IMG/VR virus record: IMGVR_UViG_3300026094_000002 | DNA: 64,000 nucleotides | Direction: 5' to 3' (one strand) | Source: a virus | Lineage: Duplodnaviria; Caudoviricetes | In this document: positions 1-64,000 of the stretch, one piece after another | Position numbering within the stretch: the first letter of the stretch is position 1 | Layout of the letters: each line of letters opens with the position of its first letter | Made by a program: the position numbers and the translations under genes | Notes under the pieces: model-generated | Seen by the model: the letters and a program-made list of their open reading frames with translations, nothing else | What the model was told of the DNA's origin: nothing | Database searches by the model: none

Positions 1-1606
1 TTGCAAGGACTGATTTATTAGAATTTAAATCCAATCCAGTCACATGACCCAAGAGTTGTTCAATTCTTTGACCATTTTTTAGGTTTAATGACAACTCCCC
101 AATCGGTGCCATCGCTCGGGTGTAGTCAATAACAGGCACACCATCCACAGATCCGGAGGCGGTGAGTGAAAGAATCTCACTTGCCTGTTCGTCCGTCATC
201 CAAGTCCATTGATTCTTCAATGCTTCAACGGTTGTAGCAACAGTGATGGTCCCATTGCCACCTATCTCGGAGAGGAAAATCTTATTTTCTTCAAAGCCGC
301 CAAAATCGTCTATCTCATTGACTTTGCTGACCAAAAACTTAGCACCATCAGGACCAGTAACAATGGCGTTCTCTGGCTCTGCTCCATCTGCCTGACCAGC
401 AATTTGTTCTCTTATCGTCTGATTGTAAGCATCAAAGTCTTCCTTGAATCGCTCTACAAAACTACCGTCGTTCTGCTGCAGCAGAACGGATGTAGTAACT
501 TCGGACATCATAATGTCTAAAAGGCCGTCGCCATTTACATCAACAAGCCTTGGGTTATAAGAAACATGCTGTTCTGTATCAAATTCCTTGAGAACTTCAT
601 CAGTGACATCGGCAAAATTGCCTGATCCATCATTTTCTATAAACTGGACTTCTGTATAACCGTGAAATTCACCGTTCTTCCCCAACGTGCTAAAGGATAC
701 AACATCATCGATTCCGTCATTATTGAAATCAAATGCCAGCACCCTGACGGTATCTTTGTACCTTGTATTTGCACGCTCATCGTCCCATTTAGATAACTCA
801 AATCTATTTTTGGGTAGATTCGCTAAATGGTTTATTTCAAGTTCCTCCCCACTTAAATCCAAACCCCACAAATTTTGATTAACTCTATCGGTGGCGACAA
901 ACGTGACAGTACCGTCATTTAGAAAATCACCAGTAGCAATTCCAGATCCATAAGGATTCGGGTTGGTAGATTGAAGTGTTTTAAAGGTGCCGTCGGCAGA
1001 GCCAAGTGATATTGACATACCGTCACCACCAAGCAGTAAATCGTCAAACCCATCATTATTAAAATCGCCAACGGAAGAATCGTGGGCGTTAGTTTCGTGT
1101 GTTATGCCGACCCTTCTGTCAAATCTGTTACCGTCGTTGAAATAGACATAACTCGGACCATACGCAGCCATATCCATACTATGAGCAACAGACATATCTG
1201 TGTGCCCATCGCCGTCAAAATCGCCAAAGTGCACACTGGGCTCTGTGCCTAGAATCTGATTAGTGGCGTTGTTGAACCACGTTTTTGTCTCGCTTTTGAA
1301 AGAGCCACTGTTCCAACCATATATTTGCATATCATATTCTTGCCAGTCTTCTATGGTTGAAGGCTGCGTCAGCCTTCCTGCAATTACTACCTCTTCTACG
1401 CCATCACGAGTTAGGTCTTGGACATAGATGTCGTCAATTGGACCACGGTCGTCTCCAGATAGAGGCTCATAACTATCTATGAGGACTGGCTTCATACTAT
1501 GTCCATTAGGGCTGGAGGAGGTGGAACCACCAGTCCCCCCACCGCTGCCACCACAAGCAGCAAGAACGGGAAGTGCTAAGAAAAGAACAACATTGTATTT
1601 TTTCAT
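1..1606 (-). CDS. FG-GAP/VCBS-repeat lipoprotein, runs off the window edge (absent from the ORF track)
   Basis: Manual translation from ATG at 1606: MKNTMLFFFLALPVLAAC-GGSGGG (lipobox LAAC), then repeats GDFDGDGHTD, GDFNNDGFDD, DFNNDGIDD, DVNGDGLLD; no stop found in the stretches translated down to base 1. Confidence 0.8.
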   Translation of the reverse strand, partial: MKKYNVVLFLALPVLAACGGSGGGTGGSTSSSPNGHSMKPVLIDSYEPLSGDDRGPIDDIYVQDLTRDGVEEVVIAGRLTQPSTIEDWQEYDMQIYGWNSGSFKSETKTWFNNATNQILGTEPSVHFGDFDGDGHTDMSVAHSMDMAAYGPSYVYFNDGNRFDRRVGITHETNAHDSSVGDFNNDGFDDLLLGGDGMSISLGSADGTFKTLQSTNPNPYGSGIATGDFLNDGTVTFVATDRVNQNLWGLDLSGEELEINHLANLPKNRFELSKWDDERANTRYKDTVRVLAFDFNNDGIDDVVSFSTLGKNGEFHGYTEVQFIENDGSGNFADVTDEVLKEFDTEQHVSYNPRLVDVNGDGLLDIMMSEVTTSVLLQQNDGSFVERFKEDFDAYNQTIREQIAGQADGAEPENAIVTGPDGAKFLVSKVNEIDDFGGFEENKIFLSEIGGNGTITVATTVEALKNQWTWMTDEQASEILSLTASGSVDGVPVIDYTRAMAPIGELSLNLKNGQRIEQLLGHVTGLDLNSNKSVLA

Positions 1607-1637
1607 TTTTGATTTAACTTTTTCTAAAGACTTGGAC

Positions 1638-1666
1638 AGTCTATATTATTAGAAAAATATTGTCAA
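1638..1666 (-). promoter_or_regulatory. sigma70-type early promoter
   Basis: TTGACA-N17-TAGACT upstream of the lipoprotein gene. Confidence 0.6.
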
Positions 1667-1676
1667 ATTTAAAATG

Positions 1677-2297
1677 CTAAAATAAACTGAGTTGCATAGA
1701 CTGAGAATAATTTGTTCGTTCTGTAAAAAAGCATTCTCTACAGTCAGGATAGTTACTCATTTGGCACTGTGGTGCTACTTTATCCAGTTTTTCTATGCCT
1801 AATTGACACGTTTCTAATGTTGGACAATAATGAAATCCACTATAGAAACGTTTTTGAGATGACCACGTAGAATATTCAAGTGCTCGCCCATCTGCCCTCA
1901 TTTCACTAAGAGCATGATATGCTGCTTCATCATCTAATAAAATAGCACCACACCTTCCAAGATGCATTGGTTTTGAATAGCCAAAACTCAGGCACTGCAT
2001 TTGTCCCTCACGATACATCCCCGGCTCTAATCTTCTTGCTGAATCCCATATACGCGTTTGTAAAAATTTATATTCACCTGTCCATATATGGTCAAACATA
2101 TCAAATTTTATACCCAAACGATATAGAGTCATTGGAACAGAAAGATAGGTTCGCGAGGTAAATTGTGTGGTTTTTACCTCATCATAAATCATACATAGTT
2201 CAATTGCGTGTGTGCAACAATCTGTAGCAACTGCGTATGGAGCACCGGTATATTCTGCTAATTTTTTTTCAAATTTAAAAAGGGTTTCGTAACTCAT
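1677..2297 (-). CDS. DegT/DnrJ/EryC1/StrS-family PLP aminotransferase (short form)
   Basis: FEKKLAEYTGAPYAVATDCCTHAI start; LSFGYSK with catalytic Lys; GAILLDD; only 206 aa. Confidence 0.75.
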   Translation of the reverse strand: MSYETLFKFEKKLAEYTGAPYAVATDCCTHAIELCMIYDEVKTTQFTSRTYLSVPMTLYRLGIKFDMFDHIWTGEYKFLQTRIWDSARRLEPGMYREGQMQCLSFGYSKPMHLGRCGAILLDDEAAYHALSEMRADGRALEYSTWSSQKRFYSGFHYCPTLETCQLGIEKLDKVAPQCQMSNYPDCRECFFTERTNYSQSMQLSLF

Positions 2298-2300
2298 TAA

Positions 2301-2561
2301 TTAATACTTATGTTTGGATTTTATTGGTCCGTGTTTTAATAACCACTCTGTTAGTGCAGCACCTTCAAGTTCGGCTTTTACGATATACTTCCAACCAAAT
2401 GGATTACCAAAGTGACATTTATGCCACGAAGGTGTTATTTTGGAATGTTTGATGACCCACTGTCCTTCTTGACTTTTCTCCCAATTATACAAGGGTTCAG
2501 CAGCATAAAGATCAGGGTCATCAACGCCAGCCATATCAAATTCATGCACTATGACTTCCAT
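2301..2561 (-). CDS. hypothetical phage protein
   Basis: 86 aa ORF packed in the operon. Confidence 0.6.
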   Translation of the reverse strand: MEVIVHEFDMAGVDDPDLYAAEPLYNWEKSQEGQWVIKHSKITPSWHKCHFGNPFGWKYIVKAELEGAALTEWLLKHGPIKSKHKY

Positions 2562-2562
2562 A

Positions 2563-2799
2563 CTAAGCCCATTTTAGTCTAAAAATTGTTCTTTCTTGTG
2601 GATCGTTAATTTTCCATAGAGAACATTGGTTTGTCCCATCGGCTACCATCCACATACCGATGAATTCAGAATTGATATTTTGTTCTATGCACCAATTGGC
2701 TATCCGAGTATGATGATCATTAACATCTTCATTTGCCCATATAGCAACAAATTCTGTTTTATCAGACCCGGGTAAAAAGTCAGGCAACTCTATCGGCAT
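2563..2799 (-). CDS. hypothetical phage protein
   Basis: 78 aa ORF overlapping the galE 3' end. Confidence 0.55.
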   Translation of the reverse strand: MPIELPDFLPGSDKTEFVAIWANEDVNDHHTRIANWCIEQNINSEFIGMWMVADGTNQCSLWKINDPQERTIFRLKWA

Positions 2800-3766
2800 A
2801 GTTATTTCGCCAATTCCACACGTGTTCTATTATATCTTCAAGTTTCCATCTTGGTTGCCACCCCGAAGCATTTTTAAACGTTTGATAATCTGTCAAAAGA
2901 GTTGCTGGGTCTCCTTCACGTTCTTTGCCATATTTCCATACTAATTTTTTATTAATAACGCGTTGTGCAGTTTTCACAATGTCAATATTGCTTTTGCCTA
3001 CGTTGTTCCCAAGATTATATGGTTGACAGTCAATATCTTTTTCAACTGCAAGTCTATGAGCATATGCAATATCAGAAACATGAATGTAATCTCTAATACA
3101 TGTTCCATCCGGCGTATCGTAATTTTTTCCATTAACAACGAATTGTTTATCGTTTTTTAAACTTTCAACAACTTTGGCGATAATGTGTGTTGCATCTCCA
3201 TCTTGTCCGTGTCTACCATTAACATCAGCACCACACGCATTAAAATATCTAAAAGCAACATAATCCAATCCATACGCTCTATGATATGCTGACAACAGCA
3301 TTTCTATCATTAGTTTGCTTTTCCCATATGGAGAAATAGGTGAACAACAATCAGATTCAGAAATTGGCGTTTGAGAGGGGTTTCCATATACCGCTGCACT
3401 TGAACTAAAAATAAATTTTGTTTTAAATTGTATTTCTAATAGATTATCTAATAGTTTTTTTGTTTTAACAAAGTTATTTCTGAAATATGATTCAGGATCT
3501 TTTATGCTTGGCTCTACTAAACTTGATCCAGCACAATGTATAATAGCATCTGGGGAAAACGCTATCATTTCTTCTACCGCACGGTCTGTTGAAAAATCGG
3601 CTGGTATAAATTTAGTTAGATGAGTCAAGATATTCTGGCTGGGATCTTTAGTATCAATACCAAGAACAGAATATCCAGCATCTGAAAATTCAAGTACAGT
3701 TTGGCCGCCGATGTAACCGGCGGCTCCTGTAACTACAACTGATGGGGTATCAGTTGCACGACTCAT
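2780..3766 (-). CDS. galE: UDP-glucose 4-epimerase
   Basis: TGAAGYIG, FSSSAAVYG, SPYGKSK, FRYFNACGA, GTCIRDYIHV motifs. Confidence 0.92.
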   Translation of the reverse strand: MSRATDTPSVVVTGAAGYIGGQTVLEFSDAGYSVLGIDTKDPSQNILTHLTKFIPADFSTDRAVEEMIAFSPDAIIHCAGSSLVEPSIKDPESYFRNNFVKTKKLLDNLLEIQFKTKFIFSSSAAVYGNPSQTPISESDCCSPISPYGKSKLMIEMLLSAYHRAYGLDYVAFRYFNACGADVNGRHGQDGDATHIIAKVVESLKNDKQFVVNGKNYDTPDGTCIRDYIHVSDIAYAHRLAVEKDIDCQPYNLGNNVGKSNIDIVKTAQRVINKKLVWKYGKEREGDPATLLTDYQTFKNASGWQPRWKLEDIIEHVWNWRNNYADRVA

Positions 3767-3792
3767 ATGTAATTCCTTTTATTATTTTTTGA

Positions 3793-3984
3793 TTACGCAA
3801 ATCTTTTGCGATCTTGTTCCCACATGTCTTTGACGTTCTTTCCACTAAGGAGTTTGTTATACTGTTGCCATGCATAACTCTTCCAATTATAAAGATCTTT
3901 TTCGTTGTACCGATAGCCATAATCTCGGCAAAAGTCTTTAAAATTATCTAAATCGTCAAAGATTTTATCTACTGCTTCACTCAT
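3793..3984 (-). CDS. hypothetical phage protein
   Basis: 63 aa ORF with GAGG Shine-Dalgarno. Confidence 0.6.
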   Translation of the reverse strand: MSEAVDKIFDDLDNFKDFCRDYGYRYNEKDLYNWKSYAWQQYNKLLSGKNVKDMWEQDRKRFA

Positions 3985-4012
3985 TTTTTCCTCTTTTAAG
4001 TTATTGGTGAGT

Positions 4013-4660
4013 TTAACGGACTAAGCAATTATTTTTTATAATTTCATAGTCTCGCTTGTATGTATTCTGTATTGCATTACGAAGATTATTATCTTTTTGA
4101 ACACGTTCAGTAAAAAACTGTTTTAGTTCTTTTTGTTGTTGGTCATCTTCGCTTTTGTTAAAATCAACGTCAGGTGGGATGGGATATACTAAATTTAACT
4201 CTTGTTTCAAATATTGTTCAAAATTATTTCCAATATACATATATTTTCTTTTAGCATCGGGTAAAATGTTTTCAAAAAAACAGTGCTGGGGCCATACGTG
4301 ATCATCAAATATATCTAAATTATCTTTTATAATTTTTTCTGTTAAATCTGTATATTTTATTTTAAATTCTCCAAAACCTTCTGGATCATCAGATTCTAAA
4401 ATATTTCCTTTTATATATTGTGAAATACCTGAAATCCATCTATCAAGTGGGTCTCGCATTACAATTATAATTTCATTAACATTATTCCAATCAATTACAC
4501 ATCTTCCTACTGTTGTTGATGTCCACCCAGACAAGAACATCCAAGAAGTAATAAAACTACTAGCACTTTTTGGAATGTTAATATAAAATTGTGTCGCATC
4601 TGGAGATATGAATCCACTGCCATACCCAAAATCTCTACGCTCAATATAAAAATCTAACAT
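4013..4660 (-). CDS. sulfotransferase-family protein
   Basis: INIPKSASS (5'-PAPS loop), MRDPLDRWISG (3'-PAPS motif), HVWPQ; TAATG-coupled to the clamp gene. Confidence 0.7.
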   Translation of the reverse strand: MLDFYIERRDFGYGSGFISPDATQFYINIPKSASSFITSWMFLSGWTSTTVGRCVIDWNNVNEIIIVMRDPLDRWISGISQYIKGNILESDDPEGFGEFKIKYTDLTEKIIKDNLDIFDDHVWPQHCFFENILPDAKRKYMYIGNNFEQYLKQELNLVYPIPPDVDFNKSEDDQQQKELKQFFTERVQKDNNLRNAIQNTYKRDYEIIKNNCLVR

Positions 4661-5391
4661 TATTGTGTATATGCTGGCAGAATATAGTTGTATTCTGCAA
4701 TACCAGAATTTACAGTGATTTGTGCAACTCCACTATCACTAATACGCATAGTCTTGTCGCCAACCAAATCTAATATACTAATTACTTGTTTTACTTTATA
4801 AAGCCAGCGTCCTTTAAGATTGCCAGTGACCCCGGGATGAAAAACAAATTCACCTGCGTGAGTACTACGGTCACCAAACAGAAACTTTAAATTTCCAGAG
4901 TCTGTAGCGACTTGAAAATTTGGTTCTTCCGAGTTGGCTTGTGCTTGCATTTTGAGACGCTGAATACCAGCCATCGTTGGTTCAAATTCCACGTCCCAAT
5001 TTGCACCTTTGAACTTAGGCGTTTTTAGTTTCTCTGCAATAACCTCTTGTGCCATGAAACGATAATCGTTTTTAAAGTCACCAATCGCATTTTCAAAGTG
5101 AATTCCGACTGGAACGCTCTCGCCATTGCGATTCTGATGACTAACCTCTATATTAGCGTTGTCACGATACTCAGATAGGTTAAGCAAAATCTTTAGTTTT
5201 GCGAGGTTTGGCATACCAAATGTTCCCTGAAACTCGCTCATAGGCTGTGAATATTTTGCATCCACAACAACAGACCTATCTTCAGCAACTGCACTAATAG
5301 TGGTATCACTTGCTGAGCCTGTGATTTTAACAAGGTCAATGCAGCCAAGGTCGTATGTATGTTGTACTAGATCTAATAATTGATCTCTCAT
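4660..5391 (-). CDS. putative DNA polymerase sliding clamp (gp45-like)
   Basis: 243 aa, beta-rich two-domain pattern ending YNYILPA, located in the polymerase operon; family inferred, not searched. Confidence 0.6.
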   Translation of the reverse strand: MRDQLLDLVQHTYDLGCIDLVKITGSASDTTISAVAEDRSVVVDAKYSQPMSEFQGTFGMPNLAKLKILLNLSEYRDNANIEVSHQNRNGESVPVGIHFENAIGDFKNDYRFMAQEVIAEKLKTPKFKGANWDVEFEPTMAGIQRLKMQAQANSEEPNFQVATDSGNLKFLFGDRSTHAGEFVFHPGVTGNLKGRWLYKVKQVISILDLVGDKTMRISDSGVAQITVNSGIAEYNYILPAYTQ

Positions 5392-5405
5392 TTTTTCTCC
5401 AAATA

Positions 5406-6365
5406 TTAATTGTTTTTGTGGTTTTGTTTAATCCGAGCCAGTGGTTGACCGCCTCTTAGTGAATTTAGTACCCCCGGTCGACGCACCTCAATCCATGACA
5501 GCGTTCCGTTAGAAGTGACATTGTCAATAATTTCAAATCCAATGGTTTTTGCGATTTCTTTTACTTCATTTCCCGGCGTATAACAGTCATAGTTATGCTC
5601 ACTGTTCCTAGCCCCTTCAGGAAAGTCGCAGTTGTTAAATGTAAATATAAACATTCCGCCATCTTTGAGTAATGAAAAAACTTCGTTAAGGTATCGTTTA
5701 ATTGTTCCTAATGATTTTTGATTAAAAAATTCTGTTGCGACTATCAACCCAAATTGATTATCAGGAAACTGTTCAAATATGGGTTTATCTATATCTGATA
5801 TTGTTTTAAATCTCAACCGTGAACGGTAGTGTTCATTAAAAGTCTTTTTAATAGGTTCAAGCAACTCTTGGTGTATATCTACCAAATATAGTGGGTCTAA
5901 GTCAACTATATTTCTTGTCCATGTTCCGTTGCCCGGTCTTATGTGCATACCGGGATATTCCCAGTTACTATATATTTTACATCTTTCAATGAATAAAGAT
6001 TTTGTAAATTCGTGGTGTGTTTTTTCTCTGTCAGAAATCTTCTTTAATATTTGTTCTGGTGAATCTGTATTAGATGCTTGGTCTAATTTAACGCTCATTT
6101 CCCTAAGTTCGCCATCACAGTCTCGTATAAGAGAGTCAATATTTTTGATATATTCATCAAGTGCATCTACTGAGTCGCTTGATTTACTTTGTATATCAGT
6201 GAGTGTTGCATTTAAATTAGAGTTATCAATTTTGGTTTTTGATTTAACAAAATCTATATATGATTTAAATTTTTCAATGCTGTCGGAAAACTCTCTGACA
6301 GAAATTTGCCATTTAGTGTCAAGCAATAAGTTTTTTAAATTGATTAATTCACTGACTTTTTCCAT
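5406..6365 (-). CDS. class I SAM-dependent methyltransferase with N-terminal coiled coil
   Basis: HIRPGNG, LYLVD, QFGLIVATEFFN, LLKDGGMFIFTF; TAATG-coupled to the polymerase C half. Confidence 0.65.
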   Translation of the reverse strand: MEKVSELINLKNLLLDTKWQISVREFSDSIEKFKSYIDFVKSKTKIDNSNLNATLTDIQSKSSDSVDALDEYIKNIDSLIRDCDGELREMSVKLDQASNTDSPEQILKKISDREKTHHEFTKSLFIERCKIYSNWEYPGMHIRPGNGTWTRNIVDLDPLYLVDIHQELLEPIKKTFNEHYRSRLRFKTISDIDKPIFEQFPDNQFGLIVATEFFNQKSLGTIKRYLNEVFSLLKDGGMFIFTFNNCDFPEGARNSEHNYDCYTPGNEVKEIAKTIGFEIIDNVTSNGTLSWIEVRRPGVLNSLRGGQPLARIKQNHKNN

Positions 6366-7351
6366 TAGAATTCAAACATATCCTGAAATGTATTTTCTGT
6401 GTTTGTGGTACTAGACAAATCCCACTCTAGAACACCCAGTAAGTTGTCTAGTTTTTTATCAATAACTGTTGCTTCCATATCAGCATCATCAAACGGCAAT
6501 TCTTTGAACCAGTCAGGCAACCTTGACTCATCTGTTGGATATGCAATAGAAGTCCATCCAAGTGCGTTGGTCTTTAATTTACAAACAATAACCTTCATAC
6601 CGTCCATGATACTCATACTGTAATTGTCTGAATTCATCTTTTTCATATCGTTCCAGTTCATTGCAGCACGAACATGACCCGGCATATTTGTCTTTCCATT
6701 ACGCTTCTCACGCTGACTGTACATAGTCAGGTTATTAACACGCTTGGGTGAACCTTTTTCCCAGCCCGGTCGCTGTGTAAACTCTTTCTTGAAATCACGA
6801 ATTCTCTCAATGACTTCTTCTGTTGTTGCTGCATCTAGAACTGTAGCAAGTACTTCACTTAAAAAGTCTTGTATCACCTTGGGCGTGTCTGACCTTTTAA
6901 GATCCAAACCCATTGGTTTTACCTTGCCCGGCTTACCATTTTTATCAAGTCGCTTGCCTTCATTGTCTACCACCATGACTGCATACCGTTTCTTTTTAAT
7001 AAACAATCCACGAGAAGCGACAATTTCACGAGCACACTTTATAAGTTGCCCCATATGGCGAGGACTGTGGAATGCTTGTTCCATAAATGCAGGGAAACTG
7101 CTGCTTACTTGATCAGCAATGCCATCATAAAGTTGGATAACAGTTTCTTTATCCCAAGACATCTCGCCAGATTCAACTTCGTTTTTAACCATCGGCCATG
7201 CTGTAAAATAACAACTATCAGTATTATGTAAAAGTACGTCATTGCCGAAGAAAAATGGATCACCATTCGCAATGCTTATATCATAAACATATTCTTCGTC
7301 GTTACTTTTAATCTCTTCAATGGATTTTATTTTTTCTCGTACTATATTCAT
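6365..7351 (-). CDS. polB: family B DNA polymerase, C-terminal half, preceded by split-intein C fragment
   Basis: After HN the chain reads TDSCYF (motif C), then KKRYA and GLDLKRSDTP. Confidence 0.93.
   Translation of the reverse strand: MNIVREKIKSIEEIKSNDEEYVYDISIANGDPFFFGNDVLLHNTDSCYFTAWPMVKNEVESGEMSWDKETVIQLYDGIADQVSSSFPAFMEQAFHSPRHMGQLIKCAREIVASRGLFIKKKRYAVMVVDNEGKRLDKNGKPGKVKPMGLDLKRSDTPKVIQDFLSEVLATVLDAATTEEVIERIRDFKKEFTQRPGWEKGSPKRVNNLTMYSQREKRNGKTNMPGHVRAAMNWNDMKKMNSDNYSMSIMDGMKVIVCKLKTNALGWTSIAYPTDESRLPDWFKELPFDDADMEATVIDKKLDNLLGVLEWDLSSTTNTENTFQDMFEF
7223..7351 (-). other. split intein C fragment (IntC, 43 aa)
   Basis: MNIVREKIKSIEEIKSNDEEYVYDISIANGDPFFFGNDVLLHN|T: block F (VYDI), block G (HN), +1 Thr. 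Confidence 0.93.
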
Positions 7352-7361
7352 GTGTACTAGC

Positions 7362-8465
7362 CTAATTACCAGTTATTTTATTTAAATATTGTGTGTTTTT
7401 TGCTTTTCTGGTGCGTATATCTGAGTTACAAGAGCATATGCTATGAGGACAGGTGATCGTTTTATCAGGCCATCTTATATCGAAGTCAGATATGCGTCCA
7501 ATAGGACCACCAGCATAACAGAATCCTCTGTATATAAATCCATCATAATTTATATAAATACAATCAATACCAATGTAACAATGCCACCCCATAAAATTTG
7601 CCAAACCATTGCTCAATAATACAAGAGAATTTTTTTCTTCTGTGTGTGATTTGTAATGTACCCGTGTATCTTGCCATTCCTTCAAACTTTGATATTTTTC
7701 TATTATTTTTAATTCTTCTTTTGTATAATATTCTTTTATTTTTTTATTTGACGATTTTAATCTATGTAAATTTTTGTAAACGTTAGTTTTTATATCAAAA
7801 TATTTCTTTTTTTCTTTATATTGTTTTCTAGATATTTTTTTCTCACGGTCAGGGTCAATTTCAGGCAGATTGATTTTGTTGATAGTAAAATTTATTTGTT
7901 TTTCATTGAAAAATTTAACAATATCAGGAATATTTTTAACTTTTCCTGCTGCAGCCATTACATTGACATTTATAAACATAGATGTATTATTGTTAATATA
8001 AACTATTTTTTCTATAGTTTTTTCTATAATTTCTTCAGATTCTTCTATGTGTAAGCTAATTGTCATATTGGATAAATATCTACTAGCCTCTAAGTATGTG
8101 CCCAACTCTGCACTTCCATTAGTGACTACTCCAATTGAATATGTATTATTTTTGCTATCAATATATTTTAGTACATCTAAAAAGTCAGGATGAATGAATG
8201 GTTCACCGCCCGTAAAATCTATTTTAAATTTTTTGTCATTTAATATCGTCCAATGACTTATACTATCTATGGTTTTTTTAATATCTTCTATTGGTAAGTG
8301 TGGGCTAAATGAATCATGGGACCATGAAGGACAATATGAGCAATCATAATTACATCGTTTCCCAATCATCCAACTGACTGTTAAAACTTTTGGATCTTTA
8401 TTTTTGGCATGTTCTGGGCTTTCAAGAGAACTTATAGAAACAATATTATTAAGTTGAACTGACAT
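7362..8465 (-). CDS. radical SAM protein with C-terminal twitch/SPASM-like Cys cluster, lying between the two polymerase halves
   Basis: CNYDCSYC, FTGGEPF, VTNGS; C-terminal CYIG..C..CPHSICSC; very AT-rich. Confidence 0.9.
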   Translation of the reverse strand: MSVQLNNIVSISSLESPEHAKNKDPKVLTVSWMIGKRCNYDCSYCPSWSHDSFSPHLPIEDIKKTIDSISHWTILNDKKFKIDFTGGEPFIHPDFLDVLKYIDSKNNTYSIGVVTNGSAELGTYLEASRYLSNMTISLHIEESEEIIEKTIEKIVYINNNTSMFINVNVMAAAGKVKNIPDIVKFFNEKQINFTINKINLPEIDPDREKKISRKQYKEKKKYFDIKTNVYKNLHRLKSSNKKIKEYYTKEELKIIEKYQSLKEWQDTRVHYKSHTEEKNSLVLLSNGLANFMGWHCYIGIDCIYINYDGFIYRGFCYAGGPIGRISDFDIRWPDKTITCPHSICSCNSDIRTRKAKNTQYLNKITGN

Positions 8466-8471
8466 ACAAAA

Positions 8472-8477
8472 TACTTA
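8472..8477 (-). promoter_or_regulatory. late-promoter variant TAAGTA
   Basis: 6 nt upstream of the radical SAM ATG, the same spacing as TAAATA boxes elsewhere in the window. Confidence 0.45.
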
Positions 8478-8507
8478 GTTTTTTAAAAAATAGAATTTTT
8501 ATTCTTT

Positions 8508-8885
8508 TTAATTTTTTTCATCTGTGTATGTTATAAGATAGTCATCAGTTTTCAATTCTAAGGGAGAAACTTCTAGTGTAAATCCATCTCGATCAATTAT
8601 TAAACTATGGTCTTCAGTAACAATTATTTCTTTTCCAGTTTCACTAGTCACTTTATATTTTTTCTTTTTTGTTTCATGCCTCATGACATAAGATATTTTA
8701 CGCCATACCGCCTGATCATCGTGACTATTGTAACCCAAGACTTCATAAGAATCATAATCAGAAGTGGGGATAGCATATTCCTTATTTCCATCTTGAATTA
8801 CTTTATATGAAATTTGATTAAATAATTTCTCTATAGGAATAGAGCTACCATCGGAAATTTTAATTAGTGTATCGCCAGTGACACT
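8508..8885 (-). other. split intein N fragment (IntN, 125 aa)
   Basis: Block A SVTGDT (Ser1), block B VTEDHS (TxxH), stop after LITYTDEKN; no endonuclease domain. Confidence 0.92.
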
Positions 8886-10685
8886 ATCTCCGTATATTAT
8901 TGCATCACCAATATGGTCATATTCTCCAGTAATACACTCATTGGTATAGGCATCCATATGCTTGGCAATTGATCTTCCTGTCAGTGTCGTAGATTGTCCA
9001 ATACGCTTATCAAAAAATCTACATCCCGGGTTTAGAATGGCACCATAGAGAGAGTTAAGATTAATCTTCTTAACCAACTGTCGCTTATCCCAATATTCAG
9101 TATCAGCTTCTGTGTTGGCCTCACCTAATTTTTTCTGTAACTCTTTTCTTTCTGCATACCATCTCTGCAAAAGACCGGGTATAACGCCATCAAACTCATA
9201 TGTAAAAATGGTTCCATTGGCACTTAATGCCCATGGTTTGTTTGAATCAAAAATTAACTTCCAAATTTCTGCAGCACTATATGTTTCTGATTCACCTGAC
9301 TCCCAGTCAATAGTAATTTCGGTTCCTATTTCTTGATCCATAACTGCAGTATATTCTAAGGTAGCAAAAAGTCCCTCCCATGCAGCAGCAAATCCCATTC
9401 CTTTTTCCATGCGACTTTTTATTAATTGGTCAGTCATAATAGGACGAAGTTGACCTGCGATTGTTTCTGGACCCATGTTCAACGCCCGAATGACTGATGG
9501 GTACAGACTGTTAATATCAACAGAACCAATCCAATCATGCATTCCACGCTTCGGGTGTGCCACATATGCACCAGCGGCTTGCATTTCTTCAGTAGATAAA
9601 TCTTTTTTACGGTTGGGAACTACTAGTCCCCTTTCATGTGCTTCGTTAATAATTGCCTGTTCTGTAACGGCAACAGCACCCATTGTAGTAGGTAGAAGAA
9701 CAGTGTTTTCGTGTGCTAGTTTGTTTGCAAGATCTAAGAATCTTAACTTTTTGTCAATCTGTGCAAGGCCACGAACATCCTGTCTATTATATTCAATGAA
9801 TGTTTCAAAGTTTTGATTATATAGTTGATCAAGAGTCCCTTCATATACAGTTTTGGAGCCAAGATCTTCGTAATCCAATATGGCATCAAGACTGTAACTA
9901 TGCCTTTCTTCGTATGTGTATTTCCGATACAACTGCATATAGTCCATATGCACCCGACCAACAAGGTCAAATGTAACTTGTTCAGCACCGAACCTTTCAA
10001 ACTCTCTTTGCTTTGGCAATTGATCCCATAGACATAGTTTTCGCGTATCATCTTTGCTTAGGACTTTTGTTATACGAAGGACAGTGTATGGAATATCATA
10101 TCCCTCTGAGTTCCACCCAGAGAGAACATCGGCATCTTGAATAACTTCTAAAAACGCCTCAAGTAAATCTTCTTCACGCTCAAACATAAACGTGTCGTCA
10201 AACTTATCACCGATTTCTGTTGCAGTCTCCATACTCATATGCTTTGGTGGCATAGCAAACGTTACCAATCTGTCTAGCCAGTCTAGGTAAACGGTAATGG
10301 CAGTGATAGGCGTGAATGGATCGTCTGGACGCGAGTAACCCCGCTCGGGATCAAAATCAACCTCAATGTCAAAAAATGCAGTATGAAGAGTTGGTGCTTC
10401 AGCGTTTAAATAATTATCTGCTAAACACCGAAACACAGGGTTAATATCAGCCTCATACAACTGTTTTCCAGCGTGTGAGTTTTGCTCTCTTCTAAATTCT
10501 TTATTGCTTTTTGTGCTGAATCGGCTTACAGGAGTGCCGTAAATGCTACGGAACTTTCCTTTTGGGTCATCATAGTAAAACACATAAGAGGCTGGATATT
10601 CTGTATAATATCTTTCATTACCTTCTCTGCCGACTACGTGAATGCGATCTCGTTTACGATCAAATAAACAATCAATATAAGACAT
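8508..10685 (-). CDS. polB: family B DNA polymerase, N-terminal half (3'-5' exonuclease, motifs A and B), fused to split-intein N fragment
   Basis: FFDIEVD, GWNSEGYDIPY, YNRQDV, DINSLYPS, KINLNSLYGA, then IIYGD|SVTGDT. Confidence 0.95.
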   Translation of the reverse strand: MSYIDCLFDRKRDRIHVVGREGNERYYTEYPASYVFYYDDPKGKFRSIYGTPVSRFSTKSNKEFRREQNSHAGKQLYEADINPVFRCLADNYLNAEAPTLHTAFFDIEVDFDPERGYSRPDDPFTPITAITVYLDWLDRLVTFAMPPKHMSMETATEIGDKFDDTFMFEREEDLLEAFLEVIQDADVLSGWNSEGYDIPYTVLRITKVLSKDDTRKLCLWDQLPKQREFERFGAEQVTFDLVGRVHMDYMQLYRKYTYEERHSYSLDAILDYEDLGSKTVYEGTLDQLYNQNFETFIEYNRQDVRGLAQIDKKLRFLDLANKLAHENTVLLPTTMGAVAVTEQAIINEAHERGLVVPNRKKDLSTEEMQAAGAYVAHPKRGMHDWIGSVDINSLYPSVIRALNMGPETIAGQLRPIMTDQLIKSRMEKGMGFAAAWEGLFATLEYTAVMDQEIGTEITIDWESGESETYSAAEIWKLIFDSNKPWALSANGTIFTYEFDGVIPGLLQRWYAERKELQKKLGEANTEADTEYWDKRQLVKKINLNSLYGAILNPGCRFFDKRIGQSTTLTGRSIAKHMDAYTNECITGEYDHIGDAIIYGDSVTGDTLIKISDGSSIPIEKLFNQISYKVIQDGNKEYAIPTSDYDSYEVLGYNSHDDQAVWRKISYVMRHETKKKKYKVTSETGKEIIVTEDHSLIIDRDGFTLEVSPLELKTDDYLITYTDEKN

Positions 10686-10697
10686 TCTTATCCTTTT

Positions 10698-10747
10698 GTC
10701 GCTTATGGCCGACTAATACCATGATTCATATTCGTAATGTGAGCGAC
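10698..10747 (-). promoter_or_regulatory. structured 5' leader of the polymerase mRNA
   Basis: GTCGCT/AGCGAC stem enclosing two hairpins, directly followed by the AAAAGGA Shine-Dalgarno. Confidence 0.4.
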
Positions 10748-10767
10748 CCAATATAATGCGTGTTAAT

Positions 10768-11025
10768 TTAAAGAGTTTTGCCAGCAGTAGTTAGGATTGT
10801 TTCAACAAGTTCATGATCTTCTTGTTCTTGTGTGAAACTTGCTTTATGTGCAAGGCGAATGGCCTTCTTGAGAACAGACGGCTTAATATCAAGTTCTTCT
10901 GCAACTGCTTTAACAGTATCAGTAAGGCCAGAGTTAAGGGATTCAACTTCGTGCATGACTTGCATGCCTTCATTGATAATTTGAACAATCTTGGTTTTTT
11001 GCTCTTGGTCGAAGTGGTGTGACAT
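10768..11025 (-). CDS. dsbA: T4 DsbA-like double-stranded DNA binding protein
   Basis: 85 aa helical; DTVKAVAEELDIKPSVLKKAIRLAHK pattern; upstream of the polymerase. Confidence 0.65.
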   Translation of the reverse strand: MSHHFDQEQKTKIVQIINEGMQVMHEVESLNSGLTDTVKAVAEELDIKPSVLKKAIRLAHKASFTQEQEDHELVETILTTAGKTL

Positions 11026-11057
11026 ATTTTTCCTCTTATCAGTAATATAATTGCAAG

Positions 11058-11086
11058 AGTATATAGTATTGTGTTAATAATGTCAA
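11058..11086 (-). promoter_or_regulatory. sigma70-type promoter of the replication operon
   Basis: TTGACA-N17-TATACT. Confidence 0.8.
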
Positions 11087-11103
11087 TTGATTTTTTAGTG
11101 AAT

Positions 11104-11191
11104 AAAGTGCTCACTTTGTAAAACAGGGTAGCAGTCTATTTTACTGGCAGCAGCCGCCTTTTCACAACCCAAACGGTCCTAAGGGTTGAAA
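11104..11191 (-). ncRNA. candidate structured non-coding RNA
   Basis: GC-richer intergenic run of hairpins: CAACCC/GGGTTG, GGC..GCC, GTAAAATAG/CTGTTTTAC, AAAGT/ACTTT. Confidence 0.4.
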
Positions 11192-11437
11192 CTATGAATA
11201 TCTTAAAAGCCAATATGTGTGTAACTGATCAAGTATGTTTTGCATTGCAGGATCTGTTTTTGCCAATTCAGAAATTTTTAGAAATGTTTCGTAATCTATT
11301 TTTTGTTCGTTTGTGGTGACAGATATTTTTTTGCGTAAACTACTTCCCGGTTCCCGACGATAAACAGTTCGCCCACCATCTGTACTTTCATAGATGTAAC
11401 GGATTTTTTCTGATGTTGGAGTGCCAACCTGTGCCAT
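11192..11437 (-). CDS. hypothetical phage protein
   Basis: YIYESTDGGRTVYRREPG motif; in operon. Confidence 0.6.
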   Translation of the reverse strand: MAQVGTPTSEKIRYIYESTDGGRTVYRREPGSSLRKKISVTTNEQKIDYETFLKISELAKTDPAMQNILDQLHTYWLLRYS

Positions 11438-11443
11438 AATAAA

Positions 11444-11929
11444 TTAATCTGTTGCTTTACTGGTGGTCAAATAGACTTTTATTTTGGGTTCTGGCTTAGA
11501 TTTTTCTTTTGCATTTTGTTTAATTTTGGTTGCCATTTTTTCTGCACGATTCATTGCAATAGGTGAAAAATCTGATTCACCGGGAATAACTTTCCACACT
11601 TTGCCATTTATTTCTATAGCAACATTTTTTGGTTTGCCACGCATTTGGGAAGCCTCGTTCATCCCACGCTGGGATTTAAGTTGGTCTAACTCTTGTTGAA
11701 TGCGATCAATTGTTTGCTCAGCAGTTTCATTTTCTTGACTTAATCGTGATATGTCACGGCGATCCATTTTCTGACTTCTGTCAAAGTCATATAATAAGGC
11801 TTCAAGATCATTTTGAGCACCGGGATTTCTAACCCGCAATTGGCGAAGAATACGCTCCATACGATCAGATGTTGCTACACCAGTCGCTGGACTTTTTTCT
11901 TCGTCTTCAAAAAGGTCTTGTATATTCAT
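11444..11929 (-). CDS. late protein with MNIQDLFE leader
   Basis: TAAATA at 11951-11956; leader shared with other late genes. Confidence 0.65.
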   Translation of the reverse strand: MNIQDLFEDEEKSPATGVATSDRMERILRQLRVRNPGAQNDLEALLYDFDRSQKMDRRDISRLSQENETAEQTIDRIQQELDQLKSQRGMNEASQMRGKPKNVAIEINGKVWKVIPGESDFSPIAMNRAEKMATKIKQNAKEKSKPEPKIKVYLTTSKATD

Positions 11930-13106
11930 ACTTGTGTTCTTTGATTGTGGTATTTAGTTTTCTTTTTCTTCCAAATGTACTCTTTTTTGAAGACGAGTAA
12001 ATTTTTTTGTATTCGTAATTTTGAGGACAAAATTTACATTGTGGAATGTGATTTTTTAAATTGCCAACAAACTCTGATAGTTGTTCATCTGTCATATCAA
12101 TGTGTCCCACTGGGGCTGTATAAATTAATTCTCTATCTTTTTCTGACAAATCTAAATTAAATTGTTTATCAAATTCACTAAAAATTACTGAGGTTCCACA
12201 CTTGTTTAGTTTTCCATTTATGAAGTGATGAGAATGTTTGGTGTGGCAAATTTCATGTGCTTTTACTGGATCGCTGTCATGTAGTGTAAAACTATTTGTT
12301 TCCGGCTTAATTTTTAATGCTCCTTGATGAAAAAAATCTTCTAAGCAAATTTTTACTTTGACGTGGTTTTTATCAATTATTAAATATTCAGTCTGGTGAT
12401 GCTTTTCTTCATCTACATTAAAATCATATCGCTCTGTTGCTTCTTTTTTAAATCTTTCTTCAAGATTGTTCCATTCATTCATTGATGTGATTTTTGATAC
12501 CCATTCTTTACTTGGCTTTATTTGTTGGTAACGATCATTAATGCTTTTCCAAAAATAAAATGTTTTTACTAAAAACTCTAATTCATGATGAAACATTTTA
12601 TTTAATTCAGGCAATCCAGAGCAAATATCATTTGTATGAGTTAATTTTGGGAGAAAATCATATGCGGGTGTTTGAAAGATTTTAACTGGATGATGCAAAA
12701 ATGAAAGAACTGTTTCTAATATGTGATCACGACGATCTACATTATGCAGTCCAATGCTAACATTTGTTTTGTTTTCTAATAAAGTTTTATACAGTTCTTG
12801 GTTAAATTTTTTTTCATAGCTTCCATTAGTCACCAGCGTTGCATTATTAGTTTCTCCCCATAGATGTCTAATTCCCGAAATCCATTCAAGTAGGTCTGGG
12901 TTGCTCATTGGCTCACCACCTAAAATATAATAATCATTAAATTTTAGTCTTTTTGACCACTTTTCGTAAATGTCTTTATAATCACTCCATCGTTGATGAC
13001 CAGTAAATGCATAATTGTTGAACCTATTACAGCCTTCACAATTAAAATTACAGGTATGCGTTATATAAAACTCTACATAGTCAATGAATTCTCTATTATC
13101 AGACAT
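11907..13106 (-). CDS. radical SAM protein
   Basis: CNFNCEGC, LGGEPM, VTNGS, C-terminal CH..C..CKFC; AT-rich. Confidence 0.85.
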   Translation of the reverse strand: MSDNREFIDYVEFYITHTCNFNCEGCNRFNNYAFTGHQRWSDYKDIYEKWSKRLKFNDYYILGGEPMSNPDLLEWISGIRHLWGETNNATLVTNGSYEKKFNQELYKTLLENKTNVSIGLHNVDRRDHILETVLSFLHHPVKIFQTPAYDFLPKLTHTNDICSGLPELNKMFHHELEFLVKTFYFWKSINDRYQQIKPSKEWVSKITSMNEWNNLEERFKKEATERYDFNVDEEKHHQTEYLIIDKNHVKVKICLEDFFHQGALKIKPETNSFTLHDSDPVKAHEICHTKHSHHFINGKLNKCGTSVIFSEFDKQFNLDLSEKDRELIYTAPVGHIDMTDEQLSEFVGNLKNHIPQCKFCPQNYEYKKIYSSSKKSTFGRKRKLNTTIKEHKYEYTRPF

Positions 13107-13115
13107 TTATGACAT

Positions 13116-13937
13116 TTACATGTTGTTTGTAGATTTGCGAGAAACATATGCCTCACAAGCCTTTGCCGCCTCGTCTAATTCAGAAAACGTGCTTTTGGCT
13201 GGTTTTCCTTTAATAGAAATACGAAAACCATCATCTTCATTGCCATGAATCTTAATTTCCTGACCATCATCTGTAGTGTAAGTTTTAACAGATGGTCCGA
13301 TGCTGCCGGGGTCTGTTCTTGATACTTCGGCACTTTTTAGCTCAGCATCTTTATTAATAGTACTTGCCAAACTGTCAAGATAATCGCCTAACTGCATGGG
13401 TTGATCAGAAACAACATCTTCTTGCGTCTGCATATTTTCAGATCTTTCTAAATTTTTCTCAATGCTGCTAACCCATCCTGAAACATCAGAGGAACCGATT
13501 TCATCCAAATCATTCATCATTTCTGCTATGGAATCAACTTCACTCATTACTGCTTCTGGTCCATACTTACTTAAAAGATCAACATGTTTCATGGCTATTC
13601 TGCGTATGATTGCATTTTTAACTGCTTCGGTTGTATCATTGCTACTATCGTGTTCGCTTTCGCCACCAACAAAGTACCCTTTAGTAGGATGGTCTTTCTC
13701 TGGCTCACCAATTACTGGAGAAATGTTTTCAGGCTCAAAATCGCCCGGCAGTTGGTTTGCCTCCGGTACTTGTCTTGCCTCTTGGGTTGCCCTACCTTCA
13801 GTAAGTGTATCAAAACGATTCAAGATATTAGTAATATCTTTTGTACCATCTTCGCTCATAGATTTATTATTATCTACTTTTTTGCCATTAGAAATATCAT
13901 CTAGGGCATTAATTGCATTATAAATTGGATCAGTCAT
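13116..13937 (-). CDS. acidic modular late protein
   Basis: TAAATA 5 nt upstream; internal LTE/TTE/TQE junctions. Confidence 0.65.
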   Translation of the reverse strand: MTDPIYNAINALDDISNGKKVDNNKSMSEDGTKDITNILNRFDTLTEGRATQEARQVPEANQLPGDFEPENISPVIGEPEKDHPTKGYFVGGESEHDSSNDTTEAVKNAIIRRIAMKHVDLLSKYGPEAVMSEVDSIAEMMNDLDEIGSSDVSGWVSSIEKNLERSENMQTQEDVVSDQPMQLGDYLDSLASTINKDAELKSAEVSRTDPGSIGPSVKTYTTDDGQEIKIHGNEDDGFRISIKGKPAKSTFSELDEAAKACEAYVSRKSTNNM

Positions 13938-14097
13938 AGTATTATTTATGTTATATTTTAAAAAGTTCTTGTGAATTCCTTATCACTTATTAATATAACT
14001 TTAACTTTCCCTAACATTCGACTCGCCAAGCCAAATTCTTTTCTATATGGACTTCGTATATATTTGCAAAATTCATTTTTTCTTTACTTTATATTGC

Positions 14098-15333
14098 CTA
14101 TAATTCCTGAAACAGTTTTCGGAGAGTTTTTTTATTTTTATTATTTTCGTTTAAAAATGTTTCTCTGTTATGAATTAGTTTTTTTCTAACAGATCTTAAT
14201 TTATGATCTTTTTCTTTTGGTAATAAATTTGAAAACTGACGCATGTTTTCTAAAATTATTTCAATTCTCTTTTCTACATCTGTTTCATAATCATAATCTT
14301 CATCAAATAATTCTGGGAATGTATAATATCCTTGTTTTCTCAAATACTCTAACAATCTAGGGCACCCTAGAACCATAAAAGGATGAAGATTTACGATTGG
14401 CTTAAATGTTTTTTCAGTTACAAAAATACCGTCTTGCACACAAGTTTCAGTAACCATACTATAATAGCTATTACAGTAAAGATTTTTGTCTTTTTTTCTA
14501 TCATCTTCAATTAAAGTATCTGTAGATACATCCAAAACACATGGTTCCCAATTTTTAAAATAAGTCTCAAGATAATGAGATTTTTCTGGATTGTTTTTGA
14601 TATAATCATGTGCTTCATCAAAATAATTTTTATTAAAATTACGTTCTAAAGCACTAATATATCCTATTTTATCTAATTTGTTTCTTTTCAATTCCGAGTG
14701 AAAAAGAATTCTGGGTGGTCGCATACTACCATTGAAACAAAGATAATCTTTGTGTTTAATTTTAAAAATGTCTTCAATTTTTATTTCTTCTTCACATTTA
14801 TCTGAGTGTGTTCGTATTTTGTAATCATCTGCATAACTGTACTGCCAATAATCAATACCTATCGTTTTATCCCAAAAATTTTTAGATTTTGATTGGTTGT
14901 ATAAAGATTCAATTTCTAAGTTGCCGAAAATTAATATTTTATTGGCATTTTCTAAATCATTATTTCTAAATGACAATTCCAAATTGTCTGACCAATCATT
15001 CAACATTAAATCAAATCCTTCATAAGGAAAAAATATTAATATATCAATTTTTTTATCTCGTAAGAGAACTTTGGTTTGTTCTGGTATGACATCAAATAAT
15101 GATCTTAATCCGTCTTTACCGCCTTTTGGCAAAAAATTTTCTACGGGATATATATTTTTCTCTCCTTCAACTGGAAAATCAACTCCTATTTGATTAATAG
15201 AGTATGGTATATCTAATGCTTTTAACTCTCTATGAATTTCACTGTTAGGGAGATTCATAACAGAATGATCAGAAAGATTTTTGATTATATTATCGGAATT
15301 ATGAACTTCGTTATCAAAAAATAAATTAATCAT
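14098..15333 (-). CDS. AT-rich glycosyltransferase-like protein (start likely 15333; ORF extends to 15390)
   Basis: YLCFN..RPPR, YSMVTET..FVTEKTFKPI..HPFMVLG..LRKQGY pattern typical of GT-B-like phage proteins. Confidence 0.45.
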   Translation of the reverse strand: MINLFFDNEVHNSDNIIKNLSDHSVMNLPNSEIHRELKALDIPYSINQIGVDFPVEGEKNIYPVENFLPKGGKDGLRSLFDVIPEQTKVLLRDKKIDILIFFPYEGFDLMLNDWSDNLELSFRNNDLENANKILIFGNLEIESLYNQSKSKNFWDKTIGIDYWQYSYADDYKIRTHSDKCEEEIKIEDIFKIKHKDYLCFNGSMRPPRILFHSELKRNKLDKIGYISALERNFNKNYFDEAHDYIKNNPEKSHYLETYFKNWEPCVLDVSTDTLIEDDRKKDKNLYCNSYYSMVTETCVQDGIFVTEKTFKPIVNLHPFMVLGCPRLLEYLRKQGYYTFPELFDEDYDYETDVEKRIEIILENMRQFSNLLPKEKDHKLRSVRKKLIHNRETFLNENNKNKKTLRKLFQEL

Positions 15334-15334
15334 A

Positions 15335-15796
15335 TTATAGCGATATTTTTTCAACTCTAGTTCGAGTATTTCTTGTAATAGGATCACCATAAAAATCAGG
15401 AAGTGCTCTAGTAAGGAATGGAGAGATGCTTATTCTTGTTAAAAATTCCCAGTCTGTGATATTATAACTTGATAATTCTCTAGCAAAATGTGTACATACT
15501 CCATAATGAAATCCTGTATAATTAAGATGGTTTATCTTTTCTTCTTTTAAATACTTTTCAAGGTCATCTTTATTGGTTGTAATGAAATCAAAATTAACAT
15601 CTAGATAAGGATGGGTATGTTTCAAATAATTTATTTCAATTATTTTAGAACCCTTGCTTTGTAAGTCTTTTAACCTGCTATTAAGATAAAGCACAAAATA
15701 ATTATTAGTTTTTTCTTCGTCAAAATAAGCATAAGATGCTTTAGGATCGCAAACGTCCATCACAACAATAGCGAGTTTTTGATAATCAATATCCAT
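15335..15796 (-). CDS. possible isochorismatase/cysteine hydrolase-fold protein
   Basis: LAIVVMD near the start and YTGFHYGVC later. Confidence 0.35.
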   Translation of the reverse strand: MDIDYQKLAIVVMDVCDPKASYAYFDEEKTNNYFVLYLNSRLKDLQSKGSKIIEINYLKHTHPYLDVNFDFITTNKDDLEKYLKEEKINHLNYTGFHYGVCTHFARELSSYNITDWEFLTRISISPFLTRALPDFYGDPITRNTRTRVEKISL

Positions 15797-16208
15797 GTGT
15801 ACGTGCGTTATTCAGTACTCTTTTTATTGCAGCAACATGGCTTTGGATATAATCGTGCTCGCTTTCAAGGTTCATCATCTTAGCCATTGCCATTATTTGT
15901 TCTGCTAAATTTTCAGCCATCATCACATCTTCTTGAGTGGCTGATTTCATTTCTTTAACGGTGTGTTTTTCCAGATAAAAAAGAACATCTTGCATTTTTG
16001 CTGTTCTTCTTGCTAAATCCATATCATCTACACGATCTTCAATGTCATTATATAGTTTAGTTGCACTGGGACACATATCATAATGGCGTGTTTGATAGTC
16101 ATCTACAACAATTTCGCCTGAATCTGAAGTTTCATCATTCTGCGAATCATCGTTTTCGCATATTATGTTTAATTTTTCGTCTAAATTTCTGAAAAAATCA
16201 CTACTCAT
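15786..16208 (-). CDS. hypothetical late protein with FRNLDEKLNIICE leader
   Basis: Operon context and leader motif. Confidence 0.6.
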   Translation of the reverse strand: MSSDFFRNLDEKLNIICENDDSQNDETSDSGEIVVDDYQTRHYDMCPSATKLYNDIEDRVDDMDLARRTAKMQDVLFYLEKHTVKEMKSATQEDVMMAENLAEQIMAMAKMMNLESEHDYIQSHVAAIKRVLNNARTHGY

Positions 16209-16219
16209 CGTTGTCGTTC

Positions 16220-17266
16220 CTATGACTTGTTTTTAACATTTTTGGCTTTGCCTTCACGATCTGGATTGGGGTCTTTTCTTCTTTTTCTTTTAACCGCTCT
16301 TGCAATACCGGCTTTGCCATCTTTTTTACCATCATCGTTGGCATCAGAATTTCTCAAACTTGCGGCTTTGCTTTTACTTAAACACTTGGGTTTGGCTCTG
16401 CCATCGGTTTCACCACATTTGCCGATACGCTCACCTTTGCTATTATAAGCATCCCAGCCGCCACCACCGGCACCACCTTTTTTACCATCACCAAACCATT
16501 TTTTTAGATCTTCTGTTAGTTCATCCATAGATATTAATTCGTTATCATATTTAAAGTAGAGAATTTCACCAAACTCATCAATATCATCATAAAAATCTGC
16601 TTGTAAATAATATTTACCGGGTTCACCGTGCGTTGTATTGTTATCTAAGACATCCATGCCAATACCGAACCTATCTGCTAAGTTAGATACTTTGTCCCAA
16701 TCAAACTTTTTCTTAAAGTTTACTATAGCAATCGCACCTTCATCGTCTACCTCAATGCCTTCTTTTTTGACACAATTAGGAACACGCTTTCCATAATGGG
16801 TCTTCATACCTTTTTTTTCATAGCCTTTCTGGCAGCGAGTACCTTCAGTGATTTCTATGCCCTTCTCATCTTTTGCAATGTCAATAAGACGTAACTTTGT
16901 TAAAATGTCTTTATTTTCTTGTTTTAATTCGTCTGAGAGGCCGTGCTTTTGGGGATCAAAATCTAAAGAAACGCCTCTTTTTTTCTGGGCTATGTCTGCT
17001 ATCTCTTTTCTTCGGGACAAGAGTTCTTTTTCAAGATTAAGCAATTCTTTTTCATCCATACTTCTGTATGGTGCCAATTCGGCGTCTCTTTGTTGCCCTC
17101 TTTTTTCTCTTTCTTCTTCGCCCTTTCTTAAGCCAGCACTGTATCCTTTGACATACTCACTGGCTTCGGGTCCATATTTGGCAGATGCTCTGGGATCTCG
17201 CTGTCCTCGCATCCCGTCCGAGACACCTGCACTATATGCACTTTCAAAAAGTTCGTTAATTTTCAC
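16220..17266 (-). CDS. modular late protein (GTG start at 17266, MKINELFE leader)
   Basis: Contains short basic Cys-pair modules (CQKGY..PNC; CG..PKCL) separated by xxE sites. Confidence 0.65.
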   Translation of the reverse strand: MKINELFESAYSAGVSDGMRGQRDPRASAKYGPEASEYVKGYSAGLRKGEEEREKRGQQRDAELAPYRSMDEKELLNLEKELLSRRKEIADIAQKKRGVSLDFDPQKHGLSDELKQENKDILTKLRLIDIAKDEKGIEITEGTRCQKGYEKKGMKTHYGKRVPNCVKKEGIEVDDEGAIAIVNFKKKFDWDKVSNLADRFGIGMDVLDNNTTHGEPGKYYLQADFYDDIDEFGEILYFKYDNELISMDELTEDLKKWFGDGKKGGAGGGGWDAYNSKGERIGKCGETDGRAKPKCLSKSKAASLRNSDANDDGKKDGKAGIARAVKRKRRKDPNPDREGKAKNVKNKS

Positions 17267-17267
17267 G

Positions 17268-17528
17268 TTAGTCGTCCTTGTTGCCCCAATTCTCAGCACC
17301 AACTTTTCTGCATTGTACTAACGCACCCGATGCATAAGCACTTGGCCAAACTTTGTAGCGTGATTTTACTTTGTGATAGCAAGCGTCTTTTTCACCAGCA
17401 GCCTCATCAAACTCTTCTTCTGTTAGAAGTGCGTCTTCATATAAAACTTGACCACTCTCGGTTATGTTTTCGCCCTCTGTGAGATTGTCTAATTTATCCA
17501 TTAAATTTTTAATGTCATTGCTACTCAT
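17268..17528 (-). CDS. small protein with DACYHKVKSRYKVWPSAYASGALVQCRK module
   Basis: Module I recognise from T4-like aquatic phage proteins; leader DIKNLMDKLDNLTE. Confidence 0.7.
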   Translation of the reverse strand: MSSNDIKNLMDKLDNLTEGENITESGQVLYEDALLTEEEFDEAAGEKDACYHKVKSRYKVWPSAYASGALVQCRKVGAENWGNKDD

Positions 17529-17537
17529 AATTTTTCC

Positions 17538-17984
17538 TTAAGTTCTATTCTCTTTGAGCATACTCTGAATCATCCAGCGATATTTCATCATGACGTGAAT
17601 GCGTTCAGATACAAACCCTGACGATGGATCAGAATTTTCTTGTTCGGGTGCAAATGCAACTATTTCGTTAGCCAACTCTAACAGAATATCAATATCATTT
17701 TTTATTTCTGAGAGCATTATTCTGGCTCGTGGTATTTTTGTCTGACCATTAATGCGACTTAACTCTAAAAATCTCTCAAAACTTCCCGGAGCATATCCTC
17801 CTAACATTCTGATATGTTCTGCAGTCTGGTCAACGGCATTATTAAAGATATCTTCATAAAGTTCCTGAAAAAAATCATGTAATTGTTTGAATTCAGGTCC
17901 TTCTACATTCCAGTGAAAAAAGTGACACTTTGCCATAAAAGCATATTGTGAAGACAGAAATTGTTTTAGTTTATCTATGTACAT
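17538..17984 (-). CDS. dps: Dps/ferritin-like protein
   Basis: HFFHWNVEG..LHDFFQELYE..DQTAEHIRMLG ferroxidase signature. Confidence 0.88.
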   Translation of the reverse strand: MYIDKLKQFLSSQYAFMAKCHFFHWNVEGPEFKQLHDFFQELYEDIFNNAVDQTAEHIRMLGGYAPGSFERFLELSRINGQTKIPRARIMLSEIKNDIDILLELANEIVAFAPEQENSDPSSGFVSERIHVMMKYRWMIQSMLKENRT

Positions 17985-18044
17985 TTTTGCTGCAATTTGC
18001 GTATGGGGTATTTATGATAAAACTACACATTTTAATTGTAGTTC

Positions 18045-18344
18045 TTATCTTATTTCAAACTCGCGGTCACCAATTCGTTTAGCCTTTCCTTTTTCAATTT
18101 GAAGATTATTTGCCTCAAATTTCAATAATTTTTCTGTTAGTGGCTCAACGGTTATTGTATATTTTCCGGGGGGAGCATGTAATTGAACTACTTCTTGTAA
18201 ATATTTTTCTTTATTCCAACGAAATGTTCTGTCTGCAAACAACTCATCATTGACATACAAACGATATTCAGGGGCTTCGCTCAACCACTCGCAATAAATA
18301 TCAATTGTTACTGTTACGAATTTTTTATTATCTACCTCAGTCAT
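18045..18344 (-). CDS. hypothetical beta-rich protein (start likely 18344)
   Basis: TAAATA at 18367-18372 upstream. Confidence 0.55.
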   Translation of the reverse strand: MTEVDNKKFVTVTIDIYCEWLSEAPEYRLYVNDELFADRTFRWNKEKYLQEVVQLHAPPGKYTITVEPLTEKLLKFEANNLQIEKGKAKRIGDREFEIR

Positions 18345-18383
18345 ATTAAATACTACCAATATCAAATATTTATAGGGATTAAC

Positions 18384-19190
18384 ATGAAGTATTTTGAAAA
18401 TGTACTCTCCAACGAAGATTTAATTCAACTCAATGAATACGAAATTGTCCATGATGACAGAACAGATGCACGTCCTGATGTTGTTAGCAAACATCCACGA
18501 TGGGACACTGACGAGTGGCCACAACACATAGTCAAAAAAGCATTAGATAGTTGTTTAGACTATGAGTATGAAGTGGAAGAGGTTATTTTCAATAGAAGCA
18601 AAATTAGTTTTCGCTTACATGCTGATTCCGGAAAAGACGAGAGAGCACGGCGAGGACATGCAGTCTTAATTCCTCTATACACTGATGGCCCATCACATAC
18701 GGTCTTCTTTGACAACTATTGGTATGGAGATAGTACAAAATTCAGCAAAGAAGAAATACTCCCATTTGAGTATCGCCTTCCTAACAAAGATGGTGAGTGG
18801 CAATATGTACCAGATATAAGAGAACTTCTTAACACTTGTGTTAATAATCCCGATAGCGTTGTTGATTTTGATGTTGATGCAGATTTTATTAAAGAATTAG
18901 AAAATCTTGTTGAGGCAAGGTCTAATCAAAAACTTAGCAAAGTAGATGGCAGAACATACGACTACAGTGATGTAGAAAATTATGATCCAGAGGCCACTTT
19001 TGATCCAGAACTACACGAAAAGTATCTTTCACATATAGGAATAGAAAGCCTTCATGGTCTTACTATTGAAAGTGCAGCACAATGGAACCCGGGTGATTGT
19101 ATTCGTTTTAGTCGCCGCCAACTACACGCAGCCGGGAGCGGCCACTCTGAGAAGGTTGGTGTGACTGTATTTGTTCAGCCGGTTGAATAG
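18384..19190 (+). CDS. putative 2OG-Fe(II) oxygenase-fold protein
   Basis: RLHADSG (HxD), AVLIPL, WNPGDCIRFSRRQLHA (distal His). Confidence 0.55.
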   Translation: MKYFENVLSNEDLIQLNEYEIVHDDRTDARPDVVSKHPRWDTDEWPQHIVKKALDSCLDYEYEVEEVIFNRSKISFRLHADSGKDERARRGHAVLIPLYTDGPSHTVFFDNYWYGDSTKFSKEEILPFEYRLPNKDGEWQYVPDIRELLNTCVNNPDSVVDFDVDADFIKELENLVEARSNQKLSKVDGRTYDYSDVENYDPEATFDPELHEKYLSHIGIESLHGLTIESAAQWNPGDCIRFSRRQLHAAGSGHSEKVGVTVFVQPVE

Positions 19191-21051
19191 AACACCGCCA
19201 GTAACGATTCTTTCTCTGGAAATGATATGCTACACGGACAAACTCTGATTCGCTCTGTATAGTATTACAATCTAAATGTGATATTTCTATATTATCAGCA
19301 TCAACTTCAAATAATGTCTGGCACAAATCAGGCTCAATCTCTATAGTAAATGGATATGTTTCACGCCAATCGGCACATATTCTACTATTAATTTCATAGA
19401 CTTTATCAGGAACCTCTGCAAAGTTATCAACAATTTGTTTCATTTCTTCAAGTAACTGTTGCCTATTTCTATGAAAATTAACACTGGTTGCACTTTTATA
19501 CTCCCAGAATATGTTGTCAATCTTCCGCCCCCACAATTCTTTGTGTTCAAACACATCTCTGATTGATTGGTCAGTCTCAATATGCTCTTTATAAATTAGT
19601 GTGTCTGGGTATTCAAGTAAACTTTCAATAAACATTTTGATGAACTGTGTATGACTTATATCGTGCTTTTTGTTTATGTAATCCATCAGTACATGTCCCC
19701 AGCCATAGTAGTATAGCGTTATCAACCAGTGAGCATGCAAATGTCCTGAAAGCATCTCTTCGTAATCAGCAGTATTTGTTCCCCATACTGCATCAACATA
19801 TTCGGGAACACGACCATTGTCTTCGTCATTCAACCAAAAAGTATCCAGCGGAACTGTTTCATATTTCAAACCATTCATCCTGATATAGTTACTTTGTCCC
19901 ATCAATGCGTTTGGCGTTAGGACAAGTGGATGCACCATTAAGAAATCTTTCTGGCCCATATCAATTAACTTTTGCATACCCTCTAAAAGACTATTAACAG
20001 TTTCGTTGGGCATAGGCCATATCATTTCGGAGTATGTGGGAATGTCGTTTTGGCGATAAAACTCCATTGCACCTTCTATGACATTTTCTTTTAGATTAAA
20101 TCTTTTTGTAGCATCTAAAGTTGGCTTATTCATGCTCTGAACAGCAAATGTTATGCCTTTAAACAAATTGGTACCTGCTTCTTTATCAGCAATAGCCATT
20201 TGTTTTATGCGTTCTGTGTTGTTCTTTGCCCATGTAACATCCCAAAATTTTGGATATCCGTTTTTAACTTTTTTGTCAATAACATATTTTGTTATGTCAA
20301 GGTCACGCTCCCATATGCCCCAATTAGAATCGCAAACACTGACATACTCAATTTGTCTATCACTCATCCAATCTATTTCTTCATGCACGCGGTCTATATC
20401 AAATGAAATTGTTTTATTCCAATACTTGTCACCAATATCACAAAAACCACATTGATACGGACATCCTCGCATTGTTTCATAGGTCACCTGCCACATAATG
20501 TCAGGGTCGTCATAGCGAGACATTATCCAGTCATAAAATCCAGAAAGGATAGGGCTTGGCAATTCATTCAAGTCTTTGGTTCTGACAGGCTGGTTAGTAA
20601 TCAATCCGGGAATTGATATGCCGGGGATATGGTCAAATTCACCAGTGTCTAAGTTTTTGACTACTTCGTTAAATCCAATCTCGTTTTCACCGAGTATAGC
20701 AACATCAAAGTAGTCGTGTGTGTATAGAAGATTTTCATCAGTCTTGCTTACTTGTGGTCCACCAATTATAATTTTACATTCTGGCCATCTTTCTTTTATT
20801 TTTTTCGCTAAACGACAATTGTACTCCCAGTTCCAAACATAACAACTCATTGCCATCATATCTGGCTCGTGTTGTATAGAATCTACATATTCATCTATAT
20901 TGACTTTTTCTATTAGAACATCTTGTAATTGCCATTGATTGGCTATATGGGGGTCTTTTAAAGCATTAAGCCACTGATATGCAATCGCTAAGGGAAGAAA
21001 TTTGTTTGGTCCGTATGAATCTACTACTTGGACAAGTATGGCATTTTTCAT
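19108..21051 (-). CDS. cobalamin-binding radical SAM enzyme (class B methyltransferase-like)
   Basis: SCYVWN, IIIGGPQ, GENE, ETMRGCPYQCGFC, CDSNWG. Confidence 0.85.
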   Translation of the reverse strand: MKNAILVQVVDSYGPNKFLPLAIAYQWLNALKDPHIANQWQLQDVLIEKVNIDEYVDSIQHEPDMMAMSCYVWNWEYNCRLAKKIKERWPECKIIIGGPQVSKTDENLLYTHDYFDVAILGENEIGFNEVVKNLDTGEFDHIPGISIPGLITNQPVRTKDLNELPSPILSGFYDWIMSRYDDPDIMWQVTYETMRGCPYQCGFCDIGDKYWNKTISFDIDRVHEEIDWMSDRQIEYVSVCDSNWGIWERDLDITKYVIDKKVKNGYPKFWDVTWAKNNTERIKQMAIADKEAGTNLFKGITFAVQSMNKPTLDATKRFNLKENVIEGAMEFYRQNDIPTYSEMIWPMPNETVNSLLEGMQKLIDMGQKDFLMVHPLVLTPNALMGQSNYIRMNGLKYETVPLDTFWLNDEDNGRVPEYVDAVWGTNTADYEEMLSGHLHAHWLITLYYYGWGHVLMDYINKKHDISHTQFIKMFIESLLEYPDTLIYKEHIETDQSIRDVFEHKELWGRKIDNIFWEYKSATSVNFHRNRQQLLEEMKQIVDNFAEVPDKVYEINSRICADWRETYPFTIEIEPDLCQTLFEVDADNIEISHLDCNTIQSESEFVRVAYHFQRKNRYWRCSIQPAEQIQSHQPSQSGRSRLRVVGGD

Positions 21052-21059
21052 AGTTTAAA

Positions 21060-22811
21060 TTACTTCACACCATCTACAAGGTTTTCATTCAAACCTAGTT
21101 TTTGTGGATACAATACTCCACTTTCAACACGCTCGCCGCCATCATAATATCGCAATTCTACAGGAAGGTATTCCCACCCTAATGCATCAGCAGCCATGAT
21201 TCGGTGGTTTCCTTCATTCACCCAAGCCTCACCATTCCATGCAACTTGTACAAACGGGGCATATTCCCTACCAAAAGCCGTTAGGGGCAATTTTCCAGTG
21301 TCTTTCATGACCTGCATAATTTTTTCTAAATCTTCTCGGCGAACATTTTTTTGTTCTCCTCGCATACCCGGCAATCGTTTTAGTAAATCAACAGGCAGTT
21401 TTACTGTGCCTGGGAAATATGCAGTTATTGTTCCTGTATAAGGAGCACCAAAATTGTCTCTGCCTTCCTCTTTTGCCTTGCGAATTTTCTTGTTTAACCA
21501 TTCATCATTTGGTACATCTACTCGCAAATTTTCTTTAAGGTTTGACTTTCTTTTATTTTTCTTTTTGCCCAGCAGAGGTGGAACTCCTGCAGAATCTGTT
21601 GTTAAGCCTAATTTTGCTGCTTGGCGTTGTATCTCACCCGGCTTTATATCAACAGTTAATCCATGACTGAACCGAGGGTCGCTTGCTTCTTTGTTATTCT
21701 TAGGAATATACCCAGATGCTTCGGTTAGATTATCTGAAAATGCATTGGGATTGACATCAACATAGTCTCGCATAATTTGCCCAGCGGTTGCGTTTGCATC
21801 ATTTTCCCAACGACTGCCTGTTTCACCTGCCCCGGGCGGTAAAGATTGTTGTTCGTTCTGTGCATAATGTACCAACTCGTGTGCTATTGTTCTCATAGCA
21901 TCAACAGGGTGTCTGCCACCTATGCTTACCGTTATCTGGCCATCACGAGAATTAAATTGTCCAAATGTCCCTTTATCCGCAGACCACTTTGCATCATGAA
22001 CCGTATCAATTTTTGGGGTATTGTCCAAGTTCAACCATCTAATGCAAAAGTCAATAAAGTCTCTTATATTCTCTTCAACGTGCTTTTTATTGGCTTCTTC
22101 TTGAATGCTTAGTTTTCTGTCTTTAGCATCATTTCGTGCGTCTTTTAGTTTTTCTAACCAACCAGTATTTCGTAGGATTTTGAATGACAAATTTTCAGGG
22201 CCAAACTCTCCAGTTTTTGACAATCCTGAACGCCGCATCTCACCAATCTTTTTTGCAATGCGATTCATGTGTTCTAAGTCACCAGAATCAATTGCTGTTT
22301 TAATTCTGTTTTTAACATCCTCAAACTTACTGGATACTGACATATCATCAATTTCTATTTGGCGGCGGGTTGGAACAGATACCCACTCATCATTTAAAAT
22401 AGAATATATTCCTTGACTAATATGCTCTTGGTCTGCGTCTTGTACATAAACCTCTACCTCATGAGAACCTATTTTATAATCATGTAAATCATTATACTGA
22501 TATTTTTTTGCATCAAATAACTCTCGGTATATTTCTGATTTTTTAGACTTTGACATATCAGCAACTAAGTGTAAATCAATATCAGAGTTTTCTGTATATG
22601 TGTATGCCGCATTTGAACCAGAGATAGTAATGTCATCAAGTTCATAACCATTTACACCAAGAAATTCTTGAAAATCTTCTGCTATTTGTAGTAATGTATC
22701 ACGAACTTTGGGGCGAAGCGTTTCGTTCTTTTCCCATAATGCTGGATTGAGTTCTTGATTGAATTTGACAACATCACCAAGATGATATTCTTTGAGGCTT
22801 TTTAACTTCAT
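21060..22811 (-). CDS. multidomain protein: Pol-beta-like nucleotidyltransferase + HEXXH peptidase-like domain + ParB/Srx-like domain (start likely 22811)
   Basis: SGSN..SDIDLH; RTIAHELVH; NEGNHRIMAA; TAAATA at 22822-22827. Confidence 0.65.
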   Translation of the reverse strand: MKLKSLKEYHLGDVVKFNQELNPALWEKNETLRPKVRDTLLQIAEDFQEFLGVNGYELDDITISGSNAAYTYTENSDIDLHLVADMSKSKKSEIYRELFDAKKYQYNDLHDYKIGSHEVEVYVQDADQEHISQGIYSILNDEWVSVPTRRQIEIDDMSVSSKFEDVKNRIKTAIDSGDLEHMNRIAKKIGEMRRSGLSKTGEFGPENLSFKILRNTGWLEKLKDARNDAKDRKLSIQEEANKKHVEENIRDFIDFCIRWLNLDNTPKIDTVHDAKWSADKGTFGQFNSRDGQITVSIGGRHPVDAMRTIAHELVHYAQNEQQSLPPGAGETGSRWENDANATAGQIMRDYVDVNPNAFSDNLTEASGYIPKNNKEASDPRFSHGLTVDIKPGEIQRQAAKLGLTTDSAGVPPLLGKKKNKRKSNLKENLRVDVPNDEWLNKKIRKAKEEGRDNFGAPYTGTITAYFPGTVKLPVDLLKRLPGMRGEQKNVRREDLEKIMQVMKDTGKLPLTAFGREYAPFVQVAWNGEAWVNEGNHRIMAADALGWEYLPVELRYYDGGERVESGVLYPQKLGLNENLVDGVK

Positions 22812-22831
22812 AATTTGAAGGTATTTATTAA

Positions 22832-22856
22832 AAAAGCCCACGCTGAATGGGCTTTT
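22832..22856 (-). terminator. rho-independent terminator
   Basis: AAAAGCCCA-N7-TGGGCTTTT with T tract. Confidence 0.7.
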
Positions 22857-22891
22857 CTTTTAATGATGAATAATTTATAGTTAATCGTAAG

Positions 22892-23782
22892 TTATTTTGT
22901 CGTTGATTTTTTCTTTGTTGTGGTTTTCTTTTTGCTGCTATTAGCCTTGGGCGTTTCTGTTTTTTCTGTGCTGTCATCCACATCACTGGACTCACTAGAT
23001 GCTACTATTTCTGGGTTAGCGACAACCTTTTCCTGTGCTTCTGACAGAATTTGTTGTTTATAACCGTTGTATAATTCATTTTGGGCATTCTGATCAAATA
23101 CATATGAACCCGTATGTCTCAACATAACTCTTTTATCAACCCAGATTTTGCCACCTAAATCTCTCCAGTTTTCACAGAATGTCCAGTCTTCAGAATAATA
23201 TCTGTTGTCCCGGACAGCAGTATCAAAATATGTTCTCATATGCTTATCAAGTTCTGGATCAAGACCAATATCAGACTTAAAGGGCTTGACGGCAGGGTGT
23301 GCTTTCATTTCTTCAAATACATGACGCTTGATTAGCATAAAACCAGTTCCGGTTTTGGATACTTCTTGTAATCCATCTTCGCCTTGTTCGGCACCATCAA
23401 AGCCATTAACAACCCATTTGATAGGCATAGTCTTCATCGGATAAAGCCCACCAATTACATCAACATCTCTGTCAAGCATTGCCAATACATGCCAAGGTTC
23501 CCAGCCAATATCAGAGTCTATAAACATTAAGTGAGTGCTTTCTGTATTGTTCAAAAACTTTGCAGTAAGTGTATTACGACCACGACTAATAAGACTCTCA
23601 TTGGTCATTGTCTCAATTGCCCACTCAATTCCCAATTGTTTTGCAGTATTGCTCCACTTAATAAAACTCATAAAAGTTTGTTCAGTGAGCATTCCTCCAT
23701 AACAAGGCAGACAAAAATGAACACGAGAGTTTTTTAATCGTTCAGTATTAACTTGAATTTGATATTGCTGTTGTTCAGCCAT
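22892..23782 (-). CDS. GT-A fold glycosyltransferase-like protein with basic low-complexity tail
   Basis: LPCYGG, ESLISRGRN, HLMFIDSDIGW (DxD), SEDWTFC. Confidence 0.7.
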   Translation of the reverse strand: MAEQQQYQIQVNTERLKNSRVHFCLPCYGGMLTEQTFMSFIKWSNTAKQLGIEWAIETMTNESLISRGRNTLTAKFLNNTESTHLMFIDSDIGWEPWHVLAMLDRDVDVIGGLYPMKTMPIKWVVNGFDGAEQGEDGLQEVSKTGTGFMLIKRHVFEEMKAHPAVKPFKSDIGLDPELDKHMRTYFDTAVRDNRYYSEDWTFCENWRDLGGKIWVDKRVMLRHTGSYVFDQNAQNELYNGYKQQILSEAQEKVVANPEIVASSESSDVDDSTEKTETPKANSSKKKTTTKKKSTTK

Positions 23783-23835
23783 CTATTTCCTCTTTTGTTT
23801 TGACTATTTAAACCCGGGTGGGAATCACAAATATT

Positions 23836-25458
23836 TTATTCGGCGGGTTTTCCAGTGTTATGAAGAACTGTATCTGCTCTTTTCAAAACAAAAACTGAAT
23901 CATTTGGTTTATCTATAACTTGATCCACATACCCATATTTGTTTGCAAATCTGTCAATCATTCTTTTATAAAGATTTGCTCTATTTGTCGCTTGCCCGAA
24001 TTCTTCTTTTACTGCAGTGAAGACCAGTGTTGCTGGGTTACGCTCTTCTACAAATTGTTTGATAGCAGAGAATACAGTTGAGAATATAGAGATTTCATCA
24101 CCTGATTTATCCCCTCTGGCATCTTGTCTGCCGCCAACTCTAAACTCTATTCTCCAAAGATTGTCTGCAAATTCTAATTCTTTCATAAAAACAACAATTT
24201 GTTCGCCAGAAACAAAGCCATCATACCTAACAAAACTTTCTTCGTCGTTTGTTTTTTCAATTTCTGCTGGCTTGTCAAATATTTCTTGAATTACTTCAGA
24301 ATCACTTGATTTCTCGCTAATGTAATCAGGGTAAGATCCTGATTCATCCTCTGAGAATTTTGTTGTTTTTCTTAACTCACTAACGATGGCATTCATTTTA
24401 TCCCAATCAGAAAAAAATTCTCCAAGATTTTCTGTATTACCATTTTTGAATTCAGTTACTGCATCCTTTAACACAGGCTTGAGTGCTTCCATGACAGAAC
24501 TTTTGTTTTGTTTCTTTTTTTTAATTTTAAAACTATGGGTTAAGTTTTCTGATATATTCTTCCAATAAAAATGGTGTATATCTTGATCTTCATCATATTT
24601 TACAACTAAATCTTTAATTTCAAATTCATCGCCGTATTCATCCACTAAACGAGCAAATTCATTCACATCTCCAAATATTTCATCAATACATTCATCTTCT
24701 GTGCAATTACCAATATACTCTAAATTATCATTAGGAAAATGTTCTACATCTTCATTTTGTTTTTTCTTTTTGCCCTGACAATGTGCTCGTTGTGAAAATC
24801 CTTTGGGATTAGAGCAATCAATACTATCTTTGTATTTTTTACTCCACTTCTCTGACAATTGTTCTGAACCAAGGACTTGATCAAATAACTGTATGACTTT
24901 CTTCTCTAAGCGATCATCTCTTGTAGTAACTGGGTACAGTGTCTGAATTAATTCGGATTTTTGTTCGTCACTGTATTCTGGCCACTTATTCCGAATCTCT
25001 GTACTGGATGTCATATCCGCCGATCCAAATGTTATAGTAGGCAGATATGCCATATAGCCGTGTGTGCTTAGTGGTTGTAACTCACTTTTTTTTAGACCGT
25101 GTATTGATTGTAGATACGACGGTTCGCCATCTTTTTTTGTTTGGTCAGGCTGTGGGCTTGTATCCCGATCTTTTTCACTACGCACATAGATTAGTGCAGT
25201 GTTTTGTGGATCGTAATGCTTTGTGATTTCTTGTGGCCTGAACGGAGATTTAACTTCAACAAATCTCTCTTTTGGAATACCTCCCAATTGTGCTAACTTT
25301 TTCTTTAATTCAAACGGAAACGGACGAGTTGATGTATCTGCAGTAGCAGCAATGTAAATATCAGCTTGTGGAAATGCTTTTAGTGCTGCATCGTAAAGAC
25401 TTTTGTGGCCTTTATGAAATGGATGAAATCCACCGGGAATGATAACAAGCTGTTTCAT
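23836..25458 (-). CDS. HIGH-motif nucleotidyltransferase (cytidylyltransferase/NMNAT-like) fused to several modules
   Basis: PGGFHPFHKGH, SSTEIR; later KWSKKYKDSIDCSNPKGFSQRAHC module. Confidence 0.7.
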   Translation of the reverse strand: MKQLVIIPGGFHPFHKGHKSLYDAALKAFPQADIYIAATADTSTRPFPFELKKKLAQLGGIPKERFVEVKSPFRPQEITKHYDPQNTALIYVRSEKDRDTSPQPDQTKKDGEPSYLQSIHGLKKSELQPLSTHGYMAYLPTITFGSADMTSSTEIRNKWPEYSDEQKSELIQTLYPVTTRDDRLEKKVIQLFDQVLGSEQLSEKWSKKYKDSIDCSNPKGFSQRAHCQGKKKKQNEDVEHFPNDNLEYIGNCTEDECIDEIFGDVNEFARLVDEYGDEFEIKDLVVKYDEDQDIHHFYWKNISENLTHSFKIKKKKQNKSSVMEALKPVLKDAVTEFKNGNTENLGEFFSDWDKMNAIVSELRKTTKFSEDESGSYPDYISEKSSDSEVIQEIFDKPAEIEKTNDEESFVRYDGFVSGEQIVVFMKELEFADNLWRIEFRVGGRQDARGDKSGDEISIFSTVFSAIKQFVEERNPATLVFTAVKEEFGQATNRANLYKRMIDRFANKYGYVDQVIDKPNDSVFVLKRADTVLHNTGKPAE

Positions 25459-25504
25459 GTATAATATTTATACTATCACAATATTATGGCTGGCAATGTA
25501 TTAT

Positions 25505-26131
25505 TCAAAATTTATATAATTCAAAATTGTTTTTTTGATTAACCAAGATTTCATTAATTATATTTCTCAATGCAGTTTCAGAGTTTTCAATGCTAAAATC
25601 TGGTTGAATTCCAAAAGTCTTGAAATTATTTTTTTCTCCAAAACATTTCATTGACAAATAGTTGAAATATTTAAACGAACTATAATCAGGATGATTTTCA
25701 GTTCCTACTTTATTATAATCTATATAACTGCTAACCATGCATCCGACAGTTGAATCTTTTGATAAGTTTTTTTCTAGGTTATGAATAGTAATATATGGAA
25801 GTTGACAACTAAGCCAAAGACTGTTGGACCAATCTTTAATTCTTTTCCAGTGAGTTAATTTTCTGTAGTTGTTAGTGGCAAAATCGTCTATAGAAAGGCT
25901 ACTACTATTCTGATTGAAAAATAGAAAATGAATCGGGTCATCGATTAAACAAATATCATGTATTTTTTTAATATTCAAATCTTTCCATGAAATATTAATA
26001 TTTTTTACATGTGAAGATGTATGTGGATTCTGTCCAATATTGGTAACATTAAAGTTGTTTTCAAGCAATACATCAATTATAGATTTTCCATTTTTGTTTC
26101 CGCAACCAAATACTAATGCATTTTTTCTCAT
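25505..26131 (-). CDS. short-chain dehydrogenase-like protein (start likely 26131)
   Basis: ALVFGCGNKNG Rossmann start, YSSFK; ATGA-coupled to the radical SAM gene. Confidence 0.55.
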   Translation of the reverse strand: MRKNALVFGCGNKNGKSIIDVLLENNFNVTNIGQNPHTSSHVKNINISWKDLNIKKIHDICLIDDPIHFLFFNQNSSSLSIDDFATNNYRKLTHWKRIKDWSNSLWLSCQLPYITIHNLEKNLSKDSTVGCMVSSYIDYNKVGTENHPDYSSFKYFNYLSMKCFGEKNNFKTFGIQPDFSIENSETALRNIINEILVNQKNNFELYKF

Positions 26132-27303
26132 AGAGATAGATCCCAGAACACATTTTTCCAATTAGACCCAGCTATGTTATCAATATGATTTAAATAATTG
26201 TTATAATTTTCAGATTTGTCGTTTTCTAACTCATTTAAGCAATTAGTAAATTGCCCTACCAAATTCAAATCATGTGAATATTTTTCTTTTGCCGCTAAAA
26301 GATTTTCTTTAGCCTTTTTTTTGCTTTCATCTGGTAAATTTCTACATCTCAAGTAAGTATGACCCATCTGACACTGATTAATTGTAAAATCTCTTACGCC
26401 TATATTGTCATGGAAAAAATCTATTATATCAGTAATAGAAGTTCCGTTCAAGACAAAAAATACTAAATTTATTCTTACTTTTACATTTTTTTGTGATTGC
26501 AAAAAATTTATGTTATCAACAAATTTATCCCATTTGGCCCCACGTCTTATGTACTCAAATTTTTTATCTATTGAATCTGCACTACACGTGAATAATACAT
26601 TTGGGAACTTTAATATTTCTGATAAAATTTTATTATTTTTTTCCCACATCATATTAGAATTTACTCTAATAAGCAAGTCTGGACGTTTTTCCAATTTCTT
26701 TAGAAGATCTAAGTTATAATTAATATATGTGGGTTCGCCACCACTCAAATATACTTCTCTTAAATTATCTTGATTATTTTCAACCCAGTCAATTAATTTT
26801 GCAGCGGCTTCTGGTGGAGTATGTTGAACTGGAAGCCCTTGCTCTTTTGCTATAAGGCTACTTTGTCCAGCCCAGCAAGTAACACATTTTAAATTACATA
26901 CACTGCTCCAGTGTAAATCTAATCCACCCAAAGTGAAAGAGTTTGTATCATCATAGTCTATATCATTTTTTTTAAAGAGATTGTTATACATTCCCCGCAA
27001 ATGATTGTATTTTTTACTTTCTTGAAGATTTTCTAATTTTAAACAATTCTTACAATTTTTCGTCTTTTTGTCTTTAATGATGTATTCTTTGATTTTTTTT
27101 CTTTCTGCATTGCCGATAATTTCTTCCATAGAATTTGTTTTCAAATCACCTAGTTGGTAATTGCCGTTTGTACACGAGTATATTTCCCCTGTCATGTTAA
27201 CATAGAGTAAATTCCATGGAACACTACAAAAATGATTTGTTTGTTTAAAAAGTTCAAACCTTCTTTTATATTTTTGTTTTAAAGTAGAAAACATAGGCAT
27301 CAA
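26128..27303 (-). CDS. twitch/SPASM-domain radical SAM protein
   Basis: FCSVPW..C..CKNC, CNLKCVTC, LSGGEP; AT-rich. Confidence 0.88.
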   Translation of the reverse strand: MMPMFSTLKQKYKRRFELFKQTNHFCSVPWNLLYVNMTGEIYSCTNGNYQLGDLKTNSMEEIIGNAERKKIKEYIIKDKKTKNCKNCLKLENLQESKKYNHLRGMYNNLFKKNDIDYDDTNSFTLGGLDLHWSSVCNLKCVTCWAGQSSLIAKEQGLPVQHTPPEAAAKLIDWVENNQDNLREVYLSGGEPTYINYNLDLLKKLEKRPDLLIRVNSNMMWEKNNKILSEILKFPNVLFTCSADSIDKKFEYIRRGAKWDKFVDNINFLQSQKNVKVRINLVFFVLNGTSITDIIDFFHDNIGVRDFTINQCQMGHTYLRCRNLPDESKKKAKENLLAAKEKYSHDLNLVGQFTNCLNELENDKSENYNNYLNHIDNIAGSNWKNVFWDLSL

Positions 27304-27326
27304 TCAATTAAACTGCATCTATTGTT

Positions 27327-27761
27327 TTAAAGATTCTCAAGCAACCACAAATAGATGGGTGTAGTGATATCAATCTTGATTGTTCCGTTGCAACCCATTG
27401 AACCATAAAAATTTTCAACCGTCAATTCACCGGTGCCATTAAAATCATGAGAATATTCTGCTTGAAACCAAAATAATTCTTCAATGTTTATTCCATCAAC
27501 CTCAATATCAGAAAATACTAATTCGGAATCTTCCAAAATATTTCCATCATCATCTACAGTTGTGTGATCAATAGTTTTGCCTTTCATTATGAATTCTAAT
27601 GTGTGAGAACCTTCTACTTCATCATCAATACTGATTTTTACTGGATGACCAGTGTTATCAATACTTTGATTAAATACCCCCTCAGAATCAAATTTTACTT
27701 CTAATTCAAGTGGTTTGTTGGTGGATTTTGCCGTGAATGTTATATCGGTAAGTTCAGTCAT
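27327..27761 (-). CDS. hypothetical protein
   Basis: Acidic beta-rich 144 aa ORF. Confidence 0.6.
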   Translation of the reverse strand: MTELTDITFTAKSTNKPLELEVKFDSEGVFNQSIDNTGHPVKISIDDEVEGSHTLEFIMKGKTIDHTTVDDDGNILEDSELVFSDIEVDGINIEELFWFQAEYSHDFNGTGELTVENFYGSMGCNGTIKIDITTPIYLWLLENL

Positions 27762-27765
27762 AATA

Positions 27766-28131
27766 TTAGTAAGTTAAGTCAATAGAGAGGATTGACCCAC
27801 CAGTAAAGCCAGATACTGTTGCCCGTAACCAGACAAAATTTCCTACTATAGTACTGCTTGTGTTATTTACAGGCGTGCTATCAGTTTCCCCAATAGTTCT
27901 TAAATCAACCCAATTGTCAGTTTCTGGATAATCTTCAAGAGTGCCTTGTATGATTACTTGTCCCGTGAAGTTGTCAAAAGAAGCAGATACAGTTTGCAGT
28001 GCTTTCCGACCGTGGTAATAACCGGCTGCTTTTTGTGGAACACCATTAAACTGATTAGACACGCCATCATAATTTTCAACAGCGGTACCATAAACAGTTT
28101 CTGATATCAACTTAAAATTATTGATACTCAT
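27766..28131 (-). CDS. hypothetical, possibly virion structural protein
   Basis: 121 aa beta-rich ORF in a late operon. Confidence 0.6.
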   Translation of the reverse strand: MSINNFKLISETVYGTAVENYDGVSNQFNGVPQKAAGYYHGRKALQTVSASFDNFTGQVIIQGTLEDYPETDNWVDLRTIGETDSTPVNNTSSTIVGNFVWLRATVSGFTGGSILSIDLTY

Positions 28132-28301
28132 TCTTGATCTTTTTCAATTTCAATTAAAACGCCTTGTTCAGTTAATTCACGAATAACAGCCTCAAGACTT
28201 TGGATATCTTCGCTACCAAGTAGTTCAGAGTTTTCAGGATCAGTATCCTTGATTAACTTGCTTATTTTAATTGTTAATTTCTGTTCTTGTATTTTAGCCA
28301 T
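28128..28301 (-). CDS. small hypothetical protein (57 aa, absent from the ORF track)
   Basis: MAKIQEQKLTIKISKL..GVLIEIEKDQE; TAAATA 5 nt upstream; ATGA overlap with the next gene. Confidence 0.65.
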   Translation of the reverse strand: MAKIQEQKLTIKISKLIKDTDPENSELLGSEDIQSLEAVIRELTEQGVLIEIEKDQE

Positions 28302-28305
28302 AGTA

Positions 28306-29073
28306 TTATTTATCTACTATTATATCTACTGTCTTACGAATTGTGCCGGGGCGAATTAAATTCATCATACTAATTATTGATTTATTGTTGTGGTCTAAAA
28401 ACATTTGATCCTCAATAATTGACGGTCTGGGATAGAATATTCTACTAAAAATCATAACCTGTTGTTGCTGAGTGTTATCTGACAACTTTTTATTATTAAT
28501 CCATTTTTTTAATAATGGACTAGGCTTAAAATCTTCAGGCGGTTGTGTCTCTAAAAATGCTCTTATGTTACTTTCTAAAGTGTAATCAAAAGATTTTGTT
28601 TGCGACAAATAGCTTCTAAATTTAAAATCAGAATTTTTTAATACAATAGAATTAACAGGATGGTCAATGATTCTTTCAGTTAAATTTGAAAGGTGTAGAT
28701 TGTTAATCTTTTTTAACTTATCAACTATTGAAATATCATTAAAATATAATCTTGCTATGAGCCAACCAGCGTGTACAAGGCGTGTATCTGGTTCTTCTGT
28801 AATAAAATCTAATATCTCGTGCAGTGTTTTTGTTTCAGTTACTGCAAAACTATCAAAAATAGTACTAATACCTCCTATAGGACGAATCCCTCCTGTGTAG
28901 GTACTTGTTTCCTCTGCATTTTTAATACATTTATTATTTTTTTCAATAATCCGGTCTATGGTTTCATGACTCCGGTGACGAAGCAATCCAATACCGGCAG
29001 TGCTTAGAGTGACACTGAACCGGTATTGGTTAAAGAAAAGACGATTAGTTGATTTCTGTTGTATCTTCATCAT
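28306..29073 (-). CDS. hypothetical protein
   Basis: 255 aa ORF overlapping the clpA end. Confidence 0.55.
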   Translation of the reverse strand: MMKIQQKSTNRLFFNQYRFSVTLSTAGIGLLRHRSHETIDRIIEKNNKCIKNAEETSTYTGGIRPIGGISTIFDSFAVTETKTLHEILDFITEEPDTRLVHAGWLIARLYFNDISIVDKLKKINNLHLSNLTERIIDHPVNSIVLKNSDFKFRSYLSQTKSFDYTLESNIRAFLETQPPEDFKPSPLLKKWINNKKLSDNTQQQQVMIFSRIFYPRPSIIEDQMFLDHNNKSIISMMNLIRPGTIRKTVDIIVDK

Positions 29074-31330
29074 CTAACACAACATGACCAGACTCACTAA
29101 TTCTAGGATTGGCAATATTTTCAATGTCAAATTTTACTTCATCATCAACAAGGTCAGCACGAACAATGCAATCAGAAAGATTATCAAATAATATACGGCG
29201 ACCTAGCGGAACTGAAATCATTTCGTCAATTTTTCTAGACAATGGTCGTGCACCCATCTTAGGATCATAGCCATCTTCAGCAAGGCGATCTATTACCGCT
29301 TCTGATAAATTAAACTTAATATTTTTATCTTCAAGTGATGCTTTTAATTCATCAATAAATTTGACAACAATCTTCTTGATTGAAAGTGTATCAAGTTTGG
29401 CAAACTTACAGGTAGCATCAATGCGGTTTCTCAACTCTGGCTTAAAGAATTCTCGCATTGCCTTGTCTTCTTCGCCACTACGCTCTAGACTCTTGCCAAA
29501 GCCAATGTTGTTCTTCTCGTTTTCTGTTGAGCCAAGATTGGATGTCATAATAACAATGCAATTTCTAACATCAACTTGCTTTCCATTTGACCCAGTTATT
29601 TTCCCTTCATCAAGCATCTGTAAGAAAATGTTGGTAACATCAGGGTGTGCTTTTTCAACCTCATCAAAAAGTAATACCGAATAAGGATTTTTGCTTACAT
29701 CAGAAATTAAACGACCACCGCCTAGATTACTATCTTCAAATCCAACATATCCCGGAGGTGCACCAATCAAGCCAGAAACAGTATGTTTTTCTTGGTACTC
29801 ACTCATATCATATTTCATAAGTGGCATATCAAGATTTTCTGACAACAATCGTGCCAACTCTGTCTTGCCGGTTCCCGTTGGACCTAAGAAAACAAAACTT
29901 GCAATTGGACGTGTCGGAGAACCCAATCCAGCAAAATTCACATAAATTCTTTCTAGAACGGTATCAACTGCTTCATCTTGCCCGTATAGTTTTGTTTTAA
30001 TTGTACTTTCAAGGTTTCTAATCTTCTCATTGTGTTTTTCTTGAAGATGATCAACCGGAATTCCTGCCGCCTTGGATAATTGATTTTCAATATCTTGTTG
30101 AGATACTTTATACGCTTTGTTGTCTTTAGCACGTTCTCTTGCACACGCACCATCAATTAAATCAATGCTCTTGTCAGGATTCTTACGATCATGAATATAT
30201 CTTGCACTTAGACGAACTGCAGACTCAATTGCATCAGTTTCTATTTCAACATCATGGAAATATTCTAATCTTGGGCTTAATCCTACTAGTATCTTTTTAG
30301 TAGTCTCGTCACTTGGTTCATCTATTGATACGCGGTGGAACCGACGCATAAGTGCTCTGTCCTTTTCAAAACTCTCATAAAATTCCTCCCACGTTGTAGA
30401 AGCAATAACCTTAAAAGATCCGCGTGTAATAGCTGGCTTAAGCATATTTGCAAAGTCTAGACTACTAGAACTTCCTGCACCTGCTCCTTTCATTGTGTGT
30501 GCCTCGTCAATAAAAAGAATTGCAGTTTTTCTTGCTTCAAGAGCAGAAATAATATTCTTTAACTTTTCTTCAAATTCTCCACGATGCTTACAACCAGCAA
30601 GTAAGCTTCCTATCTCAAGACTCCACACAGTATGGTCTTTAAGGAATCTAGGCACTTCTTCGTCAATTATACGCTGTGCTAGTCCATCAACAATTGCGGT
30701 CTTTCCAACACCAGCATCACCTACCATTAGAACATTACTTTTAAACTTACGAGCCAGAACTTCAACCATTTCTTCAAGTTCTTCACTTCTGCCGATCATT
30801 GGTTCAATTTGGTCATTAGCAGCCATCTCAGTTAAGTTGGTGCAATGTTCAGCAAGGATTTCTTCTGCTTGTTCTTCATTAAGTTTGAAGTCTGCTTTAC
30901 GATAATGTGTCTGCCAAAACTCAACAAATTCTTCTTTGGCAATTCCATATTTTAGTAGAAAGTATTGTGCATGACTGTTTGTTTCAGACATTATTGCTAG
31001 ATAAAGATCACCAGTTGTGACCTTGCGACGCCCAGTAAAAAGAACTTGCGTCAGTGCCCGGTTAAAAACTCTTTCTAACGCATGGGTTTTGACAGGCTCA
31101 ACCGTTTTTTGACTTGTTATTGTTATCCCAATTTGACTATCAACATATGCCTCAACCTCAGCATCCATTGCTGCAGAATCCACGCCAAATTTGTCAATGA
31201 CATTTCTAAATGGTGTGTGTCTCATTAATGCCAGAAGCAAATGTTCAAGCAGCACATACTCATGACTTTTCTCTTTTGCGATTCGGGTAGCCTGTTCAAT
31301 TATCTGTTCTATTTCTTGGTTATTTTGCAT
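29045..31330 (-). CDS. clpA: ClpA-type Hsp100 AAA+ unfoldase
   Basis: Clp N domain; GDAGVGKT/LFIDEAH; GPTGTGKT/LLFDEVEK; IGF ClpP-docking loop; 761 aa, too short for a ClpB M domain. Confidence 0.9.
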   Translation of the reverse strand: MQNNQEIEQIIEQATRIAKEKSHEYVLLEHLLLALMRHTPFRNVIDKFGVDSAAMDAEVEAYVDSQIGITITSQKTVEPVKTHALERVFNRALTQVLFTGRRKVTTGDLYLAIMSETNSHAQYFLLKYGIAKEEFVEFWQTHYRKADFKLNEEQAEEILAEHCTNLTEMAANDQIEPMIGRSEELEEMVEVLARKFKSNVLMVGDAGVGKTAIVDGLAQRIIDEEVPRFLKDHTVWSLEIGSLLAGCKHRGEFEEKLKNIISALEARKTAILFIDEAHTMKGAGAGSSSSLDFANMLKPAITRGSFKVIASTTWEEFYESFEKDRALMRRFHRVSIDEPSDETTKKILVGLSPRLEYFHDVEIETDAIESAVRLSARYIHDRKNPDKSIDLIDGACARERAKDNKAYKVSQQDIENQLSKAAGIPVDHLQEKHNEKIRNLESTIKTKLYGQDEAVDTVLERIYVNFAGLGSPTRPIASFVFLGPTGTGKTELARLLSENLDMPLMKYDMSEYQEKHTVSGLIGAPPGYVGFEDSNLGGGRLISDVSKNPYSVLLFDEVEKAHPDVTNIFLQMLDEGKITGSNGKQVDVRNCIVIMTSNLGSTENEKNNIGFGKSLERSGEEDKAMREFFKPELRNRIDATCKFAKLDTLSIKKIVVKFIDELKASLEDKNIKFNLSEAVIDRLAEDGYDPKMGARPLSRKIDEMISVPLGRRILFDNLSDCIVRADLVDDEVKFDIENIANPRISESGHVVLDDEDTTEIN

Positions 31331-31403
31331 AATATCTCTACTTTGTTGTTTAAAATTGTATGATGTCGGCTGACATTTCGCGATTCTGGATAACTAAAAA
31401 TAT

Positions 31404-32201
31404 TTAGTTTTCTTTGCCTCGGTAATCTTCAATTGTTTGTTTTAAAGAATCAGGAATGTTTTTTGGAATATAAGCATTTATCCGAACAAACATATCACCT
31501 GTTTTTTCATTACGGTCTTTTAATCCGTGTTTATTAATTCTCATCATTGTGTTTGGTTGTGTCTCAGCAGGTATTGTGAGTTTTATCTGTGAATTAAGTA
31601 TGGTTTCAACCGTAATTGATGTGCCTAATATTAAATCCCAAACATTAACTGATTTTTCGGTTAATAAATCGAGTCCGTGCCTCTCCCATTTTTTGTCTGG
31701 CATGATTTTAAAATTAACAATTAAATCTCTTTCGCCTTTGATTAATTTTGGGTATCTTACTGATGAACCATCATCTATTGCTGGGGGGATGTCAATTTCA
31801 ACGTGCTCGTTATGTCTGCCATTATTTACAGAAAGTATTTTTCTATCAGCCCGTGCAACATCTTCTAAAGTTATCCAGAGTGACATTGTTACAGCGGATT
31901 GTCTTCTTGCGTTCCCACGTCTATGAACATGAACACCAAACATATCAAAAATGTCTTGTGGATCTATGTCGCTAAAATCACCAAAGTCACCATAATGAAC
32001 GCCAGATTTTCTGGGATTATCATATTGCCGTCTTTTGTCTGGATCACCCAATATTGAATAGGCTTCTTGTATTTCTTGAAACTTTGCGGTATCACCACCG
32101 CGATCTGGGTGATATTTTCTGGCTAATTTTCTATAAGATGATTTAATTTCATCATCTGATGCTGAGCGACTTACACCGAGAACAGAATAATAATCTTTCA
32201 C
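31404..32201 (-). CDS. dnaJ: DnaJ-family co-chaperone lacking the zinc finger (CbpA-like)
   Basis: [15 protein letters not shown] domain; DnaJ C-terminal domain. Confidence 0.9.
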
Positions 32202-32240
32202 AAATGTAATTATATCAAACTAATCGGGGATAGTAAAGAA

Positions 32241-32663
32241 TTAATTATTATTATCTTGAGTTTTTACAGCACCGTCTAATGCTTCCTGAGATTTTTCGTA
32301 ATAACTTTCGTAGGCTGCAATTATTGTTTTTTGCTGTTGAATGTACGCTCTGATATCTGAGATATTCAAACCAAGGTTTTCATATCCTTTGTCTGTTAGC
32401 GAAAAAAACACCACTGGTCTTCCAGTTTCTTCAACTTCTGTAAATATTTCTTCTGCGTTTTCTGGAGTTATCAATTGCCATTCCACATCTCGAAGATTAA
32501 TTTCATCTGCTTCAGGCAATTCAAGACCCGGTTTCTCTACTGGTTCCGTTGAAACATTAACTGAATCAGGTTTAGAGTCTAATAACGAGCATCCACTAAT
32601 CAGAATTGCGAGACTCAAACAACCAAGGACACTCAGAATTTGCTTTTTCTGCTGTGTCTGCAT
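32241..32663 (-). CDS. putative o-spanin lipoprotein
   Basis: Lipobox ISGC; overlaps the upstream coiled-coil gene; next to the endolysin. Confidence 0.65.
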   Translation of the reverse strand: MQTQQKKQILSVLGCLSLAILISGCSLLDSKPDSVNVSTEPVEKPGLELPEADEINLRDVEWQLITPENAEEIFTEVEETGRPVVFFSLTDKGYENLGLNISDIRAYIQQQKTIIAAYESYYEKSQEALDGAVKTQDNNN

Positions 32664-33057
32664 TGCGTTCCTCCTCTGTTAGTTCTGCACCCGATAGTAT
32701 TTCAAAACAGCGATTTGTATCATTAGTTGCACTATTAACGATATTACTTACTAATCCCGGTTTAGCGTTTCCTAATACACCTAAATCATGACGGCGAAGT
32801 TTCTCAGCAAGAACATTATTTTGTTTGCGAATATTTGCAAAATCTTCATTTACTTTGCGTAATTCTTCTCTGGACTGTTCATAATTTTCTTGCAGCGTAT
32901 CGATAGTCTGTTCATTCATATCAACTGCATTTTCTAACTTCGCGTTATTTTCGGAAAGAATCTGTATTCTTTCTTGCGAATCTTGATAATACCAATAAAA
33001 TCCAGCGGACATAGCGAGCATAACAGCCCCCAAAACCGCTGTGATCTTTAATCCCAT
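32596..33057 (-). CDS. putative i-spanin
   Basis: N-terminal transmembrane segment, then long coiled coil with C-terminal Cys. Confidence 0.65.
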   Translation of the reverse strand: MGLKITAVLGAVMLAMSAGFYWYYQDSQERIQILSENNAKLENAVDMNEQTIDTLQENYEQSREELRKVNEDFANIRKQNNVLAEKLRRHDLGVLGNAKPGLVSNIVNSATNDTNRCFEILSGAELTEEERNADTAEKANSECPWLFESRNSD

Positions 33058-33058
33058 A

Positions 33059-33523
33059 TCAGTAATTTAATCCGTGTGAGTATTGTGTTTTACCATCAAC
33101 CTTGGATGCGGTTAGACATTCTTTTCGGTTTGAACCATCTGCCTTGTATGAAACATGAACCCAGCCTGAGTTTGTATCTCCCGGAGTATAAAACTCAAGA
33201 ATTAACTGATCAAAGTCAAGATTATCAGCAATCCACTCGCATACTTCCGCAGTGCTTGTTCCCATTACTTCTAAATCAACTGCTTCACCCTTAGAATGCT
33301 GTGATGTGGCAGAACCACCAATTGCTTCATTTAATTCAGGGGAACGATACCCAGAAGTGATGACAGTTGGACCAAAATGGTCTCTGATTGGCTGTGCAAC
33401 ATTCTCAAATAGTGCTTTTGCAGCCTCTAAATGTTCATCTCCCGGGGTGTTGTCGATACCTTTGCGTGATGCAGTTTGACTTTTTGTGTATTCACTTAGT
33501 GAAAAGTTTTCTGATAATTTCAT
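33059..33523 (-). CDS. peptidase M15A endolysin
   Basis: SGYRS, SQHSKGEAVD, WVHVS. Confidence 0.88.
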   Translation of the reverse strand: MKLSENFSLSEYTKSQTASRKGIDNTPGDEHLEAAKALFENVAQPIRDHFGPTVITSGYRSPELNEAIGGSATSQHSKGEAVDLEVMGTSTAEVCEWIADNLDFDQLILEFYTPGDTNSGWVHVSYKADGSNRKECLTASKVDGKTQYSHGLNY

Positions 33524-33535
33524 TCTTTAATCCTT

Positions 33536-34087
33536 TTATATTATACCGGCTTGTTCTTGTATATCGGTTGTGGTTTGATTTTTTTCGTAAACAGATACAG
33601 GTGGGATGCCAGCAGCCTCTCTGACGCTATTTAAGCCTGTTTCAGTTCTTTCTCTATATTTTTTTGGGCTCAGGGGGACCATTTGCTCAATAGCCTCAAC
33701 ACTAAAGGGCATTTCTTGATCACCATATACCACTGTCCAATCTTTGGGTTCAAATTCAGTGAGAGTCTGTAAATCATCAAGAAGTTCTTCAACCCTTTCA
33801 GGCAAGCTTGTTCTTCTTTGCATTTCAACATAAACAACATAGCGATTGTGTTTTATTTCGCCCGGGCTTTTGTCGGCGTCCATTACAAAATCATAACCCG
33901 ACTCAAACCAATTAATTAAATCTGCTGCGGCAGCTTGTGATTTTGTAAGAAAACTTAAGACGGAAATTTTATCATCATCACCCATTTTGCTGGCAAATTC
34001 ATCAATGTGAATTTCTGGTTTAAGCATTTTTTCAAGGTCTTTATAGCCCAGTCCTTCGTTAAACTTCATCTTGTTCCTCTGTATCAT
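33536..34087 (-). CDS. hypothetical phage protein
   Basis: ORF in late operon. Confidence 0.6.
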   Translation of the reverse strand: MIQRNKMKFNEGLGYKDLEKMLKPEIHIDEFASKMGDDDKISVLSFLTKSQAAAADLINWFESGYDFVMDADKSPGEIKHNRYVVYVEMQRRTSLPERVEELLDDLQTLTEFEPKDWTVVYGDQEMPFSVEAIEQMVPLSPKKYRERTETGLNSVREAAGIPPVSVYEKNQTTTDIQEQAGII

Positions 34088-34613
34088 TAACGCTGTCGTT
34101 GTATGCTTCTTGATCTAAATCTTCTTCGTAAGCAGAATCAAGTTCCTCCAAATCAATTGTTTGGTCGGCGAGTTCAATACTACCTGTTCTTATATCATTC
34201 ATAAGTTCTCTTGGCATAGAAATTTCAACTAACCAAATTGTTTCATTTACTAACTTAGGCTTACGTGTTCCGGGTCTATAATCACTGGGTTGTTCAACTT
34301 TGACTGGAATTTCTATTGTTGTTTTTTTGTAGCTGACTTCACAATCAAACGGAATTAATCTTTTTCCAGCACGTGGGTCTGGCATTTTTTTCTCAGGCCA
34401 CATAAAGATACAGGCGACACGGTATCTGCCTATTTCAGGACCCTTAACTAATTCGCCCAACTCCCAATTACGGAAAGCATATACATCTAAATCATCAAGG
34501 ACGCGTTCAAAATCAAGAAGTGTTAATAAGGCACCTTGACTCATATATAGGTTACGATTGTTTTCGGCAATCCGCCAATAGTCTGTAGGGCCAGCAAAAA
34601 TATCTGTACTCAT
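34059..34613 (-). CDS. hypothetical phage protein
   Basis: TAAATA 5 nt upstream; acidic tail. Confidence 0.65.
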   Translation of the reverse strand: MSTDIFAGPTDYWRIAENNRNLYMSQGALLTLLDFERVLDDLDVYAFRNWELGELVKGPEIGRYRVACIFMWPEKKMPDPRAGKRLIPFDCEVSYKKTTIEIPVKVEQPSDYRPGTRKPKLVNETIWLVEISMPRELMNDIRTGSIELADQTIDLEELDSAYEEDLDQEAYNDSVNDTEEQDEV

Positions 34614-34767
34614 AAAGGTATTTATCTATAGTTTTTAATATTAGATAAGAGTTTTCATCAGCGGGATATTTATCTATGGTCTTATAAAATTTATCAGACT
34701 ACTATTATCTGGAAACTATCCTCTAAATACAATTGACCCCGGTCATTCTTATATAGGAGGAAACAAC

Positions 34768-35502
34768 TTGGGTAAAGCAAAGCATTCCACACAACGCAAA
34801 ACCAATTATAATGATTCACCAAATACAATAGATTTTAATCACAATCGCCGAAATCGCCCCCGACATATAGAACTCGTCCCCAAATCTCTAGGTCAAGAAA
34901 AACTTATCCTTGATTTAACTAATTCAGCACAATCAATAACAGTCGCAGTTGGTCCTGCTGGGACAGGCAAGACTTATCTGGCTATGTTAGCAGCCCTTAA
35001 AAACTTTAAAGAAGGTCGCTGTGAAAAAATAGTATTAACACGACCAGCAGTTGGCGTTGAGGGAGAACAACACGGATTTTTGCCCGGAGACCTTACCTCA
35101 AAAATGGAACCATGGACAAGACCATTGCTTGATGTTATGAAAGAATATTATTCTGCTAAAGAAGTCTTGCAGATGATTGAAAATGAAACAATAGAGATTG
35201 CACCATTAGCATATATGAGAGGCCGAACATTCAAAAACTCTTGGATTGTTGCTGACGAAATGCAGAATGCCACACCTGAGCAATGCAAGATGCTATTAAC
35301 AAGAATTGGAGAACATTCAAGAATAGTAGTCACAGGAGATATTGAACAAGCTGATCGTTTTGGTGCAAAAAATGGATTGCTTGATCTTTGTTCAAGATTA
35401 GAAAGTCAAGAATGCAATGGGATAGGTGTAAATCGTCTTCAAGGAAGAGACATACAACGCCATCCCATTATAGATACTGTTCTTGATCTTTATTCAGAAT
35501 AG
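34768..35502 (+). CDS. phoH: PhoH-family ATPase
   Basis: GPAGTGKT, LAYMRGRT, DEMQN, TGDIEQAD, QRHP; AGGAGG SD; TAAATA at 34724. Confidence 0.93.
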   Translation: MGKAKHSTQRKTNYNDSPNTIDFNHNRRNRPRHIELVPKSLGQEKLILDLTNSAQSITVAVGPAGTGKTYLAMLAALKNFKEGRCEKIVLTRPAVGVEGEQHGFLPGDLTSKMEPWTRPLLDVMKEYYSAKEVLQMIENETIEIAPLAYMRGRTFKNSWIVADEMQNATPEQCKMLLTRIGEHSRIVVTGDIEQADRFGAKNGLLDLCSRLESQECNGIGVNRLQGRDIQRHPIIDTVLDLYSE

Positions 35503-35753
35503 TCAATAGAATATTGTTTTTCTAGATCATCTACTACATTCTGATAATGTTTGTAGTAATAATCTCGGACATGTTGCCAATCATGAGATCCTAATTTGCC
35601 ATCCATACGGCATTTTAGGATTTCTTTTTTAGCAAAGTCTAAAACAACATTTGCTGTCTCTTTGTGACGACTACGGTATTTTGATTCAACTTCTACAGTT
35701 TCATCTACTTGACCGTTTGGTCTTTTTATATATGTTACAATAAGATATCTCAT
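35490..35753 (-). CDS. hypothetical phage protein
   Basis: ATGA-coupled to the clamp loader gene. Confidence 0.6.
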   Translation of the reverse strand: MRYLIVTYIKRPNGQVDETVEVESKYRSRHKETANVVLDFAKKEILKCRMDGKLGSHDWQHVRDYYYKHYQNVVDDLEKQYSIDYSE

Positions 35754-36667
35754 AAACTTGTTAATTCACATAAGGTTGCAGATAGATTTATTTCAGGGTC
35801 AGCGACGAGTGTATGATTTACTAACCCATCTCTAATAATAAGAATTGCTTGGTCTTGTTTTTCTTGATTACTGCCCCACAGGTCTAAATTATCATACATC
35901 CATCTAAAAATTTCATCCATTTCATCTGCACGAACACTACTGCATAGTAAATTTCTGGCCTCTAAAATCTTTCCCTCTTTAAAAAGATCAACAACTGCTA
36001 AGCGATAATCTTGGCTGCTTCCTTCATCGCCAGATGGTTTTGATAATTTATTATCTGTGGTATTCATTTGACATGTGTTTAGACATTTGCGTAAATCTGG
36101 GTATGTGGCCTTCACATATGTGTCTAATGTTTCAAGGTTAAAATCTACTCCTTCTTCCACAAGAACAGTAGCCACCCTTGCAGTAAATTCTGTCATATCA
36201 ATACGATCAATATGAAATCCCTGACAACGACTATGCAATGCAGGAATAATCTTGTTAGGGTAGTTACATGTTAGTATAAATCGGGCTGATGCATGATATG
36301 TCTCCATAACACCACGCAGTGCCGCTTGTCCGTTTGGAGAAATATAGTCTGCTTCGTCCAATAAAATTACCTTGAAATCACCAAATGGCATTGTCTCAGC
36401 AAAAGAAGTAATTTTTTCCCTAATAGTATCAACAGAGTTTTCGCGGCTGGCATTAATTTCTAATATGTCAAACTCATCAACGCTTAACTCATTAACAAGA
36501 ACTCTAGCCAGCGTGGTCTTACCAACACCGGGAGAACCAGAAAACAATAGATGTGGTATTGAATTAGAATCTACCCACTCTTTAACTTGCTTTTTTTGGT
36601 CTTCATCCCGAAAGACATAGTCATCTACTGTTTTGGGGCGATAAGATTCTACCCAAAGACTCTGCAT
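35750..36667 (-). CDS. clamp loader AAA+ subunit (RFC/gp44-like)
   Basis: WVESYRP, GSPGVGKT, NASRE, LDEAD, SRC. Confidence 0.92.
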   Translation of the reverse strand: MQSLWVESYRPKTVDDYVFRDEDQKKQVKEWVDSNSIPHLLFSGSPGVGKTTLARVLVNELSVDEFDILEINASRENSVDTIREKITSFAETMPFGDFKVILLDEADYISPNGQAALRGVMETYHASARFILTCNYPNKIIPALHSRCQGFHIDRIDMTEFTARVATVLVEEGVDFNLETLDTYVKATYPDLRKCLNTCQMNTTDNKLSKPSGDEGSSQDYRLAVVDLFKEGKILEARNLLCSSVRADEMDEIFRWMYDNLDLWGSNQEKQDQAILIIRDGLVNHTLVADPEINLSATLCELTSL

Positions 36668-36699
36668 TTATTCAACTCCGATATTATTAGTGAATGTTA

Positions 36700-37077
36700 T
36701 TATACGCGGAATGTTTCATTATAAACAGGCTCTTCATCCGATACCATAAGAATATCTTTTGGGTCTACCCGACGAATAACCATTTCTTCGCCTGAACCAT
36801 CTATAATTTCTACGCCACGAGTCCAGCGTCCATGATCAACGAGAACCCATTGACCAGCCTCTACATCCTCTTGTTCTGGCCCAACAACTCTGACATATCC
36901 CCAACGAGCACGAATTCCTTCATCTGTGCCGTTATCATTTAGGAGAACAATGCCTCCAGCAGTTTGGCGTTCGTCAAACTGCATATCACTGATAATGACC
37001 CAATCCTTGATTGCATATACATTACCTACATTAACAGCAAAATAAGTTGTTTGTGTTGTTTGAATCTCTTGTGCCAT
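36700..37077 (-). CDS. groES: GroES/gp31-like co-chaperonin
   Basis: IKDWVII, TAGGIVL mobile loop, VVGP, GQWVL, DILMV. Confidence 0.75.
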   Translation of the reverse strand: MAQEIQTTQTTYFAVNVGNVYAIKDWVIISDMQFDERQTAGGIVLLNDNGTDEGIRARWGYVRVVGPEQEDVEAGQWVLVDHGRWTRGVEIIDGSGEEMVIRRVDPKDILMVSDEEPVYNETFRV

Positions 37078-37544
37078 TAAATCTTTTTAACTCCCGGCTT
37101 TTGTTGTGATGCTTTTCTTGGTGGAACAACCTCTTCCTGCTTTACTTCTCTGGCACGAGCAATTGCTGCAGCAAGTCCCTGTGGTTCATCAGTTGGTTCT
37201 TCCTGATTTTCATTATGTATTGTTTCATCAACAGTATCAGCAGTTTTTTCGGTGGTTTTGGTATTGTTAGAATTTTCGGGTTCTTGTTGTTGATACAATT
37301 CAGCGTACTTTTTGGCCTCTTCAATACTGTCTGCCACGGGCTGGTCTACGACATTAGTCTGCTTTTTGTACTGTCGCCCTACACGGCGATTTCTGCTATC
37401 TACTGTTTTGTTATTATTGTCCAATCGGTCACCTCTAGCGTTAACATTCATATTACCTACTGCACGAACTTCTTCGTTTTTCAGTCTTAGTGTATCCATA
37501 TCAATTGTGCGATTATTCGCAGAACGATAATTTTTATTTGCCAT
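37077..37544 (-). CDS. hypothetical phage protein
   Basis: TAAATA and SD upstream; AVGNMNVNARGD. Confidence 0.65.
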   Translation of the reverse strand: MANKNYRSANNRTIDMDTLRLKNEEVRAVGNMNVNARGDRLDNNNKTVDSRNRRVGRQYKKQTNVVDQPVADSIEEAKKYAELYQQQEPENSNNTKTTEKTADTVDETIHNENQEEPTDEPQGLAAAIARAREVKQEEVVPPRKASQQKPGVKKI

Positions 37545-37568
37545 ATTATTCTCCTAATATGTGTGTAT

Positions 37569-38081
37569 TTAACGCAGAAATTCTTCTGGCTTTAAATCAT
37601 AATACATACTGTCAATGCCATGAACGCCTAACTTATAAAGAACATAACTTGCAACACTTGATCCCCTCCCAATACCCCATATAATGTCATTTTCTTTCAT
37701 AACATCAACAAGATATTTCAAATAACACAAGAGGTCAAAAAGTCCTTTTTTTTGAAATAATAAAAGTTCATGTCCGCATCGTTGTAATTCTGCTTGTGAA
37801 TCACACAGTGACAGTACATGTTCTGCAATATCTAAATTGCGATACTCTTCCGGCATATGCCAGTTAGATTGACACGCTGCATCAAATTCTTCAACGCTTA
37901 CATCTGGTTCTTTATACGGAACAAGATTTATAGGTTCTTCTGTAACAGATGAAATGTTGTCATAATCAACTGATTCATCAACTATGAGACCACCAAATTC
38001 ACCAAGATTGTTGCCTTGCATTATTAAGTTGCAAAGGTCTTTATCATTAAAAATTAGGTGCCCATATTGGTCTTTATGCAT
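37569..38081 (-). CDS. DNA polymerase III alpha-like fragment (170 aa)
   Basis: GIGRGSSVASYVLYKLGVHGID..YDL..EEFL matches the DnaE GRGS region; ends before the catalytic PDID motif. Confidence 0.7.
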   Translation of the reverse strand: MHKDQYGHLIFNDKDLCNLIMQGNNLGEFGGLIVDESVDYDNISSVTEEPINLVPYKEPDVSVEEFDAACQSNWHMPEEYRNLDIAEHVLSLCDSQAELQRCGHELLLFQKKGLFDLLCYLKYLVDVMKENDIIWGIGRGSSVASYVLYKLGVHGIDSMYYDLKPEEFLR

Positions 38082-38083
38082 AT

Positions 38084-38749
38084 TTACTTGTCTGATTTAT
38101 CAGGATTTTTACCAAAATCAACAAAAACTACTTCACCATTTTTGTTTGTAGATTGTTTTCTATTTGTTTTTGGTTGTTCAGTATCTTTGATATCACTGTC
38201 AAGATATGATTTATCCCAATCAAGTCCAAGAATTTCCCATTTTGGCAGAGTTTCAAAATATACTTCTTGTTGTTCTTCTGTTAGTTGCTCAGAGTCTCTG
38301 ATACTAGCAACAGACTCGTGCCACCATCCTTCTTCTTCAAAAGGACCAATTAATTCATTTTCATTGTGAAGATATTCATATTCTCCACCAACATGACTCT
38401 TGATGGCAACATCAGTAACTTGAATTACGCCCTCCATTATTGCATTTAATTTGCAATAAAGCATCAAACCAATAATTTGATCACTTGGCTCTTCGGGCAG
38501 GACAACAACATCACACCCCATATTATCAATTTCAGGATATACGAAAATAGTATTTTCATCCACAAAAATTGCGTTGTCACAAACGGCTTGAATGAAATAT
38601 ACTGCTCTGTCTATTGCAATATTGTAGTGGTCTGGGTTTTCGCTTTTTGTTAAGAATTCAACCGATATTTCGTAACGGTTTGCTTGTAAATGGTCATTAT
38701 AAAAAATGTTTGAAAAGATGGTAAAATTAGATTTAATTCTCACATTCAT
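38084..38749 (-). CDS. hypothetical protein, weak QueD/T-fold resemblance
   Basis: YEISVEF, PEEPSDQIIG..L, VTDVAI pattern; no HxH. Confidence 0.35.
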   Translation of the reverse strand: MNVRIKSNFTIFSNIFYNDHLQANRYEISVEFLTKSENPDHYNIAIDRAVYFIQAVCDNAIFVDENTIFVYPEIDNMGCDVVVLPEEPSDQIIGLMLYCKLNAIMEGVIQVTDVAIKSHVGGEYEYLHNENELIGPFEEEGWWHESVASIRDSEQLTEEQQEVYFETLPKWEILGLDWDKSYLDSDIKDTEQPKTNRKQSTNKNGEVVFVDFGKNPDKSDK

Positions 38750-38973
38750 GATATATCAACGTTGTCTTGGTAACTGTCATCGTCTCCGCTTTCTTCTCGC
38801 AAACGCGTTTGGTATTTTGTTTCATATGACTCAATGGCCATTTTAATCTGGTTGCAAAGGTGTGCATTACCACTTGTCATAGCAATGCGGAGTCTGGTGT
38901 AAAGGTCGTTTATTTTTTCGGATAGTTCTTGGGTAGATAACTCGTCAAGGTTTCCGATGAACGGATGTTGCAT
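38746..38973 (-). CDS. hypothetical helical protein
   Basis: First gene after the consensus promoter; GGAG SD. Confidence 0.6.
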   Translation of the reverse strand: MQHPFIGNLDELSTQELSEKINDLYTRLRIAMTSGNAHLCNQIKMAIESYETKYQTRLREESGDDDSYQDNVDIS

Positions 38974-38993
38974 TTATATCTCCTATATTGATT

Positions 38994-39022
38994 ATTATAT
39001 ACAATATAGAATGTTTTGTCAA
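38994..39022 (-). promoter_or_regulatory. consensus sigma70 promoter
   Basis: TTGACA-N17-TATAAT. Confidence 0.85.
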
Positions 39023-39028
39023 TGAAAA

Positions 39029-40654
39029 TTACGTAAAGGTAATGTCATTTTTTCCAACACAATACCAGTTAGAATTAATATATTGAAGAGTCACAGTTGA
39101 ACCAACATTGGACAATGCTAAGTTGCCTCCCCAAATTGACCCATTAACAGTAACATTGGTATTTCCTACCGAGGAATTTCCATACACAATTGTTTTATTT
39201 TGTCCATCAACACCTTCATTTAGCGTTAGTTCCAAATCGTCAGATGTAGTAACAACGCTAACAGAAGAATTCAAACTTATATTACCATTTGATGATATTT
39301 CTTCAAATCCATAATAGTATATGGGTTTTCCAACATAAATGGGAACGGTTCCGCCTATTTTTGATGTGTCAAGTTCGCTGACTTCTTGTCCATACAAATA
39401 AAGTGGTGATGGAGTATTTTCTGTTATTAGTATTTCTACATATGCTCCATCGGTTCCTGCATCCCCGGAAACAACAACATTATCAGTATATGGGGATATT
39501 GTTCCACCATCATTTGGTTCAACAGTGGTGTCTGGCTCAGTTGAAAATCTTAAAGGAGCATCTTCGTTGCTTGGATCAGAGATATCAAACCGATACCGTC
39601 TATTTTGCTCAAAAGTCAAACTTAAAGTGTTTTCTGAAGAGTCTTTTATTGGTGTATCATTTATATAAAAAACTTCTTGGAGACCACTACCATCATCATC
39701 AACTGTGACATCAAGATTTGTTGCTGGATATATAAAATTGTCGGAAACATTTATCCATTCATCGTTTTCAAAACGTAGAAAGTCTCCAGTTGATGGGGAT
39801 GTTGTATTGATATCTGTTAAATTATTTAATTCTATAGATCCATTTTCCCACTGAGAATTCCCAGAATTAAAAAGTAAAAAATCACTATCTTGTGGTTCTG
39901 TTAATTCTATATCTGTTATATTATCAATTGAGAGAGAAGAGTTTTCCCATTGAGAATTTCCAGAATTATAAACTAAAAACTCATTGTCTGTGAGATCTGA
40001 AATTTCTACGTCTGATAATGCACTTAAATTTCCAACTATATTCTCTATATCAGTATCAATGTCACTTCTAATAAGATCGCTAATAAAAACGCTTGAACCG
40101 TTGTCAATTGTAGTAAATTTAAATATATAGGTACCAGTTTCAGAGAATGTAATATTGTTATTACTTGTATCTAATCCTATAATATATTCTACTGAAGTTT
40201 CAGATGCTCCTGCTCCGATAGAAGACGGCAGTACAACAGTATGGTCGGTATCTGCAACCGTTATCTGAACTATAAATGAGCATAGCGTATCAACTGGAGA
40301 CAAGTTTTCAAATTCCAGTGTTACATCATCATCTGTTGTAAAAGAAAAGTATGATCCAGCCGAAAAATCTATACTTTGTGTACCGGTTACCGTTCCTAAA
40401 TTAACAACTGTTTCTCTCGTGCCGCGTAGTTCTGCGTTTTCAATGACAGCACCATCAAAATCATTATTCAGTTCGCCGTCAACCAATGCACTTTTCAATA
40501 TGGCTTTTTGCTGTAAGTCAGAAATTTCATCAGCGGCTGCAGCGAGATTAGTCTTTATACTACTAAAATTGTCGCGGAACCCTTGACTATTATTGTCTTG
40601 TCCCGCAACTGGATAATTGCCATCTATATTGGAAGCGTTGATATTGCTTGTCAT
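39029..40654 (-). CDS. virion structural (tail/baseplate-associated) protein with internal 33-aa repeats
   Basis: YPVAGQDNNSQGFRDNF start; FLxxNSGNSQWEN repeated at a 99 bp period near 39840-39990. Confidence 0.65.
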   Translation of the reverse strand: MTSNINASNIDGNYPVAGQDNNSQGFRDNFSSIKTNLAAAADEISDLQQKAILKSALVDGELNNDFDGAVIENAELRGTRETVVNLGTVTGTQSIDFSAGSYFSFTTDDDVTLEFENLSPVDTLCSFIVQITVADTDHTVVLPSSIGAGASETSVEYIIGLDTSNNNITFSETGTYIFKFTTIDNGSSVFISDLIRSDIDTDIENIVGNLSALSDVEISDLTDNEFLVYNSGNSQWENSSLSIDNITDIELTEPQDSDFLLFNSGNSQWENGSIELNNLTDINTTSPSTGDFLRFENDEWINVSDNFIYPATNLDVTVDDDGSGLQEVFYINDTPIKDSSENTLSLTFEQNRRYRFDISDPSNEDAPLRFSTEPDTTVEPNDGGTISPYTDNVVVSGDAGTDGAYVEILITENTPSPLYLYGQEVSELDTSKIGGTVPIYVGKPIYYYGFEEISSNGNISLNSSVSVVTTSDDLELTLNEGVDGQNKTIVYGNSSVGNTNVTVNGSIWGGNLALSNVGSTVTLQYINSNWYCVGKNDITFT

Positions 40655-40674
40655 TGTTTTACCTTAAAATGTGT

Positions 40675-40839
40675 TTATCGTTCGTCAGTGACCAACCATT
40701 TAGAACAGAATGTCATTTTGCCTTCTCTTCTTTTTTCTAAAATTTTTGCGATCTCTGTTTTATATAATTCTTTCAACTTTGATTTATCATTACCAAGGCT
40801 GGCTTTATACATTTCTTTTAGAATTTTATTTTGTTTCAT
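40675..40839 (-). CDS. small basic hypothetical protein (start likely 40839)
   Basis: TAAGTA box and GGGGTG SD-like sequence upstream. Confidence 0.5.
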   Translation of the reverse strand: MKQNKILKEMYKASLGNDKSKLKELYKTEIAKILEKRREGKMTFCSKWLVTDER

Positions 40840-40843
40840 TTTA

Positions 40844-43234
40844 TCACCCCAAAATTGTTTGATCTGGGAACAACAAATACTTATCCAGACGATCATCATC
40901 TATATACGAAACTTCATCTATACTACTGACTTCATTCCACGTCTGTGTTTCAGCATCCCAGAATTGTGTTCCTGCACCTTCTAATACATAACGCTCTACA
41001 TCAAAATCAACTTTGTTGAGTTCGCGTCCAATAAATTCACGTATGCGATAAGCGAGTTTTTCTCCTTCACCCGGTTTTACATATGCTATAACCCACGCTG
41101 GGACAAAGCCCAGCGGACGACCATCTTCTTGTTTGCTCGTCATCCAGTCAGGCAACACAAAATCACGCAGTCCGATAGAATCAAATAGTTGATTACGCAT
41201 ATTTACAAGACTGTTTGGATACAGTGTATCTGTTTGGCTTCCATCACGTAATGTAACTGTATTTGGCCATTCAATTTCTTCTGGAATACTTTCTAAATCG
41301 CGGTTAAGAGCAAGATCATTTATCTCACTATAGATAACTTCATATTTCACTGTGCCATCATCATTTAATGCTCTTGCTGTTTTTATTGAACCTAACACAA
41401 TACGTTTCCGAAAATGATTTTGGGACAATGCCGTGACATATTCATCTAATGTTTTTGGATTTAGCCCAAATGCGTGTTGATAGATTACAGAATCTGCAAT
41501 ACCAAAATTTGGGTCATTTCTGCGATAAACGGAATCAGGCGGAATAACATCACGGTTAAACAATAAACCATCAATCAAATCACGATCATTGCGTGGAGGA
41601 AGTGCTTTAATGTATATTGATTGCTGTGGAACCGCATCAGAATAATCTACTGTTACAGAAAAATCTCTAAGGGTAGATATAAATCCATCTTGTGTGAAAA
41701 CTTCTACCGTAAATGCGTAATCTTTTAATAAAGATGAGTCAGGGTCAATCACTGAACCAACACCATTAAATATACCAGCAATCTCGCCAGTTGAAAGTAG
41801 TGTTGTTCCCGGTGGCAAACTTCCTTGATTTAGGCGATAAAACAGTGGTTCATCATAAGATGATTCTGCTACCGTTTCTAACTCACTTATCACACCAGAA
41901 TTCACAGTACCCAAGTTTTCTGGCGATAGCCAAGTTATAAACTTCTCTATCTCACCAATAACTCTTAGTGTAAATGTGTTCGGTTCTGCATCAACCCATT
42001 CTTCTCCATTGAAAACTCTTGGTTTAACAAAGTATTTTTCAGACGATACAATTGTTGCACTATCTAATATAGGTCCATCATCAACTTTTCTGATTTTGAG
42101 TTCTTCGCCTTCTACAAACTCTACAGAAGATGTTTTTTGGACTACGAGCGTATTTGATTTTGGAGAACTGGTTACTACTCCTGTTGGTGTTTCTCCTGAT
42201 ACACTAACTCCATCCTGAGAAACATAATATCCACTTTGAACATTAACAACAATATCGTCATCAAGAACAATCTCATAAAAAATTGAATTTGCTTTTGTGA
42301 CAGTCACATCAAATGAAAAATTACGCTCAACTGCACCTTGGCTAGGTAGATATCCGTACAACCAACCAGTTGATCCTTCAAATTCTAAGCCATCTGGTAT
42401 AGTACCATCTAAAATAAATTCAATTGGATCACCATCAAAATCTAATGCATCAAATTTAAACGCATAATAGTTGTCTGCACGAACAGTTCCTAAGTCGGTT
42501 TCGGTTGTGGTCAAAACCGGCGGTCTTTCTGGAATAACATCGGCAGTTATGAATGTATTGTCACCAGTATTATTTGTATTATCTGATGTCATAGCATCAA
42601 CTGCATATACAAATATTTCAAATGTTCTTATGTTTGATTGTTTCCCATCAGAAACCTCTAATGTAAATTCGTAATTTTTTGAAACACTGTTATTACTGAA
42701 ATCAAAATCAAATTCATCAAATGCAGTAACGTCATATCCATCCCCTTCTGACGGACGGCGAAACGGCTCAATAAACCCTGAAATGTTACCATCCGAACTT
42801 AGTGTTAGGCCCGGTGGCAATTCTCCTGATAAAAGATCTACAGTTAGAGTTTCACCCGGATCAGTGTCTGTATAATCAACTGTAATATCAACTTTACTAC
42901 CATCATAGAATGTGCCTATTCTGCCAGATGATGTTATAAATTCTGGTTCATCTTGTCCTTGAACCGTAAGGTTAAATGTTCTATCTGCTATATTTCCAGA
43001 TTCATCGGTCGCTCTAACAACAAAAGTAGAAACAACATTTTTTGAAACTAAATCTGGAATTCCAGAAATTCTACCATCAGATCTAAGTGTCAATCCCGGA
43101 GGTAACTCTCCAGATATTATAGCATAAGATACTGAACTTTCTGACTCTGCTTCTAAAATTTTGCTATAGATAACACTTTCGGGAATTGTTCCCAAAGAAC
43201 CAGAATTCGTTACCCAACTAAGTACTGCAGACAT
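40844..43234 (-). CDS. baseplate wedge-like protein with putative Ig repeats
   Basis: Repeated SGELPPGLTL..G.ISG.P units. Confidence 0.7.
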   Translation of the reverse strand: MSAVLSWVTNSGSLGTIPESVIYSKILEAESESSVSYAIISGELPPGLTLRSDGRISGIPDLVSKNVVSTFVVRATDESGNIADRTFNLTVQGQDEPEFITSSGRIGTFYDGSKVDITVDYTDTDPGETLTVDLLSGELPPGLTLSSDGNISGFIEPFRRPSEGDGYDVTAFDEFDFDFSNNSVSKNYEFTLEVSDGKQSNIRTFEIFVYAVDAMTSDNTNNTGDNTFITADVIPERPPVLTTTETDLGTVRADNYYAFKFDALDFDGDPIEFILDGTIPDGLEFEGSTGWLYGYLPSQGAVERNFSFDVTVTKANSIFYEIVLDDDIVVNVQSGYYVSQDGVSVSGETPTGVVTSSPKSNTLVVQKTSSVEFVEGEELKIRKVDDGPILDSATIVSSEKYFVKPRVFNGEEWVDAEPNTFTLRVIGEIEKFITWLSPENLGTVNSGVISELETVAESSYDEPLFYRLNQGSLPPGTTLLSTGEIAGIFNGVGSVIDPDSSLLKDYAFTVEVFTQDGFISTLRDFSVTVDYSDAVPQQSIYIKALPPRNDRDLIDGLLFNRDVIPPDSVYRRNDPNFGIADSVIYQHAFGLNPKTLDEYVTALSQNHFRKRIVLGSIKTARALNDDGTVKYEVIYSEINDLALNRDLESIPEEIEWPNTVTLRDGSQTDTLYPNSLVNMRNQLFDSIGLRDFVLPDWMTSKQEDGRPLGFVPAWVIAYVKPGEGEKLAYRIREFIGRELNKVDFDVERYVLEGAGTQFWDAETQTWNEVSSIDEVSYIDDDRLDKYLLFPDQTILG

Positions 43235-45102
43235 TATACCCTCCCGACTGCAATCTCAACTGTTCCGCTATTGCCTTCAAAATTTTCTAATGATTTACCT
43301 ATTATGGTTCCGGGTTTGGGGTTTTCTTCTGCTCTGGCGTGTCCATCCCCATTTGAAACAAGAATTGATCCTTTTTTAATTTTTCCAGTAACCAAACAAG
43401 GTACTCGTCCTTGTAGTGCTACAGGGAGAGAAAAACTTTTGTTGTCAGATTCTAATGCTGTGTTCATAAGATATGCTGGATTTGTAGATATTACACCTGC
43501 TACTGCTGCATCTGAATCTATTTTGGATACTGTGACTTCACTTTCTCCACCAAAGGAGACCACAGTTCCCTGAGAATATTCACGATCAGAAAGATAGTTT
43601 TCGGCTAAGTCCGCATATTGAGCAGTTGTAGATGTTCCAGCGAAAATTGACGCACTAAGTGTTGAAGTTGATGGATTGTAAATAAAACCCGGGCTATCAA
43701 CAAATAAAGTATCTACATCTCCAGATGAACCAATCAAGAATGGCACAAAGAAGTTTGCAAATGCTGATGTGTCTTCAATCGGAACCTCACTCCCGGGCCC
43801 TGTGGCACCTTGGGGTCCGGTTGCACCTTGCGGTCCTTCTATACCAGTTGCACCTGTAGCACCTACTGGACCGTCCGAACCTGACAAACCCTCTGGGCCA
43901 GTAGCACCTGTTGGGCCCTCGGGTCCTGTCGCACCAGTTTCGCCCTCTGGGCCAATGGAGCCTTGCGGGCCCTCGATACCAGTTGCACCTGTGGCACCAG
44001 TAGCACCTTCAGCAGCAAACTCGCCCGGGATCCCTGTGGCACCGGTTGGACCGGTGGAGCCTGTGGCACCAGTAGCACCGCCGGGGTCGCCTTGTGGGCC
44101 TTCTGGGCCAGTGGCACCAGTGGCACCAACCCCTGTGGCACCTGTTGGCCCCACTTCTCCCTCGGGTCCTGTAGCACCTGTGGCACCGCCGGGGTCACCC
44201 TGAGGCCCCGTCGCACCAGTTAGCCCGATAGGTCCAGTCGCACCCGTGGCACCAAGACCTGTGGCACCCGTGGCACCGGTAGCACCGCCGGGGTCACCCT
44301 GAGGCCCTGTCGCACCGATTGTTCCCGGGTCGCCTGTTGCACCCATTACCCCTGTCGCACCCGTTGGACCAGTTGCACCAGTAGCACCTGCACCAGTTGC
44401 ACCTTGTGGTCCAGTTGCACCCTGTGGTCCTGTTAAGCCAGTGGCACCAAGTCCTGTGGAGCCTTGGGCACCTGTGGCACCTTGTGCTCCGGTTGCACCG
44501 GTTAGACCTGTTGCCCCCGTTTGTCCTTGTGGGCCTGTTGCACCCGGGACACCTGCAGCACCAGATAAATTAACCGTCCACTCAGAATAAGTTCCAGAGC
44601 CATTTGCTATATCAATTTCAGCCGTCATTGATCCTGTTGCTTCATCATAACTTGAAACAACACCAGTCATATCATTGCTCAAATCATGAACTATTATGAC
44701 TGGTTGCCCTGAAGACCACGCTAAATCTGTATCTACTGTTAATGTTTTTGATCCAGTGCCAATAGTCAATTCTGTTGTTGAGGATGTTGAGTATTGATCA
44801 CCAACTGGTCCCTCAACACCAGTTGCCCCTGTTGGACCTTCTGCCCCAGTTGCACCGATGCCCCCCTGTAGTCCGGTAGCACCTTGGTCTCCTTCAGGTC
44901 CTGTTGGACCAGTTGCACCTGTTGCACCTACACCAGATTGCCAAGCACGGTTGCCATCTGTGTCACTGGTTATAAAAAACCCGGGTCCCGGGGGTACCCC
45001 AAGATCTGGCTCTGCTTGTGCCAAATCTAAAAATTCATACCGGTCTTCACTGACTTCAGTGGGTGATATTTTTTTGACTTTTCCTGATAATAATTTTGAC
45101 AT
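43234..45102 (-). CDS. collagen-like tail fibre protein with C-terminal chaperone-like domain
   Basis: Long GATG/GPTG triplets; C-terminal [27 protein letters not shown]. Confidence 0.85.
43790..44934 (-). repeat. GC-rich Gly-X-Y collagen repeats in two blocks
   Basis: GATG triplets; [14 protein letters not shown] occurs three times. Confidence 0.9.
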
Positions 45103-45108
45103 AGTTTA

Positions 45109-45435
45109 TTAATTTTCTGATTCTAATATGCTTAACACCAACTGTATCGCATTATTTTGGCTGCCAGATACGGATATACTTTGGCTTTCCTTTAGTACCA
45201 ATTTCCCCGTCAATAATCCAGAAGAATCATTACTTGGAATGCCACTTTCAAAAGCCAAATAAGTTGTACTGCCACCTGATGTTTCAAGTGCTAATGTTAT
45301 ATTAGATGTATCAGACGTTACATTTGTGGCTTGAGCTAATATAACTATTGCACTAAATCCAATCGGTGCTGTATATATTGTTTCAGTTGTGTCTGTTACG
45401 CTATGTCTAACGTTTTCAAATCTGTTAAGAGCCAT
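45109..45435 (-). CDS. small virion-associated hypothetical protein
   Basis: Beta-rich 108 aa in the tail operon. Confidence 0.6.
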   Translation of the reverse strand: MALNRFENVRHSVTDTTETIYTAPIGFSAIVILAQATNVTSDTSNITLALETSGGSTTYLAFESGIPSNDSSGLLTGKLVLKESQSISVSGSQNNAIQLVLSILESEN

Positions 45436-45438
45436 CTT

Positions 45439-46734
45439 TTATCCTTCAATCGATAGTATGTATGGTGTTAATACGGCGAAGAGTGCTCGGTCAAATGCAT
45501 CCCCTTCAAGTGTTCCTGTTCTGCCGTTAATGGTAAGGTCATCACCAATTTGGAAATTTCCTCGGTGATCTGTGCTGGAATATATTACAGTTCCACCATC
45601 TTCTGTAACCACTTCATTTTCTTGTATTGCTATACCACCAGTTTGTGGTAGTGCATCTTGTAATTGGTTTCCTGCCCCCACAAACTCAAACGTATGAGAA
45701 CTGGCTGTAATTGTGCTTCTTTTATAAAATTTTACAGGTGTATTATCAGAAATCGGATTTACGATTGTATCGCCTATTGTGATTGTCACTTCGCCATTGT
45801 CTAATTCTGTAGTATCAATAACATTAAAAATCGTGGTTCCACCATCAAAACTCACGGATTGATCTATGTTGGGGCGTTCATCTAAACCATCAATAACAAA
45901 TGTTCTGCCAAACTGATCAACACCATTTGTAGCACCGTCATTTTCCATATCAACTTTTCCTCTGGAAAGTAATCCAAAGGTTCCGAAACTGGTGTTACTA
46001 TTTGTCAAACTGCATAAACCACCACTTTCGCATAATATTCCTATCTGTGTGCAAATAGTAAAAATACTAACTAATTGTGCATAACCTTGATTAAGAAGAT
46101 GAACACCTGTGCCACCGGAGTTAAATTGTGTAAAGGCATCTGCAACCATTGATCTGTTGCCTTGGGCCAAACTACCGTCTATTCGCATACCAGTACCAGT
46201 TGTAGTAATACTGGAACAGTTTTGAACATATGGGCTGGTATTAATTGATCCTGCACCTCCGCTGGGATAAGCAATTGCAGAAGCCGGGGAGACATGATCT
46301 CTAAAAGTCATATTGGCGATATAATCAGCGTTTTGTATATGAAATATATCTTGGTCTGTGATTTCTGGTCTTATAGTGACACTACGAAGACTATCGCCTA
46401 CGATACTCAATCGTGGAGGACAAACAATTGGGTTATCTTCTGTGTAATCCCCTGATTTGACAAATATACAAGCACGTCTATCAGTATTTTCATCTAAAAA
46501 TGCGGTTGCTACTTGTACAGCACGTTTAACCGTTAAGAATGCTTTGCCAAGTGAATCACCATTGTTGGAATCATCACCGTTTTTAGAAACATAATAGACA
46601 TTTTCTGCTACACCACCCAACTGTCTATTATATAACTCGTTAAAGTTTTGGTTTGTTTTGTCAAATGCCTCACGAATTGGATCGCCTAATTTGTCATTAG
46701 GTGCAAAACCAATATCGATAAACTGCTGGCCCAT
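45439..46734 (-). CDS. tail fibre/spike protein, beta-helix-like
   Basis: GDPIREAFDKTNQNF, YYVSKNGDDSNNG, IVGDSLRSV, SPYVQNCSS. Confidence 0.7.
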   Translation of the reverse strand: MGQQFIDIGFAPNDKLGDPIREAFDKTNQNFNELYNRQLGGVAENVYYVSKNGDDSNNGDSLGKAFLTVKRAVQVATAFLDENTDRRACIFVKSGDYTEDNPIVCPPRLSIVGDSLRSVTIRPEITDQDIFHIQNADYIANMTFRDHVSPASAIAYPSGGAGSINTSPYVQNCSSITTTGTGMRIDGSLAQGNRSMVADAFTQFNSGGTGVHLLNQGYAQLVSIFTICTQIGILCESGGLCSLTNSNTSFGTFGLLSRGKVDMENDGATNGVDQFGRTFVIDGLDERPNIDQSVSFDGGTTIFNVIDTTELDNGEVTITIGDTIVNPISDNTPVKFYKRSTITASSHTFEFVGAGNQLQDALPQTGGIAIQENEVVTEDGGTVIYSSTDHRGNFQIGDDLTINGRTGTLEGDAFDRALFAVLTPYILSIEG

Positions 46735-46799
46735 AAGAATAATTCCTTTTCGAATTATTTATGCCAGAACTTTAACTCTTTTGCTTGGAATTTTTAGTT

Positions 46800-47918
46800 T
46801 TAAACTGGATAATTGCGTTTTAACCAGTTGAGTTCATTGCGATTTTTGTTGCGTTCATACCAGCCATTGCCTGTATAAACATTTAAAACACTTTGGAAAT
46901 ATTCTTCATACATTGGGGCAACTTCGTCTAACGTGAAGTTTTCTGCCCACTGACGACAATTGTGTGGGTCTATTGAATCAATGTTTTCCGCAGCCCAACA
47001 GAATTGTTCAAAAGATCTACAGCGGTAGCCAGTAACGCCATGGATATTGTTCTCTGTAAAAGATCCCCAATCAGTGGTAATGGTAGGAGTACCAGAGAAT
47101 AACATTTCAATCTGCACACCACCAAATGGCTCAAGATATTGACTGGCGACAAATGCACCTTTAGCATTTTTCATTAGTGTTCGGCGGGTTTCTACGTCTG
47201 CATATCCAGCAAATTTTACATGAGGTGGGAATGTAAGATTGTCAGGATTTTGTCCTGCTACAACTAAAGTAGCACCAATCTCCTGTGTTGCTTGGACTGC
47301 TATTTCAATTCCTTTGCCGCTATAAACACGCCCTAAAAATAAAAAGTAATCTTGTTTTTTATCTTCAAAATCAAAATCATCTGGGTCAAAGTAGTTTGGT
47401 ATTACTACATCGTACCAATCCTGCTGACACCCACCGACAGCACCCAATCCAAGATAAGCGTGGTAAATTGCATAACTTTCAAAAATTTTCCACCTTGCCC
47501 AATGACCACCAGCATATCCTATACCCGGCTCAACACAAATCATATCTGGGTGGGCATCACAGACAGGTCTTACACCTGCTCCCCAAAACGGCAAAATAAA
47601 GTCATGTTGTTGCTTGCGTTTTCCAACTTCTGCAATAGCATTTTTGAAGAATGTTTGATAAGCATGGTCATTCATATCAAACTTATAGAAGTTTTTACGC
47701 CAATCATAATTGCCGTATGCTTTTTGCAAATCATCATTGGTAGTGACAGTGACGTGTTCTGTGCATTCTAAGTCACTATCTTCGTGGCCATAATGAATTA
47801 CTTCGTGTCCACGACGAGTCATCATTTTGCCGAATTTTACAACTTTTTGGGTATAAGCACATGCATTGTATTCTTTGGAACTAACGGTGTGGGGCAATCC
47901 CAGTATGTGAAATCTCAT
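46800..47918 (-). CDS. GT-B (family 4-like) glycosyltransferase
   Basis: FLGR..KG, EPFGGVQIE (Ex7E), TPTITTDWG. Confidence 0.85.
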   Translation of the reverse strand: MRFHILGLPHTVSSKEYNACAYTQKVVKFGKMMTRRGHEVIHYGHEDSDLECTEHVTVTTNDDLQKAYGNYDWRKNFYKFDMNDHAYQTFFKNAIAEVGKRKQQHDFILPFWGAGVRPVCDAHPDMICVEPGIGYAGGHWARWKIFESYAIYHAYLGLGAVGGCQQDWYDVVIPNYFDPDDFDFEDKKQDYFLFLGRVYSGKGIEIAVQATQEIGATLVVAGQNPDNLTFPPHVKFAGYADVETRRTLMKNAKGAFVASQYLEPFGGVQIEMLFSGTPTITTDWGSFTENNIHGVTGYRCRSFEQFCWAAENIDSIDPHNCRQWAENFTLDEVAPMYEEYFQSVLNVYTGNGWYERNKNRNELNWLKRNYPV

Positions 47919-48466
47919 ATACCAATATCTATTCTTTCGTATAAATCCTGAAAAATATTCTCAAAGTGACCAAATGCCACAAGTGCTTCATCTGCTAATT
48001 CTGGATAAAGTTTTGATGTAAATCGCTTGTTAAGTGATCCACGATTTTCAAACTTATACCAGTTGCCACTACCGGGTATTTTCTTGGATATTACTTTACC
48101 GCCGTACATATCACCAAGATGCCTGACATATACATGAGAAAATAGATAATTTTTTCTATCAGAGTTGTAAAGCGTTGTAAGATAGTTTAGATATTCTTCG
48201 GTGCTTGGTGATAATTCGGTTTGGTGATTTGGCGATAACTCTTCTAAATCTTGTTTCATTTTAACAGCACGGGGGAGATCTTCAATGTCCTCAAATAATC
48301 CAGCCTGTTCTGCAAGATGTTCAAGATGCTCATATATAGAGAGCATTTCTGCCAAATATATTATATAATTTTTTTCGGTGACTGTGCCATGCATCAAATA
48401 TTGAATGAATGGCAGTGCCTCAACTTGTTTGTGTTTTTCTAAAGTTGCCTCGCGAAGAATACTCAT
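47915..48466 (-). CDS. heme oxygenase
   Basis: LREATLEKH (proximal His), YVRHLGDMYGG, EALVAF. Confidence 0.88.
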   Translation of the reverse strand: MSILREATLEKHKQVEALPFIQYLMHGTVTEKNYIIYLAEMLSIYEHLEHLAEQAGLFEDIEDLPRAVKMKQDLEELSPNHQTELSPSTEEYLNYLTTLYNSDRKNYLFSHVYVRHLGDMYGGKVISKKIPGSGNWYKFENRGSLNKRFTSKLYPELADEALVAFGHFENIFQDLYERIDIGI

Positions 48467-48471
48467 AAAAA

Positions 48472-49041
48472 TTAGTAGTCATTAAGACGGATATTAATAG
48501 CATCCCAATTGACAATACGCCAAAAATTATTGACATATTTCTTTTTGTCCGCACGATAATCTAATGCAAATGAATGTTCCCACATATCAAGCGGAAGCAA
48601 TACATCATTTCTGACAGCGTGATTTTTGATTGTTTTAATATCACCTGAGCGTGAAAGATACACCCATCCAGACCCTTGGATTGACATAGCAGTTTTAAGC
48701 CATTCTTCTTTGAAATCTTCAAAGCTTCCGTGTTTGTCATGGATTAGTGCCAATGCAGAACCAGTTGGTCGATTGTTTTTTCTGGGTGCCTGTAATTGTG
48801 GAAAGAAAAGATTATGCAGATAACTGCCAGCACGATTGAATTCAGGGTCACCTTCGCCAGCATTGTACTTTTTTGCATAGTTTTTGGCCAGTGTATCATA
48901 ATGATATCTTATGGTATCTTCACTCATTACCGGCTCAAGGGCATCCCTTTCATACGGCAGAGGTGCAGTATCAAGACGCTTTGGCTTCTCAACTGCCTCA
49001 ATTAAATTTAGTTCGTTACGGATATTGTTTGCTATATTCAC
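48472..49041 (-). CDS. sod: Fe/Mn superoxide dismutase with N-terminal leader
   Basis: PLPYERDALEP, H of RYHY, HNLFF, GSGW, DMWEH; all four metal ligands present. Confidence 0.88.
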   Translation of the reverse strand: MNIANNIRNELNLIEAVEKPKRLDTAPLPYERDALEPVMSEDTIRYHYDTLAKNYAKKYNAGEGDPEFNRAGSYLHNLFFPQLQAPRKNNRPTGSALALIHDKHGSFEDFKEEWLKTAMSIQGSGWVYLSRSGDIKTIKNHAVRNDVLLPLDMWEHSFALDYRADKKKYVNNFWRIVNWDAINIRLNDY

Positions 49042-49065
49042 GATAATATTTATTGTCTATTGAAT

Positions 49066-49093
49066 AAAAAAATGCAGACTCAGAGTCTGCATT
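49066..49093 (-). terminator. rho-independent terminator
   Basis: AATGCAGACT-CTG-AGTCTGCATT followed by T tract. Confidence 0.75.
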
Positions 49094-49111
49094 CATAGTA
49101 GTCATTATGGA

Positions 49112-49297
49112 TTACTTGTCGAGAGCGTTTTTCTCTTCCATAATTTCTTTGCGGCGTTCTTTAATTGCCCCTGCCATATCCTGTAGTGCTTTTCTTGCAC
49201 GAGCGGCAGACGCCTTAACGCCCTTTTCTGTTAGTTTAGCATTTTCATCCAGATATGTCTGGAAGGCTTCTTCGATTGTTTTATGATTATTTGACAC
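49112..49297 (-). CDS. small basic histone-like protein
   Basis: KASAARARKAL..IKERRKEI. Confidence 0.6.
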   Translation of the reverse strand: MSNNHKTIEEAFQTYLDENAKLTEKGVKASAARARKALQDMAGAIKERRKEIMEEKNALDK

Positions 49298-49326
49298 TTT
49301 TTTTCTCCTATGTGTTTTTAATTACT

Positions 49327-49611
49327 TCACCACCATCCGGCTGCAACACCGAATCCGAAAACATTAATGAAACTAAAATAGCCAGTTAATAGCATAACCC
49401 ATGCTGATCCTCTTCTTACCGCAGCATAACATTGTGTTGTACTACCAATAAAAAAGAACGGATAAACAAGCATCATATTTGGATCACGAGCAGTTAGTGC
49501 TAATGATAAACTGGCACTAACTGTAAAAACAAAACTGACCAGTTCAAAACCAAATGCAATTCGGTCAGATTTATAACTGTTTTTCCAAAAATTGATTATT
49601 TTATTTTTCAT
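49327..49611 (-). CDS. small membrane protein
   Basis: Three hydrophobic segments. Confidence 0.65.
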   Translation of the reverse strand: MKNKIINFWKNSYKSDRIAFGFELVSFVFTVSASLSLALTARDPNMMLVYPFFFIGSTTQCYAAVRRGSAWVMLLTGYFSFINVFGFGVAAGWW

Positions 49612-49614
49612 TAA

Positions 49615-49899
49615 TTAGTGAAGTTTAGTATTTGAATTATTAATAATGTTAGATGAAGGTATATCATCTAAATCTATATCAAATTCAGAATCAGTCGCGT
49701 TTTCCAAGTCTGATGCAACCATTATGTGGTTATCATATAACTCAGCAACTTCTTGTGATACACCTAGCATTCTCATAAGGCCACCAACATTAAGTTCTTC
49801 TATCCCAAAAGTGCGTAATACTTGAAAAATTTCAACAATTACATCTTGGAATTCTTCGACTACTTTTTGATCAACGTTCTCGTTATATGCATTTGACAT
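49615..49899 (-). CDS. hypothetical protein
   Basis: 94 aa acidic ORF. Confidence 0.55.
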   Translation of the reverse strand: MSNAYNENVDQKVVEEFQDVIVEIFQVLRTFGIEELNVGGLMRMLGVSQEVAELYDNHIMVASDLENATDSEFDIDLDDIPSSNIINNSNTKLH

Positions 49900-49945
49900 G
49901 ATAGTAGTTATGTCCTATTTGTTGTGGCTATTAATTTATATGCAA

Positions 49946-50725
49946 CTAATCAAAATAGTCTGCAATACTTTTTGACATTGAAAAGTCTTCTACCACTGCC
50001 TGTTGGTCGTATTCAAACTTATACGGACTATCCTGCCAAACTCTGTAGTAAAACTTCTCAGTAGGATACCGCTTATACATATTGCTTGAACCACGATTAA
50101 AACTACTCAAACGAAAAATCTCATTATATTCAGAATCATAAGCAACATATGCATTATTTTCTCCTGATTTATTGGTAGTCGTTTGGAAGTCTGCTGCTTC
50201 TGGAATTTCAAATTCATTTGTTGTGAGTGTAATTGCCTTCATACCATCACGCTCACCATACTGAACAATAAAACTCATTACAGTATTACAGCCATCTTGC
50301 TCACTCTTGGTCCAAACAAAATTCTCATACTCTGAAATTTGTTCAGAAAGAATTTCTTCTGGGTCACCATTATATCCCTGTAAGTCCACGGTTGGGCGTC
50401 TGACTTGTGTCATAATACTCTTGGGAACGCTTAGGTGAACCGGGGTGCCTTCGATACTAATATCAATAAGTGTATTATCTTCCATATTTGTCCTTGAGTT
50501 AATTTTTTTAATGAATTTTAAAGTCTTGTTGCCTTTAACATCAATAGAAACATCATCTGCTTTTACATCTGTAATAGTGTTTGGACTCCCTAATTGTTGT
50601 GTGTTAAAAAATGGGTCTAACCCTCGTGAAATGGCTGTTTCTAATGCTTGTCCTGTTGGGTAATTGTAATCCCAGCAGTTTCCAATGTGATAAAAAATAT
50701 TATTTGCAATTTCTTGATTAATCAT
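49946..50725 (-). CDS. hypothetical protein, possible PD-(D/E)xK nuclease
   Basis: GQALE..ITDVKADDVSIDVKG. Confidence 0.35.
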   Translation of the reverse strand: MINQEIANNIFYHIGNCWDYNYPTGQALETAISRGLDPFFNTQQLGSPNTITDVKADDVSIDVKGNKTLKFIKKINSRTNMEDNTLIDISIEGTPVHLSVPKSIMTQVRRPTVDLQGYNGDPEEILSEQISEYENFVWTKSEQDGCNTVMSFIVQYGERDGMKAITLTTNEFEIPEAADFQTTTNKSGENNAYVAYDSEYNEIFRLSSFNRGSSNMYKRYPTEKFYYRVWQDSPYKFEYDQQAVVEDFSMSKSIADYFD

Positions 50726-50781
50726 ATCCTAATAATTAAGCCTCCATAGTTAAGAGTTAAGGGAAATATTGAGAAAATCAA

Positions 50782-51336
50782 TTATTGATCAGCACGATAG
50801 AACACATGCTCGCCAATTTGGCCGATGTACTGAAATGATAAGTTCCATGATGGATTAACATAGGCTGCATGATAATGTGTTGAACCTTCAGTTATTCCAC
50901 GAAATGTTTTATTTTTTAGAATTTGATAAGCAATAGTTTGTGCATTTCTCCACGATTCCCGATCTTTTGGATCGTCACTCTTGCCATCACAGAACCAAGA
51001 AAATTGGCAACGGTGTTTAACAGGTACTTCTTTTCCAGTGTTTTCAAGGTGCCACTCAGAGACTGGTCCTTGTTGTACAACATCACAGATATTATTTGGC
51101 CACCGCGTATCACGAACACGATTAAGTACAACATCTGCAACCGCAAATTGTCCTGCTGTCATGTCAGAACGTGCTTCAAAATAAATGTTTTTTGCAAGGC
51201 AGCGAATCTGCTCGTGACTTTCATCAATCTCCCAATCGGTGTCATTAACCAATGTATCACTATTGGCAGAGAATGCAGAAATCCAGAATCCCATTGCAAT
51301 TACTACTGCAAAAAATGTTTTCATAATAAAAATCAT
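50782..51336 (-). CDS. SleB/Hydrolase_2 cell wall hydrolase
   Basis: CLAKNIYFEAR, VLNRV, CQFSW, STHYHA, IGEHVFY. Confidence 0.9.
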   Translation of the reverse strand: MIFIMKTFFAVVIAMGFWISAFSANSDTLVNDTDWEIDESHEQIRCLAKNIYFEARSDMTAGQFAVADVVLNRVRDTRWPNNICDVVQQGPVSEWHLENTGKEVPVKHRCQFSWFCDGKSDDPKDRESWRNAQTIAYQILKNKTFRGITEGSTHYHAAYVNPSWNLSFQYIGQIGEHVFYRADQ

Positions 51337-51378
51337 CCATTTATTTAAGTGTGACGGATATAAAATTAAACACTATAC

Positions 51379-51765
51379 TTAACGTCTCATACGCGATATA
51401 TCTTTTGCCTGATCGCCATTGGTAATCGGAACTAAGTTTGATTTATGCATTGTGGCAATGCCTTTGATATAATCCCCATTGTACTCAGGAATTTCACTAC
51501 GACGAGCATTACCAACACCATGCCCAAGACTGGGAACATGGCGTGTTTCTCTACGATAGCCTTCTGAGGGGCGGTAGTGTGTTTTTGGTTTGGCGGTTGT
51601 TACCTGACTTTTACCAAAAACATATTTGACATACTCATCAAAAGACAAGCACTCACTATGTCGCCCAGACTGCTTGAGTCGGCGATTGTGTTCTCTGTGT
51701 TGATTTAACAGGCGAGAACGATGACTTTTTGTTAGTTTGCTTTTCGTCTTCTTTTTGTTAGTCAT
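51379..51765 (-). CDS. T4-like conserved basic hypothetical protein
   Basis: KGIATMHKSNLVP. Confidence 0.7.
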   Translation of the reverse strand: MTNKKKTKSKLTKSHRSRLLNQHREHNRRLKQSGRHSECLSFDEYVKYVFGKSQVTTAKPKTHYRPSEGYRRETRHVPSLGHGVGNARRSEIPEYNGDYIKGIATMHKSNLVPITNGDQAKDISRMRR

Positions 51766-51787
51766 TTTTTGCCTTATATGTTTTTCT

Positions 51788-51816
51788 AATATATCAGCAG
51801 CAGACTGCTATGTCAA
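51788..51816 (-). promoter_or_regulatory. sigma70-type promoter
   Basis: TTGACA-N17-TATATT. Confidence 0.7.
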
Positions 51817-51837
51817 GAAAATGGAATAAATAAATTC

Positions 51838-52623
51838 ATGCAAGAAGTGATTAAGATAGAATTTCGTGAGCGGTGTGCACTTTTTGCACGTATGAGTTCA
51901 ATTGTATATCACGATGTTGATAATGTGGTTAATAAATTAGAAAATACTGAATTTCGGTTAATGAATTCATATGATACCGATGGCTCTCAAGCATTTAGTT
52001 TTATATCTGAAACTGATTTAATTGTTGCGTGTAGAGGAACAGAGCCCGATTGTTGGGCTGATTTAAAAGCCGACCTGCGTGCTTGGCCTAAAAAGTCGTC
52101 ATCTGGTGGTCGAGTTCATAGTGGATTTTCGTGGCACGTATCAAAGATTTGGCCGCAAATTGTTGCTGATTTAGAAACTGCAAAAGCACAGGGCCTAAAT
52201 GTTTGGTTTACTGGTCATTCATTAGGTGGTGCAATGGCAACAATTTTAGCGTCTCGTTGCCGACACGATGAGACACTTCCTGATCCAGTTCAACTCTACA
52301 CTTTCGGTTCTCCAAGAGTAGGATGGCCGAAGTATGTTGATTCTCTTGCTATCAACCATGTGCGATGGGTTAATAATAATGACGCGGTTGCATACTTACC
52401 GCCCCGCATAATGGGATACAAACACCATGGATTTGAATATTATTTGAATGCTTGGGGAAATGTTCGTTCTCCCACATTGTGGCAACGAATTAAAGACAAG
52501 TTTCGTGGTTATTGGTTCGCATGGAAGCAAGGAAAAATTGATTCATTTTCTGATCACAGTATCTCAGATTATGTAAAACATCTTGAGAGACATGCCGAAG
52601 GTTTAGAAGTATTACAAAGATAG
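51838..52623 (+). CDS. class 3 lipase
   Basis: VACRGT, VHSGF, WFTGHSLGG, YTFGSPRVG, NDAV..LP, DHSI. Confidence 0.9.
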   Translation: MQEVIKIEFRERCALFARMSSIVYHDVDNVVNKLENTEFRLMNSYDTDGSQAFSFISETDLIVACRGTEPDCWADLKADLRAWPKKSSSGGRVHSGFSWHVSKIWPQIVADLETAKAQGLNVWFTGHSLGGAMATILASRCRHDETLPDPVQLYTFGSPRVGWPKYVDSLAINHVRWVNNNDAVAYLPPRIMGYKHHGFEYYLNAWGNVRSPTLWQRIKDKFRGYWFAWKQGKIDSFSDHSISDYVKHLERHAEGLEVLQR

Positions 52624-52627
52624 TACT

Positions 52628-54193
52628 TTAATCAATTCTTGGCGGTACTGTAAATGTGTGTGCTGGTGCAGGTGATGGTACTTCCCACTCTAGACCGTCC
52701 GCCCCTTCCCACGCTCTTGCATCTGCATTATTTTTGCCTCGGATACATTGCCATACTATAGCAAGAAACAATAGTTGGGTAAGACCGAATCCAAATCCAC
52801 CTATTGAACTAATCATATTCCAATCTGCAAACTGAACAGAATAGTCTGGTATGCGTCTTGGCATTCCTGCTAATCCTAAAAAATGTTGAGGGAAGAACAG
52901 TACATTCACAAATATTGTGCTGAGCCAAAAGTGCCACTGACCCAGTCTTTCTGAATAACGAGTGCCCGACCACTTTGGGAGCCAGTAATATGCCGCCGCT
53001 AATATTGCGAATACCGCTCCAGTTACCAAGACATAGTGAAAGTGTGCTACAACGAAATAGGTATCATGATACTGAAAATCTGCAGGAGCAATTGCTAGCA
53101 TTAAGCCAGAGAATCCACCTATTGTAAACAAGAATACAAATGCAAGAGCGAATAGCATTGGTGTTTCAAATGTCATAGCACCACGCCACATTGTGGCAAC
53201 CCAATTAAAGACTTTCACTCCAGTGGGAACTGATATCAACATTGTGGCATACATGAAGAAAAGTGTTCCTGCGAGCGGCATTCCTACAGTAAACATATGA
53301 TGTGCCCACACAATAAATGACAGGAACGCAATACTAGCAGTAGCATAAACCATTGAACTATATCCAAACAGTGGCTTACGAGCAAATGTAGGCAATATTG
53401 TAGATATAATACCAAATGCTGGCAGTATCATAATATAGACTTCTGGATGACCAAAAAACCAAAATATATGCTGATAAAGAACTGGGTCACCACCACCGGC
53501 TGCAGAGAAAAATGAAGTACCAAAGTACTGGTCGGTTAATAGCATTGTCACAGCACCAGACAGCACAGGCATAACAGCAATCATAAGATATGCAGTTACC
53601 AACCAAGTCCATGTAAAGATAGGCATCTTCATGAGAGTCATTCCGGGTGCTCTCATGTTTAATATGGTAGCCACAATATTAATTGAACCCATAATTGATG
53701 AAATGCCTAAAATGTGTATTGAGAATATAACAAATGGAAATGCCATGCCTGTTTGTAACATAAGGGGAGGATACATTGTCCATCCTCCCGCAGGACCACC
53801 GCCGGGCATGAATAGTGTTGAAAGTAGTACGGCAAACGCAAATGGCATTAGCCAGAAACTCCAGTTATTCATCCGGGGTAGGGCCATATCAGGTGCCCCT
53901 ATTTGCATGGGTATCATCCAGTTTGCTAAGCCAGTAAATGCTGGCATTACCGCACCAAAAATCATCACAAGAGCGTGCATAGTGGTCATTTGATTATAGA
54001 ATAATGGATCAACCAATTGCATACCGGGCATAAAAAGTTCTGCTCTTATGACCATTGCCATTGCACCACCAACAAAGAACATCAACAAACTCCACAGTAG
54101 GTACATTGATCCAATCTCTTTGTGGTTTGTAGTGGTTAGCCATCGTTTAATGCCGGTCGGCTCTATGTGTTCTGGTTGTGCTACGGTATCCAT
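52628..54193 (-). CDS. coxA: cytochrome c oxidase subunit I (aa3, A1 type)
   Basis: [42 protein letters not shown]; 521 aa, full length. Confidence 0.97.
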
Positions 54194-54196
54194 TGT

Positions 54197-54652
54197 TTAG
54201 ACTCCTACTGGTCCTATAAATTGTTTTAATTCTCGTGCAAGACTCTTCTGCTCGTCTGCGTCTAAAAATTCTGCAAATTCTACTTTATCACTTTTACAGT
54301 GTAAAAATAATCTTGTGTGTTTCCACCTTCTTGGTACATTTTCTAATATTACTTCGCACCATATTTTTTCAAAAGAAATAGAACTTGATTTTGTTTTTCT
54401 TCCTTTTTCTAATGTCACTGTTGTTCGGTCTATATGCAGTACATTTTTCTCAAAACTTTTTTCTGCTGAGTACCATAAACTAGCAGCCACAAGTAAAAAT
54501 TCTGCTCCAGCAAATGGCACTATTAACCACAAGCCCAATTGAAAAAAATATAAAGATATAGAGAATAAAACGATTCCTAACAATGCCAAAAATCTTATTG
54601 ACAACCGCCAATCAGATTGAAATGACGGAGAAATAACATAGGTTTTATTCAT
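54197..54652 (-). CDS. DUF2244-like membrane protein
   Basis: ISPS..two transmembrane helices GLWLIVPFAGAEF..; C-terminal VEFAEFLDADEQKSLA. Confidence 0.7.
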   Translation of the reverse strand: MNKTYVISPSFQSDWRLSIRFLALLGIVLFSISLYFFQLGLWLIVPFAGAEFLLVAASLWYSAEKSFEKNVLHIDRTTVTLEKGRKTKSSSISFEKIWCEVILENVPRRWKHTRLFLHCKSDKVEFAEFLDADEQKSLARELKQFIGPVGV

Positions 54653-54659
54653 TACGAAC

Positions 54660-54665
54660 TATTTA
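54660..54665 (-). promoter_or_regulatory. late promoter TAAATA of the DUF2244-coxA unit
   Basis: 7 nt upstream of ATG 54652; same motif precedes many late genes. Confidence 0.6.
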
Positions 54666-54715
54666 GACAATACCATTACTATATCCTAAAATAGAGAGGG
54701 AATAAATACCTCATA

Positions 54716-55375
54716 ATGCTTATTAAAGAATTATTTGAAGCAGACAGAACCTATTCTGGAGACCCACTTGAAAAAGGTGGCACATCTATTAAAGGACAAG
54801 GTGCTGCTCCAGTCATCAAAAATCTTGCTGGCAAGGGAATATTCCAAGGTAAAACAGTGCTTGATTATGGTGCCGGAAAGTATGGCAGAAATGCAGAAGC
54901 AATCAAAGCAGCCGGTGGAACTGTCTATGCCTATGACCCATTTCACGGCAGTGGCTCTGATGGTTGGAATAGTGTTGCAGGAACACTTCCAGATAATAAA
55001 TTTGACATTGCATTTACCAGTTATGTTTTAAATGTGGTTCCAGAAAAAACCGAAGACCAAATATTGCGTGATGTAGAATCTCGCTCTAATAATATTTTAC
55101 ACATTACAAGAAATATGGATATATTTCAATCAGTTAAGAAAGCATTAATAAGAAAGGATAGTACGGTTGGCAATTTCTTTTTAGAACAGTTTGCCAATGA
55201 ACAAGAACGCGAGGCATTTGAAGAAGGTACGCTTAATGATGAAACTATATTAGAGTTTTGCAAACACGGTGTCCAGACTTCACGTGGTTTTCAGCGAATA
55301 CCAGAACTTGAAAATAAGGGATATAATTTAAAACAAAATACAGTTGGTTATAAACTTTATACTAGAGGAATGTAA
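54716..55375 (+). CDS. class I SAM-dependent methyltransferase with MLIKELFE leader
   Basis: VLDYGAGK, YAYDP, FTSYVLNVV; TAAATA at 54703-54708. Confidence 0.75.
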   Translation: MLIKELFEADRTYSGDPLEKGGTSIKGQGAAPVIKNLAGKGIFQGKTVLDYGAGKYGRNAEAIKAAGGTVYAYDPFHGSGSDGWNSVAGTLPDNKFDIAFTSYVLNVVPEKTEDQILRDVESRSNNILHITRNMDIFQSVKKALIRKDSTVGNFFLEQFANEQEREAFEEGTLNDETILEFCKHGVQTSRGFQRIPELENKGYNLKQNTVGYKLYTRGM

Positions 55376-55380
55376 ATAAA

Positions 55381-56550
55381 TTAGTAAATTTTGAGAAGAC
55401 TGTTTAATTCAGGATGAGAATCAACTAATTTTTCTTCACGAAATAAATCTATTCTTTTAATTTCAGATTTTAATTCATTAAAATAATCAAAATTAGATTC
55501 ACCATCATTCATAAATTTAATAATATTATTAATATCATCGGTATCGTGAGGTAACAAGGCTTCTTCAATTTTTTCTTTTATGTCTTGCGGCAGATACTTG
55601 ACACAAAATCGTTCTTCAACAATTAACATACTCCAATTAATATGCATTAGGGGATAATGTTCTTTCATCCATCTTATAATTTTTTTAAAGTCTAATATAT
55701 TAAAAACGCTGACAGTCATATTACATGATAATGAGATATTTGTATTTTTATTAGCCAACTGCTCAAATGCATCCAAGTTTTTAACTAATGTATTCCAATC
55801 AGATTTTGATCTTTCATATTCAAATTTTTCAAAGATATTATCTATACTAACCATTATATCAACACTTTTGAATTTTTTCCAACTTTCAATAATATCTTTA
55901 TTTGGTAATATTGTTCCATTAGTAACATAGTCTATTTCAATATTTGAAACATCGCTAGTATTTGAAAATTTTTCAAGTAGTTGAAAGTGCTGATTTATCA
56001 GGAACGGTTCACCACCATAAAAACTTATTTTGGATAATAATGGAAGGTAATTTTCTAAATCCTCCCAAAATACTTTTGATGTTATAGGCCATTGTCCTTT
56101 TTTAAGAATTTCAAATTCAAACGAACTGCGTTTTTCTTCATCAGAATGGGTTTTTAATTCATTTTTTGCCCAGATACTACTTGCCCACGGCCCACATATT
56201 CGACACCGCAAATTGCATATGTTTCCAAATGCAATTGATAAACTGCTAAATTGACTTTGAACATCACCATTAAAATCAGTTTCTTTTTGCCTCAAACTCA
56301 TAATACCATTATCTTCTTCTTGCCAGCATTGAGCACAGGAAATAGGTTTTTTATTGTTTGATAAATCAGAGCGTAATTTTTTTAGATGATTGCTATTATA
56401 AATCTCATAAAAAGAATTTTTATTAACATTAAATTCTAAATTGTTTTTATCTTTAAGCCTATCACCCCAAATACAACATGGTGCTACACTACCATCCGCA
56501 TTAATTTCTAAGTTTTTCCATGGCTTACTACAAAAAGTTTCAGACAACAT
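55381..56550 (-). CDS. twitch/SPASM-domain radical SAM protein
   Basis: FCSKPW..PCC..CAQCW, CNLRCRIC, FYGGEPF, TNG; AT-rich. Confidence 0.88.
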   Translation of the reverse strand: MLSETFCSKPWKNLEINADGSVAPCCIWGDRLKDKNNLEFNVNKNSFYEIYNSNHLKKLRSDLSNNKKPISCAQCWQEEDNGIMSLRQKETDFNGDVQSQFSSLSIAFGNICNLRCRICGPWASSIWAKNELKTHSDEEKRSSFEFEILKKGQWPITSKVFWEDLENYLPLLSKISFYGGEPFLINQHFQLLEKFSNTSDVSNIEIDYVTNGTILPNKDIIESWKKFKSVDIMVSIDNIFEKFEYERSKSDWNTLVKNLDAFEQLANKNTNISLSCNMTVSVFNILDFKKIIRWMKEHYPLMHINWSMLIVEERFCVKYLPQDIKEKIEEALLPHDTDDINNIIKFMNDGESNFDYFNELKSEIKRIDLFREEKLVDSHPELNSLLKIY

Positions 56551-56554
56551 AATT

Positions 56555-58105
56555 TTAATTTATTTCTGCTTGAACTTGGAAGAATTCGAGTTCAGGATCA
56601 TCATCACCAAAACTAACACTATCACTAACATCCATAGAGAAGTTTAAGCCACGCTTTTCTGCTATCTTCTGAACATTATTTAACATTTGCATTGACTTTT
56701 TATGGGGACTTGTAATTAGAGTCTTGCCGTTTTGCATTGCCGATATCAACATATTGATAAATGTTTTTACATCTTCAATATCGTTTTTAAGAAGTCGTCT
56801 ACTTTTACTATTGATACCGATAAGAAAGATTTCTTCTGGTGTTTCATACCATTGCGTCACAAAGTTGCCAGTGCCTGACTTCATTGTTTTTAATTCACCA
56901 TTAGGATAAAACGCTTGTAATGCTTGTTTGCTTTGTTTGGCTAAATCAACAACTTCTGGAGATTTATCACCAAAGTTTTTTTGTGTTAATTCATCATACT
57001 CTTCACTTGAGGTGGATGAAACATCTTCTTGAACTTCGTCGTCAATATCAAAAAATTCTTTGTACTTGTTCCAAGGTGGTTGATATTGTTTAATTTGTTC
57101 TTCCGCTTCTGGCCACCTACCTTTGATAAAATCACGTGCATACGCAAAAGCATAGTATGGATTTTGTTTAATCGCTTCTTCACCTTCTGGCCACCTACCT
57201 TTGATAAAATCACGTGCATACATAAAAGCATATTGTGGGCTTTGTTTAATCGCTTCTTCACCCTCTGGAAATCTGCCACCGATAGCGTCATCGGCATAAT
57301 AATAAGCTTTTCTTGGGTCCTGTTTAATCGCTTCTTCACTTTTGGCAAATACCTTTTTAAGCACTGGATGTTTGGTTCTAAAATATTGCAGCAATTCAGA
57401 GTCTATTCTTTCGTCGTTTTCGTCCATGAATTGGAAATCTTCACCAAAATGAAATTGGAACTTGTTGCTTTGTTTTTTCTCTGGCATCTTGCGTGAAGGA
57501 ATCCACACATATAAAGGACCTTGCTTTGAATAGTTTCTAAACATATTATCTGACTGAGTGGCAGCCGTACACCAACGAGTACCACTACCAATTTCACAAG
57601 AAGCCTCGGTAGTACGTGGAATAATTAACTGTCCCATATCTCCGACATAAAGCACCTCCATATCGTCAATATGTTCATAATCAAGATTCGCATCAACTGG
57701 TTCTTCTAAATCAGTGGCTTTTTTGAGTTTAGTGGCAATTTCTCGCAAATCACGCCAAGTGTATTTGTTTATATCCGTCTCAATACCAAGTTGTTGCTTT
57801 CTTTGCTTTGGTAACTCGTGAAAATCTTGGATATCATTGCGTAAAAACTCATTGATATCTTCAAGCTTCAAACTATTTTTCACAAACTGACGAACAATCC
57901 ATAGAACATATTTTTTATTAGGGGTGGGGTCAACGGATTCTATTCTACTCAGAACATTTTGACTAAGAGCATAAATTTGTTCTGGTGCAAGTTCTTCGTC
58001 TTTAATTCGTGGGTTGTCCAATTTTGCAGTATTCGCGATAGCAGTACCCATTTGTTCAATGGTTTTGTCTCGGTCATACTCAAAAAGAAATTCTTTTGAA
58101 CGCAT
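56555..58105 (-). CDS. modular late protein (MRSKEFLFE leader; WCTAA domain; 22-aa repeats)
   Basis: TAAATA 4 nt upstream of ATG 58105; GSGTRWCTAA. Confidence 0.7.
   Translation of the reverse strand: MRSKEFLFEYDRDKTIEQMGTAIANTAKLDNPRIKDEELAPEQIYALSQNVLSRIESVDPTPNKKYVLWIVRQFVKNSLKLEDINEFLRNDIQDFHELPKQRKQQLGIETDINKYTWRDLREIATKLKKATDLEEPVDANLDYEHIDDMEVLYVGDMGQLIIPRTTEASCEIGSGTRWCTAATQSDNMFRNYSKQGPLYVWIPSRKMPEKKQSNKFQFHFGEDFQFMDENDERIDSELLQYFRTKHPVLKKVFAKSEEAIKQDPRKAYYYADDAIGGRFPEGEEAIKQSPQYAFMYARDFIKGRWPEGEEAIKQNPYYAFAYARDFIKGRWPEAEEQIKQYQPPWNKYKEFFDIDDEVQEDVSSTSSEEYDELTQKNFGDKSPEVVDLAKQSKQALQAFYPNGELKTMKSGTGNFVTQWYETPEEIFLIGINSKSRRLLKNDIEDVKTFINMLISAMQNGKTLITSPHKKSMQMLNNVQKIAEKRGLNFSMDVSDSVSFGDDDPELEFFQVQAEIN
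57086..57350 (-). repeat. 66-bp coding tandem repeat (A.xYARDFIKGRWPE.EE.IKQ)
   Basis: tctggccacctacctttgataaaatcacgtgcatac recurs at a 66 bp spacing; about 3.5 units. Confidence 0.85.
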
Positions 58106-58229
58106 AAAGTATTTATTAATTATAAACATAACAATAAATAGAAGCGGAAAGATAAGTTCTACCTGACATCTGGCAAAGACCGGGGCGACCGCCTTACAAG
58201 TCATCGTTTTACATTAAAGGAATTAAAAA

Positions 58230-58397
58230 ATGATCAATATTGATAGTGTTGGTCGTGTTTTAGTGGAAGCGGTGTCAATCAGTCCCAAAAGACGGAAAGA
58301 AACTGCTCTACAAACATGGACCAGAGTAGAGTATAAAAATAACGCAAGTTATGCGTGGACACAATTAAAGTCAGGTCGATTGCCAGAACAGGTATAA
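58230..58397 (+). CDS. small protein (55 aa, absent from the ORF track)
   Basis: AAAGGA SD; MINIDSVGRV..WTRVEYKNNASYAW; own terminator. Confidence 0.65.
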   Translation: MINIDSVGRVLVEAVSISPKRRKETALQTWTRVEYKNNASYAWTQLKSGRLPEQV

Positions 58398-58421
58398 AAT
58401 CTTTCTGGCTTCGATATCCCC

Positions 58422-58448
58422 AATGCCCTGTTTCCCGCAGGGCATTTT
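58422..58448 (+). terminator. rho-independent terminator
   Basis: AATGCCCTG-N7-CAGGGCATT-TT. Confidence 0.7.
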
Positions 58449-58587
58449 AGTATGTAAATTTTGTTTATTTGTTCTTTATGGTCACAGGTGTTTTTATCTG
58501 TAATCGGTTGATTTTACATATTTTTTATGTAAATATATTATGTGTTGCAATGCAATATATTAGTTCAAAAAGGAATCAATTACAACC

Positions 58588-58824
58588 ATGACATCAATTA
58601 CACAAACATCACACGATACAAATTATTCAATCTCTGAAAAAGTTTCTACTTTTTTTAAAATTTTTTCAATTCGGTTAATTGCAATGTGTGAAACCATTGG
58701 TTCAGCAAGAGCGGCACAACATTTGTTCTCTCAAAATTGTCCTGAACAAGCACGATCTGTCATGACAAATTATCTTCATTCTTCTGAAGAAAGAAAGCAA
58801 ATGATTAAAGAGTTAAAGAAGTAA
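58588..58824 (+). CDS. small hypothetical protein
   Basis: AAAGGA SD; GSARAAQHL. Confidence 0.6.
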   Translation: MTSITQTSHDTNYSISEKVSTFFKIFSIRLIAMCETIGSARAAQHLFSQNCPEQARSVMTNYLHSSEERKQMIKELKK

Positions 58825-58830
58825 GATAAT

Positions 58831-58956
58831 ATGAGTAATGTAGAAGAAAAGCAGAGAAAGATTGAATTGGCTGAAAGCCAATATAAGAAAAATTTGTATC
58901 AGAATAAACTCAGATCATTTAGAGTTTTTCCAGATTTTTCATCTGACCACAAATAA
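58831..58956 (+). CDS. small hypothetical protein (41 aa)
   Basis: Manual translation MSNVEEKQRKIELAE..; ends just before the terminator. Confidence 0.4.
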   Translation: MSNVEEKQRKIELAESQYKKNLYQNKLRSFRVFPDFSSDHK

Positions 58957-58957
58957 T

Positions 58958-58983
58958 AAAAAAGCGGCTTAGCCGCTTTTTTT
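58958..58983. terminator. bidirectional terminator
   Basis: AAAAAAGCGGCT-T-AGCCGCTTTTTT between convergent genes. Confidence 0.85.
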
Positions 58984-58986
58984 ATG

Positions 58987-59487
58987 TCAGTAATTTAATC
59001 TTGTTGTTGGGATTCCCGAGCGTTCCAAAAATTCTAAACCATTTGCATTACGATAGACTTTTTCATAATATACTTCTTTAATGCCAGCCTGATGAATTCC
59101 CTTTGCACATTCAATACAAGGGGCATGAGTCACAAATAGTGTTGCACCTTTTCCACTTTCTGTTGATTGTGTTAATTTCATTAGTGCATTCATTTCAGCA
59201 TGTAATACCTCTGGCTTTGTTTCTAACCTATAATTTTTCCCGTCCTTGTCCATATACGGATATTGTTCAGATAGATTATCTACACCCTGCCAGTTAGGTC
59301 TGTCATTCTCCATATAGATACGAGTTTCACAACTATTGTCCCATCCACTTGGTGTTCCATTCCAAGAGAATGATACAATATTGTCATTTTTAACAATAAT
59401 AGAACCAACTTGCAATCGTTTGGCTCGCGACAACTTAGCACATTCTCGTGCCACATTCATATAAAAGTCGAGTATTCTTTTTTTCAT
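58987..59487 (-). CDS. dCMP deaminase
   Basis: VGSIIVK, HAEMNAL, PCIECAK. Confidence 0.9.
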   Translation of the reverse strand: MKKRILDFYMNVARECAKLSRAKRLQVGSIIVKNDNIVSFSWNGTPSGWDNSCETRIYMENDRPNWQGVDNLSEQYPYMDKDGKNYRLETKPEVLHAEMNALMKLTQSTESGKGATLFVTHAPCIECAKGIHQAGIKEVYYEKVYRNANGLEFLERSGIPTTRLNY

Positions 59488-59497
59488 TTTATTTGTT

Positions 59498-59746
59498 TTA
59501 TGGGGTTTTTAGTTTTTCCAGTAGTAGTTCATGTTGCGTTAAATTTCTACACCAGTATTGGCCTTTTATTGGCACTTTACCCCAACCATCCATATAGATG
59601 TAATTTTCCCAATAAAATTTGAACCATATTGTTTTTCCAGATATTGTACTTTTTTTAGGAAACCATGCAAACTTTTTGATCCACTTTTCTTTAGAATCAT
59701 AGAATGCAGATATATGTTTCATAATATGGTCTTTATCTACCAACAA
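59498..59746 (-). CDS. small Trp-rich phage protein
   Basis: KKFAWFPKK..IWFKFY. Confidence 0.6.
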   Translation of the reverse strand: MLVDKDHIMKHISAFYDSKEKWIKKFAWFPKKSTISGKTIWFKFYWENYIYMDGWGKVPIKGQYWCRNLTQHELLLEKLKTP

Positions 59747-59912
59747 GTTCTTTTTCTAATTTAAATTGATTTTTTAGCCACCAACGGTGTCTGCGAAAAT
59801 AATCTGATGGGGTTTGGCAGTCAGGTTTCTGTCCAAGTTCAAATAACTCGTCTTGGTAATCAACCCACTTGCGATTAAGCCATACTCTAAATGCTGTGGT
59901 TTTTTGAGTCAT
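59733..59912 (-). CDS. small hypothetical protein (59 aa, absent from the ORF track)
   Basis: MTQKTTAFRVWLNRKW..YFRRHRWWLK; GGAG SD. Confidence 0.6.
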   Translation of the reverse strand: MTQKTTAFRVWLNRKWVDYQDELFELGQKPDCQTPSDYFRRHRWWLKNQFKLEKELVGR

Positions 59913-59936
59913 TTTTCTCTCCTCTTGGTTTGCTTA

Positions 59937-60134
59937 TTACAAAGTTCCTTGTAATTTATTCATTAAAAAATCTTGTGTGGTATATTTTCTAACAGACCTT
60001 GCGGGATCATGAATTGGCATAGAGTTCCATTCAATTACCAAATAGTATGGACTAAGCCAGCACCACTTTTTTCCATAACATTTTTTTGGTAACCAAGCAT
60101 ACTTCTTCTTTTCGCAGACTTTGTATATTGGCAT
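59937..60134 (-). CDS. small Trp-rich phage protein
   Basis: KKYAWLPKK..WCWL; resembles 59498..59746. Confidence 0.6.
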   Translation of the reverse strand: MPIYKVCEKKKYAWLPKKCYGKKWCWLSPYYLVIEWNSMPIHDPARSVRKYTTQDFLMNKLQGTL

Positions 60135-60137
60135 ATA

Positions 60138-60758
60138 TTAGCCTACGATGACATTATAAATTTCTTTCCAGTTTTTGACACGAGTTGCGTTGCCATTATA
60201 ATCTGTGTTGTGGTTATGTGCAAGAAGTATGCTATCCAAACCTACTTTAAGACCATCTTCGGCATTGCTGGCCTTATCTTCAATCCAATAACACCTGCTT
60301 TCCCGATACTGTTGAAGAGCATCAAACTTATTGGCTCCGCATGGCAAAAACACATACTTCTCAAAAACTGTTTCGCCAAATAGTTTTTCTAAATTCATGA
60401 CGCGAAGTTTTTGTGAATAACGGTTTTCTGACATACTGGTTATACAGTGAAAGACATATCCATGCTCACGATGTAATTTTTGAACATAATGAATAGCATC
60501 ACGGAAAGGTGGAAGAAAACCCATCATTGCAGATTGATTAAACCATTCAATCATCTGATAAGCATCTTTCAAACCATATCTGTCACCTGCTTTGTACGCA
60601 GCCGAGTCTTTTACTGGATAGCCATTTTCATGCATCCATGTGTCAAAAGAATGTATCCAATCTAACAAGACACCATCACAATCTACGAGAATAATTTTCT
60701 CTCGCAGAAGTTCTGGACTAATCCAATCAATATCAGTTGTTGTCATAATATTTTTCAA
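60138..60758 (-). CDS. HAD-family 5'(3')-deoxyribonucleotidase
   Basis: LVDCDGVLLDW, CITS, WIEDK. Confidence 0.8.
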   Translation of the reverse strand: MKNIMTTTDIDWISPELLREKIILVDCDGVLLDWIHSFDTWMHENGYPVKDSAAYKAGDRYGLKDAYQMIEWFNQSAMMGFLPPFRDAIHYVQKLHREHGYVFHCITSMSENRYSQKLRVMNLEKLFGETVFEKYVFLPCGANKFDALQQYRESRCYWIEDKASNAEDGLKVGLDSILLAHNHNTDYNGNATRVKNWKEIYNVIVG

Positions 60759-60918
60759 TGTTGATTTCGGGACAATCAGACTCTATAACCGATAGATAAG
60801 ACTCAAGTAGTCCTTGATTATAATCATCTAACAGCATATTAAAATGATCCTGAGCAATTTGCTCAGGATCCCAGCCTGTTACTGTGTCATAAGTAACAGA
60901 TGGTTTTCTATTAATCAC
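60733..60918 (-). CDS. hypothetical protein
   Basis: Packed in operon. Confidence 0.5.
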   Translation of the reverse strand: MINRKPSVTYDTVTGWDPEQIAQDHFNMLLDDYNQGLLESYLSVIESDCPEINIEKYYDNN

Positions 60919-61112
60919 TGACCGTCAAGTGCCTTTTGTGCAAAATAAACTGCATCTTCTGTTTCCGGATGCTTGTGAATCATTACGGCACCATTGCGGA
61001 GAAACCACCGAAGATTTTCTGGCGTCGCCGTCTTTCGGTTATCTGGAATCTCAGCAAACCGACTGATCATTGTTTCCCATCGTCGTTCTGATTTTGTCTT
61101 TTCTTTTTGCAT
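60915..61112 (-). CDS. hypothetical protein
   Basis: GGAG SD. Confidence 0.55.
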   Translation of the reverse strand: MQKEKTKSERRWETMISRFAEIPDNRKTATPENLRWFLRNGAVMIHKHPETEDAVYFAQKALDGQ

Positions 61113-61165
61113 CCGAGTCTCCTTACTGGGAGTGTATTTACTTTTGTGGGTTGTTTGATATAAGA

Positions 61166-61312
61166 TTAGTTGGTCAATGCTGCATCTTCAGTTACAGCAA
61201 GTTCCCACTCAATATCTCGCTTCTTGGCTTCAAGATCATAAACTTTTCGCTCAAGGTCTTGAATCTCAGCATTAATCCGGTCACGCTCGTTCCTAAGATT
61301 TTCAATAGTCAT
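61166..61312 (-). CDS. small coiled-coil protein (48 aa)
   Basis: GAGG SD; MTIENLRNERDRINAEIQDLERK. Confidence 0.5.
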   Translation of the reverse strand: MTIENLRNERDRINAEIQDLERKVYDLEAKKRDIEWELAVTEDAALTN

Positions 61313-61365
61313 TTTAGTTTCCTCTTTAATTTAACGATTACACATTTAAATAAAGTGACTTAATG

Positions 61366-61791
61366 TCACCACATTTCCATTTTCATTTCATAATCAATAG
61401 CGGCATCATTACTATCATAATCACGAATAGAAGTTGGCTGCATTGCACCCAAATCTCCTGTCATCTCGTCCCTAATCTGCCAAAGCATCTTTAGGGCTTC
61501 TTCATCTTCACCACTCCCATTAGAGAGATCTGATGGATCATCTTTCATACCCAACTCAAGAAGTTGCAGCACTTCTGTTTCGTACTCTACAGATTCTACT
61601 TGACGACCAATCGGGCCACACCATACTTCATTGTTAAGAACCCGATACGCCAAAGCATCTACTGCATAGTCAACTTCTTTACTGTAATTTGGAAAGCAGA
61701 AGTATTGTGGCAAAACTTCTTCAATCTTTCGCATATACTCGCCAATAATATCTTCAATTTCATCTGGTTTTTCGTAATCCCGAAATGCCAT
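61366..61791 (-). CDS. hypothetical acidic protein
   Basis: GAGG SD. Confidence 0.6.
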   Translation of the reverse strand: MAFRDYEKPDEIEDIIGEYMRKIEEVLPQYFCFPNYSKEVDYAVDALAYRVLNNEVWCGPIGRQVESVEYETEVLQLLELGMKDDPSDLSNGSGEDEEALKMLWQIRDEMTGDLGAMQPTSIRDYDSNDAAIDYEMKMEMW

Positions 61792-61818
61792 TGTATTTTC
61801 CTCGTTGACAGTTGCAGT

Positions 61819-62121
61819 CTAAGCAGCAACCTTTGTATGATTGTGGGCAAGAACAATACTTGCACGACCGGCAGTATAACAGTTATAACTTCGGACAGGA
61901 GAGTACTTCTGTGGCTTTCCCTCTACAATTTCTACTGTTTCTCCACGCTCTTTCTTGGTGCGAAGGAAAAGAGAAAGATCACAATCTTCTTCCAAGTATG
62001 CAGTCTTGCCCTTGATGTACGAAAACTGAGAAATCTTGTATTCAATGCCCAAGCGATATAGTTCTGCGACTTTTACTGCGAGCCAACCATGTCCTGCGTC
62101 ACTGTGAAACTTGTAAGCCAT
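61819..62121 (-). CDS. hypothetical early protein
   Basis: FHSDAGHGWL, YLEEDCD; first gene after a consensus promoter. Confidence 0.65.
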   Translation of the reverse strand: MAYKFHSDAGHGWLAVKVAELYRLGIEYKISQFSYIKGKTAYLEEDCDLSLFLRTKKERGETVEIVEGKPQKYSPVRSYNCYTAGRASIVLAHNHTKVAA

Positions 62122-62154
62122 GTCTATGTCTCTTTTTGCCTAAAGTGTGAATGT

Positions 62155-62184
62155 ATTATAGAAGACTATGATGCAGTCTGTCAA
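62155..62184 (-). promoter_or_regulatory. sigma70-type promoter
   Basis: TTGACA-N18-TATAAT. Confidence 0.75.
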
Positions 62185-62202
62185 GAAAAAATATTATCTA
62201 TT

Positions 62203-62433
62203 TTATAAGGAAAAAAGAGTTTCGTCTGTCTTACCCGCATTCCAGCGATCTACTGCGTCTTGCTTGCTGGAGCCATAAACGATTCTGCCACAACCAGTGT
62301 TATGAATTTGACAAACCACATTCCATTCTGTGAAATCGCCGGTGGAATGATCACGCTTACTGGGATAAAGGGTGTCAATCAGTTCCCAATTTGCATTCCA
62401 ATCTTTACCACATTTGATGCAAGGGTCAATCAT
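62203..62433 (-). CDS. Lar-like (restriction alleviation) zinc-ribbon protein
   Basis: CIKCG..VVC....GCG..SKQDAVDRWN. Confidence 0.55.
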   Translation of the reverse strand: MIDPCIKCGKDWNANWELIDTLYPSKRDHSTGDFTEWNVVCQIHNTGCGRIVYGSSKQDAVDRWNAGKTDETLFSL

Positions 62434-63706
62434 TTTTTATTTCCTCTAATGCATCAGCAAACTGATCCACTGCCCATTCAATTTGATCTTCTGTGACAAT
62501 GAGTGGTGGAATCCAGCGAATAACATTGCCACCCCAAGGGCCACACTTGATCATGATTAACCCTTTATGCTCAAGAATTTTCAGCATCTTAGCTGCTCTT
62601 TCACCACCGGTCATAATATCTGTATCCGCAAGGTGAGTTCCAATCATTAGACCTTTGCCAGTTACAGCAACAATTTCTGGGTGCCTACGCTGCAAGAACA
62701 GCAATTTTTCTTTTAGTTTAGCACCCATCTTGGCAGCGTTTTCTACTAAGTTTTCGTCACGAATAACATCCAGAGTGGCTAATCCTGCAGCACAAGCCAC
62801 TGCATTACCACCATATGTGCCACCTTGAGATCCCGGAAAGGCTTTGTTCATAAGTTCTCGTGGTGCAGCCATGAATGATAACTGAAAGCCGCTTGCAACA
62901 CCTTTAGCAGATACCACCACATCGGGCGTAACATTATAGTGTTCAAAACCCCACATTTTACCAGTTCTGCCATTACCTGCCTGTACTTCGTCCATGATCA
63001 GCAAAATGCCGTGTTTTTTACAACGCTCTTCCAGTCCCTGCATGAAACGCTTGCTTGCAGTGATATATCCTGCTTCTCCCTGAATGCTTTCTATCAGCAT
63101 TGCAGCAGTTTCCATAGGCACACTCTGCACCTGCAGGATATAATCAAGTTCACGCAAACAGAAGTCTGCAGCCTCATCCTCTGTCATATTATACCAATTA
63201 GTGTCGGGGAAAGGTGCCGTTACAACGCCACCCATCATAGGCTGCACACCCTGACGAACAGCAGCACTCGAGGTAGTTGTGCTTAGACTTCCCATAGTCC
63301 TACCGTGGAAGCAGCCACGGAAAGCAATAATATTTGGCTTGCCGGTTGCCTGTCGTGCCAGTCGGATTGATGCTTCCACTGCCTCTGTTCCTGCACTTGA
63401 AAAGAATACAGAATTTATAGAATCAGGCAATAATTCACAAATTCGATCTGACAATTCTAAAATAGGGCGATGCTTCATAATAGCATACTGGGCATGCACT
63501 ACTTTATCAATCTGATCCTTTGCAGCCTCAATAACTTTTGGGTGAGAATGCCCTGTGCTTAAAACGCCAATTCCCGAAGAAAAATCCATATATCCCTTGC
63601 CATCTTCTCCCCATACATACATGCCTTCAGCATGATCTACAACAACGTCAGATGTTTGGCGTAGCAGTGGGGAAAGATGATGTTCGTGTTCGCTTGTGTT
63701 TTGCAT
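62426..63706 (-). CDS. gabT: class III PLP aminotransferase (4-aminobutyrate transaminase-like)
   Basis: YMDFSSGIG, SAGTEAVE, FHGRT, ESIQGEAG, DEVQAGNGRTG, SAKG, GTYGGN. Confidence 0.85.
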   Translation of the reverse strand: MQNTSEHEHHLSPLLRQTSDVVVDHAEGMYVWGEDGKGYMDFSSGIGVLSTGHSHPKVIEAAKDQIDKVVHAQYAIMKHRPILELSDRICELLPDSINSVFFSSAGTEAVEASIRLARQATGKPNIIAFRGCFHGRTMGSLSTTTSSAAVRQGVQPMMGGVVTAPFPDTNWYNMTEDEAADFCLRELDYILQVQSVPMETAAMLIESIQGEAGYITASKRFMQGLEERCKKHGILLIMDEVQAGNGRTGKMWGFEHYNVTPDVVVSAKGVASGFQLSFMAAPRELMNKAFPGSQGGTYGGNAVACAAGLATLDVIRDENLVENAAKMGAKLKEKLLFLQRRHPEIVAVTGKGLMIGTHLADTDIMTGGERAAKMLKILEHKGLIMIKCGPWGGNVIRWIPPLIVTEDQIEWAVDQFADALEEIKND

Positions 63707-63752
63707 AATATTTCTCCGGGTTTATATCTCGGGACCGTACTTATACAATCAG

Positions 63753-63959
63753 TTATTGTTTATCAACTATTACGGTTTCTTGTTCGGTGTCAAAAAACTC
63801 TGGTTCCATTTCTAACTTTTGAGAATAATCAAAAATTTGATAGCCTTGGAGTGCATACCAAGTTATACGTGCAGGTGTTGCCAACATTATCTTGCGATCA
63901 ACAATATTGTTTTCTTGCCATAATTCTATATCGTACAGACGGTGTTCTATATTAGACAA
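63753..63959 (-). CDS. hypothetical protein
   Basis: 68 aa ORF upstream of gabT. Confidence 0.45.
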   Translation of the reverse strand: MSNIEHRLYDIELWQENNIVDRKIMLATPARITWYALQGYQIFDYSQKLEMEPEFFDTEQETVIVDKQ

Positions 63960-64000
63960 TCAACTTTGATCCTATGATAACCCACACAAACACTATGTAA

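Follow-up and report, generated by a model that had tools for sequence, protein, structure and literature searches.

Genes broken by split inteins have been placed in a gene-breaking model by Dassa et al. (2009, PMC2677866), in which loss of the endonuclease is step III and the later uncoupling of the two halves is step IV; the gp41-7 locus described there is a fractured gene without an endonuclease. The split PolB intein of the Pseudomonas jumbo phages MIJ3 and PA5oct has also been published already (Imam et al. 2019, PMC6892783), and in these phages the order is polB-N, an HNH/Hef-like gene and polB-C. [quoted passage not shown] We analysed a window of 64,000 nt, that is, the whole stretch of DNA considered here, from the 194-kb IMG/VR record IMGVR_UViG_3300026094_000002 (about 56% complete according to CheckV), the genome of a large uncultured jumbo phage. 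Here a conserved essential gene is found in two adjacent ORFs with one intein part each, as in a fractured gene, and in the place between the parts where Dassa et al. expect a free-standing homing endonuclease there is a gene for a radical SAM enzyme, putatively of the twitch type. In our view the best explanation, and a probable one, is a fractured gene of the known type with a split intein, in which a radical SAM cassette occupies the gap as a passenger.

All features of the locus are on the minus strand. The polB-N ORF (8508-10685, 725 aa, reading IIYGD|SVTGDT) consists of a 600-aa N-extein (8886-10685) that carries the exonuclease and polymerase domains (PF03104, PF00136) and ends in IIYGD, followed by IntN (8508-8885, 125 aa plus the stop codon). 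The polB-C ORF (6365-7351, 328 aa, reading VLLHN|TDSCYF) begins with IntC (7223-7351, 43 aa, with blocks F and G and an HN end) and continues into a 285-aa C-extein (6365-7222) that opens with TDSCYF and supplies Thr+1. A conserved class I methyltransferase-like gene (5406-6365, 319 aa) lies immediately 3’ of polB. Motif C of the family-B polymerase is interrupted at YGD|TDS, and Pfam finds both DNA_pol_B and Intein_splicing on each half, in agreement with the sequence-only reading that a split intein divides the catalytic motif. Both ORFs are open, and joining the exteins in silico gives 885 aa, the product size that had been predicted. One polB and one intein were found when the whole 194-kb record was searched. 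The N-extein is 58-79% identical to the intein-less polB of the related phages L006-L019, and the C-extein is 90% identical to the 3’ part of polB in L020, L021, L108 and L109.

In an alignment with the inteins of L005, KP13-7 and SCTP-2, the Ser1 nucleophile directly follows the N-extein (IIYGD|SVTGD). IntN has the NX motif R69-H70 (His preceded by Arg or Lys, as defined in PMC10189870) and the block B motif T87-E-D-H90, both conserved in all five aligned inteins, while block G provides the penultimate His, the terminal Asn and the +1 Thr. No cysteine is present in IntN or IntC. IntN is 52% identical to the IntN of L005 and 36-37% identical to the inteins of PA5oct and SCTP-2. Judged by these residues and identities, the intein belongs to the known jumbo-phage PolB intein family (MIJ3/PA5oct, SCTP-2) and classifies as a class 1, cysteine-free Ser1/Thr+1 intein, split at the usual position of endonuclease insertion.

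We propose that a single family-B polymerase gene was interrupted in motif C by an intein which then split, and that IntN and IntC would bring the two products together, so that trans-splicing would give the 885-aa polymerase. The predicted IntN-IntC complex supports binding, with an ipSAE of 0.76 against 0.07 for the best of three controls, a score that may stem from the model's memory of solved split inteins; in the benchmark of complex scores, 51 of 78 solved complexes and two of 108 mismatched pairs attained the mark. Agreement between the runs extends to at least 89% of contacts, and the partner pLDDT is at least 69. Intein-less split polB genes are known, for example in Atu_ph07 and in T4-like Aeromonas phages (cited in PMC2677866), and the halves might likewise never be spliced, forming either a non-covalent two-chain polymerase held by the intein parts or a decaying pseudogene pair. 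This is very unlikely, as the catalytic residues of the intein are all intact (Ser1, RH, TEDH, HN and Thr+1), the two open ORFs occur with identical sequence in several samples and the record has no second polB. Intein halves retained in the metal-binding YGDTDS would, moreover, probably obstruct the active site. Going by the residues and the modelled complex, the two products are most likely trans-spliced.

The sole gene between the polB halves (7362-8465) encodes a protein of 367 aa, which had been read as radical SAM/twitch from the ORF list and whose Pfam matches are Radical_SAM (PF04055, 42.5 bits against a cut-off of 29.5) and Fer4_12 only. The cluster motif CNYDCSYC at residues 38-45 (8331-8354) is invariant in 25 family members, and the GGE-type SAM-binding motif GGEPF and the C-terminal cysteines C296, C316, C339 and C344 (within 7434-7580) are also invariant in the family. 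An AF2 model of the protein (mean pLDDT 78) has a partial TIM-barrel fold and matches BlsE, MoaA and viperin at a Foldseek probability of 1.00, with further fold matches to SkfB, CteB, anSME and DesII; the C-terminal cysteine-rich region, which in a twitch or SPASM enzyme would bind an extra Fe-S cluster, is covered by the matches to SkfB, CteB, anSME and SpeY. Pfam gives no SPASM match, and for NF033640 the score is 40 bits, below the cut-off of 170. Two specific identities found no support, namely viperin (NF038283, 54.3 bits against 180; TIGR04278, 41.4 against 450), whose alignment with the gap protein covers the radical SAM core only, and MoaA, the GTP 3’,8-cyclase (TIGR02666, 49.8 bits against 284). 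A nuclease domain hidden in this gene had been considered in the sequence-only reading; profile searches of Pfam, NCBIfam and PHROG at E <= 0.1 found none, including no HNH, GIY-YIG, LAGLIDADG or Vsr-like domain, and the listed fold matches are all radical SAM enzymes, with no nuclease among them. What occupies the gap is a gene for a radical SAM enzyme, not one for a homing endonuclease.

The spacer between IntN and the radical SAM gene (8466-8507) is 42 nt long, has a GC content of 0.12 and contains a weak AT hairpin followed by a T-run. Between this spacer and the one of 10 nt on the other side, the gap has no space for a further gene. The TAAGTA box noted earlier for the radical SAM gene is present (8472-8477, minus strand), 12 nt before the ATG, where it occupies the place of the TAAATA found at -11 to -13 in 22 other genes. 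TAAGTA is not enriched across the window (16 observed, 36.5 expected) and is 5.9-fold enriched within 60 nt upstream of genes. The radical SAM gene, with this box of its own, might be co-transcribed with the replisome, as the sequence-only reading suggested. A possible promoter of polB-C is a TAAATA box (7379-7384, minus strand) that lies inside the radical SAM gene, near its 3’ end, and 33 nt ahead of the ATG of polB-C. The gap had further been described as much richer in AT than the exteins. This holds for the radical SAM gene (GC 0.286, against 0.398 and 0.402 in the exteins) but does not single out the cargo, as IntN (0.307) and IntC (0.295) are similarly low.

Could the arrangement be an assembly chimera of two co-occurring phage variants? 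The gap layout (L189) and a layout with the radical SAM gene after polB (L022) do occur in the same run, and the contigs with polB followed by the radical SAM gene all break inside polB-C, as do all contigs of the L020/L109-type phage. Against this, Logan contigs from two runs (L189 and L190), encoding the identical radical SAM protein, cross both junctions, one of them matching the window without any difference, and the junction of IntC with the radical SAM gene is also spanned in two further studies, by contigs of about 98-99% identity. A chimera is thus extremely improbable; independent contigs from several studies carry the same layout, which is therefore not a misassembly.

Related contigs reveal what may lie at this position. 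In 14 related phages polB has no intein. SCTP-2 has a contiguous polB mini-intein, and L005 has the same split intein with an empty gap of 36 bp. Nuclease-like gap genes are found in three relatives, PA5oct, KP13-7 and L026 (with domain matches to DUF723, REase_MTES_1575 and DUF559 among them), those of KP13-7 and L026 being weakly restriction-endonuclease-like or Vsr-like. The suggestion that the intein makes the gene a tolerated landing site agrees well with this range of intein-less, empty, nuclease-filled and radical SAM-filled states, and the gap can tolerate cargo because all that a split intein requires is that IntN be followed by a stop codon and IntC be preceded by a start codon. The companion suggestion, that the cargo would be hard to delete, fares badly in view of the empty gap of L005 and of the mixed populations, in which intein-less joints (7222->8887) occur and the depth in run X4 is 3-12 over the gap and 500-2000 over the exteins; from these data the intein-less alleles far outnumber the split allele. 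One phage group provides a natural series at polB, from intein-less through nuclease gene and empty gap to metabolic gene, and the proposed path from a fractured gene to a dispersed split gene becomes directly testable.

The radical SAM family is expanded in this phage, with 13 radical SAM genes in the 194-kb contig, four of which are scattered and have low GC, and it appears to turn over as single-gene cassettes between core genes. In L020, L021, L108 and L109 an ortholog (68% identical) is located at the polB/methyltransferase junction; in L020 and L109, 51-nt repeats (48/51) lie on both sides of this cassette, which also borrows the first five codons of the methyltransferase. In the same genome, a B12-type radical SAM cassette has direct repeats of about 52 nt at its flanks. 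In L009 a different radical SAM gene separates the methyltransferase from the gene that follows it. The closest relative known for the region carries the ortholog just after polB, between the 51-nt direct repeats, which suggests that the gap cassette probably came from the neighbouring polB/methyltransferase junction; local recombination most likely brought it into the gap of an intein that was by then split and emptied. A weak similarity (p about 0.025) links the 42-nt spacer to the repeat at the L020 junction. The radical SAM gene is most likely a passenger, a mobile accessory cargo in a permissive gap. A bolder generalisation, which we put forward tentatively and think doubtful as it stands, is that the radical SAM genes of this jumbo-phage group form a distinct class of mobile single-gene cassettes that insert at gene junctions, duplicate a target of about 50 nt and take over the start codon of the gene downstream together with its first codons, one such cassette having hopped from the polB/methyltransferase junction into the emptied gap.

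Two independent radical SAM cassettes, each flanked by repeats of about 50 nt in which a gene start is duplicated, and radical SAM genes at three different positions around polB in related phages, might suggest more, namely that the cassette is an active selfish element aimed at gene starts and junctions which replaces the homing endonuclease in fractured genes. We consider this unlikely. The gap protein has no nuclease, recombinase or transposase domain, and no flanking direct repeat was detected around the gap cassette or around three other scattered copies. HNH_3 and GIY-YIG are absent from the record save for one faint, sub-threshold GIY-YIG match, and the repeat length fits homologous recombination run by the phage better than self-encoded transposition (cf. 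PeSL shuffling as outlined in Arbiol et al. 2010, PMC2839356). The repeats at the two cassettes point to a recombination route by which this greatly expanded enzyme family spreads in jumbo phages.

The sequence-only reading had also considered the polymerase, the splicing reaction or newly made DNA as the target of the enzyme. More broadly, it might be functionally tied to the polymerase or to DNA synthesis, its position selected for co-expression with polB-C, and it could modify the polymerase or the splice junction, a nucleotide precursor or DNA just synthesised. In each of the three closest lineages the gene adjoins polB-C, within the gap in P0001 and immediately after polB in P0003 and P0004, which could also reflect a functional link; polB-C starts 10 nt past the radical SAM stop codon, without a good Shine-Dalgarno sequence, and the translation of the two may be coupled; and the nearest solved relatives (viperin, MoaA, BlsE and DesII) act on nucleotides or nucleotide-sugars. 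The protein's large, mostly viral family speaks otherwise. Among 166 family loci (1.8 Mb covered) polB is nearby in four and an intein in none, P0005 (59% identical) is in an unrelated gene context, and relatives at 37-42% identity belong to radical SAM arrays, where they adjoin other radical SAM genes and a homolog of the contig's own 361-aa array protein. In most related phages, moreover, replication relies on a polB that lacks the intein and has no gene of this kind in its vicinity, and the viperin and MoaA models are far under their cut-offs. A functional tie is accordingly improbable, and the gap enzyme probably does not act on the polymerase. The contig's own radical SAM array includes a carbamoyltransferase and a hexapeptide acyltransferase, and the enzyme probably works with this array of radical SAM, carbamoyltransferase and acetyltransferase proteins on a nucleotide-linked or sugar substrate.

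How new is the locus? The split PolB intein in jumbo phages is already known from MIJ3/PA5oct (PMC6892783), and the new element is the radical SAM cargo only. With these phages the locus shares a related PolB (48% identical), the motif C site, the same internal split, a single gap gene and a homologous intein that has the same blocks A, B, F and G and is 36% identical in its IntN part; their gap gene, however, is a 560-aa HNH/Hef-like homing endonuclease, and their insertion is two residues later (YGDTD|S, Ser+1), whereas here it precedes Thr+1. SCTP-2, a Salicola phage, has a homologous Ser1 intein, also with RH and TEDH, inserted at the identical point (YGD|TDS), but that intein is contiguous and has Lys in place of the penultimate His. 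Cyanobacterial DnaE and Nanoarchaeum equitans PolB are also trans-spliced replicative polymerases with unrelated genes between the halves (summarised in PMC2677866); there the halves are at distant loci, while here a distance of 1.16 kb and a single gene separate them. Aes123 PolB1, PolB16 OarG and Neq Pol (PMC10189870) share Ser1, Ser/Thr+1, an Arg before the NX His, a PolB host and a natural split, a likeness of chemistry and motifs; distinctive of the present intein are the typical split of 125 + 43 aa and the complete lack of cysteine. As inteins of this kind are so rare and useful, it and its L005 relative are candidates for testing.

The shuffling of PeSLs in T4-type phages, as outlined by Arbiol et al. 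(2010, PMC2839356), likewise involves the gain and loss of single accessory genes between core genes at short repeats in large myoviruses, but the repeats outlined there are promoter-stem-loop motifs, whereas here they are duplicated junctions composed of the polB 3’ end and the first codons of the next gene. If the bolder generalisation about such cassettes is true, it would also show that essential genes become landing sites for metabolic cargo through split inteins. The loci of Dassa et al. (PMC2677866) are alike in having an essential replication gene split by a split intein with a short gap, yet none of the 27 is described with an unrelated enzyme in that gap. The empty gap of L005 matches step III of their model, and by comparison our locus resembles an intermediate of steps III and IV, in which a foreign gene sits in the emptied gap.

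The window corresponds to positions 63021-127020, on the minus strand, of a 194.5-kb IMG/VR record, and because CheckV rates this record as about 56% complete, the virus is a jumbo phage. The sequence-only reading had described three abutting minus-strand ORFs, and the ORF calls bear this out. The N-part of polB (8508-10685, minus strand) encodes 725 aa with exonuclease and polymerase domains and an intein splicing domain (Pfam), the radical SAM gene (7362-8465, minus strand) encodes 367 aa with a Pfam Radical_SAM match above the gathering cut-off, and the C-part of polB (6365-7351, minus strand) encodes 328 aa with the end of an intein domain and the polymerase C-terminal region (Pfam). The N-extein ends in IIYGD and the C-extein starts with TDSCYF. 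IntN and IntC, the two parts of the split intein, are 125 and 43 aa long, and the joined exteins come to 885 aa. The gap had also been described as much more AT-rich than the exteins, and this too holds, with a GC content of 0.29 in the radical SAM gene and 0.30 in each intein part against 0.40 in each extein. Both polB and the intein occur once in the whole record, in which no HNH_3 domain and only one faint, sub-threshold GIY-YIG match were found. A megablast search of the region against 50,697 phage records gave no match.

The arrangement recurs in independent data. Two Logan contigs (assembled contigs of sequencing runs), each from a different run, span polB-N, the radical SAM gene and polB-C, and among the contigs of four runs placed on the region one matches 6879-10509 with zero differences. 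The exact radical SAM protein is present on five contigs, and variants with 98-99% identity bridge the IntC/radical SAM junction in two further studies. These contigs and variants lead us to reject misassembly, and the gap arrangement is not an artefact. The same read-contig data contain joints from ~7222 to 8887, an exact match to the intein-less allele, and in run X4 the depth is 3-12 over the gap versus 500-2000 over the exteins. The intein-plus-cargo allele is therefore a minority among related phages.

A survey of what lies between the halves in related polB loci, proposed in the sequence-only reading, identified intein-less, empty-gap, nuclease-like-gap and contiguous-intein states. In fifteen IMG/VR loci with polB N-exteins 58-79% identical to that of the window, polB is intein-less in 14, the N- and C-extein matches abutting exactly. 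L005 (73% identical), the one remaining locus, has the intein, likewise split: a 36-bp gap with nothing in it separates the end of the first ORF (4263) from the start of the second (4300), which follows a good ribosome-binding site. The published gene-breaking model has a matching stage (‘endonuclease lost’), and its gp41-7 locus matches as well (PMC2677866). L005 also shows that an empty gap is viable. The earlier suggestion that the cargo would be hard to delete is contradicted by this split intein with an empty gap and by the dominance of intein-less alleles.

The nearest cultured relatives of the polB are jumbo phages, PA5oct/MIJ3 (48% identity) followed by Phosso, SCTP-2, Atu_ph07 and Rak2-like phages. 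At the PA5oct locus a 560-aa ‘Hef-like homing endonuclease’ separates polB-N from polB-C. For MIJ3 this arrangement is in print, as an HNH gene together with a split PolB intein that is related to the mini-intein of SCTP-2 (PMC6892783). The SCTP-2 mini-intein is contiguous. In KP13-7 the gap gene encodes 325 aa with a weak restriction-endonuclease-like match. A scan with IntN as the query returned two distant loci and no others. A homologous split intein is found in the IMG/VR locus L026 (2889-7021), whose polB is distant (26% identical) and whose 355-aa gap ORF has only a faint DUF559 (Vsr-like) match. The annotation of Agrobacterium phage Atu_ph07 (L003, 5001-7970) divides polB into two neighbouring ORFs, neither matching an intein, and the break lies at another place, around residue 520-560 of the window's protein.

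The intein of the window can be aligned with those of PA5oct, SCTP-2, KP13-7 and L026. Its Ser1 is followed by an Arg-His pair at 69-70 and TEDH at 87-90, it ends in HN before Thr+1, and neither IntN nor IntC contains a cysteine. In PA5oct the insertion point (YGDTD|S) is shifted by two residues towards the C-terminus. The Arg-His pair fits the NX motif that has been described as specific to cysteine-independent Ser1 inteins, and the same literature terms split inteins of this kind very rare (PMC10189870). In a model of the complex between IntN (with 10 extein residues) and IntC (with 12), the ipSAE was 0.76 versus 0.07 for the best control, the contact agreement between runs was at least 89% and the partner pLDDT was at least 69. 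With these values the model passed, reaching a mark that 51 of 78 solved complexes and 2 of 108 mismatched pairs also reach. Since solved split inteins exist, the predicted complex speaks for likeness to split inteins, not for activity.

Database searches at E <= 0.001 gave 252 relatives of the radical SAM protein in the gap. Most of the family is viral, and a profile scan of IMG/VR gave at least 459 matches; a scan with the single protein as the query found no relative, but the profile scan did. Across an alignment of 25 relatives there is no variation in the CNYDCSYC motif, in GGEPF or in four C-terminal cysteines, and the sequence marks the gap protein as a constrained enzyme, not a relic. 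Membership of the viperin and MoaA families was rejected, as the NCBIfam scores were far below the cut-offs, and the matches to twitch-type families in NCBIfam were also well under theirs. The AlphaFold model (mean pLDDT 78, pTM 0.80) has a disordered Lys-rich loop at residues 203-234, and the fold matches listed are radical SAM enzymes only: BlsE, MoaA, viperins, SkfB, CteB, anSME, DesII and SpeY. A nuclease hidden in the middle gene, an alternative raised earlier, was rejected, no nuclease domain being found by domain or profile searches or among the fold matches listed.

The radical SAM genes of these phages appear in several places near polB. P0003 and P0004, the gap gene's closest orthologs (66-68% identical), are on contigs whose polB-C is 90-91% identical to that of the window. 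They lie directly after polB and before the conserved methyltransferase-like gene, in DNA that is otherwise collinear (L020, L021, L108, L109). The contigs with these orthologs all start inside polB-C, and a look-up by the neighbouring 243-aa protein gave short contigs only. The arrangement of polB followed by the radical SAM gene is also found in run X3 (joint 8444->6355). In L020 and L109 a 1217-bp radical SAM cassette is flanked, at the polB/methyltransferase junction, by 51-nt direct repeats (48/51; 642-692 and 1859-1909 in L020, 646-696 and 1863-1913 in L109). Each repeat spans the junction, with 30 nt from the end of polB, the TAATG overlap and the opening codons of the methyltransferase, and the first five codons of the radical SAM ORF are those of the methyltransferase itself. 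A third position is seen in L009 (7829-8902), where a different radical SAM gene, of an N-terminal-domain type, lies between the methyltransferase and the conserved 243-aa gene; this insertion is absent in L006, L007, L016 and L019, and L010 has the same extra spacing (spacing only) between the methyltransferase and the next conserved gene. Radical SAM genes thus fill three slots around polB in related phages: the intein gap, the polB/methyltransferase junction and the L009 site.

The same signature is seen elsewhere in the window's own genome. A B12-type radical SAM gene (515 aa; G000:C1 136726-138595, outside the window) has direct repeats of ~52 nt on either side, 1818 bp apart (L191 1726-1777 and 3544-3595), in which the downstream gene's ribosome-binding site, ATG and initial codons are duplicated, and it is a discrete cassette insertion. 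Searches around the gap cassette and around the genes for radical SAM proteins at 11907, 19108, 26128 and 55381 found no direct repeats. The 42-nt 5’ spacer of the gap gene aligns weakly with the L020 junction repeat (score 22 versus 15.4 +/- 2.5 for shuffles, p ~0.025). This hints, as a lead and not a result, that the gap cassette came from the neighbouring polB/methyltransferase junction, and the TAAGTA box of the gap gene may have descended from methyltransferase codons. The 319-aa methyltransferase-like protein (5406-6365, minus strand) has a class I domain at residues 145-240 and a long N-terminal helical region. Its gene follows polB in most related loci, is absent from L013, L017 and L018, and diverges much faster than its neighbours (24-52% identity versus 38-84% for the next gene).

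The contig has 13 radical SAM genes, seven arrayed and six scattered. Four of the six scattered genes have a low GC content (0.28-0.30). The further single genes in the window lie at 11907-13106, 19108-21051, 26128-27300 and 55381-56550, and three of these four have a GC content of 0.28-0.30 versus 0.37 for the genome. The seven-gene array, at 156.7-167.6 kb (region L188; G000:C1 154025-168607, outside the window), is accompanied by a NodU/CmcH-type carbamoyltransferase, a hexapeptide acyltransferase and several proteins without family matches, and probably serves to tailor a substrate that is a sugar or nucleotide-linked; a 361-aa array protein had no Pfam match and no usable Atlas match.

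Among 166 loci with members of the gap-protein family (1.8 Mb) none has an intein, and polB is nearby in only four (L020, L021, L108, L109). Relatives at 37-42% identity adjoin a homolog of the 361-aa array protein and other radical SAM paralogs (L028, L030, L110, L111, L113). Given the rare proximity to polB and these array-like neighbourhoods, we think that the gap enzyme belongs to the phage's multi-radical-SAM tailoring pathway and that its position inside polB is incidental. Its nearest solved folds act on nucleotides or nucleotide-sugars, the sole hint of a substrate, and we regard this account of its function as possible, if somewhat doubtful. A family member (41% identical) in a 250-kb myovirus-like contig (L024, 8852-10443) has SufE, an A-type Fe-S carrier and a Cu/Zn superoxide dismutase encoded nearby, which could serve the supply or protection of Fe-S enzymes.

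The hexamer TAAATA is the most enriched upstream of the contig's genes (10-fold) and lies 11-13 nt before the ATG in 22 genes without an intervening Shine-Dalgarno sequence. TAAGTA is 5.9-fold enriched; five genes, the gap gene among them, have it at -12 to -16. In 28 genes of the contig, for example those starting at 13937, 25458 and 2297 (minus strand) in the window, one of the two boxes precedes the start codon by 10-17 nt and the intervening stretch lacks a Shine-Dalgarno sequence. The boxes resemble T4-type late promoters driving leaderless or near-leaderless mRNAs; the contig's other genes have AGGA-type ribosome-binding sites. polB-N has an AAGGA ribosome-binding site and neither box. 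The start signal of the cargo seems to be its own. polB-C, which lacks a good Shine-Dalgarno sequence, starts 10 nt past the cargo stop codon, with a TAAATA 33 nt upstream, within the 3’ end of the cargo, and its expression may now rely on transcription or translation of the cargo. Within 6200-11200, sites resembling sigma-70 promoters or intrinsic terminators are at chance level. Among the listed runs that contain this stretch, none is an RNA run.

The cysteine-free split intein and the duplicated-junction cassettes are most worth pursuing. The split PolB intein described here is a further member of a published family, while the state of the gap, a radical SAM gene between split-intein halves, is new; a literature search found no paper that brings split inteins and radical SAM genes together in a phage. 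The gaps described in the fractured-gene literature contain an endonuclease or nothing, and the known cases of unrelated genes between the two parts of a split intein are confined to widely separated halves, as in cyanobacterial DnaE and Nanoarchaeum PolB. The locus is best read as an intermediate between an endonuclease-containing or empty gap and far-apart halves, produced by an unusually mobile enzyme family.

Follow-up and report, generated by a model that had tools for sequence, protein, structure and literature searches.

A T4-related jumbo phage carries a predicted cytochrome c oxidase subunit I of Spiribacter-like origin together with a candidate assembly factor

Introduction

Cyanophages carry psbA and psbD, auxiliary metabolic genes that encode the photosystem II core proteins D1 and D2, and the presence of photosystem genes in phages changed the understanding of infected cyanobacteria. 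Phages encoding amoC span 155-338 kb (bioRxiv 10.64898/2026.06.18.733297). For viral coxA we found only read-level hints in the literature: coxA, petB and cydA reads were reported in viromes (Roux et al. 2013, PMC3877843), and cbb3 subunit I reads, from the C-type oxidase family, were described by Williamson et al. (2012, PMC3474794). In these reports coxA and petB, both carried by the phage lineage studied here, turned up in small numbers of reads from viromes free of contamination, without the genome context, phylogeny or selection analysis that accompany the phage coxA below.

Here we analyse a coxA locus within a 64 kb stretch of DNA (the window) belonging to the 194.5 kb record of a T4-related jumbo phage (IMGVR_UViG_3300026094_000002). 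An earlier note on this DNA had described the gene as a phage-encoded cytochrome c oxidase subunit I under a late promoter and as a possible respiratory counterpart of psbA. As with psbA and psbD, the product is the catalytic core, carrying the cofactors, of a membrane complex through which the host converts energy. The genes are in both cases host-derived, adapted in composition, under purifying selection and expected to assemble with host partners, and they follow the host lineage, coxA having two host-matched origins. The systems differ in that coxA belongs to a respiratory heme-copper oxidase in the phage of a heterotroph rather than to a photosystem, that it is accompanied by an operon-derived putative assembly factor, DUF2244, and that a fast cycle of damage and replacement is not established for CoxA. 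Moreover, the function of psbA has been demonstrated, whereas that of coxA here is predicted. The amoC phages are likewise large and encode just one component of a host membrane enzyme that is built from several subunits, the rest coming from the host; in the coxA phage the enzyme and the host guild are different, and what the phage encodes is the very subunit that binds the metals and hemes and carries out catalysis.

Results

The locus consists of a DUF2244 gene and coxA on one strand, the stop codon of the former lying 3 nt from the ATG of the latter (Table 1). Reading the sequence confirmed the order TAAATA-DUF2244-coxA given in the earlier note, with spacings of 7 nt and 3 nt. The flanking genes have boxes of their own, ATAAATA at 5 nt from the lipase start and ATAAATAC at 7 nt from the methyltransferase-like start. 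Both are conserved neighbours: lipase homologues flank coxA in the related phage contigs L002, L005, L090 and L091, and the methyltransferase-like gene is syntenic in L090, at 78% identity.

Table 1 Features of the phage coxA locus (positions in the window)
Feature	Position	Strand	Remarks
TAAATA box	54660..54665	-	Context CTAAATAG; 7 nt before the DUF2244 start codon; T4-type late-promoter-like -10 element
DUF2244 membrane protein gene, 151 aa	54197..54652	-	PF10003, E 7e-25
AGGAG ribosome-binding site of coxA	54202..54206	-	Within the 3' end of DUF2244; 8 nt upstream of the coxA ATG
coxA/ctaD, A1-type aa3 cytochrome c oxidase subunit I, 521 aa, intact	52628..54193	-	PF00115, TIGR02891
Class-3 lipase gene	51838..52623	+	PF01764 at E 1e-22; convergent to coxA, 4-nt gap
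Methyltransferase-like gene	54716..55375	+	Weak PF13489 match; divergent to DUF2244

Phage CoxA is predicted to be a fully competent catalytic core. It scores 535.8 bits against PF00115 (cut-off 34.8, E 1e-160, profile positions 2-435 of 436) and 698.8 bits against the NCBIfam equivalog TIGR02891 (CtaD_CoxA), above the cut-off of 670.75. The protein aligns over its full length to the solved aa3 oxidases 7jro, 1ar1 and 1m56, with residues 16-519 matching the solved subunit I chains with few gaps, as expected for a full 12-helix core. The histidine ligands, placed from sequence motifs and from the alignments with 1ar1 and 7jro, are H73 and H386 for heme a, H384 for heme a3, and H249, H298 and H299 for CuB. 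A GHPEVY motif at residues 248-253 supplies E251, as in the A1 subtype, and the cross-linking Y253; the D-pathway is represented by D102 and N109, the K-pathway by T324 and K327, and the Mg site by H376 and D377, and the arginine pair is R446/R447. Every element that had been listed for the complete 521-aa protein (heme and CuB histidines, HPEVY, pathway residues, arginine pair) is present. At positions that are near-invariant, defined as at least 97% conserved among 195 cellular CoxA homologues, the phage protein retains 229 of 233 residues, and all four changes are conservative.

The record carries T4-type DNA polymerase, baseplate and tail-fibre genes. The base composition of coxA has drifted toward that of the phage: its GC3 is 0.36, against a phage genome GC of 0.367, a GC3 of 0.58 in the Spiribacter coxA and 0.55-0.99 in most other cellular homologues that were fetched. 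Between phage and host coxA, which differ by about 20% at the DNA level, synonymous sites are saturated, yet the proteins are 87% identical. The junctions of DUF2244 with coxA and with the methyltransferase-like gene are both spanned by contigs that come from three other studies. Among the pieces listed, the lipase-coxA junction is bridged only in the likely source run and in one X6 contig, which skips 91 nt there; this third junction is independently supported by the assemblies of relatives. In relatives, coxA has the same phage genes around it in no fewer than five independent assemblies. The hallmark genes, the composition and the recurrence of the locus bear out the earlier claim that coxA is phage-encoded, and the locus is predicted to be a genuine phage auxiliary metabolic operon. 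Matches to CoxA in the database of cultured phages, at 40-46% identity, were rejected as relatives, being mostly unannotated, host-like contigs that bear the names of Listeria, Staphylococcus, Escherichia and Salmonella phages.

Among the phage copies, pairwise Nei-Gojobori estimates of dN/dS are 0.024-0.041 for coxA, at dS of 1.6-2.8, and 0.15-0.19 for DUF2244; with dS near saturation the values are approximate. Relaxed selection, which the earlier note had named as grounds for doubt, is contradicted for coxA by these low ratios. The phage clade of CoxA comprises at least seven distinct phage-side sequences. The N-terminus of CoxA varies between phage strains.

Phylogenetic analysis placed the phage CoxA sequences in a clade of their own (support 100/100), on a branch of length 0.18, as sister to Spiribacter and within a clade of Spiribacter and Sediminicurvatus (99/93). 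The phage copies of DUF2244 are also monophyletic (100/99) and sister to Spiribacter (97/97). The sequence had been said to look gammaproteobacterial; the trees agree, and place CoxA specifically near Spiribacter. Phage and Spiribacter CoxA are 86-87% identical and have all catalytic, D-pathway and K-pathway residues in common. The Spiribacter operon reads DUF2244-coxB-coxA-coxC, and DUF2244 lies at an equal distance upstream, ahead of coxB-coxA, in 27 of 80 other gammaproteobacterial and related loci. In the phage DUF2244 is likewise upstream, but coxB is gone from between it and coxA, GC3 is 0.36 rather than at least 0.58, and the DUF2244 protein is about 40 residues shorter at its C-terminus. 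Comparing the host order with that of the phage indicates loss of coxB in the phage, as the earlier note had foreseen for host operons of this order; the likeliest history is that a DUF2244-coxB-coxA block was captured and coxB was then lost. A methyltransferase gene also lies upstream of DUF2244 in Spiribacter; it has no similarity to the phage one, so a shared origin was rejected and the likeness in layout is a coincidence.

The phage host is most likely a Spiribacter-like halophilic gammaproteobacterium. Spiribacter contigs and the phage relatives share samples, and the cytochrome b of phage relatives is 85-88% identical to that of Spiribacter. Saltern and salt-lake runs were dropped as habitat evidence since only 0.10-0.14 of sampled words were shared.

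Some relatives carry both cytochrome b and KatG, the latter directly upstream of DUF2244. Others combine coxB-coxA-ctaG of Oceanospirillales type with an alternative oxidase; this type of coxB-coxA-ctaG is what the syntenic relative L003 has instead. A single origin of the two phage coxA types was rejected (AU test, p about 1e-7); two host-matched origins are what would be expected if the phage subunit must fit its host partners. These comparisons show the locus to be one form of a broader cassette for respiration and redox functions in phages. The alternative oxidase and KatG of relatives, and a superoxide dismutase in the present genome, suit a role in managing oxygen or redox state at least as well as one in supplying energy.

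Neither COX2 nor COX3 was found in the window, as the earlier note had stated for subunits II and III, or in the whole 194.5 kb record. Besides coxC (COX3), the record lacks SURF1, ctaA and ctaB. When 12 genes of the Spiribacter cox operon were compared, COX1 and DUF2244 were the only ones with a phage counterpart, and open reading frames from the 80 other cellular cox loci gave no further match in the record. No counterpart was found there either for the cytochrome b, KatG, metallophosphatase, alternative oxidase, COX2, CtaG, cytochrome c or SdhA-like flavoprotein of the relatives, in a record that represents about 56% of the genome (CheckV), so that coxB or other partners could sit in the remainder. 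Searches for cytochrome bd (PF01654, PF02322) were empty across the 194.5 kb, and PF01654 was also empty in the records behind relatives L002-L004. Subunits I and II form the minimal functional oxidase unit (PMC8361435, PMC4256069). With no subunit II in the record, function of the phage subunit would therefore rest wholly on hybrid assembly with the host. A class-III aminotransferase gene (62426-63706) was considered as HemL and dropped, the nearest NCBIfam models being GABA- and acetylornithine-type transaminases, all scoring below their cut-offs.

Counted within 40 nt upstream of 254 predicted genes, TAAATA is the most enriched hexamer in the genome, preceding 45 genes against 3.1 expected. 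Its distance to the start codon is bimodal, either 5-8 nt or 17-28 nt with a Shine-Dalgarno sequence between. The box ahead of DUF2244, CTAAATAG, matches the T4 late consensus TATAAATA at six of eight positions, including the TAAATA core; the full TATAAATA occurs only seven times in the genome. TAAATA also precedes a baseplate wedge gene, a tail-fibre gene and a virion-protein-like gene. At the locus, neither sigma-70-type promoters nor intrinsic terminators were more frequent than in shuffled sequences. Of the late promoter that had been proposed, the element itself gains indirect support from the enrichment of TAAATA, virion genes included, while late timing is something we infer.

We know of no role assigned to DUF2244. 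The phage protein matches PF10003 with 87.9 bits (cut-off 27, E 7e-25), is 36% identical to the product of the gene heading the Spiribacter cox operon, and has a hydrophobic N-terminal part, to which the Pfam definition of the family assigns two transmembrane helices, ahead of a soluble domain. An architecture of two N-terminal transmembrane helices and a PH-like soluble domain has been proposed for the family (PMC2817789). A predicted complex of DUF2244 with CoxA scored 0.73, against 0.00 for the best of three controls; among solved complexes 51 of 78 attain this mark, among mismatched pairs two of 108. Three runs share at least 75% of their contacts, with a partner pLDDT of 74. No solved relatives of DUF2244 were found, so the score does not come from structure memory. 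In the model the interface is formed by residues 11-66, the hydrophobic N-terminal part of DUF2244, which is positioned against CoxA helices IV-VI and the loop next to the aspartate where the D-pathway begins. It had been suggested that the DUF2244 protein may assist oxidase assembly. Co-retention of the two genes, purifying selection on both and a complex model that passed its controls support this indirectly, and DUF2244 is a candidate CoxA-binding assembly or stabilising factor.

Discussion

The reading that we favour, at a probability of roughly 0.6 for the mechanism as a whole, is as follows. A T4-related jumbo phage would have taken the head of a host aa3 operon and lost coxB, while purifying selection preserved DUF2244 and coxA. 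The two genes are probably transcribed from the T4-type late-promoter box as a near-leaderless bicistronic message, from which coxA would be translated at its own AGGAG site. Host CtaA, CtaB, SURF1 and copper chaperones would load phage CoxA with heme a, heme a3 and copper, while the DUF2244 protein may bind the new CoxA through its two membrane helices until other subunits dock. Joined to host CoxB and CoxC, phage CoxA would form a hybrid oxidase that sustains aerobic respiration and energy supply after host gene expression fails. Within this scheme it is very likely that coxA is a real and functional gene, selected and resident in the phage; the timing of its expression, cofactor loading, assembly with host subunits and physiological benefit are steps that we infer. 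Rapid turnover of CoxA, on which the analogy with psbA is based, is to our knowledge not established for bacteria. Turnover-induced suicide inactivation does damage subunit I (PMC8361435, PMC4256069).

That the locus is an artefact or a passenger, whether by chimeric assembly, by cellular contamination of the viral bin or as a recent nonfunctional capture on its way to being lost, is scarcely credible. Contamination has been suspected behind virome respiratory genes (PMC3877843), and many database matches of CoxA to 'phages' are indeed unannotated host-like contigs. The present gene, however, differs in GC3 from the Spiribacter copy (0.36 against 0.58), is saturated with synonymous changes relative to it at 87% protein identity, and belongs to a set of diverged phage copies under strong purifying selection. 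Contigs of three other studies span two of the three junctions, and the third is covered through the at least five assemblies of relatives that place coxA among the same phage genes. It is also very improbable that CoxA acts as a decoy or dominant-negative subunit, titrating host CoxB, CoxC or assembly factors to stop or rewire respiration. Such a role would suit a lone subunit whose partners are absent from the 194.5 kb record, and lasting binding of DUF2244 beside the D-pathway entry, where it is modelled and close to which a loop of subunit III has been placed (PMC8361435), might hinder maturation. A decoy, though, has no need of six ligand histidines, the cross-linked tyrosine and the D- and K-pathway residues, all kept here at a dN/dS of 0.03, and a relative with coxB and ctaG beside coxA is equipped to build an oxidase, not to block one.

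The earlier note had left open whether the phage enzyme maintains or alters proton motive force or oxygen affinity. An altered oxygen affinity, pumping stoichiometry or regulation relative to the host's own enzyme would fit the distinct branch of the phage clade (length 0.18), its few clade-specific substitutions at sites that are conserved in cells (E26, Y66, Q97, V199, M204 and position 487), and the differences in the N-terminus between strains. We regard this as improbable: these conservative substitutions spare the ligand and pathway residues, the phage protein is unchanged at 229 of 233 near-invariant positions, and with dN/dS at 0.02-0.04 there is no indication of adaptive evolution. 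The near-complete conservation of CoxA favours maintaining over altering function. The main benefit could instead be oxygen and redox balance, the same hybrid oxidase lowering intracellular oxygen and limiting reactive oxygen species, which would amount to 'respiratory protection' of the numerous iron-sulfur and radical-SAM enzymes of the phage that are sensitive to oxygen. An Fe/Mn superoxide dismutase gene lies 3.6 kb from coxA, an ErpA-type Fe-S insertion protein above its equivalog cut-off is encoded in the genome, and a twitch-domain radical SAM gene adjoins the locus; in relatives, KatG sits directly upstream of DUF2244, and an alternative oxidase would use oxygen without proton pumping. 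Against this, aa3 oxidase is the most strongly coupled and lower-affinity type, unusual for scavenging, every proton-pumping residue of CoxA is conserved, and relatives also encode the cytochrome b of the energy-conserving bc1 complex. We therefore think oxygen management rather unlikely as the main benefit, and favour energy supply through the hybrid oxidase. The two benefits are compatible with each other.

The copying of photosynthesis core genes by phages seems to extend to aerobic respiration. A respiratory counterpart in phages of heterotrophs had previously rested on a handful of virome reads and is here genome-resolved, with coxA acquired from at least two host lineages, each fitting the apparent host. 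The case hints at the steps of respiration that are limiting in a cell under viral infection. The complex model also offers a first functional lead for DUF2244, which heads about one third of the sampled gammaproteobacterial cox operons.

More tentatively, the lineage may hold an exchangeable 'respiratory core kit', re-acquired or swapped with each new host. Such a kit would consist of the cofactor-bearing, catalytic subunits of the enzymes with which the host oxidises quinol and cytochrome c (CoxA, either by itself or accompanied by CoxB and CtaG; cytochrome b; alternative oxidase) along with KatG, superoxide dismutase and ErpA, and DUF2244 would be a chaperone specific to CoxA. We hold this to be possible rather than probable. 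Were it true, the respiratory chain of infected cells would be partly virus-encoded, and DUF2244 would have a chaperone role in cells too, holding the surface of subunit I around the entry of the D-pathway until the arrival of subunit III. The coxA and cytochrome b kept by this phage lineage are the same pair that is almost always retained in mitochondrial genomes.

The coxA locus is phage DNA

The window belongs to a linear IMG/VR virus record of 194.5 kb (CheckV completeness estimate ~56%), which encodes a T4-family DNA polymerase together with baseplate wedge, tail-fibre and virion-protein-like genes. Among cultured phages, those closest to it are the PA5oct-like Pseudomonas jumbo phages, Salicola phage SCTP-2 and Atu_ph07. 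The coxA gene has a GC3 of 0.36 and the genome a GC of 0.367, against a GC3 of 0.58 for Spiribacter coxA and mostly 0.55-0.99 for the other cellular homologues fetched. Contigs of three studies besides the likely source span both the DUF2244-coxA and the DUF2244-methyltransferase junctions, and in independent assemblies of related phages the neighbours of coxA are constant (a class-3 lipase, a methyltransferase, a 128-aa gene and a cell-wall hydrolase). Composition, bridged junctions and synteny thus contradict a chimera, and the locus is phage DNA, as the earlier note had proposed.

Local GC rises to 0.47-0.51 within 43000-46000, where the tail-fibre genes (43234-45102 and 45439-46734) are collagen-like and rich in repeats; the rest of the genome has 30-40% GC.

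Features of the coxA locus, of the window phage and of related phages (window coordinates unless a contig is named)
Feature	Location	Strand	Details
Class-3 lipase	51838-52623	+	
coxA	52628-54193	-	521 aa; PF00115, E 1e-160
DUF2244 gene	54197-54652	-	151 aa; PF10003, E 7e-25
Methyltransferase-like gene	54716-55375	+	
Twitch-domain radical SAM protein	55381-56550	-	NF033640, 298 bits; adjoins coxA locus
549-aa protein	56555-58204	-	3 or 4 internal repeats, 'EGEEAIKQ...YA.DFIKGRWPE' unit
Fe/Mn superoxide dismutase	48472-49041	-	Own ATAAATA box; Pfam N-terminal hairpin domain matched only in part
Class-III aminotransferase	62426-63706	-	426 aa; nearest GABA- and acetylornithine-type transaminases, all below cut-offs
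ErpA-type Fe-S cluster insertion protein	L100 (same genome) 14064-14390; genome 140563-140889		NCBIfam equivalog, 146.5 bits (cut-off 117)
Example upstream boxes	54660-54665, 55376-55390, 51820-51837, 51337-51350, 49042-49055		
Cassette of two relatives	L090 (1019-8567), L091		KatG catalase-peroxidase, DUF2244, class-III aminotransferase, bc1-type cytochrome b (413 aa), CoxA, metallophosphatase
Cassette of four relatives	L086-L089		KatG, DUF2244, cytochrome b
Upstream extras on two long contigs	L086 (cassette 3224-10739), L087		139-aa c-type cytochrome, 589-aa SdhA/NadB-like flavoprotein, IscA/ErpA-like gene
Cassette of a syntenic relative	L003 (642-6472)		Alternative oxidase (AOX, 189 aa), ClpP-like protease, DUF454, COX2, COX1, CtaG/Cox11

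Phage CoxA is intact and under purifying selection

The locus seen earlier was confirmed by open reading frames, family models and residues: DUF2244 lies upstream of coxA on the same strand with 3 nt between its stop and the coxA start, and an AGGAG ribosome-binding site is placed 8 nt 5' of the coxA ATG. CoxA is alignable over its full length with solved aa3 oxidases and passes the NCBIfam CtaD/CoxA equivalog cut-off (698.8 bits against 670.75). Every residue previously listed was found, namely the ligands of heme a (H73, H386), heme a3 (H384) and CuB (H249, H298, H299), the GHPEVY motif whose E251 and Y253 mark the A1 type, the D pathway (D102, N109), the K pathway (T324, K327) and the Arg pair R446/R447; the Mg site (H376, D377) is also present. 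Of the 233 positions at which 195 cellular homologues show conservation of 97% or more, 229 are kept and the four changes are all conservative. Among phage-side copies, dN/dS is 0.024-0.041 for coxA at dS 1.6-2.8, where most synonymous but few non-synonymous sites differ, and 0.15-0.19 for DUF2244; these figures are approximate since dS is close to saturation. Even so, relaxed selection on phage coxA, which would have spoken against the earlier proposal, is excluded.

A single contig from sequencing run X3 carries 133 unlike letters at 54063-54196 where coxA should have its opening ~130 nt. Phage copies of CoxA likewise diverge at the N-terminus, so its extreme end is strain-variable.

CoxA and DUF2244 point to a Spiribacter-like source

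The best named cellular matches of CoxA are Spiribacter and Sediminicurvatus (86-87% identity). In a maximum-likelihood tree the CoxA of the window and six other phage-side sequences form a clade (support 100/100) nested in a group with these genera (99/93), which bears out the gammaproteobacterial look noted before. Phage DUF2244 proteins are likewise monophyletic (100/99), with the Spiribacter operon copy as sister (97/97). The suspected host arrangement DUF2244-coxB-coxA is present in the Spiribacter operon (methyltransferase, DUF2244, COX2, COX1, a 38-aa ORF, COX3, DUF2909, SURF1, a thioredoxin-like gene, CtaA, CtaB), and a DUF2244 gene lies about one gene length upstream of coxA in 27 of 80 other cellular loci. 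The two trees and this operon order indicate that both phage genes came from one host lineage, in which they flank coxB; most simply, the phage would have captured DUF2244-coxB-coxA as a block and then lost coxB. The host is indicated further by the cytochrome b of related phages, which shares 85-88% identity with the protein of several named Spiribacter species, and by the Spiribacter contigs recovered from samples with these relatives.

The lack of subunits II and III in the window extends to the 194.5 kb record: neither COX2 nor COX3 was found by Pfam search, 12 Spiribacter operon genes matched only at COX1 and DUF2244, and ORFs of 80 further cellular cox loci gave no match apart from coxA and DUF2244. 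As the record is incomplete, this absence is not proven for the whole phage.

DUF2244 is a candidate CoxA partner

Retention of DUF2244 beside coxA while coxB was lost suggests that it serves CoxA. The family has been proposed to combine two membrane helices with a bacterial PH-like domain (PMC2817789), the only account of it found in the searchable literature. A predicted complex of phage DUF2244 and CoxA scored 0.73, a mark that 51 of 78 solved complexes also reach, as do 2 of 108 mismatched pairs; of three controls, none rose above 0.00. The three runs shared at least 75% of their contacts (partner pLDDT 74). Since no structure has been solved for any relative of DUF2244, the score cannot stem from a memorised complex. 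The model supports binding. The modelled interface places DUF2244 residues 11-66 against CoxA 100-108, 167-187, 202-220 and 228-246, that is, helices IV-VI and the loop around D102. Because a subunit III loop adjoins the D-pathway entry Asp in published work (PMC8361435), we suggest that DUF2244 may hold this CoxA surface until subunit III docks. The assembly role envisaged earlier thus gains from co-retention and the model, with binding itself being a prediction.

A TAAATA box precedes the locus

TAAATA is under-represented in the genome (134 copies on both strands) and nevertheless no other hexamer is as enriched in front of genes: it occurs within 40 nt upstream of 45 of 254 predicted genes, against 3.1 expected. 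Its distance to the start is bimodal: 5-8 nt in 24 genes, which have no Shine-Dalgarno sequence, and 17-28 nt in ~19, in which the Shine-Dalgarno sequence sits between box and start codon. This spacing would suit a -10-type element from which transcription starts a few nucleotides further on, and many mRNAs of the short-spacing class would then be leaderless or nearly so. T4-type phages use the late promoter TATAAATA, which the box resembles, and the genes behind the TAAATA box include baseplate wedge, tail-fibre and virion-protein-like genes. The DUF2244 box, CTAAATAG at 7 nt, falls in the short-spacing class. For the late promoter claimed earlier, the enriched box is therefore established, and late timing of DUF2244-coxA transcription is a reasonable inference.

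A hybrid oxidase is the most likely role

Most likely, the catalytic core that the phage would make late in infection is fully competent, receives its heme and copper from host factors and is assembled with the host's own CoxB and CoxC while DUF2244 stabilises the intermediate; respiration would then go on once the host can no longer express its genes. Subunits I and II are the minimal functional unit, and turnover-induced suicide inactivation hits subunit I (PMC8361435, PMC4256069), a possible reason for resupplying it. Conservation of the proton-pathway residues argues against phage CoxA being either a decoy or a deliberately altered enzyme. The main rival accepts the same mechanism and places the benefit in oxygen and ROS management, which the superoxide dismutase, KatG, ErpA, alternative oxidase and radical-SAM genes fit.

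The earlier interpretation of coxA as a respiratory counterpart of psbA is partly supported. Phage coxA is an auxiliary metabolic gene for the core of an energy complex in the host membrane. What makes it unusual is a putatively co-captured helper gene, the apparent loss of an obligatory partner and host-matched re-acquisition. Reads of coxA, petB and cydA have been reported from viromes (Roux et al. 2013, PMC3877843), and reads of cbb3 subunit I from a marine viral fraction (Williamson et al. 2012, PMC3474794); we found no genome-resolved description of phage aa3 coxA, a DUF2244 partner or related cassettes in the searchable literature, which leaves out many subscription papers.

Relatives carry a variable respiratory and redox module

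The locus varies among related phages as a respiratory and redox module, of which the window phage has the minimal form, DUF2244-CoxA. The two long contigs with upstream extras also encode SHMT. L003 shares five genes with the window phage and all its cassette genes have a phage-like GC3 (0.31-0.40); its CoxA is of the Oceanospirillales type, grouping with Oceanospirillaceae-type sequences (100/95). One origin for all phage CoxA copies was rejected (AU p ~1e-7), and with this placement coxA was gained or exchanged on at least two occasions, in each case to match a different host lineage, as expected if the phage subunit must fit host partners.

Elsewhere in the window phage, the ErpA-type gene has TATAAATA upstream at a spacing of 5 nt. 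A homologue of the aminotransferase (76% identical) lies between DUF2244 and cytochrome b in L090 and L091. The 549-aa repeat protein had no match in a family search and is also found beside the locus in L090.

Follow-up and report, generated by a model that had tools for sequence, protein, structure and literature searches.

A phage-encoded aa3 oxidase subunit I paired with a DUF2244 protein: a possible respiratory counterpart of cyanophage psbA

Why would a tailed phage carry the catalytic core of a respiratory oxidase apart from the other subunits of the enzyme? The question is raised by a stretch of viral DNA of 64,000 nucleotides (hereafter, the window) within a linear, metagenome-derived IMG/VR virus record of 194.5 kb (IMGVR_UViG_3300026094_000002), in which a complete coxA gene directly follows a small DUF2244 gene (Table 1). 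An earlier, sequence-only reading of the window had proposed that a phage-borne, intact coxA of host origin is expressed from a late promoter and serves the host aa3 oxidase much as phage psbA serves the photosystem. Below we trace what the gene is, where it came from, which partners it has and what it would do during infection.

Table 1. Features of the coxA region, with positions in the window
Feature	Position	Strand	Remarks
Fe/Mn superoxide dismutase	48472..49041	-	Sod_Fe_C E 2.7e-23, Sod_Fe_N E 2.3e-8; 3.6 kb from coxA
Class-3 lipase/esterase	51838..52623	+	Pfam Lipase_3 E 1.4e-22; phrog_21992; convergent with coxA, 4-nt gap
coxA/ctaD	52628..54193	-	Complete, 521 aa; A1-type heme-copper cytochrome c oxidase subunit I, phage allele
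Spacer, DUF2244 stop (TAA) to coxA ATG	54194..54196	-	3 nt, read from sequence
DUF2244 membrane protein	54197..54652	-	151 aa; Pfam PF10003
TAAATA box	54660..54665	-	Context TCTAAATAG; 7 nt before DUF2244 ATG
Methyltransferase-like	54716..55375	+	Weak Pfam Methyltransf_23 match; divergent from DUF2244
Class-III aminotransferase	62426..63706	-	Homologue comparison with L016/L017

The coxA product is a canonical type A1 subunit I over its full length. It matches Pfam COX1 (PF00115) with an E value of 1e-160 (535.8 bits; cut-off 34.8), exceeds the equivalog cut-off of NCBIfam TIGR02891 CtaD_CoxA over residues 18-519 (698.8 versus 670.75 bits) and aligns through residues 11-519 with P. denitrificans subunit I (1ar1_A; E 3e-166). 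The six histidine ligands, those of heme a (His73/His386), heme a3 (His384) and CuB (His249/His298/His299), and the cross-linked Tyr253 align with their 1ar1_A counterparts; GHPEVY (G248-H-P-E251-V-Y253) is the type A1 signature, and the channel residues (Asp102 and Asn109/110 in the D-path, Lys327 in the K-path), the Mg site (His376/Asp377) and the arginine pair (Arg446/Arg447) are all in place. Every element of the 521-aa protein read from the sequence earlier, from the heme a, heme a3 and CuB histidines and HPEVY to the D-path Asp, the K-path Lys and the Arg pair, is therefore present. Full length, ligands, GHPEVY, both channels, Mg site and Arg pair are shared with the cellular proteins of Spiribacter sp., P. 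denitrificans (1AR1) and R. sphaeroides (1M56), from which the phage version differs in being phage-encoded without coxB or coxC, in having DUF2244 directly upstream in place of coxB, in base composition (GC3 of 0.36, and 0.22 for phage DUF2244, versus 0.58 for Spiribacter coxA) and in a handful of clade-specific substitutions. Comparison with 115 cellular homologues identified only 10 phage-fixed substitutions that are rare in the cellular proteins; they are conservative (D26E, T29S, F66Y, L192I and L204M among them) or peripheral, include Q55M, M97Q, H411T and Y511A, and leave the ligands, both proton channels and the Arg pair unchanged. The identities of coxA and DUF2244 and their arrangement are not explicable by chance.

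Phage CoxA is 87% identical to Spiribacter CoxA, and the nine phage CoxA sequences form a single clade (SH-aLRT 99), set off by a stem branch of 0.11 substitutions per site, that groups with Spiribacter and Sediminicurvatus as its sister (95). The phylogeny proposed as a check thus returned a phage-specific clade, and the gammaproteobacterial look of the gene was narrowed to two genera. Synonymous divergence between the phage copies ranges from a dS of 1.5 to saturation, and their dN/dS of 0.01-0.045, compared with 0.017-0.086 when the method is applied to cellular coxA, contradicts the relaxed selection that had been named as a potential refutation. These sequence comparisons show a cassette that has long resided and diversified in phage genomes, has acquired phage base composition and evolves under purifying selection that equals in strength the selection on cellular coxA; its mosaic structure reveals recombination between phage lineages. 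The gene shows three traits expected of an auxiliary metabolic gene: descent from a host, a clade of its own among phages and purifying selection within it. In Spiribacter the host operon reads DUF2244-coxB-coxA-coxC, and DUF2244-coxB-coxA also occurs in Alkalilimnicola, bearing out an operon order that had been suggested as a sign of coxB loss. We posit that the ancestor of the phage group captured the contiguous head of a host aa3 operon and then lost coxB. This loss is plausible; no coxB remnant is found in the phage cassette, where the spacers between DUF2244 and coxA (3 nt here, 1 nt in the related contig L018) leave no room for one.

The phage appears to depend on its host for everything else. 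Neither the window nor the 194.5-kb record contains genes for COX2, COX3, cytochrome b or assembly factors (tblastn, Pfam), extending to the whole record the absence of subunits II and III and of assembly factors first noted for the 64 kb, and genes for heme A or copper insertion were likewise not found in the record. Because the record is ~56% complete as judged by CheckV, other cox genes may sit in the absent part of the phage genome. Since neither coxB and coxC nor genes for heme A/copper insertion turned up in the 194.5 kb, any scheme for CoxA function relies wholly on host parts, and the 87% identity suggests that phage CoxA may be compatible with the host subunits. Related phages carry more of the respiratory chain, adding a Spiribacter-derived cytochrome b (85-88% identical), KatG (encoded next to DUF2244), SdhA, cytochrome c and IscA. 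In L010, a related but more distant phage contig (L011 is similar), coxB-coxA-cox11 was captured independently from Halieaceae (86-89% identity), and the GC3 of these cox genes is 0.32-0.40, as compared to 0.62-0.74 in Halieaceae.

DUF2244 is the usual companion of coxA in the phages. The ORF, described earlier as a DUF2244-like gene 3 bp upstream of coxA, is a clear member of the Pfam family (E 6.8e-25, 87.9 bits, cut-off 27); NCBIfam has no model for DUF2244, and PHROGs has no family for either DUF2244 or CoxA. A GGAG lies 10 nt upstream of the coxA ATG, within the 3' end of DUF2244, and this placement and the 3-nt spacer make co-transcription and translational coupling of the two genes probable. 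The phage protein is 36% identical to Spiribacter DUF2244, encoded at the head of the host cox operon, lacks a C-terminal tail of ~32 aa that is present in the host protein, and has 14 phage-type homologues at 61-98% identity, with a dN/dS of 0.09-0.20; a scan of IMG/VR with the DUF2244 alignment yielded one further viral contig only, the same as L013. Nearly all phage variants retain DUF2244 together with coxA at the cassette head. It may not be obligatory, because in L006 a different gene lies directly upstream of coxA, and it is absent from many cox operons, including those of Plasticicumulans and Halieaceae. An AF2 model of moderate confidence (pLDDT 73, pTM 0.41) places transmembrane helices at residues 15-39 and 44-66, followed by a β domain and a C-terminal helix. 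The DUF2244 family has been assigned a PHb-like domain (PMC2817789), and the β-rich cytoplasmic domain of the phage protein is probably of this kind by sequence, with no significant PDB match to its fold model. Foldseek searches of the PDB with the model returned nothing below an E value of 0.8, and the top row, Tetrahymena complex IV (TM 0.2), was discarded as noise.

Co-folding supports binding of DUF2244 to CoxA. The ipSAE was 0.70 (0.74, 0.70 and 0.70 in individual runs), as compared to 0.00 for the best of three controls; the mark applied is reached by 58 of 80 solved complexes versus 2 of 110 mismatched pairs, and the score expresses model confidence built on self-made alignments. The partner pLDDT is at least 72, the runs share at least 67% of contacts, and the topology is consistent, with the cytoplasmic ends of DUF2244 touching the cytoplasmic II-III loop of CoxA. 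In the predicted complex, the transmembrane helices of DUF2244 would dock on CoxA helices IV-VI and the loop holding the D-channel entrance, possibly the face on which subunit III later binds; the predicted footprint covers CoxA residues 99-108, 167-187, 202-220 and 239-246. We propose that DUF2244 is a CoxA-binding assembly or stabilizing factor, probably a chaperone or placeholder for unassembled subunit I. Of the earlier suggestion that DUF2244 assists CoxA assembly, the link between the two proteins is now backed by the model, and the assembly role is a proposal. Subunit-I-specific oxidase assembly factors include bacterial SURF1 and CtaG/Cox11 and mitochondrial Cox14/Coa3; DUF2244 resembles them as a small membrane protein, encoded in the Ectothiorhodospira-type cox operon and predicted to bind subunit I, but has no sequence or detectable fold relation to them.

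The cassette is preceded by what appears to be the phage's own promoter. The TAAATA box was correctly placed 7 nt upstream of DUF2244 in the earlier reading and is one instance of a promoter-like (A/T)TAAATA motif: in the 194.5-kb record ATAAATA is enriched 19.5-fold upstream of genes, with a bimodal spacing to the ATG of 5-8 nt (25 genes) or, with a Shine-Dalgarno sequence (SD), 21-24 nt (12 genes), where 0.32 are expected for each. At its 7-nt spacing, the box would give rise to a DUF2244 mRNA that is leaderless or nearly so. Its interpretation as a late promoter held in part. The motif is real, enriched and at fixed spacing, but the exact T4 late box TATAAATA, the -10 consensus recognized by a gp55-like sigma factor, is not enriched (3 in the window versus 6.4 expected), so the strict T4-late label was dropped; the box ahead of DUF2244 reads TCTAAATA, not TATAAATA. 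The motif resembles the T4 late promoter in form and is common to genes of many classes; late timing of the cassette is at most hinted at by this analogy and by the presence of the motif ahead of some structural genes.

What would such a cassette do? We favor, as the best and a reasonably probable reading, that DUF2244-coxA is a two-gene auxiliary metabolic cassette for like-for-like upkeep of the host aa3 oxidase, a respiratory analogue of psbA. During infection, the phage would supply newly made subunit I, the hydrophobic core with heme a/a3 and CuB that serves as the foundation for enzyme assembly. This subunit would enter the host membrane, receive heme A and copper through host CtaA/CtaB, SURF1 and Sco/CtaG, and then join host CoxB and CoxC. 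Cytochrome c oxidase capacity, and with it proton motive force and ATP, would be kept up after host gene expression declines, and the maintained oxidase could also limit electron back-pressure and reactive oxygen species. The parallels with cyanophage psbA and psbD are extensive: each encodes a hydrophobic core subunit that binds cofactors within an energy-transducing complex of the host membrane; each is host-derived, with phage-specific clades, purifying selection, phage-like composition and recombination between phage lineages; and in each case the rest of the complex is not carried, so that the product must assemble with host subunits. In contrast to psbA and psbD, coxA serves respiratory complex IV (and, in relatives, complex III is served too) rather than a photosystem, its phages probably infect aerobic heterotrophs of brines, and DUF2244 accompanies it as a small membrane partner dedicated to it; experiments have established expression and incorporation for psbA, while for phage coxA both are predicted. 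The aa3 oxidase is known to undergo turnover-induced inactivation in vitro. No rapid turnover of the D1 kind is known for bacterial subunit I, and the psbA analogy is incomplete for this reason.

Alternatively, the phage subunit I may alter the host oxidase instead of simply replacing its subunit. It could change oxygen affinity, pumping stoichiometry, resistance to turnover-induced inactivation or tolerance of salt and reactive oxygen species or, if subunit I synthesis limits assembly, raise the number of complexes above the uninfected level. The clade's own stem branch and fixed substitutions, the much-diverged DUF2244 without its host tail, and the cytochrome b, SdhA and cytochrome c of relatives, which could boost the whole chain, are compatible with this scenario, but we consider it unlikely: the fixed substitutions spare the ligands, the D and K channels and the Arg pair, most of them are conservative, and constraint equals that on cellular coxA, as expected for the same function. 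A re-tuned oxidase ranks below like-for-like maintenance because no functional site differs, and the altered proton motive force or oxygen affinity envisaged in the sequence-only reading found no support. Very improbable is a phage CoxA directed against the host or competitors, either as a poison subunit, tying up CoxB/CoxC, heme A or copper so that respiration stops or is rerouted, or as a superinfection-exclusion membrane protein. CoxA does lack its own partners, and its promoter motif is shared with genes of many classes, yet a decoy would not need all ligands, both channels and the Mg site under cellular-level constraint; coxB and cox11 in the related lineage point to a working enzyme, and the superoxide dismutase (SOD) and KatG neighbors argue for protection of aerobic metabolism. 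Even less credence is due to a nearly neutral passenger, i.e., host DNA picked up, not yet lost and without a role in infection. Jumbo phages do carry many host-like genes, and the region is a hot spot at which the presence of radical-SAM and Metallophos genes varies. Against this, the phage coxA copies make up one old clade in which synonymous divergence is saturated and dN/dS is nevertheless 0.011-0.045, their GC3 is fully ameliorated, the cassette is kept across at least eight independent assemblies, and a related phage lineage gained cox genes independently; composition, replication across assemblies and selection led us to reject this reading.

That the locus belongs to a phage is evident from the record, in which baseplate wedge (E 2.7e-287) and hub genes, tail fibers, a protease and a PolB 48% identical to those of PA5oct/Atu_ph07-group jumbo phages are encoded. 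The phage-style genes noticed on both flanks match phage families phrog_21992 (esterase/lipase), phrog_14086 (radical SAM) and phrog_28193. Eight more low-GC phage coxA copies come from independent metagenome assemblies with the same phage neighbors, and the coxA junctions with these genes recur in contigs from other samples and assemblers, on both sides of coxA (L018, L016/L017, L002 and L009; GC 0.29-0.42), contradicting the chimeric assembly raised earlier as a refutation. An artefact, be it a host cox fragment joined to a phage contig in assembly or a viral label wrongly given to a bacterial island or plasmid, was rejected and has a negligible probability, even though the record is metagenomic, linear and incomplete, since the composition of coxA and DUF2244 is phage-like rather than host-like, the phage junctions are reproduced on both sides, the cassette is embedded among the structural and replication genes of a jumbo phage of the myovirus type, and selection acts on it. 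The locus is thus part of a bona fide phage genome, with reproducible phage genes on both sides, and the claim of a phage-borne, intact, host-derived coxA stands on its flanks, its full set of residues and its Spiribacter/Sediminicurvatus kinship. The virus is most likely a jumbo tailed phage of a Spiribacter-like halophilic gammaproteobacterium, as judged by gene phylogeny and co-occurrence in samples (the coxA contigs come from saltern or brine material, for example 3300038323 and ERZ27257101); no tRNA genes are present in the window, which therefore gives no host clue of this kind. Among 50,697 GenBank phage records, blastn and tblastn revealed no close relative of the cassette; hits at 40-47% lie on unannotated or host-like contigs, look like host sequence and were set aside.

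It is accepted that viruses can carry components of electron transport; cyanophage PTOX and NDH-1 genes and the amoC-phages are other examples of phage-borne genes for electron transport or membrane complexes. Reads of cbb3 subunit I have been found in the marine viral fraction (PMC3474794), coxA and coxB are among the auxiliary metabolic genes of beach vOTUs (bioRxiv 10.64898/2026.04.10.717577), and amoC occurs on phages of 155-338 kb (bioRxiv 10.64898/2026.06.18.733297); these reports are lists or concern other enzymes. In the open-access literature we found no description of a phage aa3 CoxA clade, of its linkage to DUF2244 or cytochrome b or of independent captures, and only catalogue-level mentions of phage aa3 CoxA, phage cytochrome b, Spiribacter phages and DUF2244 function.

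Like-for-like maintenance would carry the logic of core-subunit resupply, familiar from psbA of cyanophages, over from photosynthesis to the aerobic respiration of heterotrophs. The case is unusually clean in that the phage clade is old, its constraint matches that on cellular genes, and captures occurred twice independently, from hosts of different families. The proposal also gives DUF2244 a first concrete, testable role, points to Spiribacter, which is abundant in brines of intermediate salinity, as the predicted host of an uncultured jumbo-phage group, and suggests that oxygen consumption in salterns may be shaped by viral infection. The respiratory-chain genes most persistently retained by mitochondrial genomes are cox1 and cob. 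A tentative generalization, tenable but short of an even chance, is that jumbo phages of aerobic heterotrophs have repeatedly captured just these mitochondria-retained genes (cox1 here, cob in sister phages, with one lineage carrying coxB and cox11), that de novo synthesis of hydrophobic heme-bearing cores limits the upkeep of respiration in the infected cell, that coxA is a true counterpart of psbA/psbD and that DUF2244 is a previously unrecognized subunit-I-specific aa3 assembly chaperone. The phage genes would then offer a testable handle on the steps that limit respiratory-complex upkeep and echo why cox1 and cob stay in organelle genomes.

The surroundings of the cassette combine fixed and variable elements. 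Homologues of the lipase/esterase adjoin coxA, with or without a Metallophos gene in between, in L002, L009, L016 and L018, making it a conserved phage neighbor that anchors the cassette in related phages. On the other side, the methyltransferase-like gene is a conserved neighbor too, with a 78%-identical homologue at the same position in L016 and L018; a separate AATAAATA box lies 7 nt ahead of its ATG. A radical-SAM gene is present in this phage and absent in L018, and the Metallophos gene is present in L018, L016 and L002 and absent here; by these comparisons gene gain and loss are concentrated in the coxA region. The SOD gene is thematically allied through oxidative stress and respiration, although it lies outside the coxA operon. 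Finally, in L016/L017 a 76%-identical homologue of the aminotransferase is located inside the cassette, between DUF2244 and cytochrome b.

The coxA gene encodes a complete cytochrome c oxidase subunit I whose product matches Pfam COX1 over all of its 521 residues (E 1e-160), scores 698.8 bits against TIGR02891 (NCBIfam, cytochrome c oxidase subunit I; equivalog cut-off 670.75 bits) and, over residues 11-519, can be aligned with subunit I of Paracoccus denitrificans (1ar1_A; E 3e-166). Ligands for heme a (His73, His386), heme a3 (His384) and CuB (His249, His298, His299) are present, as are the type A1 helix VI motif (GHPEVY, with Glu251 and Tyr253), the D channel (Asp102, Asn109/110), the K channel (Lys327), the Mg site (His376, Asp377) and the Arg pair (Arg446, Arg447). 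Only 10 positions fixed in the phage proteins are rare among 115 cellular homologues, and none of the 10 falls at a functional site. The sequence-only reading had described a 521-aa CoxA with these motif residues, 3 nt from a DUF2244 gene with TAAATA 7 nt from its ATG, and all of these features were confirmed.

Features of the cassette, its surroundings and related contigs (window positions unless a contig is named)
Feature	Position	Strand	Remarks
coxA ORF	52628-54193	-	521 aa
Spacer, DUF2244 to coxA	54194-54196	-	3 nt
DUF2244 ORF	54197-54652	-	151 aa; Pfam DUF2244, E 6.8e-25
TAAATA box of DUF2244	54660-54665	-	TCTAAATA, 7 nt before ATG
(A/T)TAAATA example	54703-54710		
(A/T)TAAATA example	upstream of 45439-46734		
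Identity break with L018	54182-54330		near DUF2244/coxA junction
Radical-SAM/SPASM gene	55381-56550	-	389 aa; SPASM domain N-terminal
Fe/Mn SOD gene	48472-49041	-	189 aa
SleB-type cell-wall hydrolase	50782-51336	-	N-terminal hydrophobic segment
Class-3 lipase	51838-52623	+	
Class-III aminotransferase	62426-63706	-	
Tandem-repeat protein	56555-58204	-	549 aa
GC peak	43000-46000		GC 0.47-0.51 (window 0.37)
Collagen-like tail-fibre gene	43234-45102		
Giant ORF	G000:C1:174162-188150	-	4662 aa; outside window
Sister-phage cytochrome b	L016 4970-6211; L002 2-1243; L012 10461-10739		
SdhA-to-KatG genes	L012/L013 3224-9957		
L010 cox genes	L010 2280-6472		ClpP-like, DUF454, coxB, coxA, cox11
L011 cox genes	L011 1-2785		coxA, cox11, redoxin; low-GC viral contig

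The nearest named CoxA proteins are those of Spiribacter (87% identity) and Sediminicurvatus (86%), and maximum-likelihood analysis of 73 sequences places the nine phage copies in a single clade (SH-aLRT 99) that nests with these two genera (support 95). A check proposed earlier, whether host operons read DUF2244-coxB-coxA, was borne out in Spiribacter contigs (DUF2244-coxB-coxA-(38 aa)-coxC-DUF2909-SURF1-...-CtaA-CtaB) and in Alkalilimnicola (DUF2244-coxB-coxA-cox11-coxC); DUF2244 is absent from the cox loci of Plasticicumulans and from the 80 Halieaceae-type loci examined. On these gene orders the phage pair corresponds to the start of a cox operon of Ectothiorhodospira type, minus coxB. The phage DUF2244 protein is only 36% identical to its Spiribacter counterpart and lacks a C-terminal tail of ~32 aa. 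GC at third codon positions (GC3) is 0.36 in phage coxA, 0.22 in phage DUF2244 and 0.58 in Spiribacter coxA.

Other samples and assemblers yielded contigs of low GC (0.29-0.42) that encode CoxA or DUF2244 proteins 89-98% identical to those of the phage; one of these, L009, is a 59-kb IMG/VR contig that begins within coxA. Pairs of phage coxA copies have a dS of 1.5 to >3, near or at saturation, and a dN/dS of 0.011-0.045. Cellular pairs run through the same script give 0.017-0.086, so that constraint on coxA is as strong in phages as in cells. The dN/dS of phage DUF2244 is 0.09-0.20. The arrangement on contig L018 (methyltransferase, DUF2244, coxA, Metallophos, lipase, a 128-aa gene, SleB-like hydrolase) is that of the window with one gene added and one missing; the Metallophos phosphoesterase found between coxA and lipase in relatives is missing in the window, and the radical-SAM/SPASM gene is missing at the equivalent position in L018. 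DNA identity between the two is 93-99% in DUF2244 (dS 0.14) and 73-87% in coxA (dS 1.49), with a recombination breakpoint near the gene junction; phage lineages thus exchange coxA alleles. Mosaicism extends to the methyltransferase gene (78-99%), and the locus is a hot spot of gene gain and loss.

The window corresponds to bases 63021-127020 of the 194.5-kb virus record, which is linear and ~56% complete (CheckV). Its family-B DNA polymerase is closest to those of the PA5oct, Atu_ph07 and SCTP-2 jumbo-phage group (~48% identity); it encodes an ATP-dependent protease and tail fibres, collagen-like and others, and, outside the window, baseplate wedge (E 2.7e-287) and hub genes. Cassette neighbours with phage-family matches include the esterase/lipase, radical SAM and phrog_28193. 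In this ~56%-complete record, neither tblastn with host cox proteins nor searches with the Pfam families for COX2, COX3 and cytochrome b revealed a further cox or cytochrome b gene. The most enriched upstream 7-mer in the record is ATAAATA (26 genes, 19.5-fold), and the spacing of (A/T)TAAATA to the start is strictly bimodal: of 235 crude gene calls, 25 have a TAAATA that ends 5-8 nt before ATG, and 12 have one that ends at 21-24 nt, with an intervening GGAG-type Shine-Dalgarno (~0.32 expected for each). The box also precedes the divergent methyltransferase, the lipase, the SleB-like gene, the baseplate wedge and one tail-fibre gene. The motif is real and phage-specific; it resembles the T4 late box, although the exact T4 late consensus showed no enrichment. 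Transcripts at the shorter spacing would be leaderless or nearly so, because 5-8 nt leaves no room for a Shine-Dalgarno.

Sister phages carry further respiratory genes. A full bc1-complex cytochrome b, 85-88% identical to that of Spiribacter, stands between DUF2244 and coxA, as in L016/L017 (methyltransferase, KatG, DUF2244, aminotransferase, cytochrome b, coxA, Metallophos, lipase), and short metagenome contigs carry about ten phage-type variants of it. L012-L014 read KatG, DUF2244, cytochrome b; upstream of DUF2244-cytochrome b, L012/L013 (IMGVR_UViG_3300007611_000189) encode SdhA (succinate dehydrogenase flavoprotein; TIGR01816, 895 bits), a c-type cytochrome, an HhH-GPD glycosylase, an IscA-like protein, SHMT and KatG. 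L010, a more distant phage contig (GC 0.40; five genes in common with the 194.5-kb record), and L011 carry coxA with cox11. The L010 CoxA is 86-89% identical to proteins of marine Luminiphilus/Halieaceae, with a GC3 of 0.32-0.40 against 0.62-0.74 in those hosts, whose operons read coxB-coxA-cox11-coxC. These genes represent a second, independent capture, with coxA common to both.

The DUF2244 family is described as having two TM helices and a bacterial PH-like domain, with function not known (PMC2817789); NCBIfam holds no DUF2244 model. In the AlphaFold model of the phage protein (pLDDT 73), helices 15-39 and 44-66 are followed by a beta-rich domain, and a further helix forms the C-terminus; Foldseek found no match to this model in the PDB. 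Co-folding with CoxA, each protein given as an alignment, yielded an ipSAE of 0.70 (runs 0.74, 0.70, 0.70; best of three controls 0.00). Of 80 solved complexes 58 attain that mark, as do 2 of 110 mismatched pairs. Partner pLDDT was no lower than 72, and the runs had no fewer than 67% of contacts in common. The predicted interface, DUF2244 9-66 with CoxA 99-108 (the loop bearing the D-channel Asp), 167-187, 202-220 and 239-246, supports binding of DUF2244 to CoxA.

The cassette is genuine, old, selected and host-derived, its catalytic subunit is intact and a phage promoter-like motif is present. We favor, with some reserve, a model in which the phage resupplies subunit I: the phage-made protein would join host CoxB and CoxC, host cofactor-insertion factors would equip it, DUF2244 would act as its chaperone, and respiration of the infected host would thereby be sustained. 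That the phage subunit instead re-tunes or amplifies the oxidase is a less likely prospect, and an antagonistic role for CoxA is improbable. A neutral passenger is slightly harder still to credit and an artefact scarcely credible, both being rejected on the relatives in other samples and assemblers, the single phage clade, the phage-like GC3 and the low dN/dS.

Auxiliary metabolic genes (AMGs) for core subunits are a known kind, here extended to respiration. In mitochondrial genomes cox1 and cob are the most persistently retained genes, and we hypothesize that phage capture of coxA and cytochrome b may parallel this retention. Metagenome surveys have listed viral cox genes: one reports reads of cbb3 subunit I (PMC3474794), and the AMGs of another include coxA and coxB (bioRxiv 10.64898/2026.04.10.717577). 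We found no analysis in the open-access literature of a phage clade of aa3 CoxA, of its DUF2244/cytochrome b partners or of independent captures.

Several neighbours merit mention. The SOD gene lies 3.6 kb from the cassette, its N-terminal hairpin domain only partly matched, and KatG (catalase-peroxidase) is directly upstream of DUF2244 in sister phages; together they suggest an oxidative-stress gene set surrounding the respiratory genes. The SleB-type hydrolase and class-3 lipase, conserved cassette neighbours across relatives, may serve lysis or envelope remodelling. The aminotransferase (best NCBIfam, aspartate aminotransferase family/GABA-type transaminases) has a 76%-identical homologue inside the L016/L017 respiratory cassette. 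The tandem-repeat protein contains three to four ~29-aa repeats (EEAIKQxPxYAFxYARDFIKGRWPEGEE-like) and has weak PHROG matches only. The GC peak coincides with the collagen-like tail-fibre gene, and the giant ORF, which adjoins baseplate genes, presumably encodes a very large fibre or adhesin.
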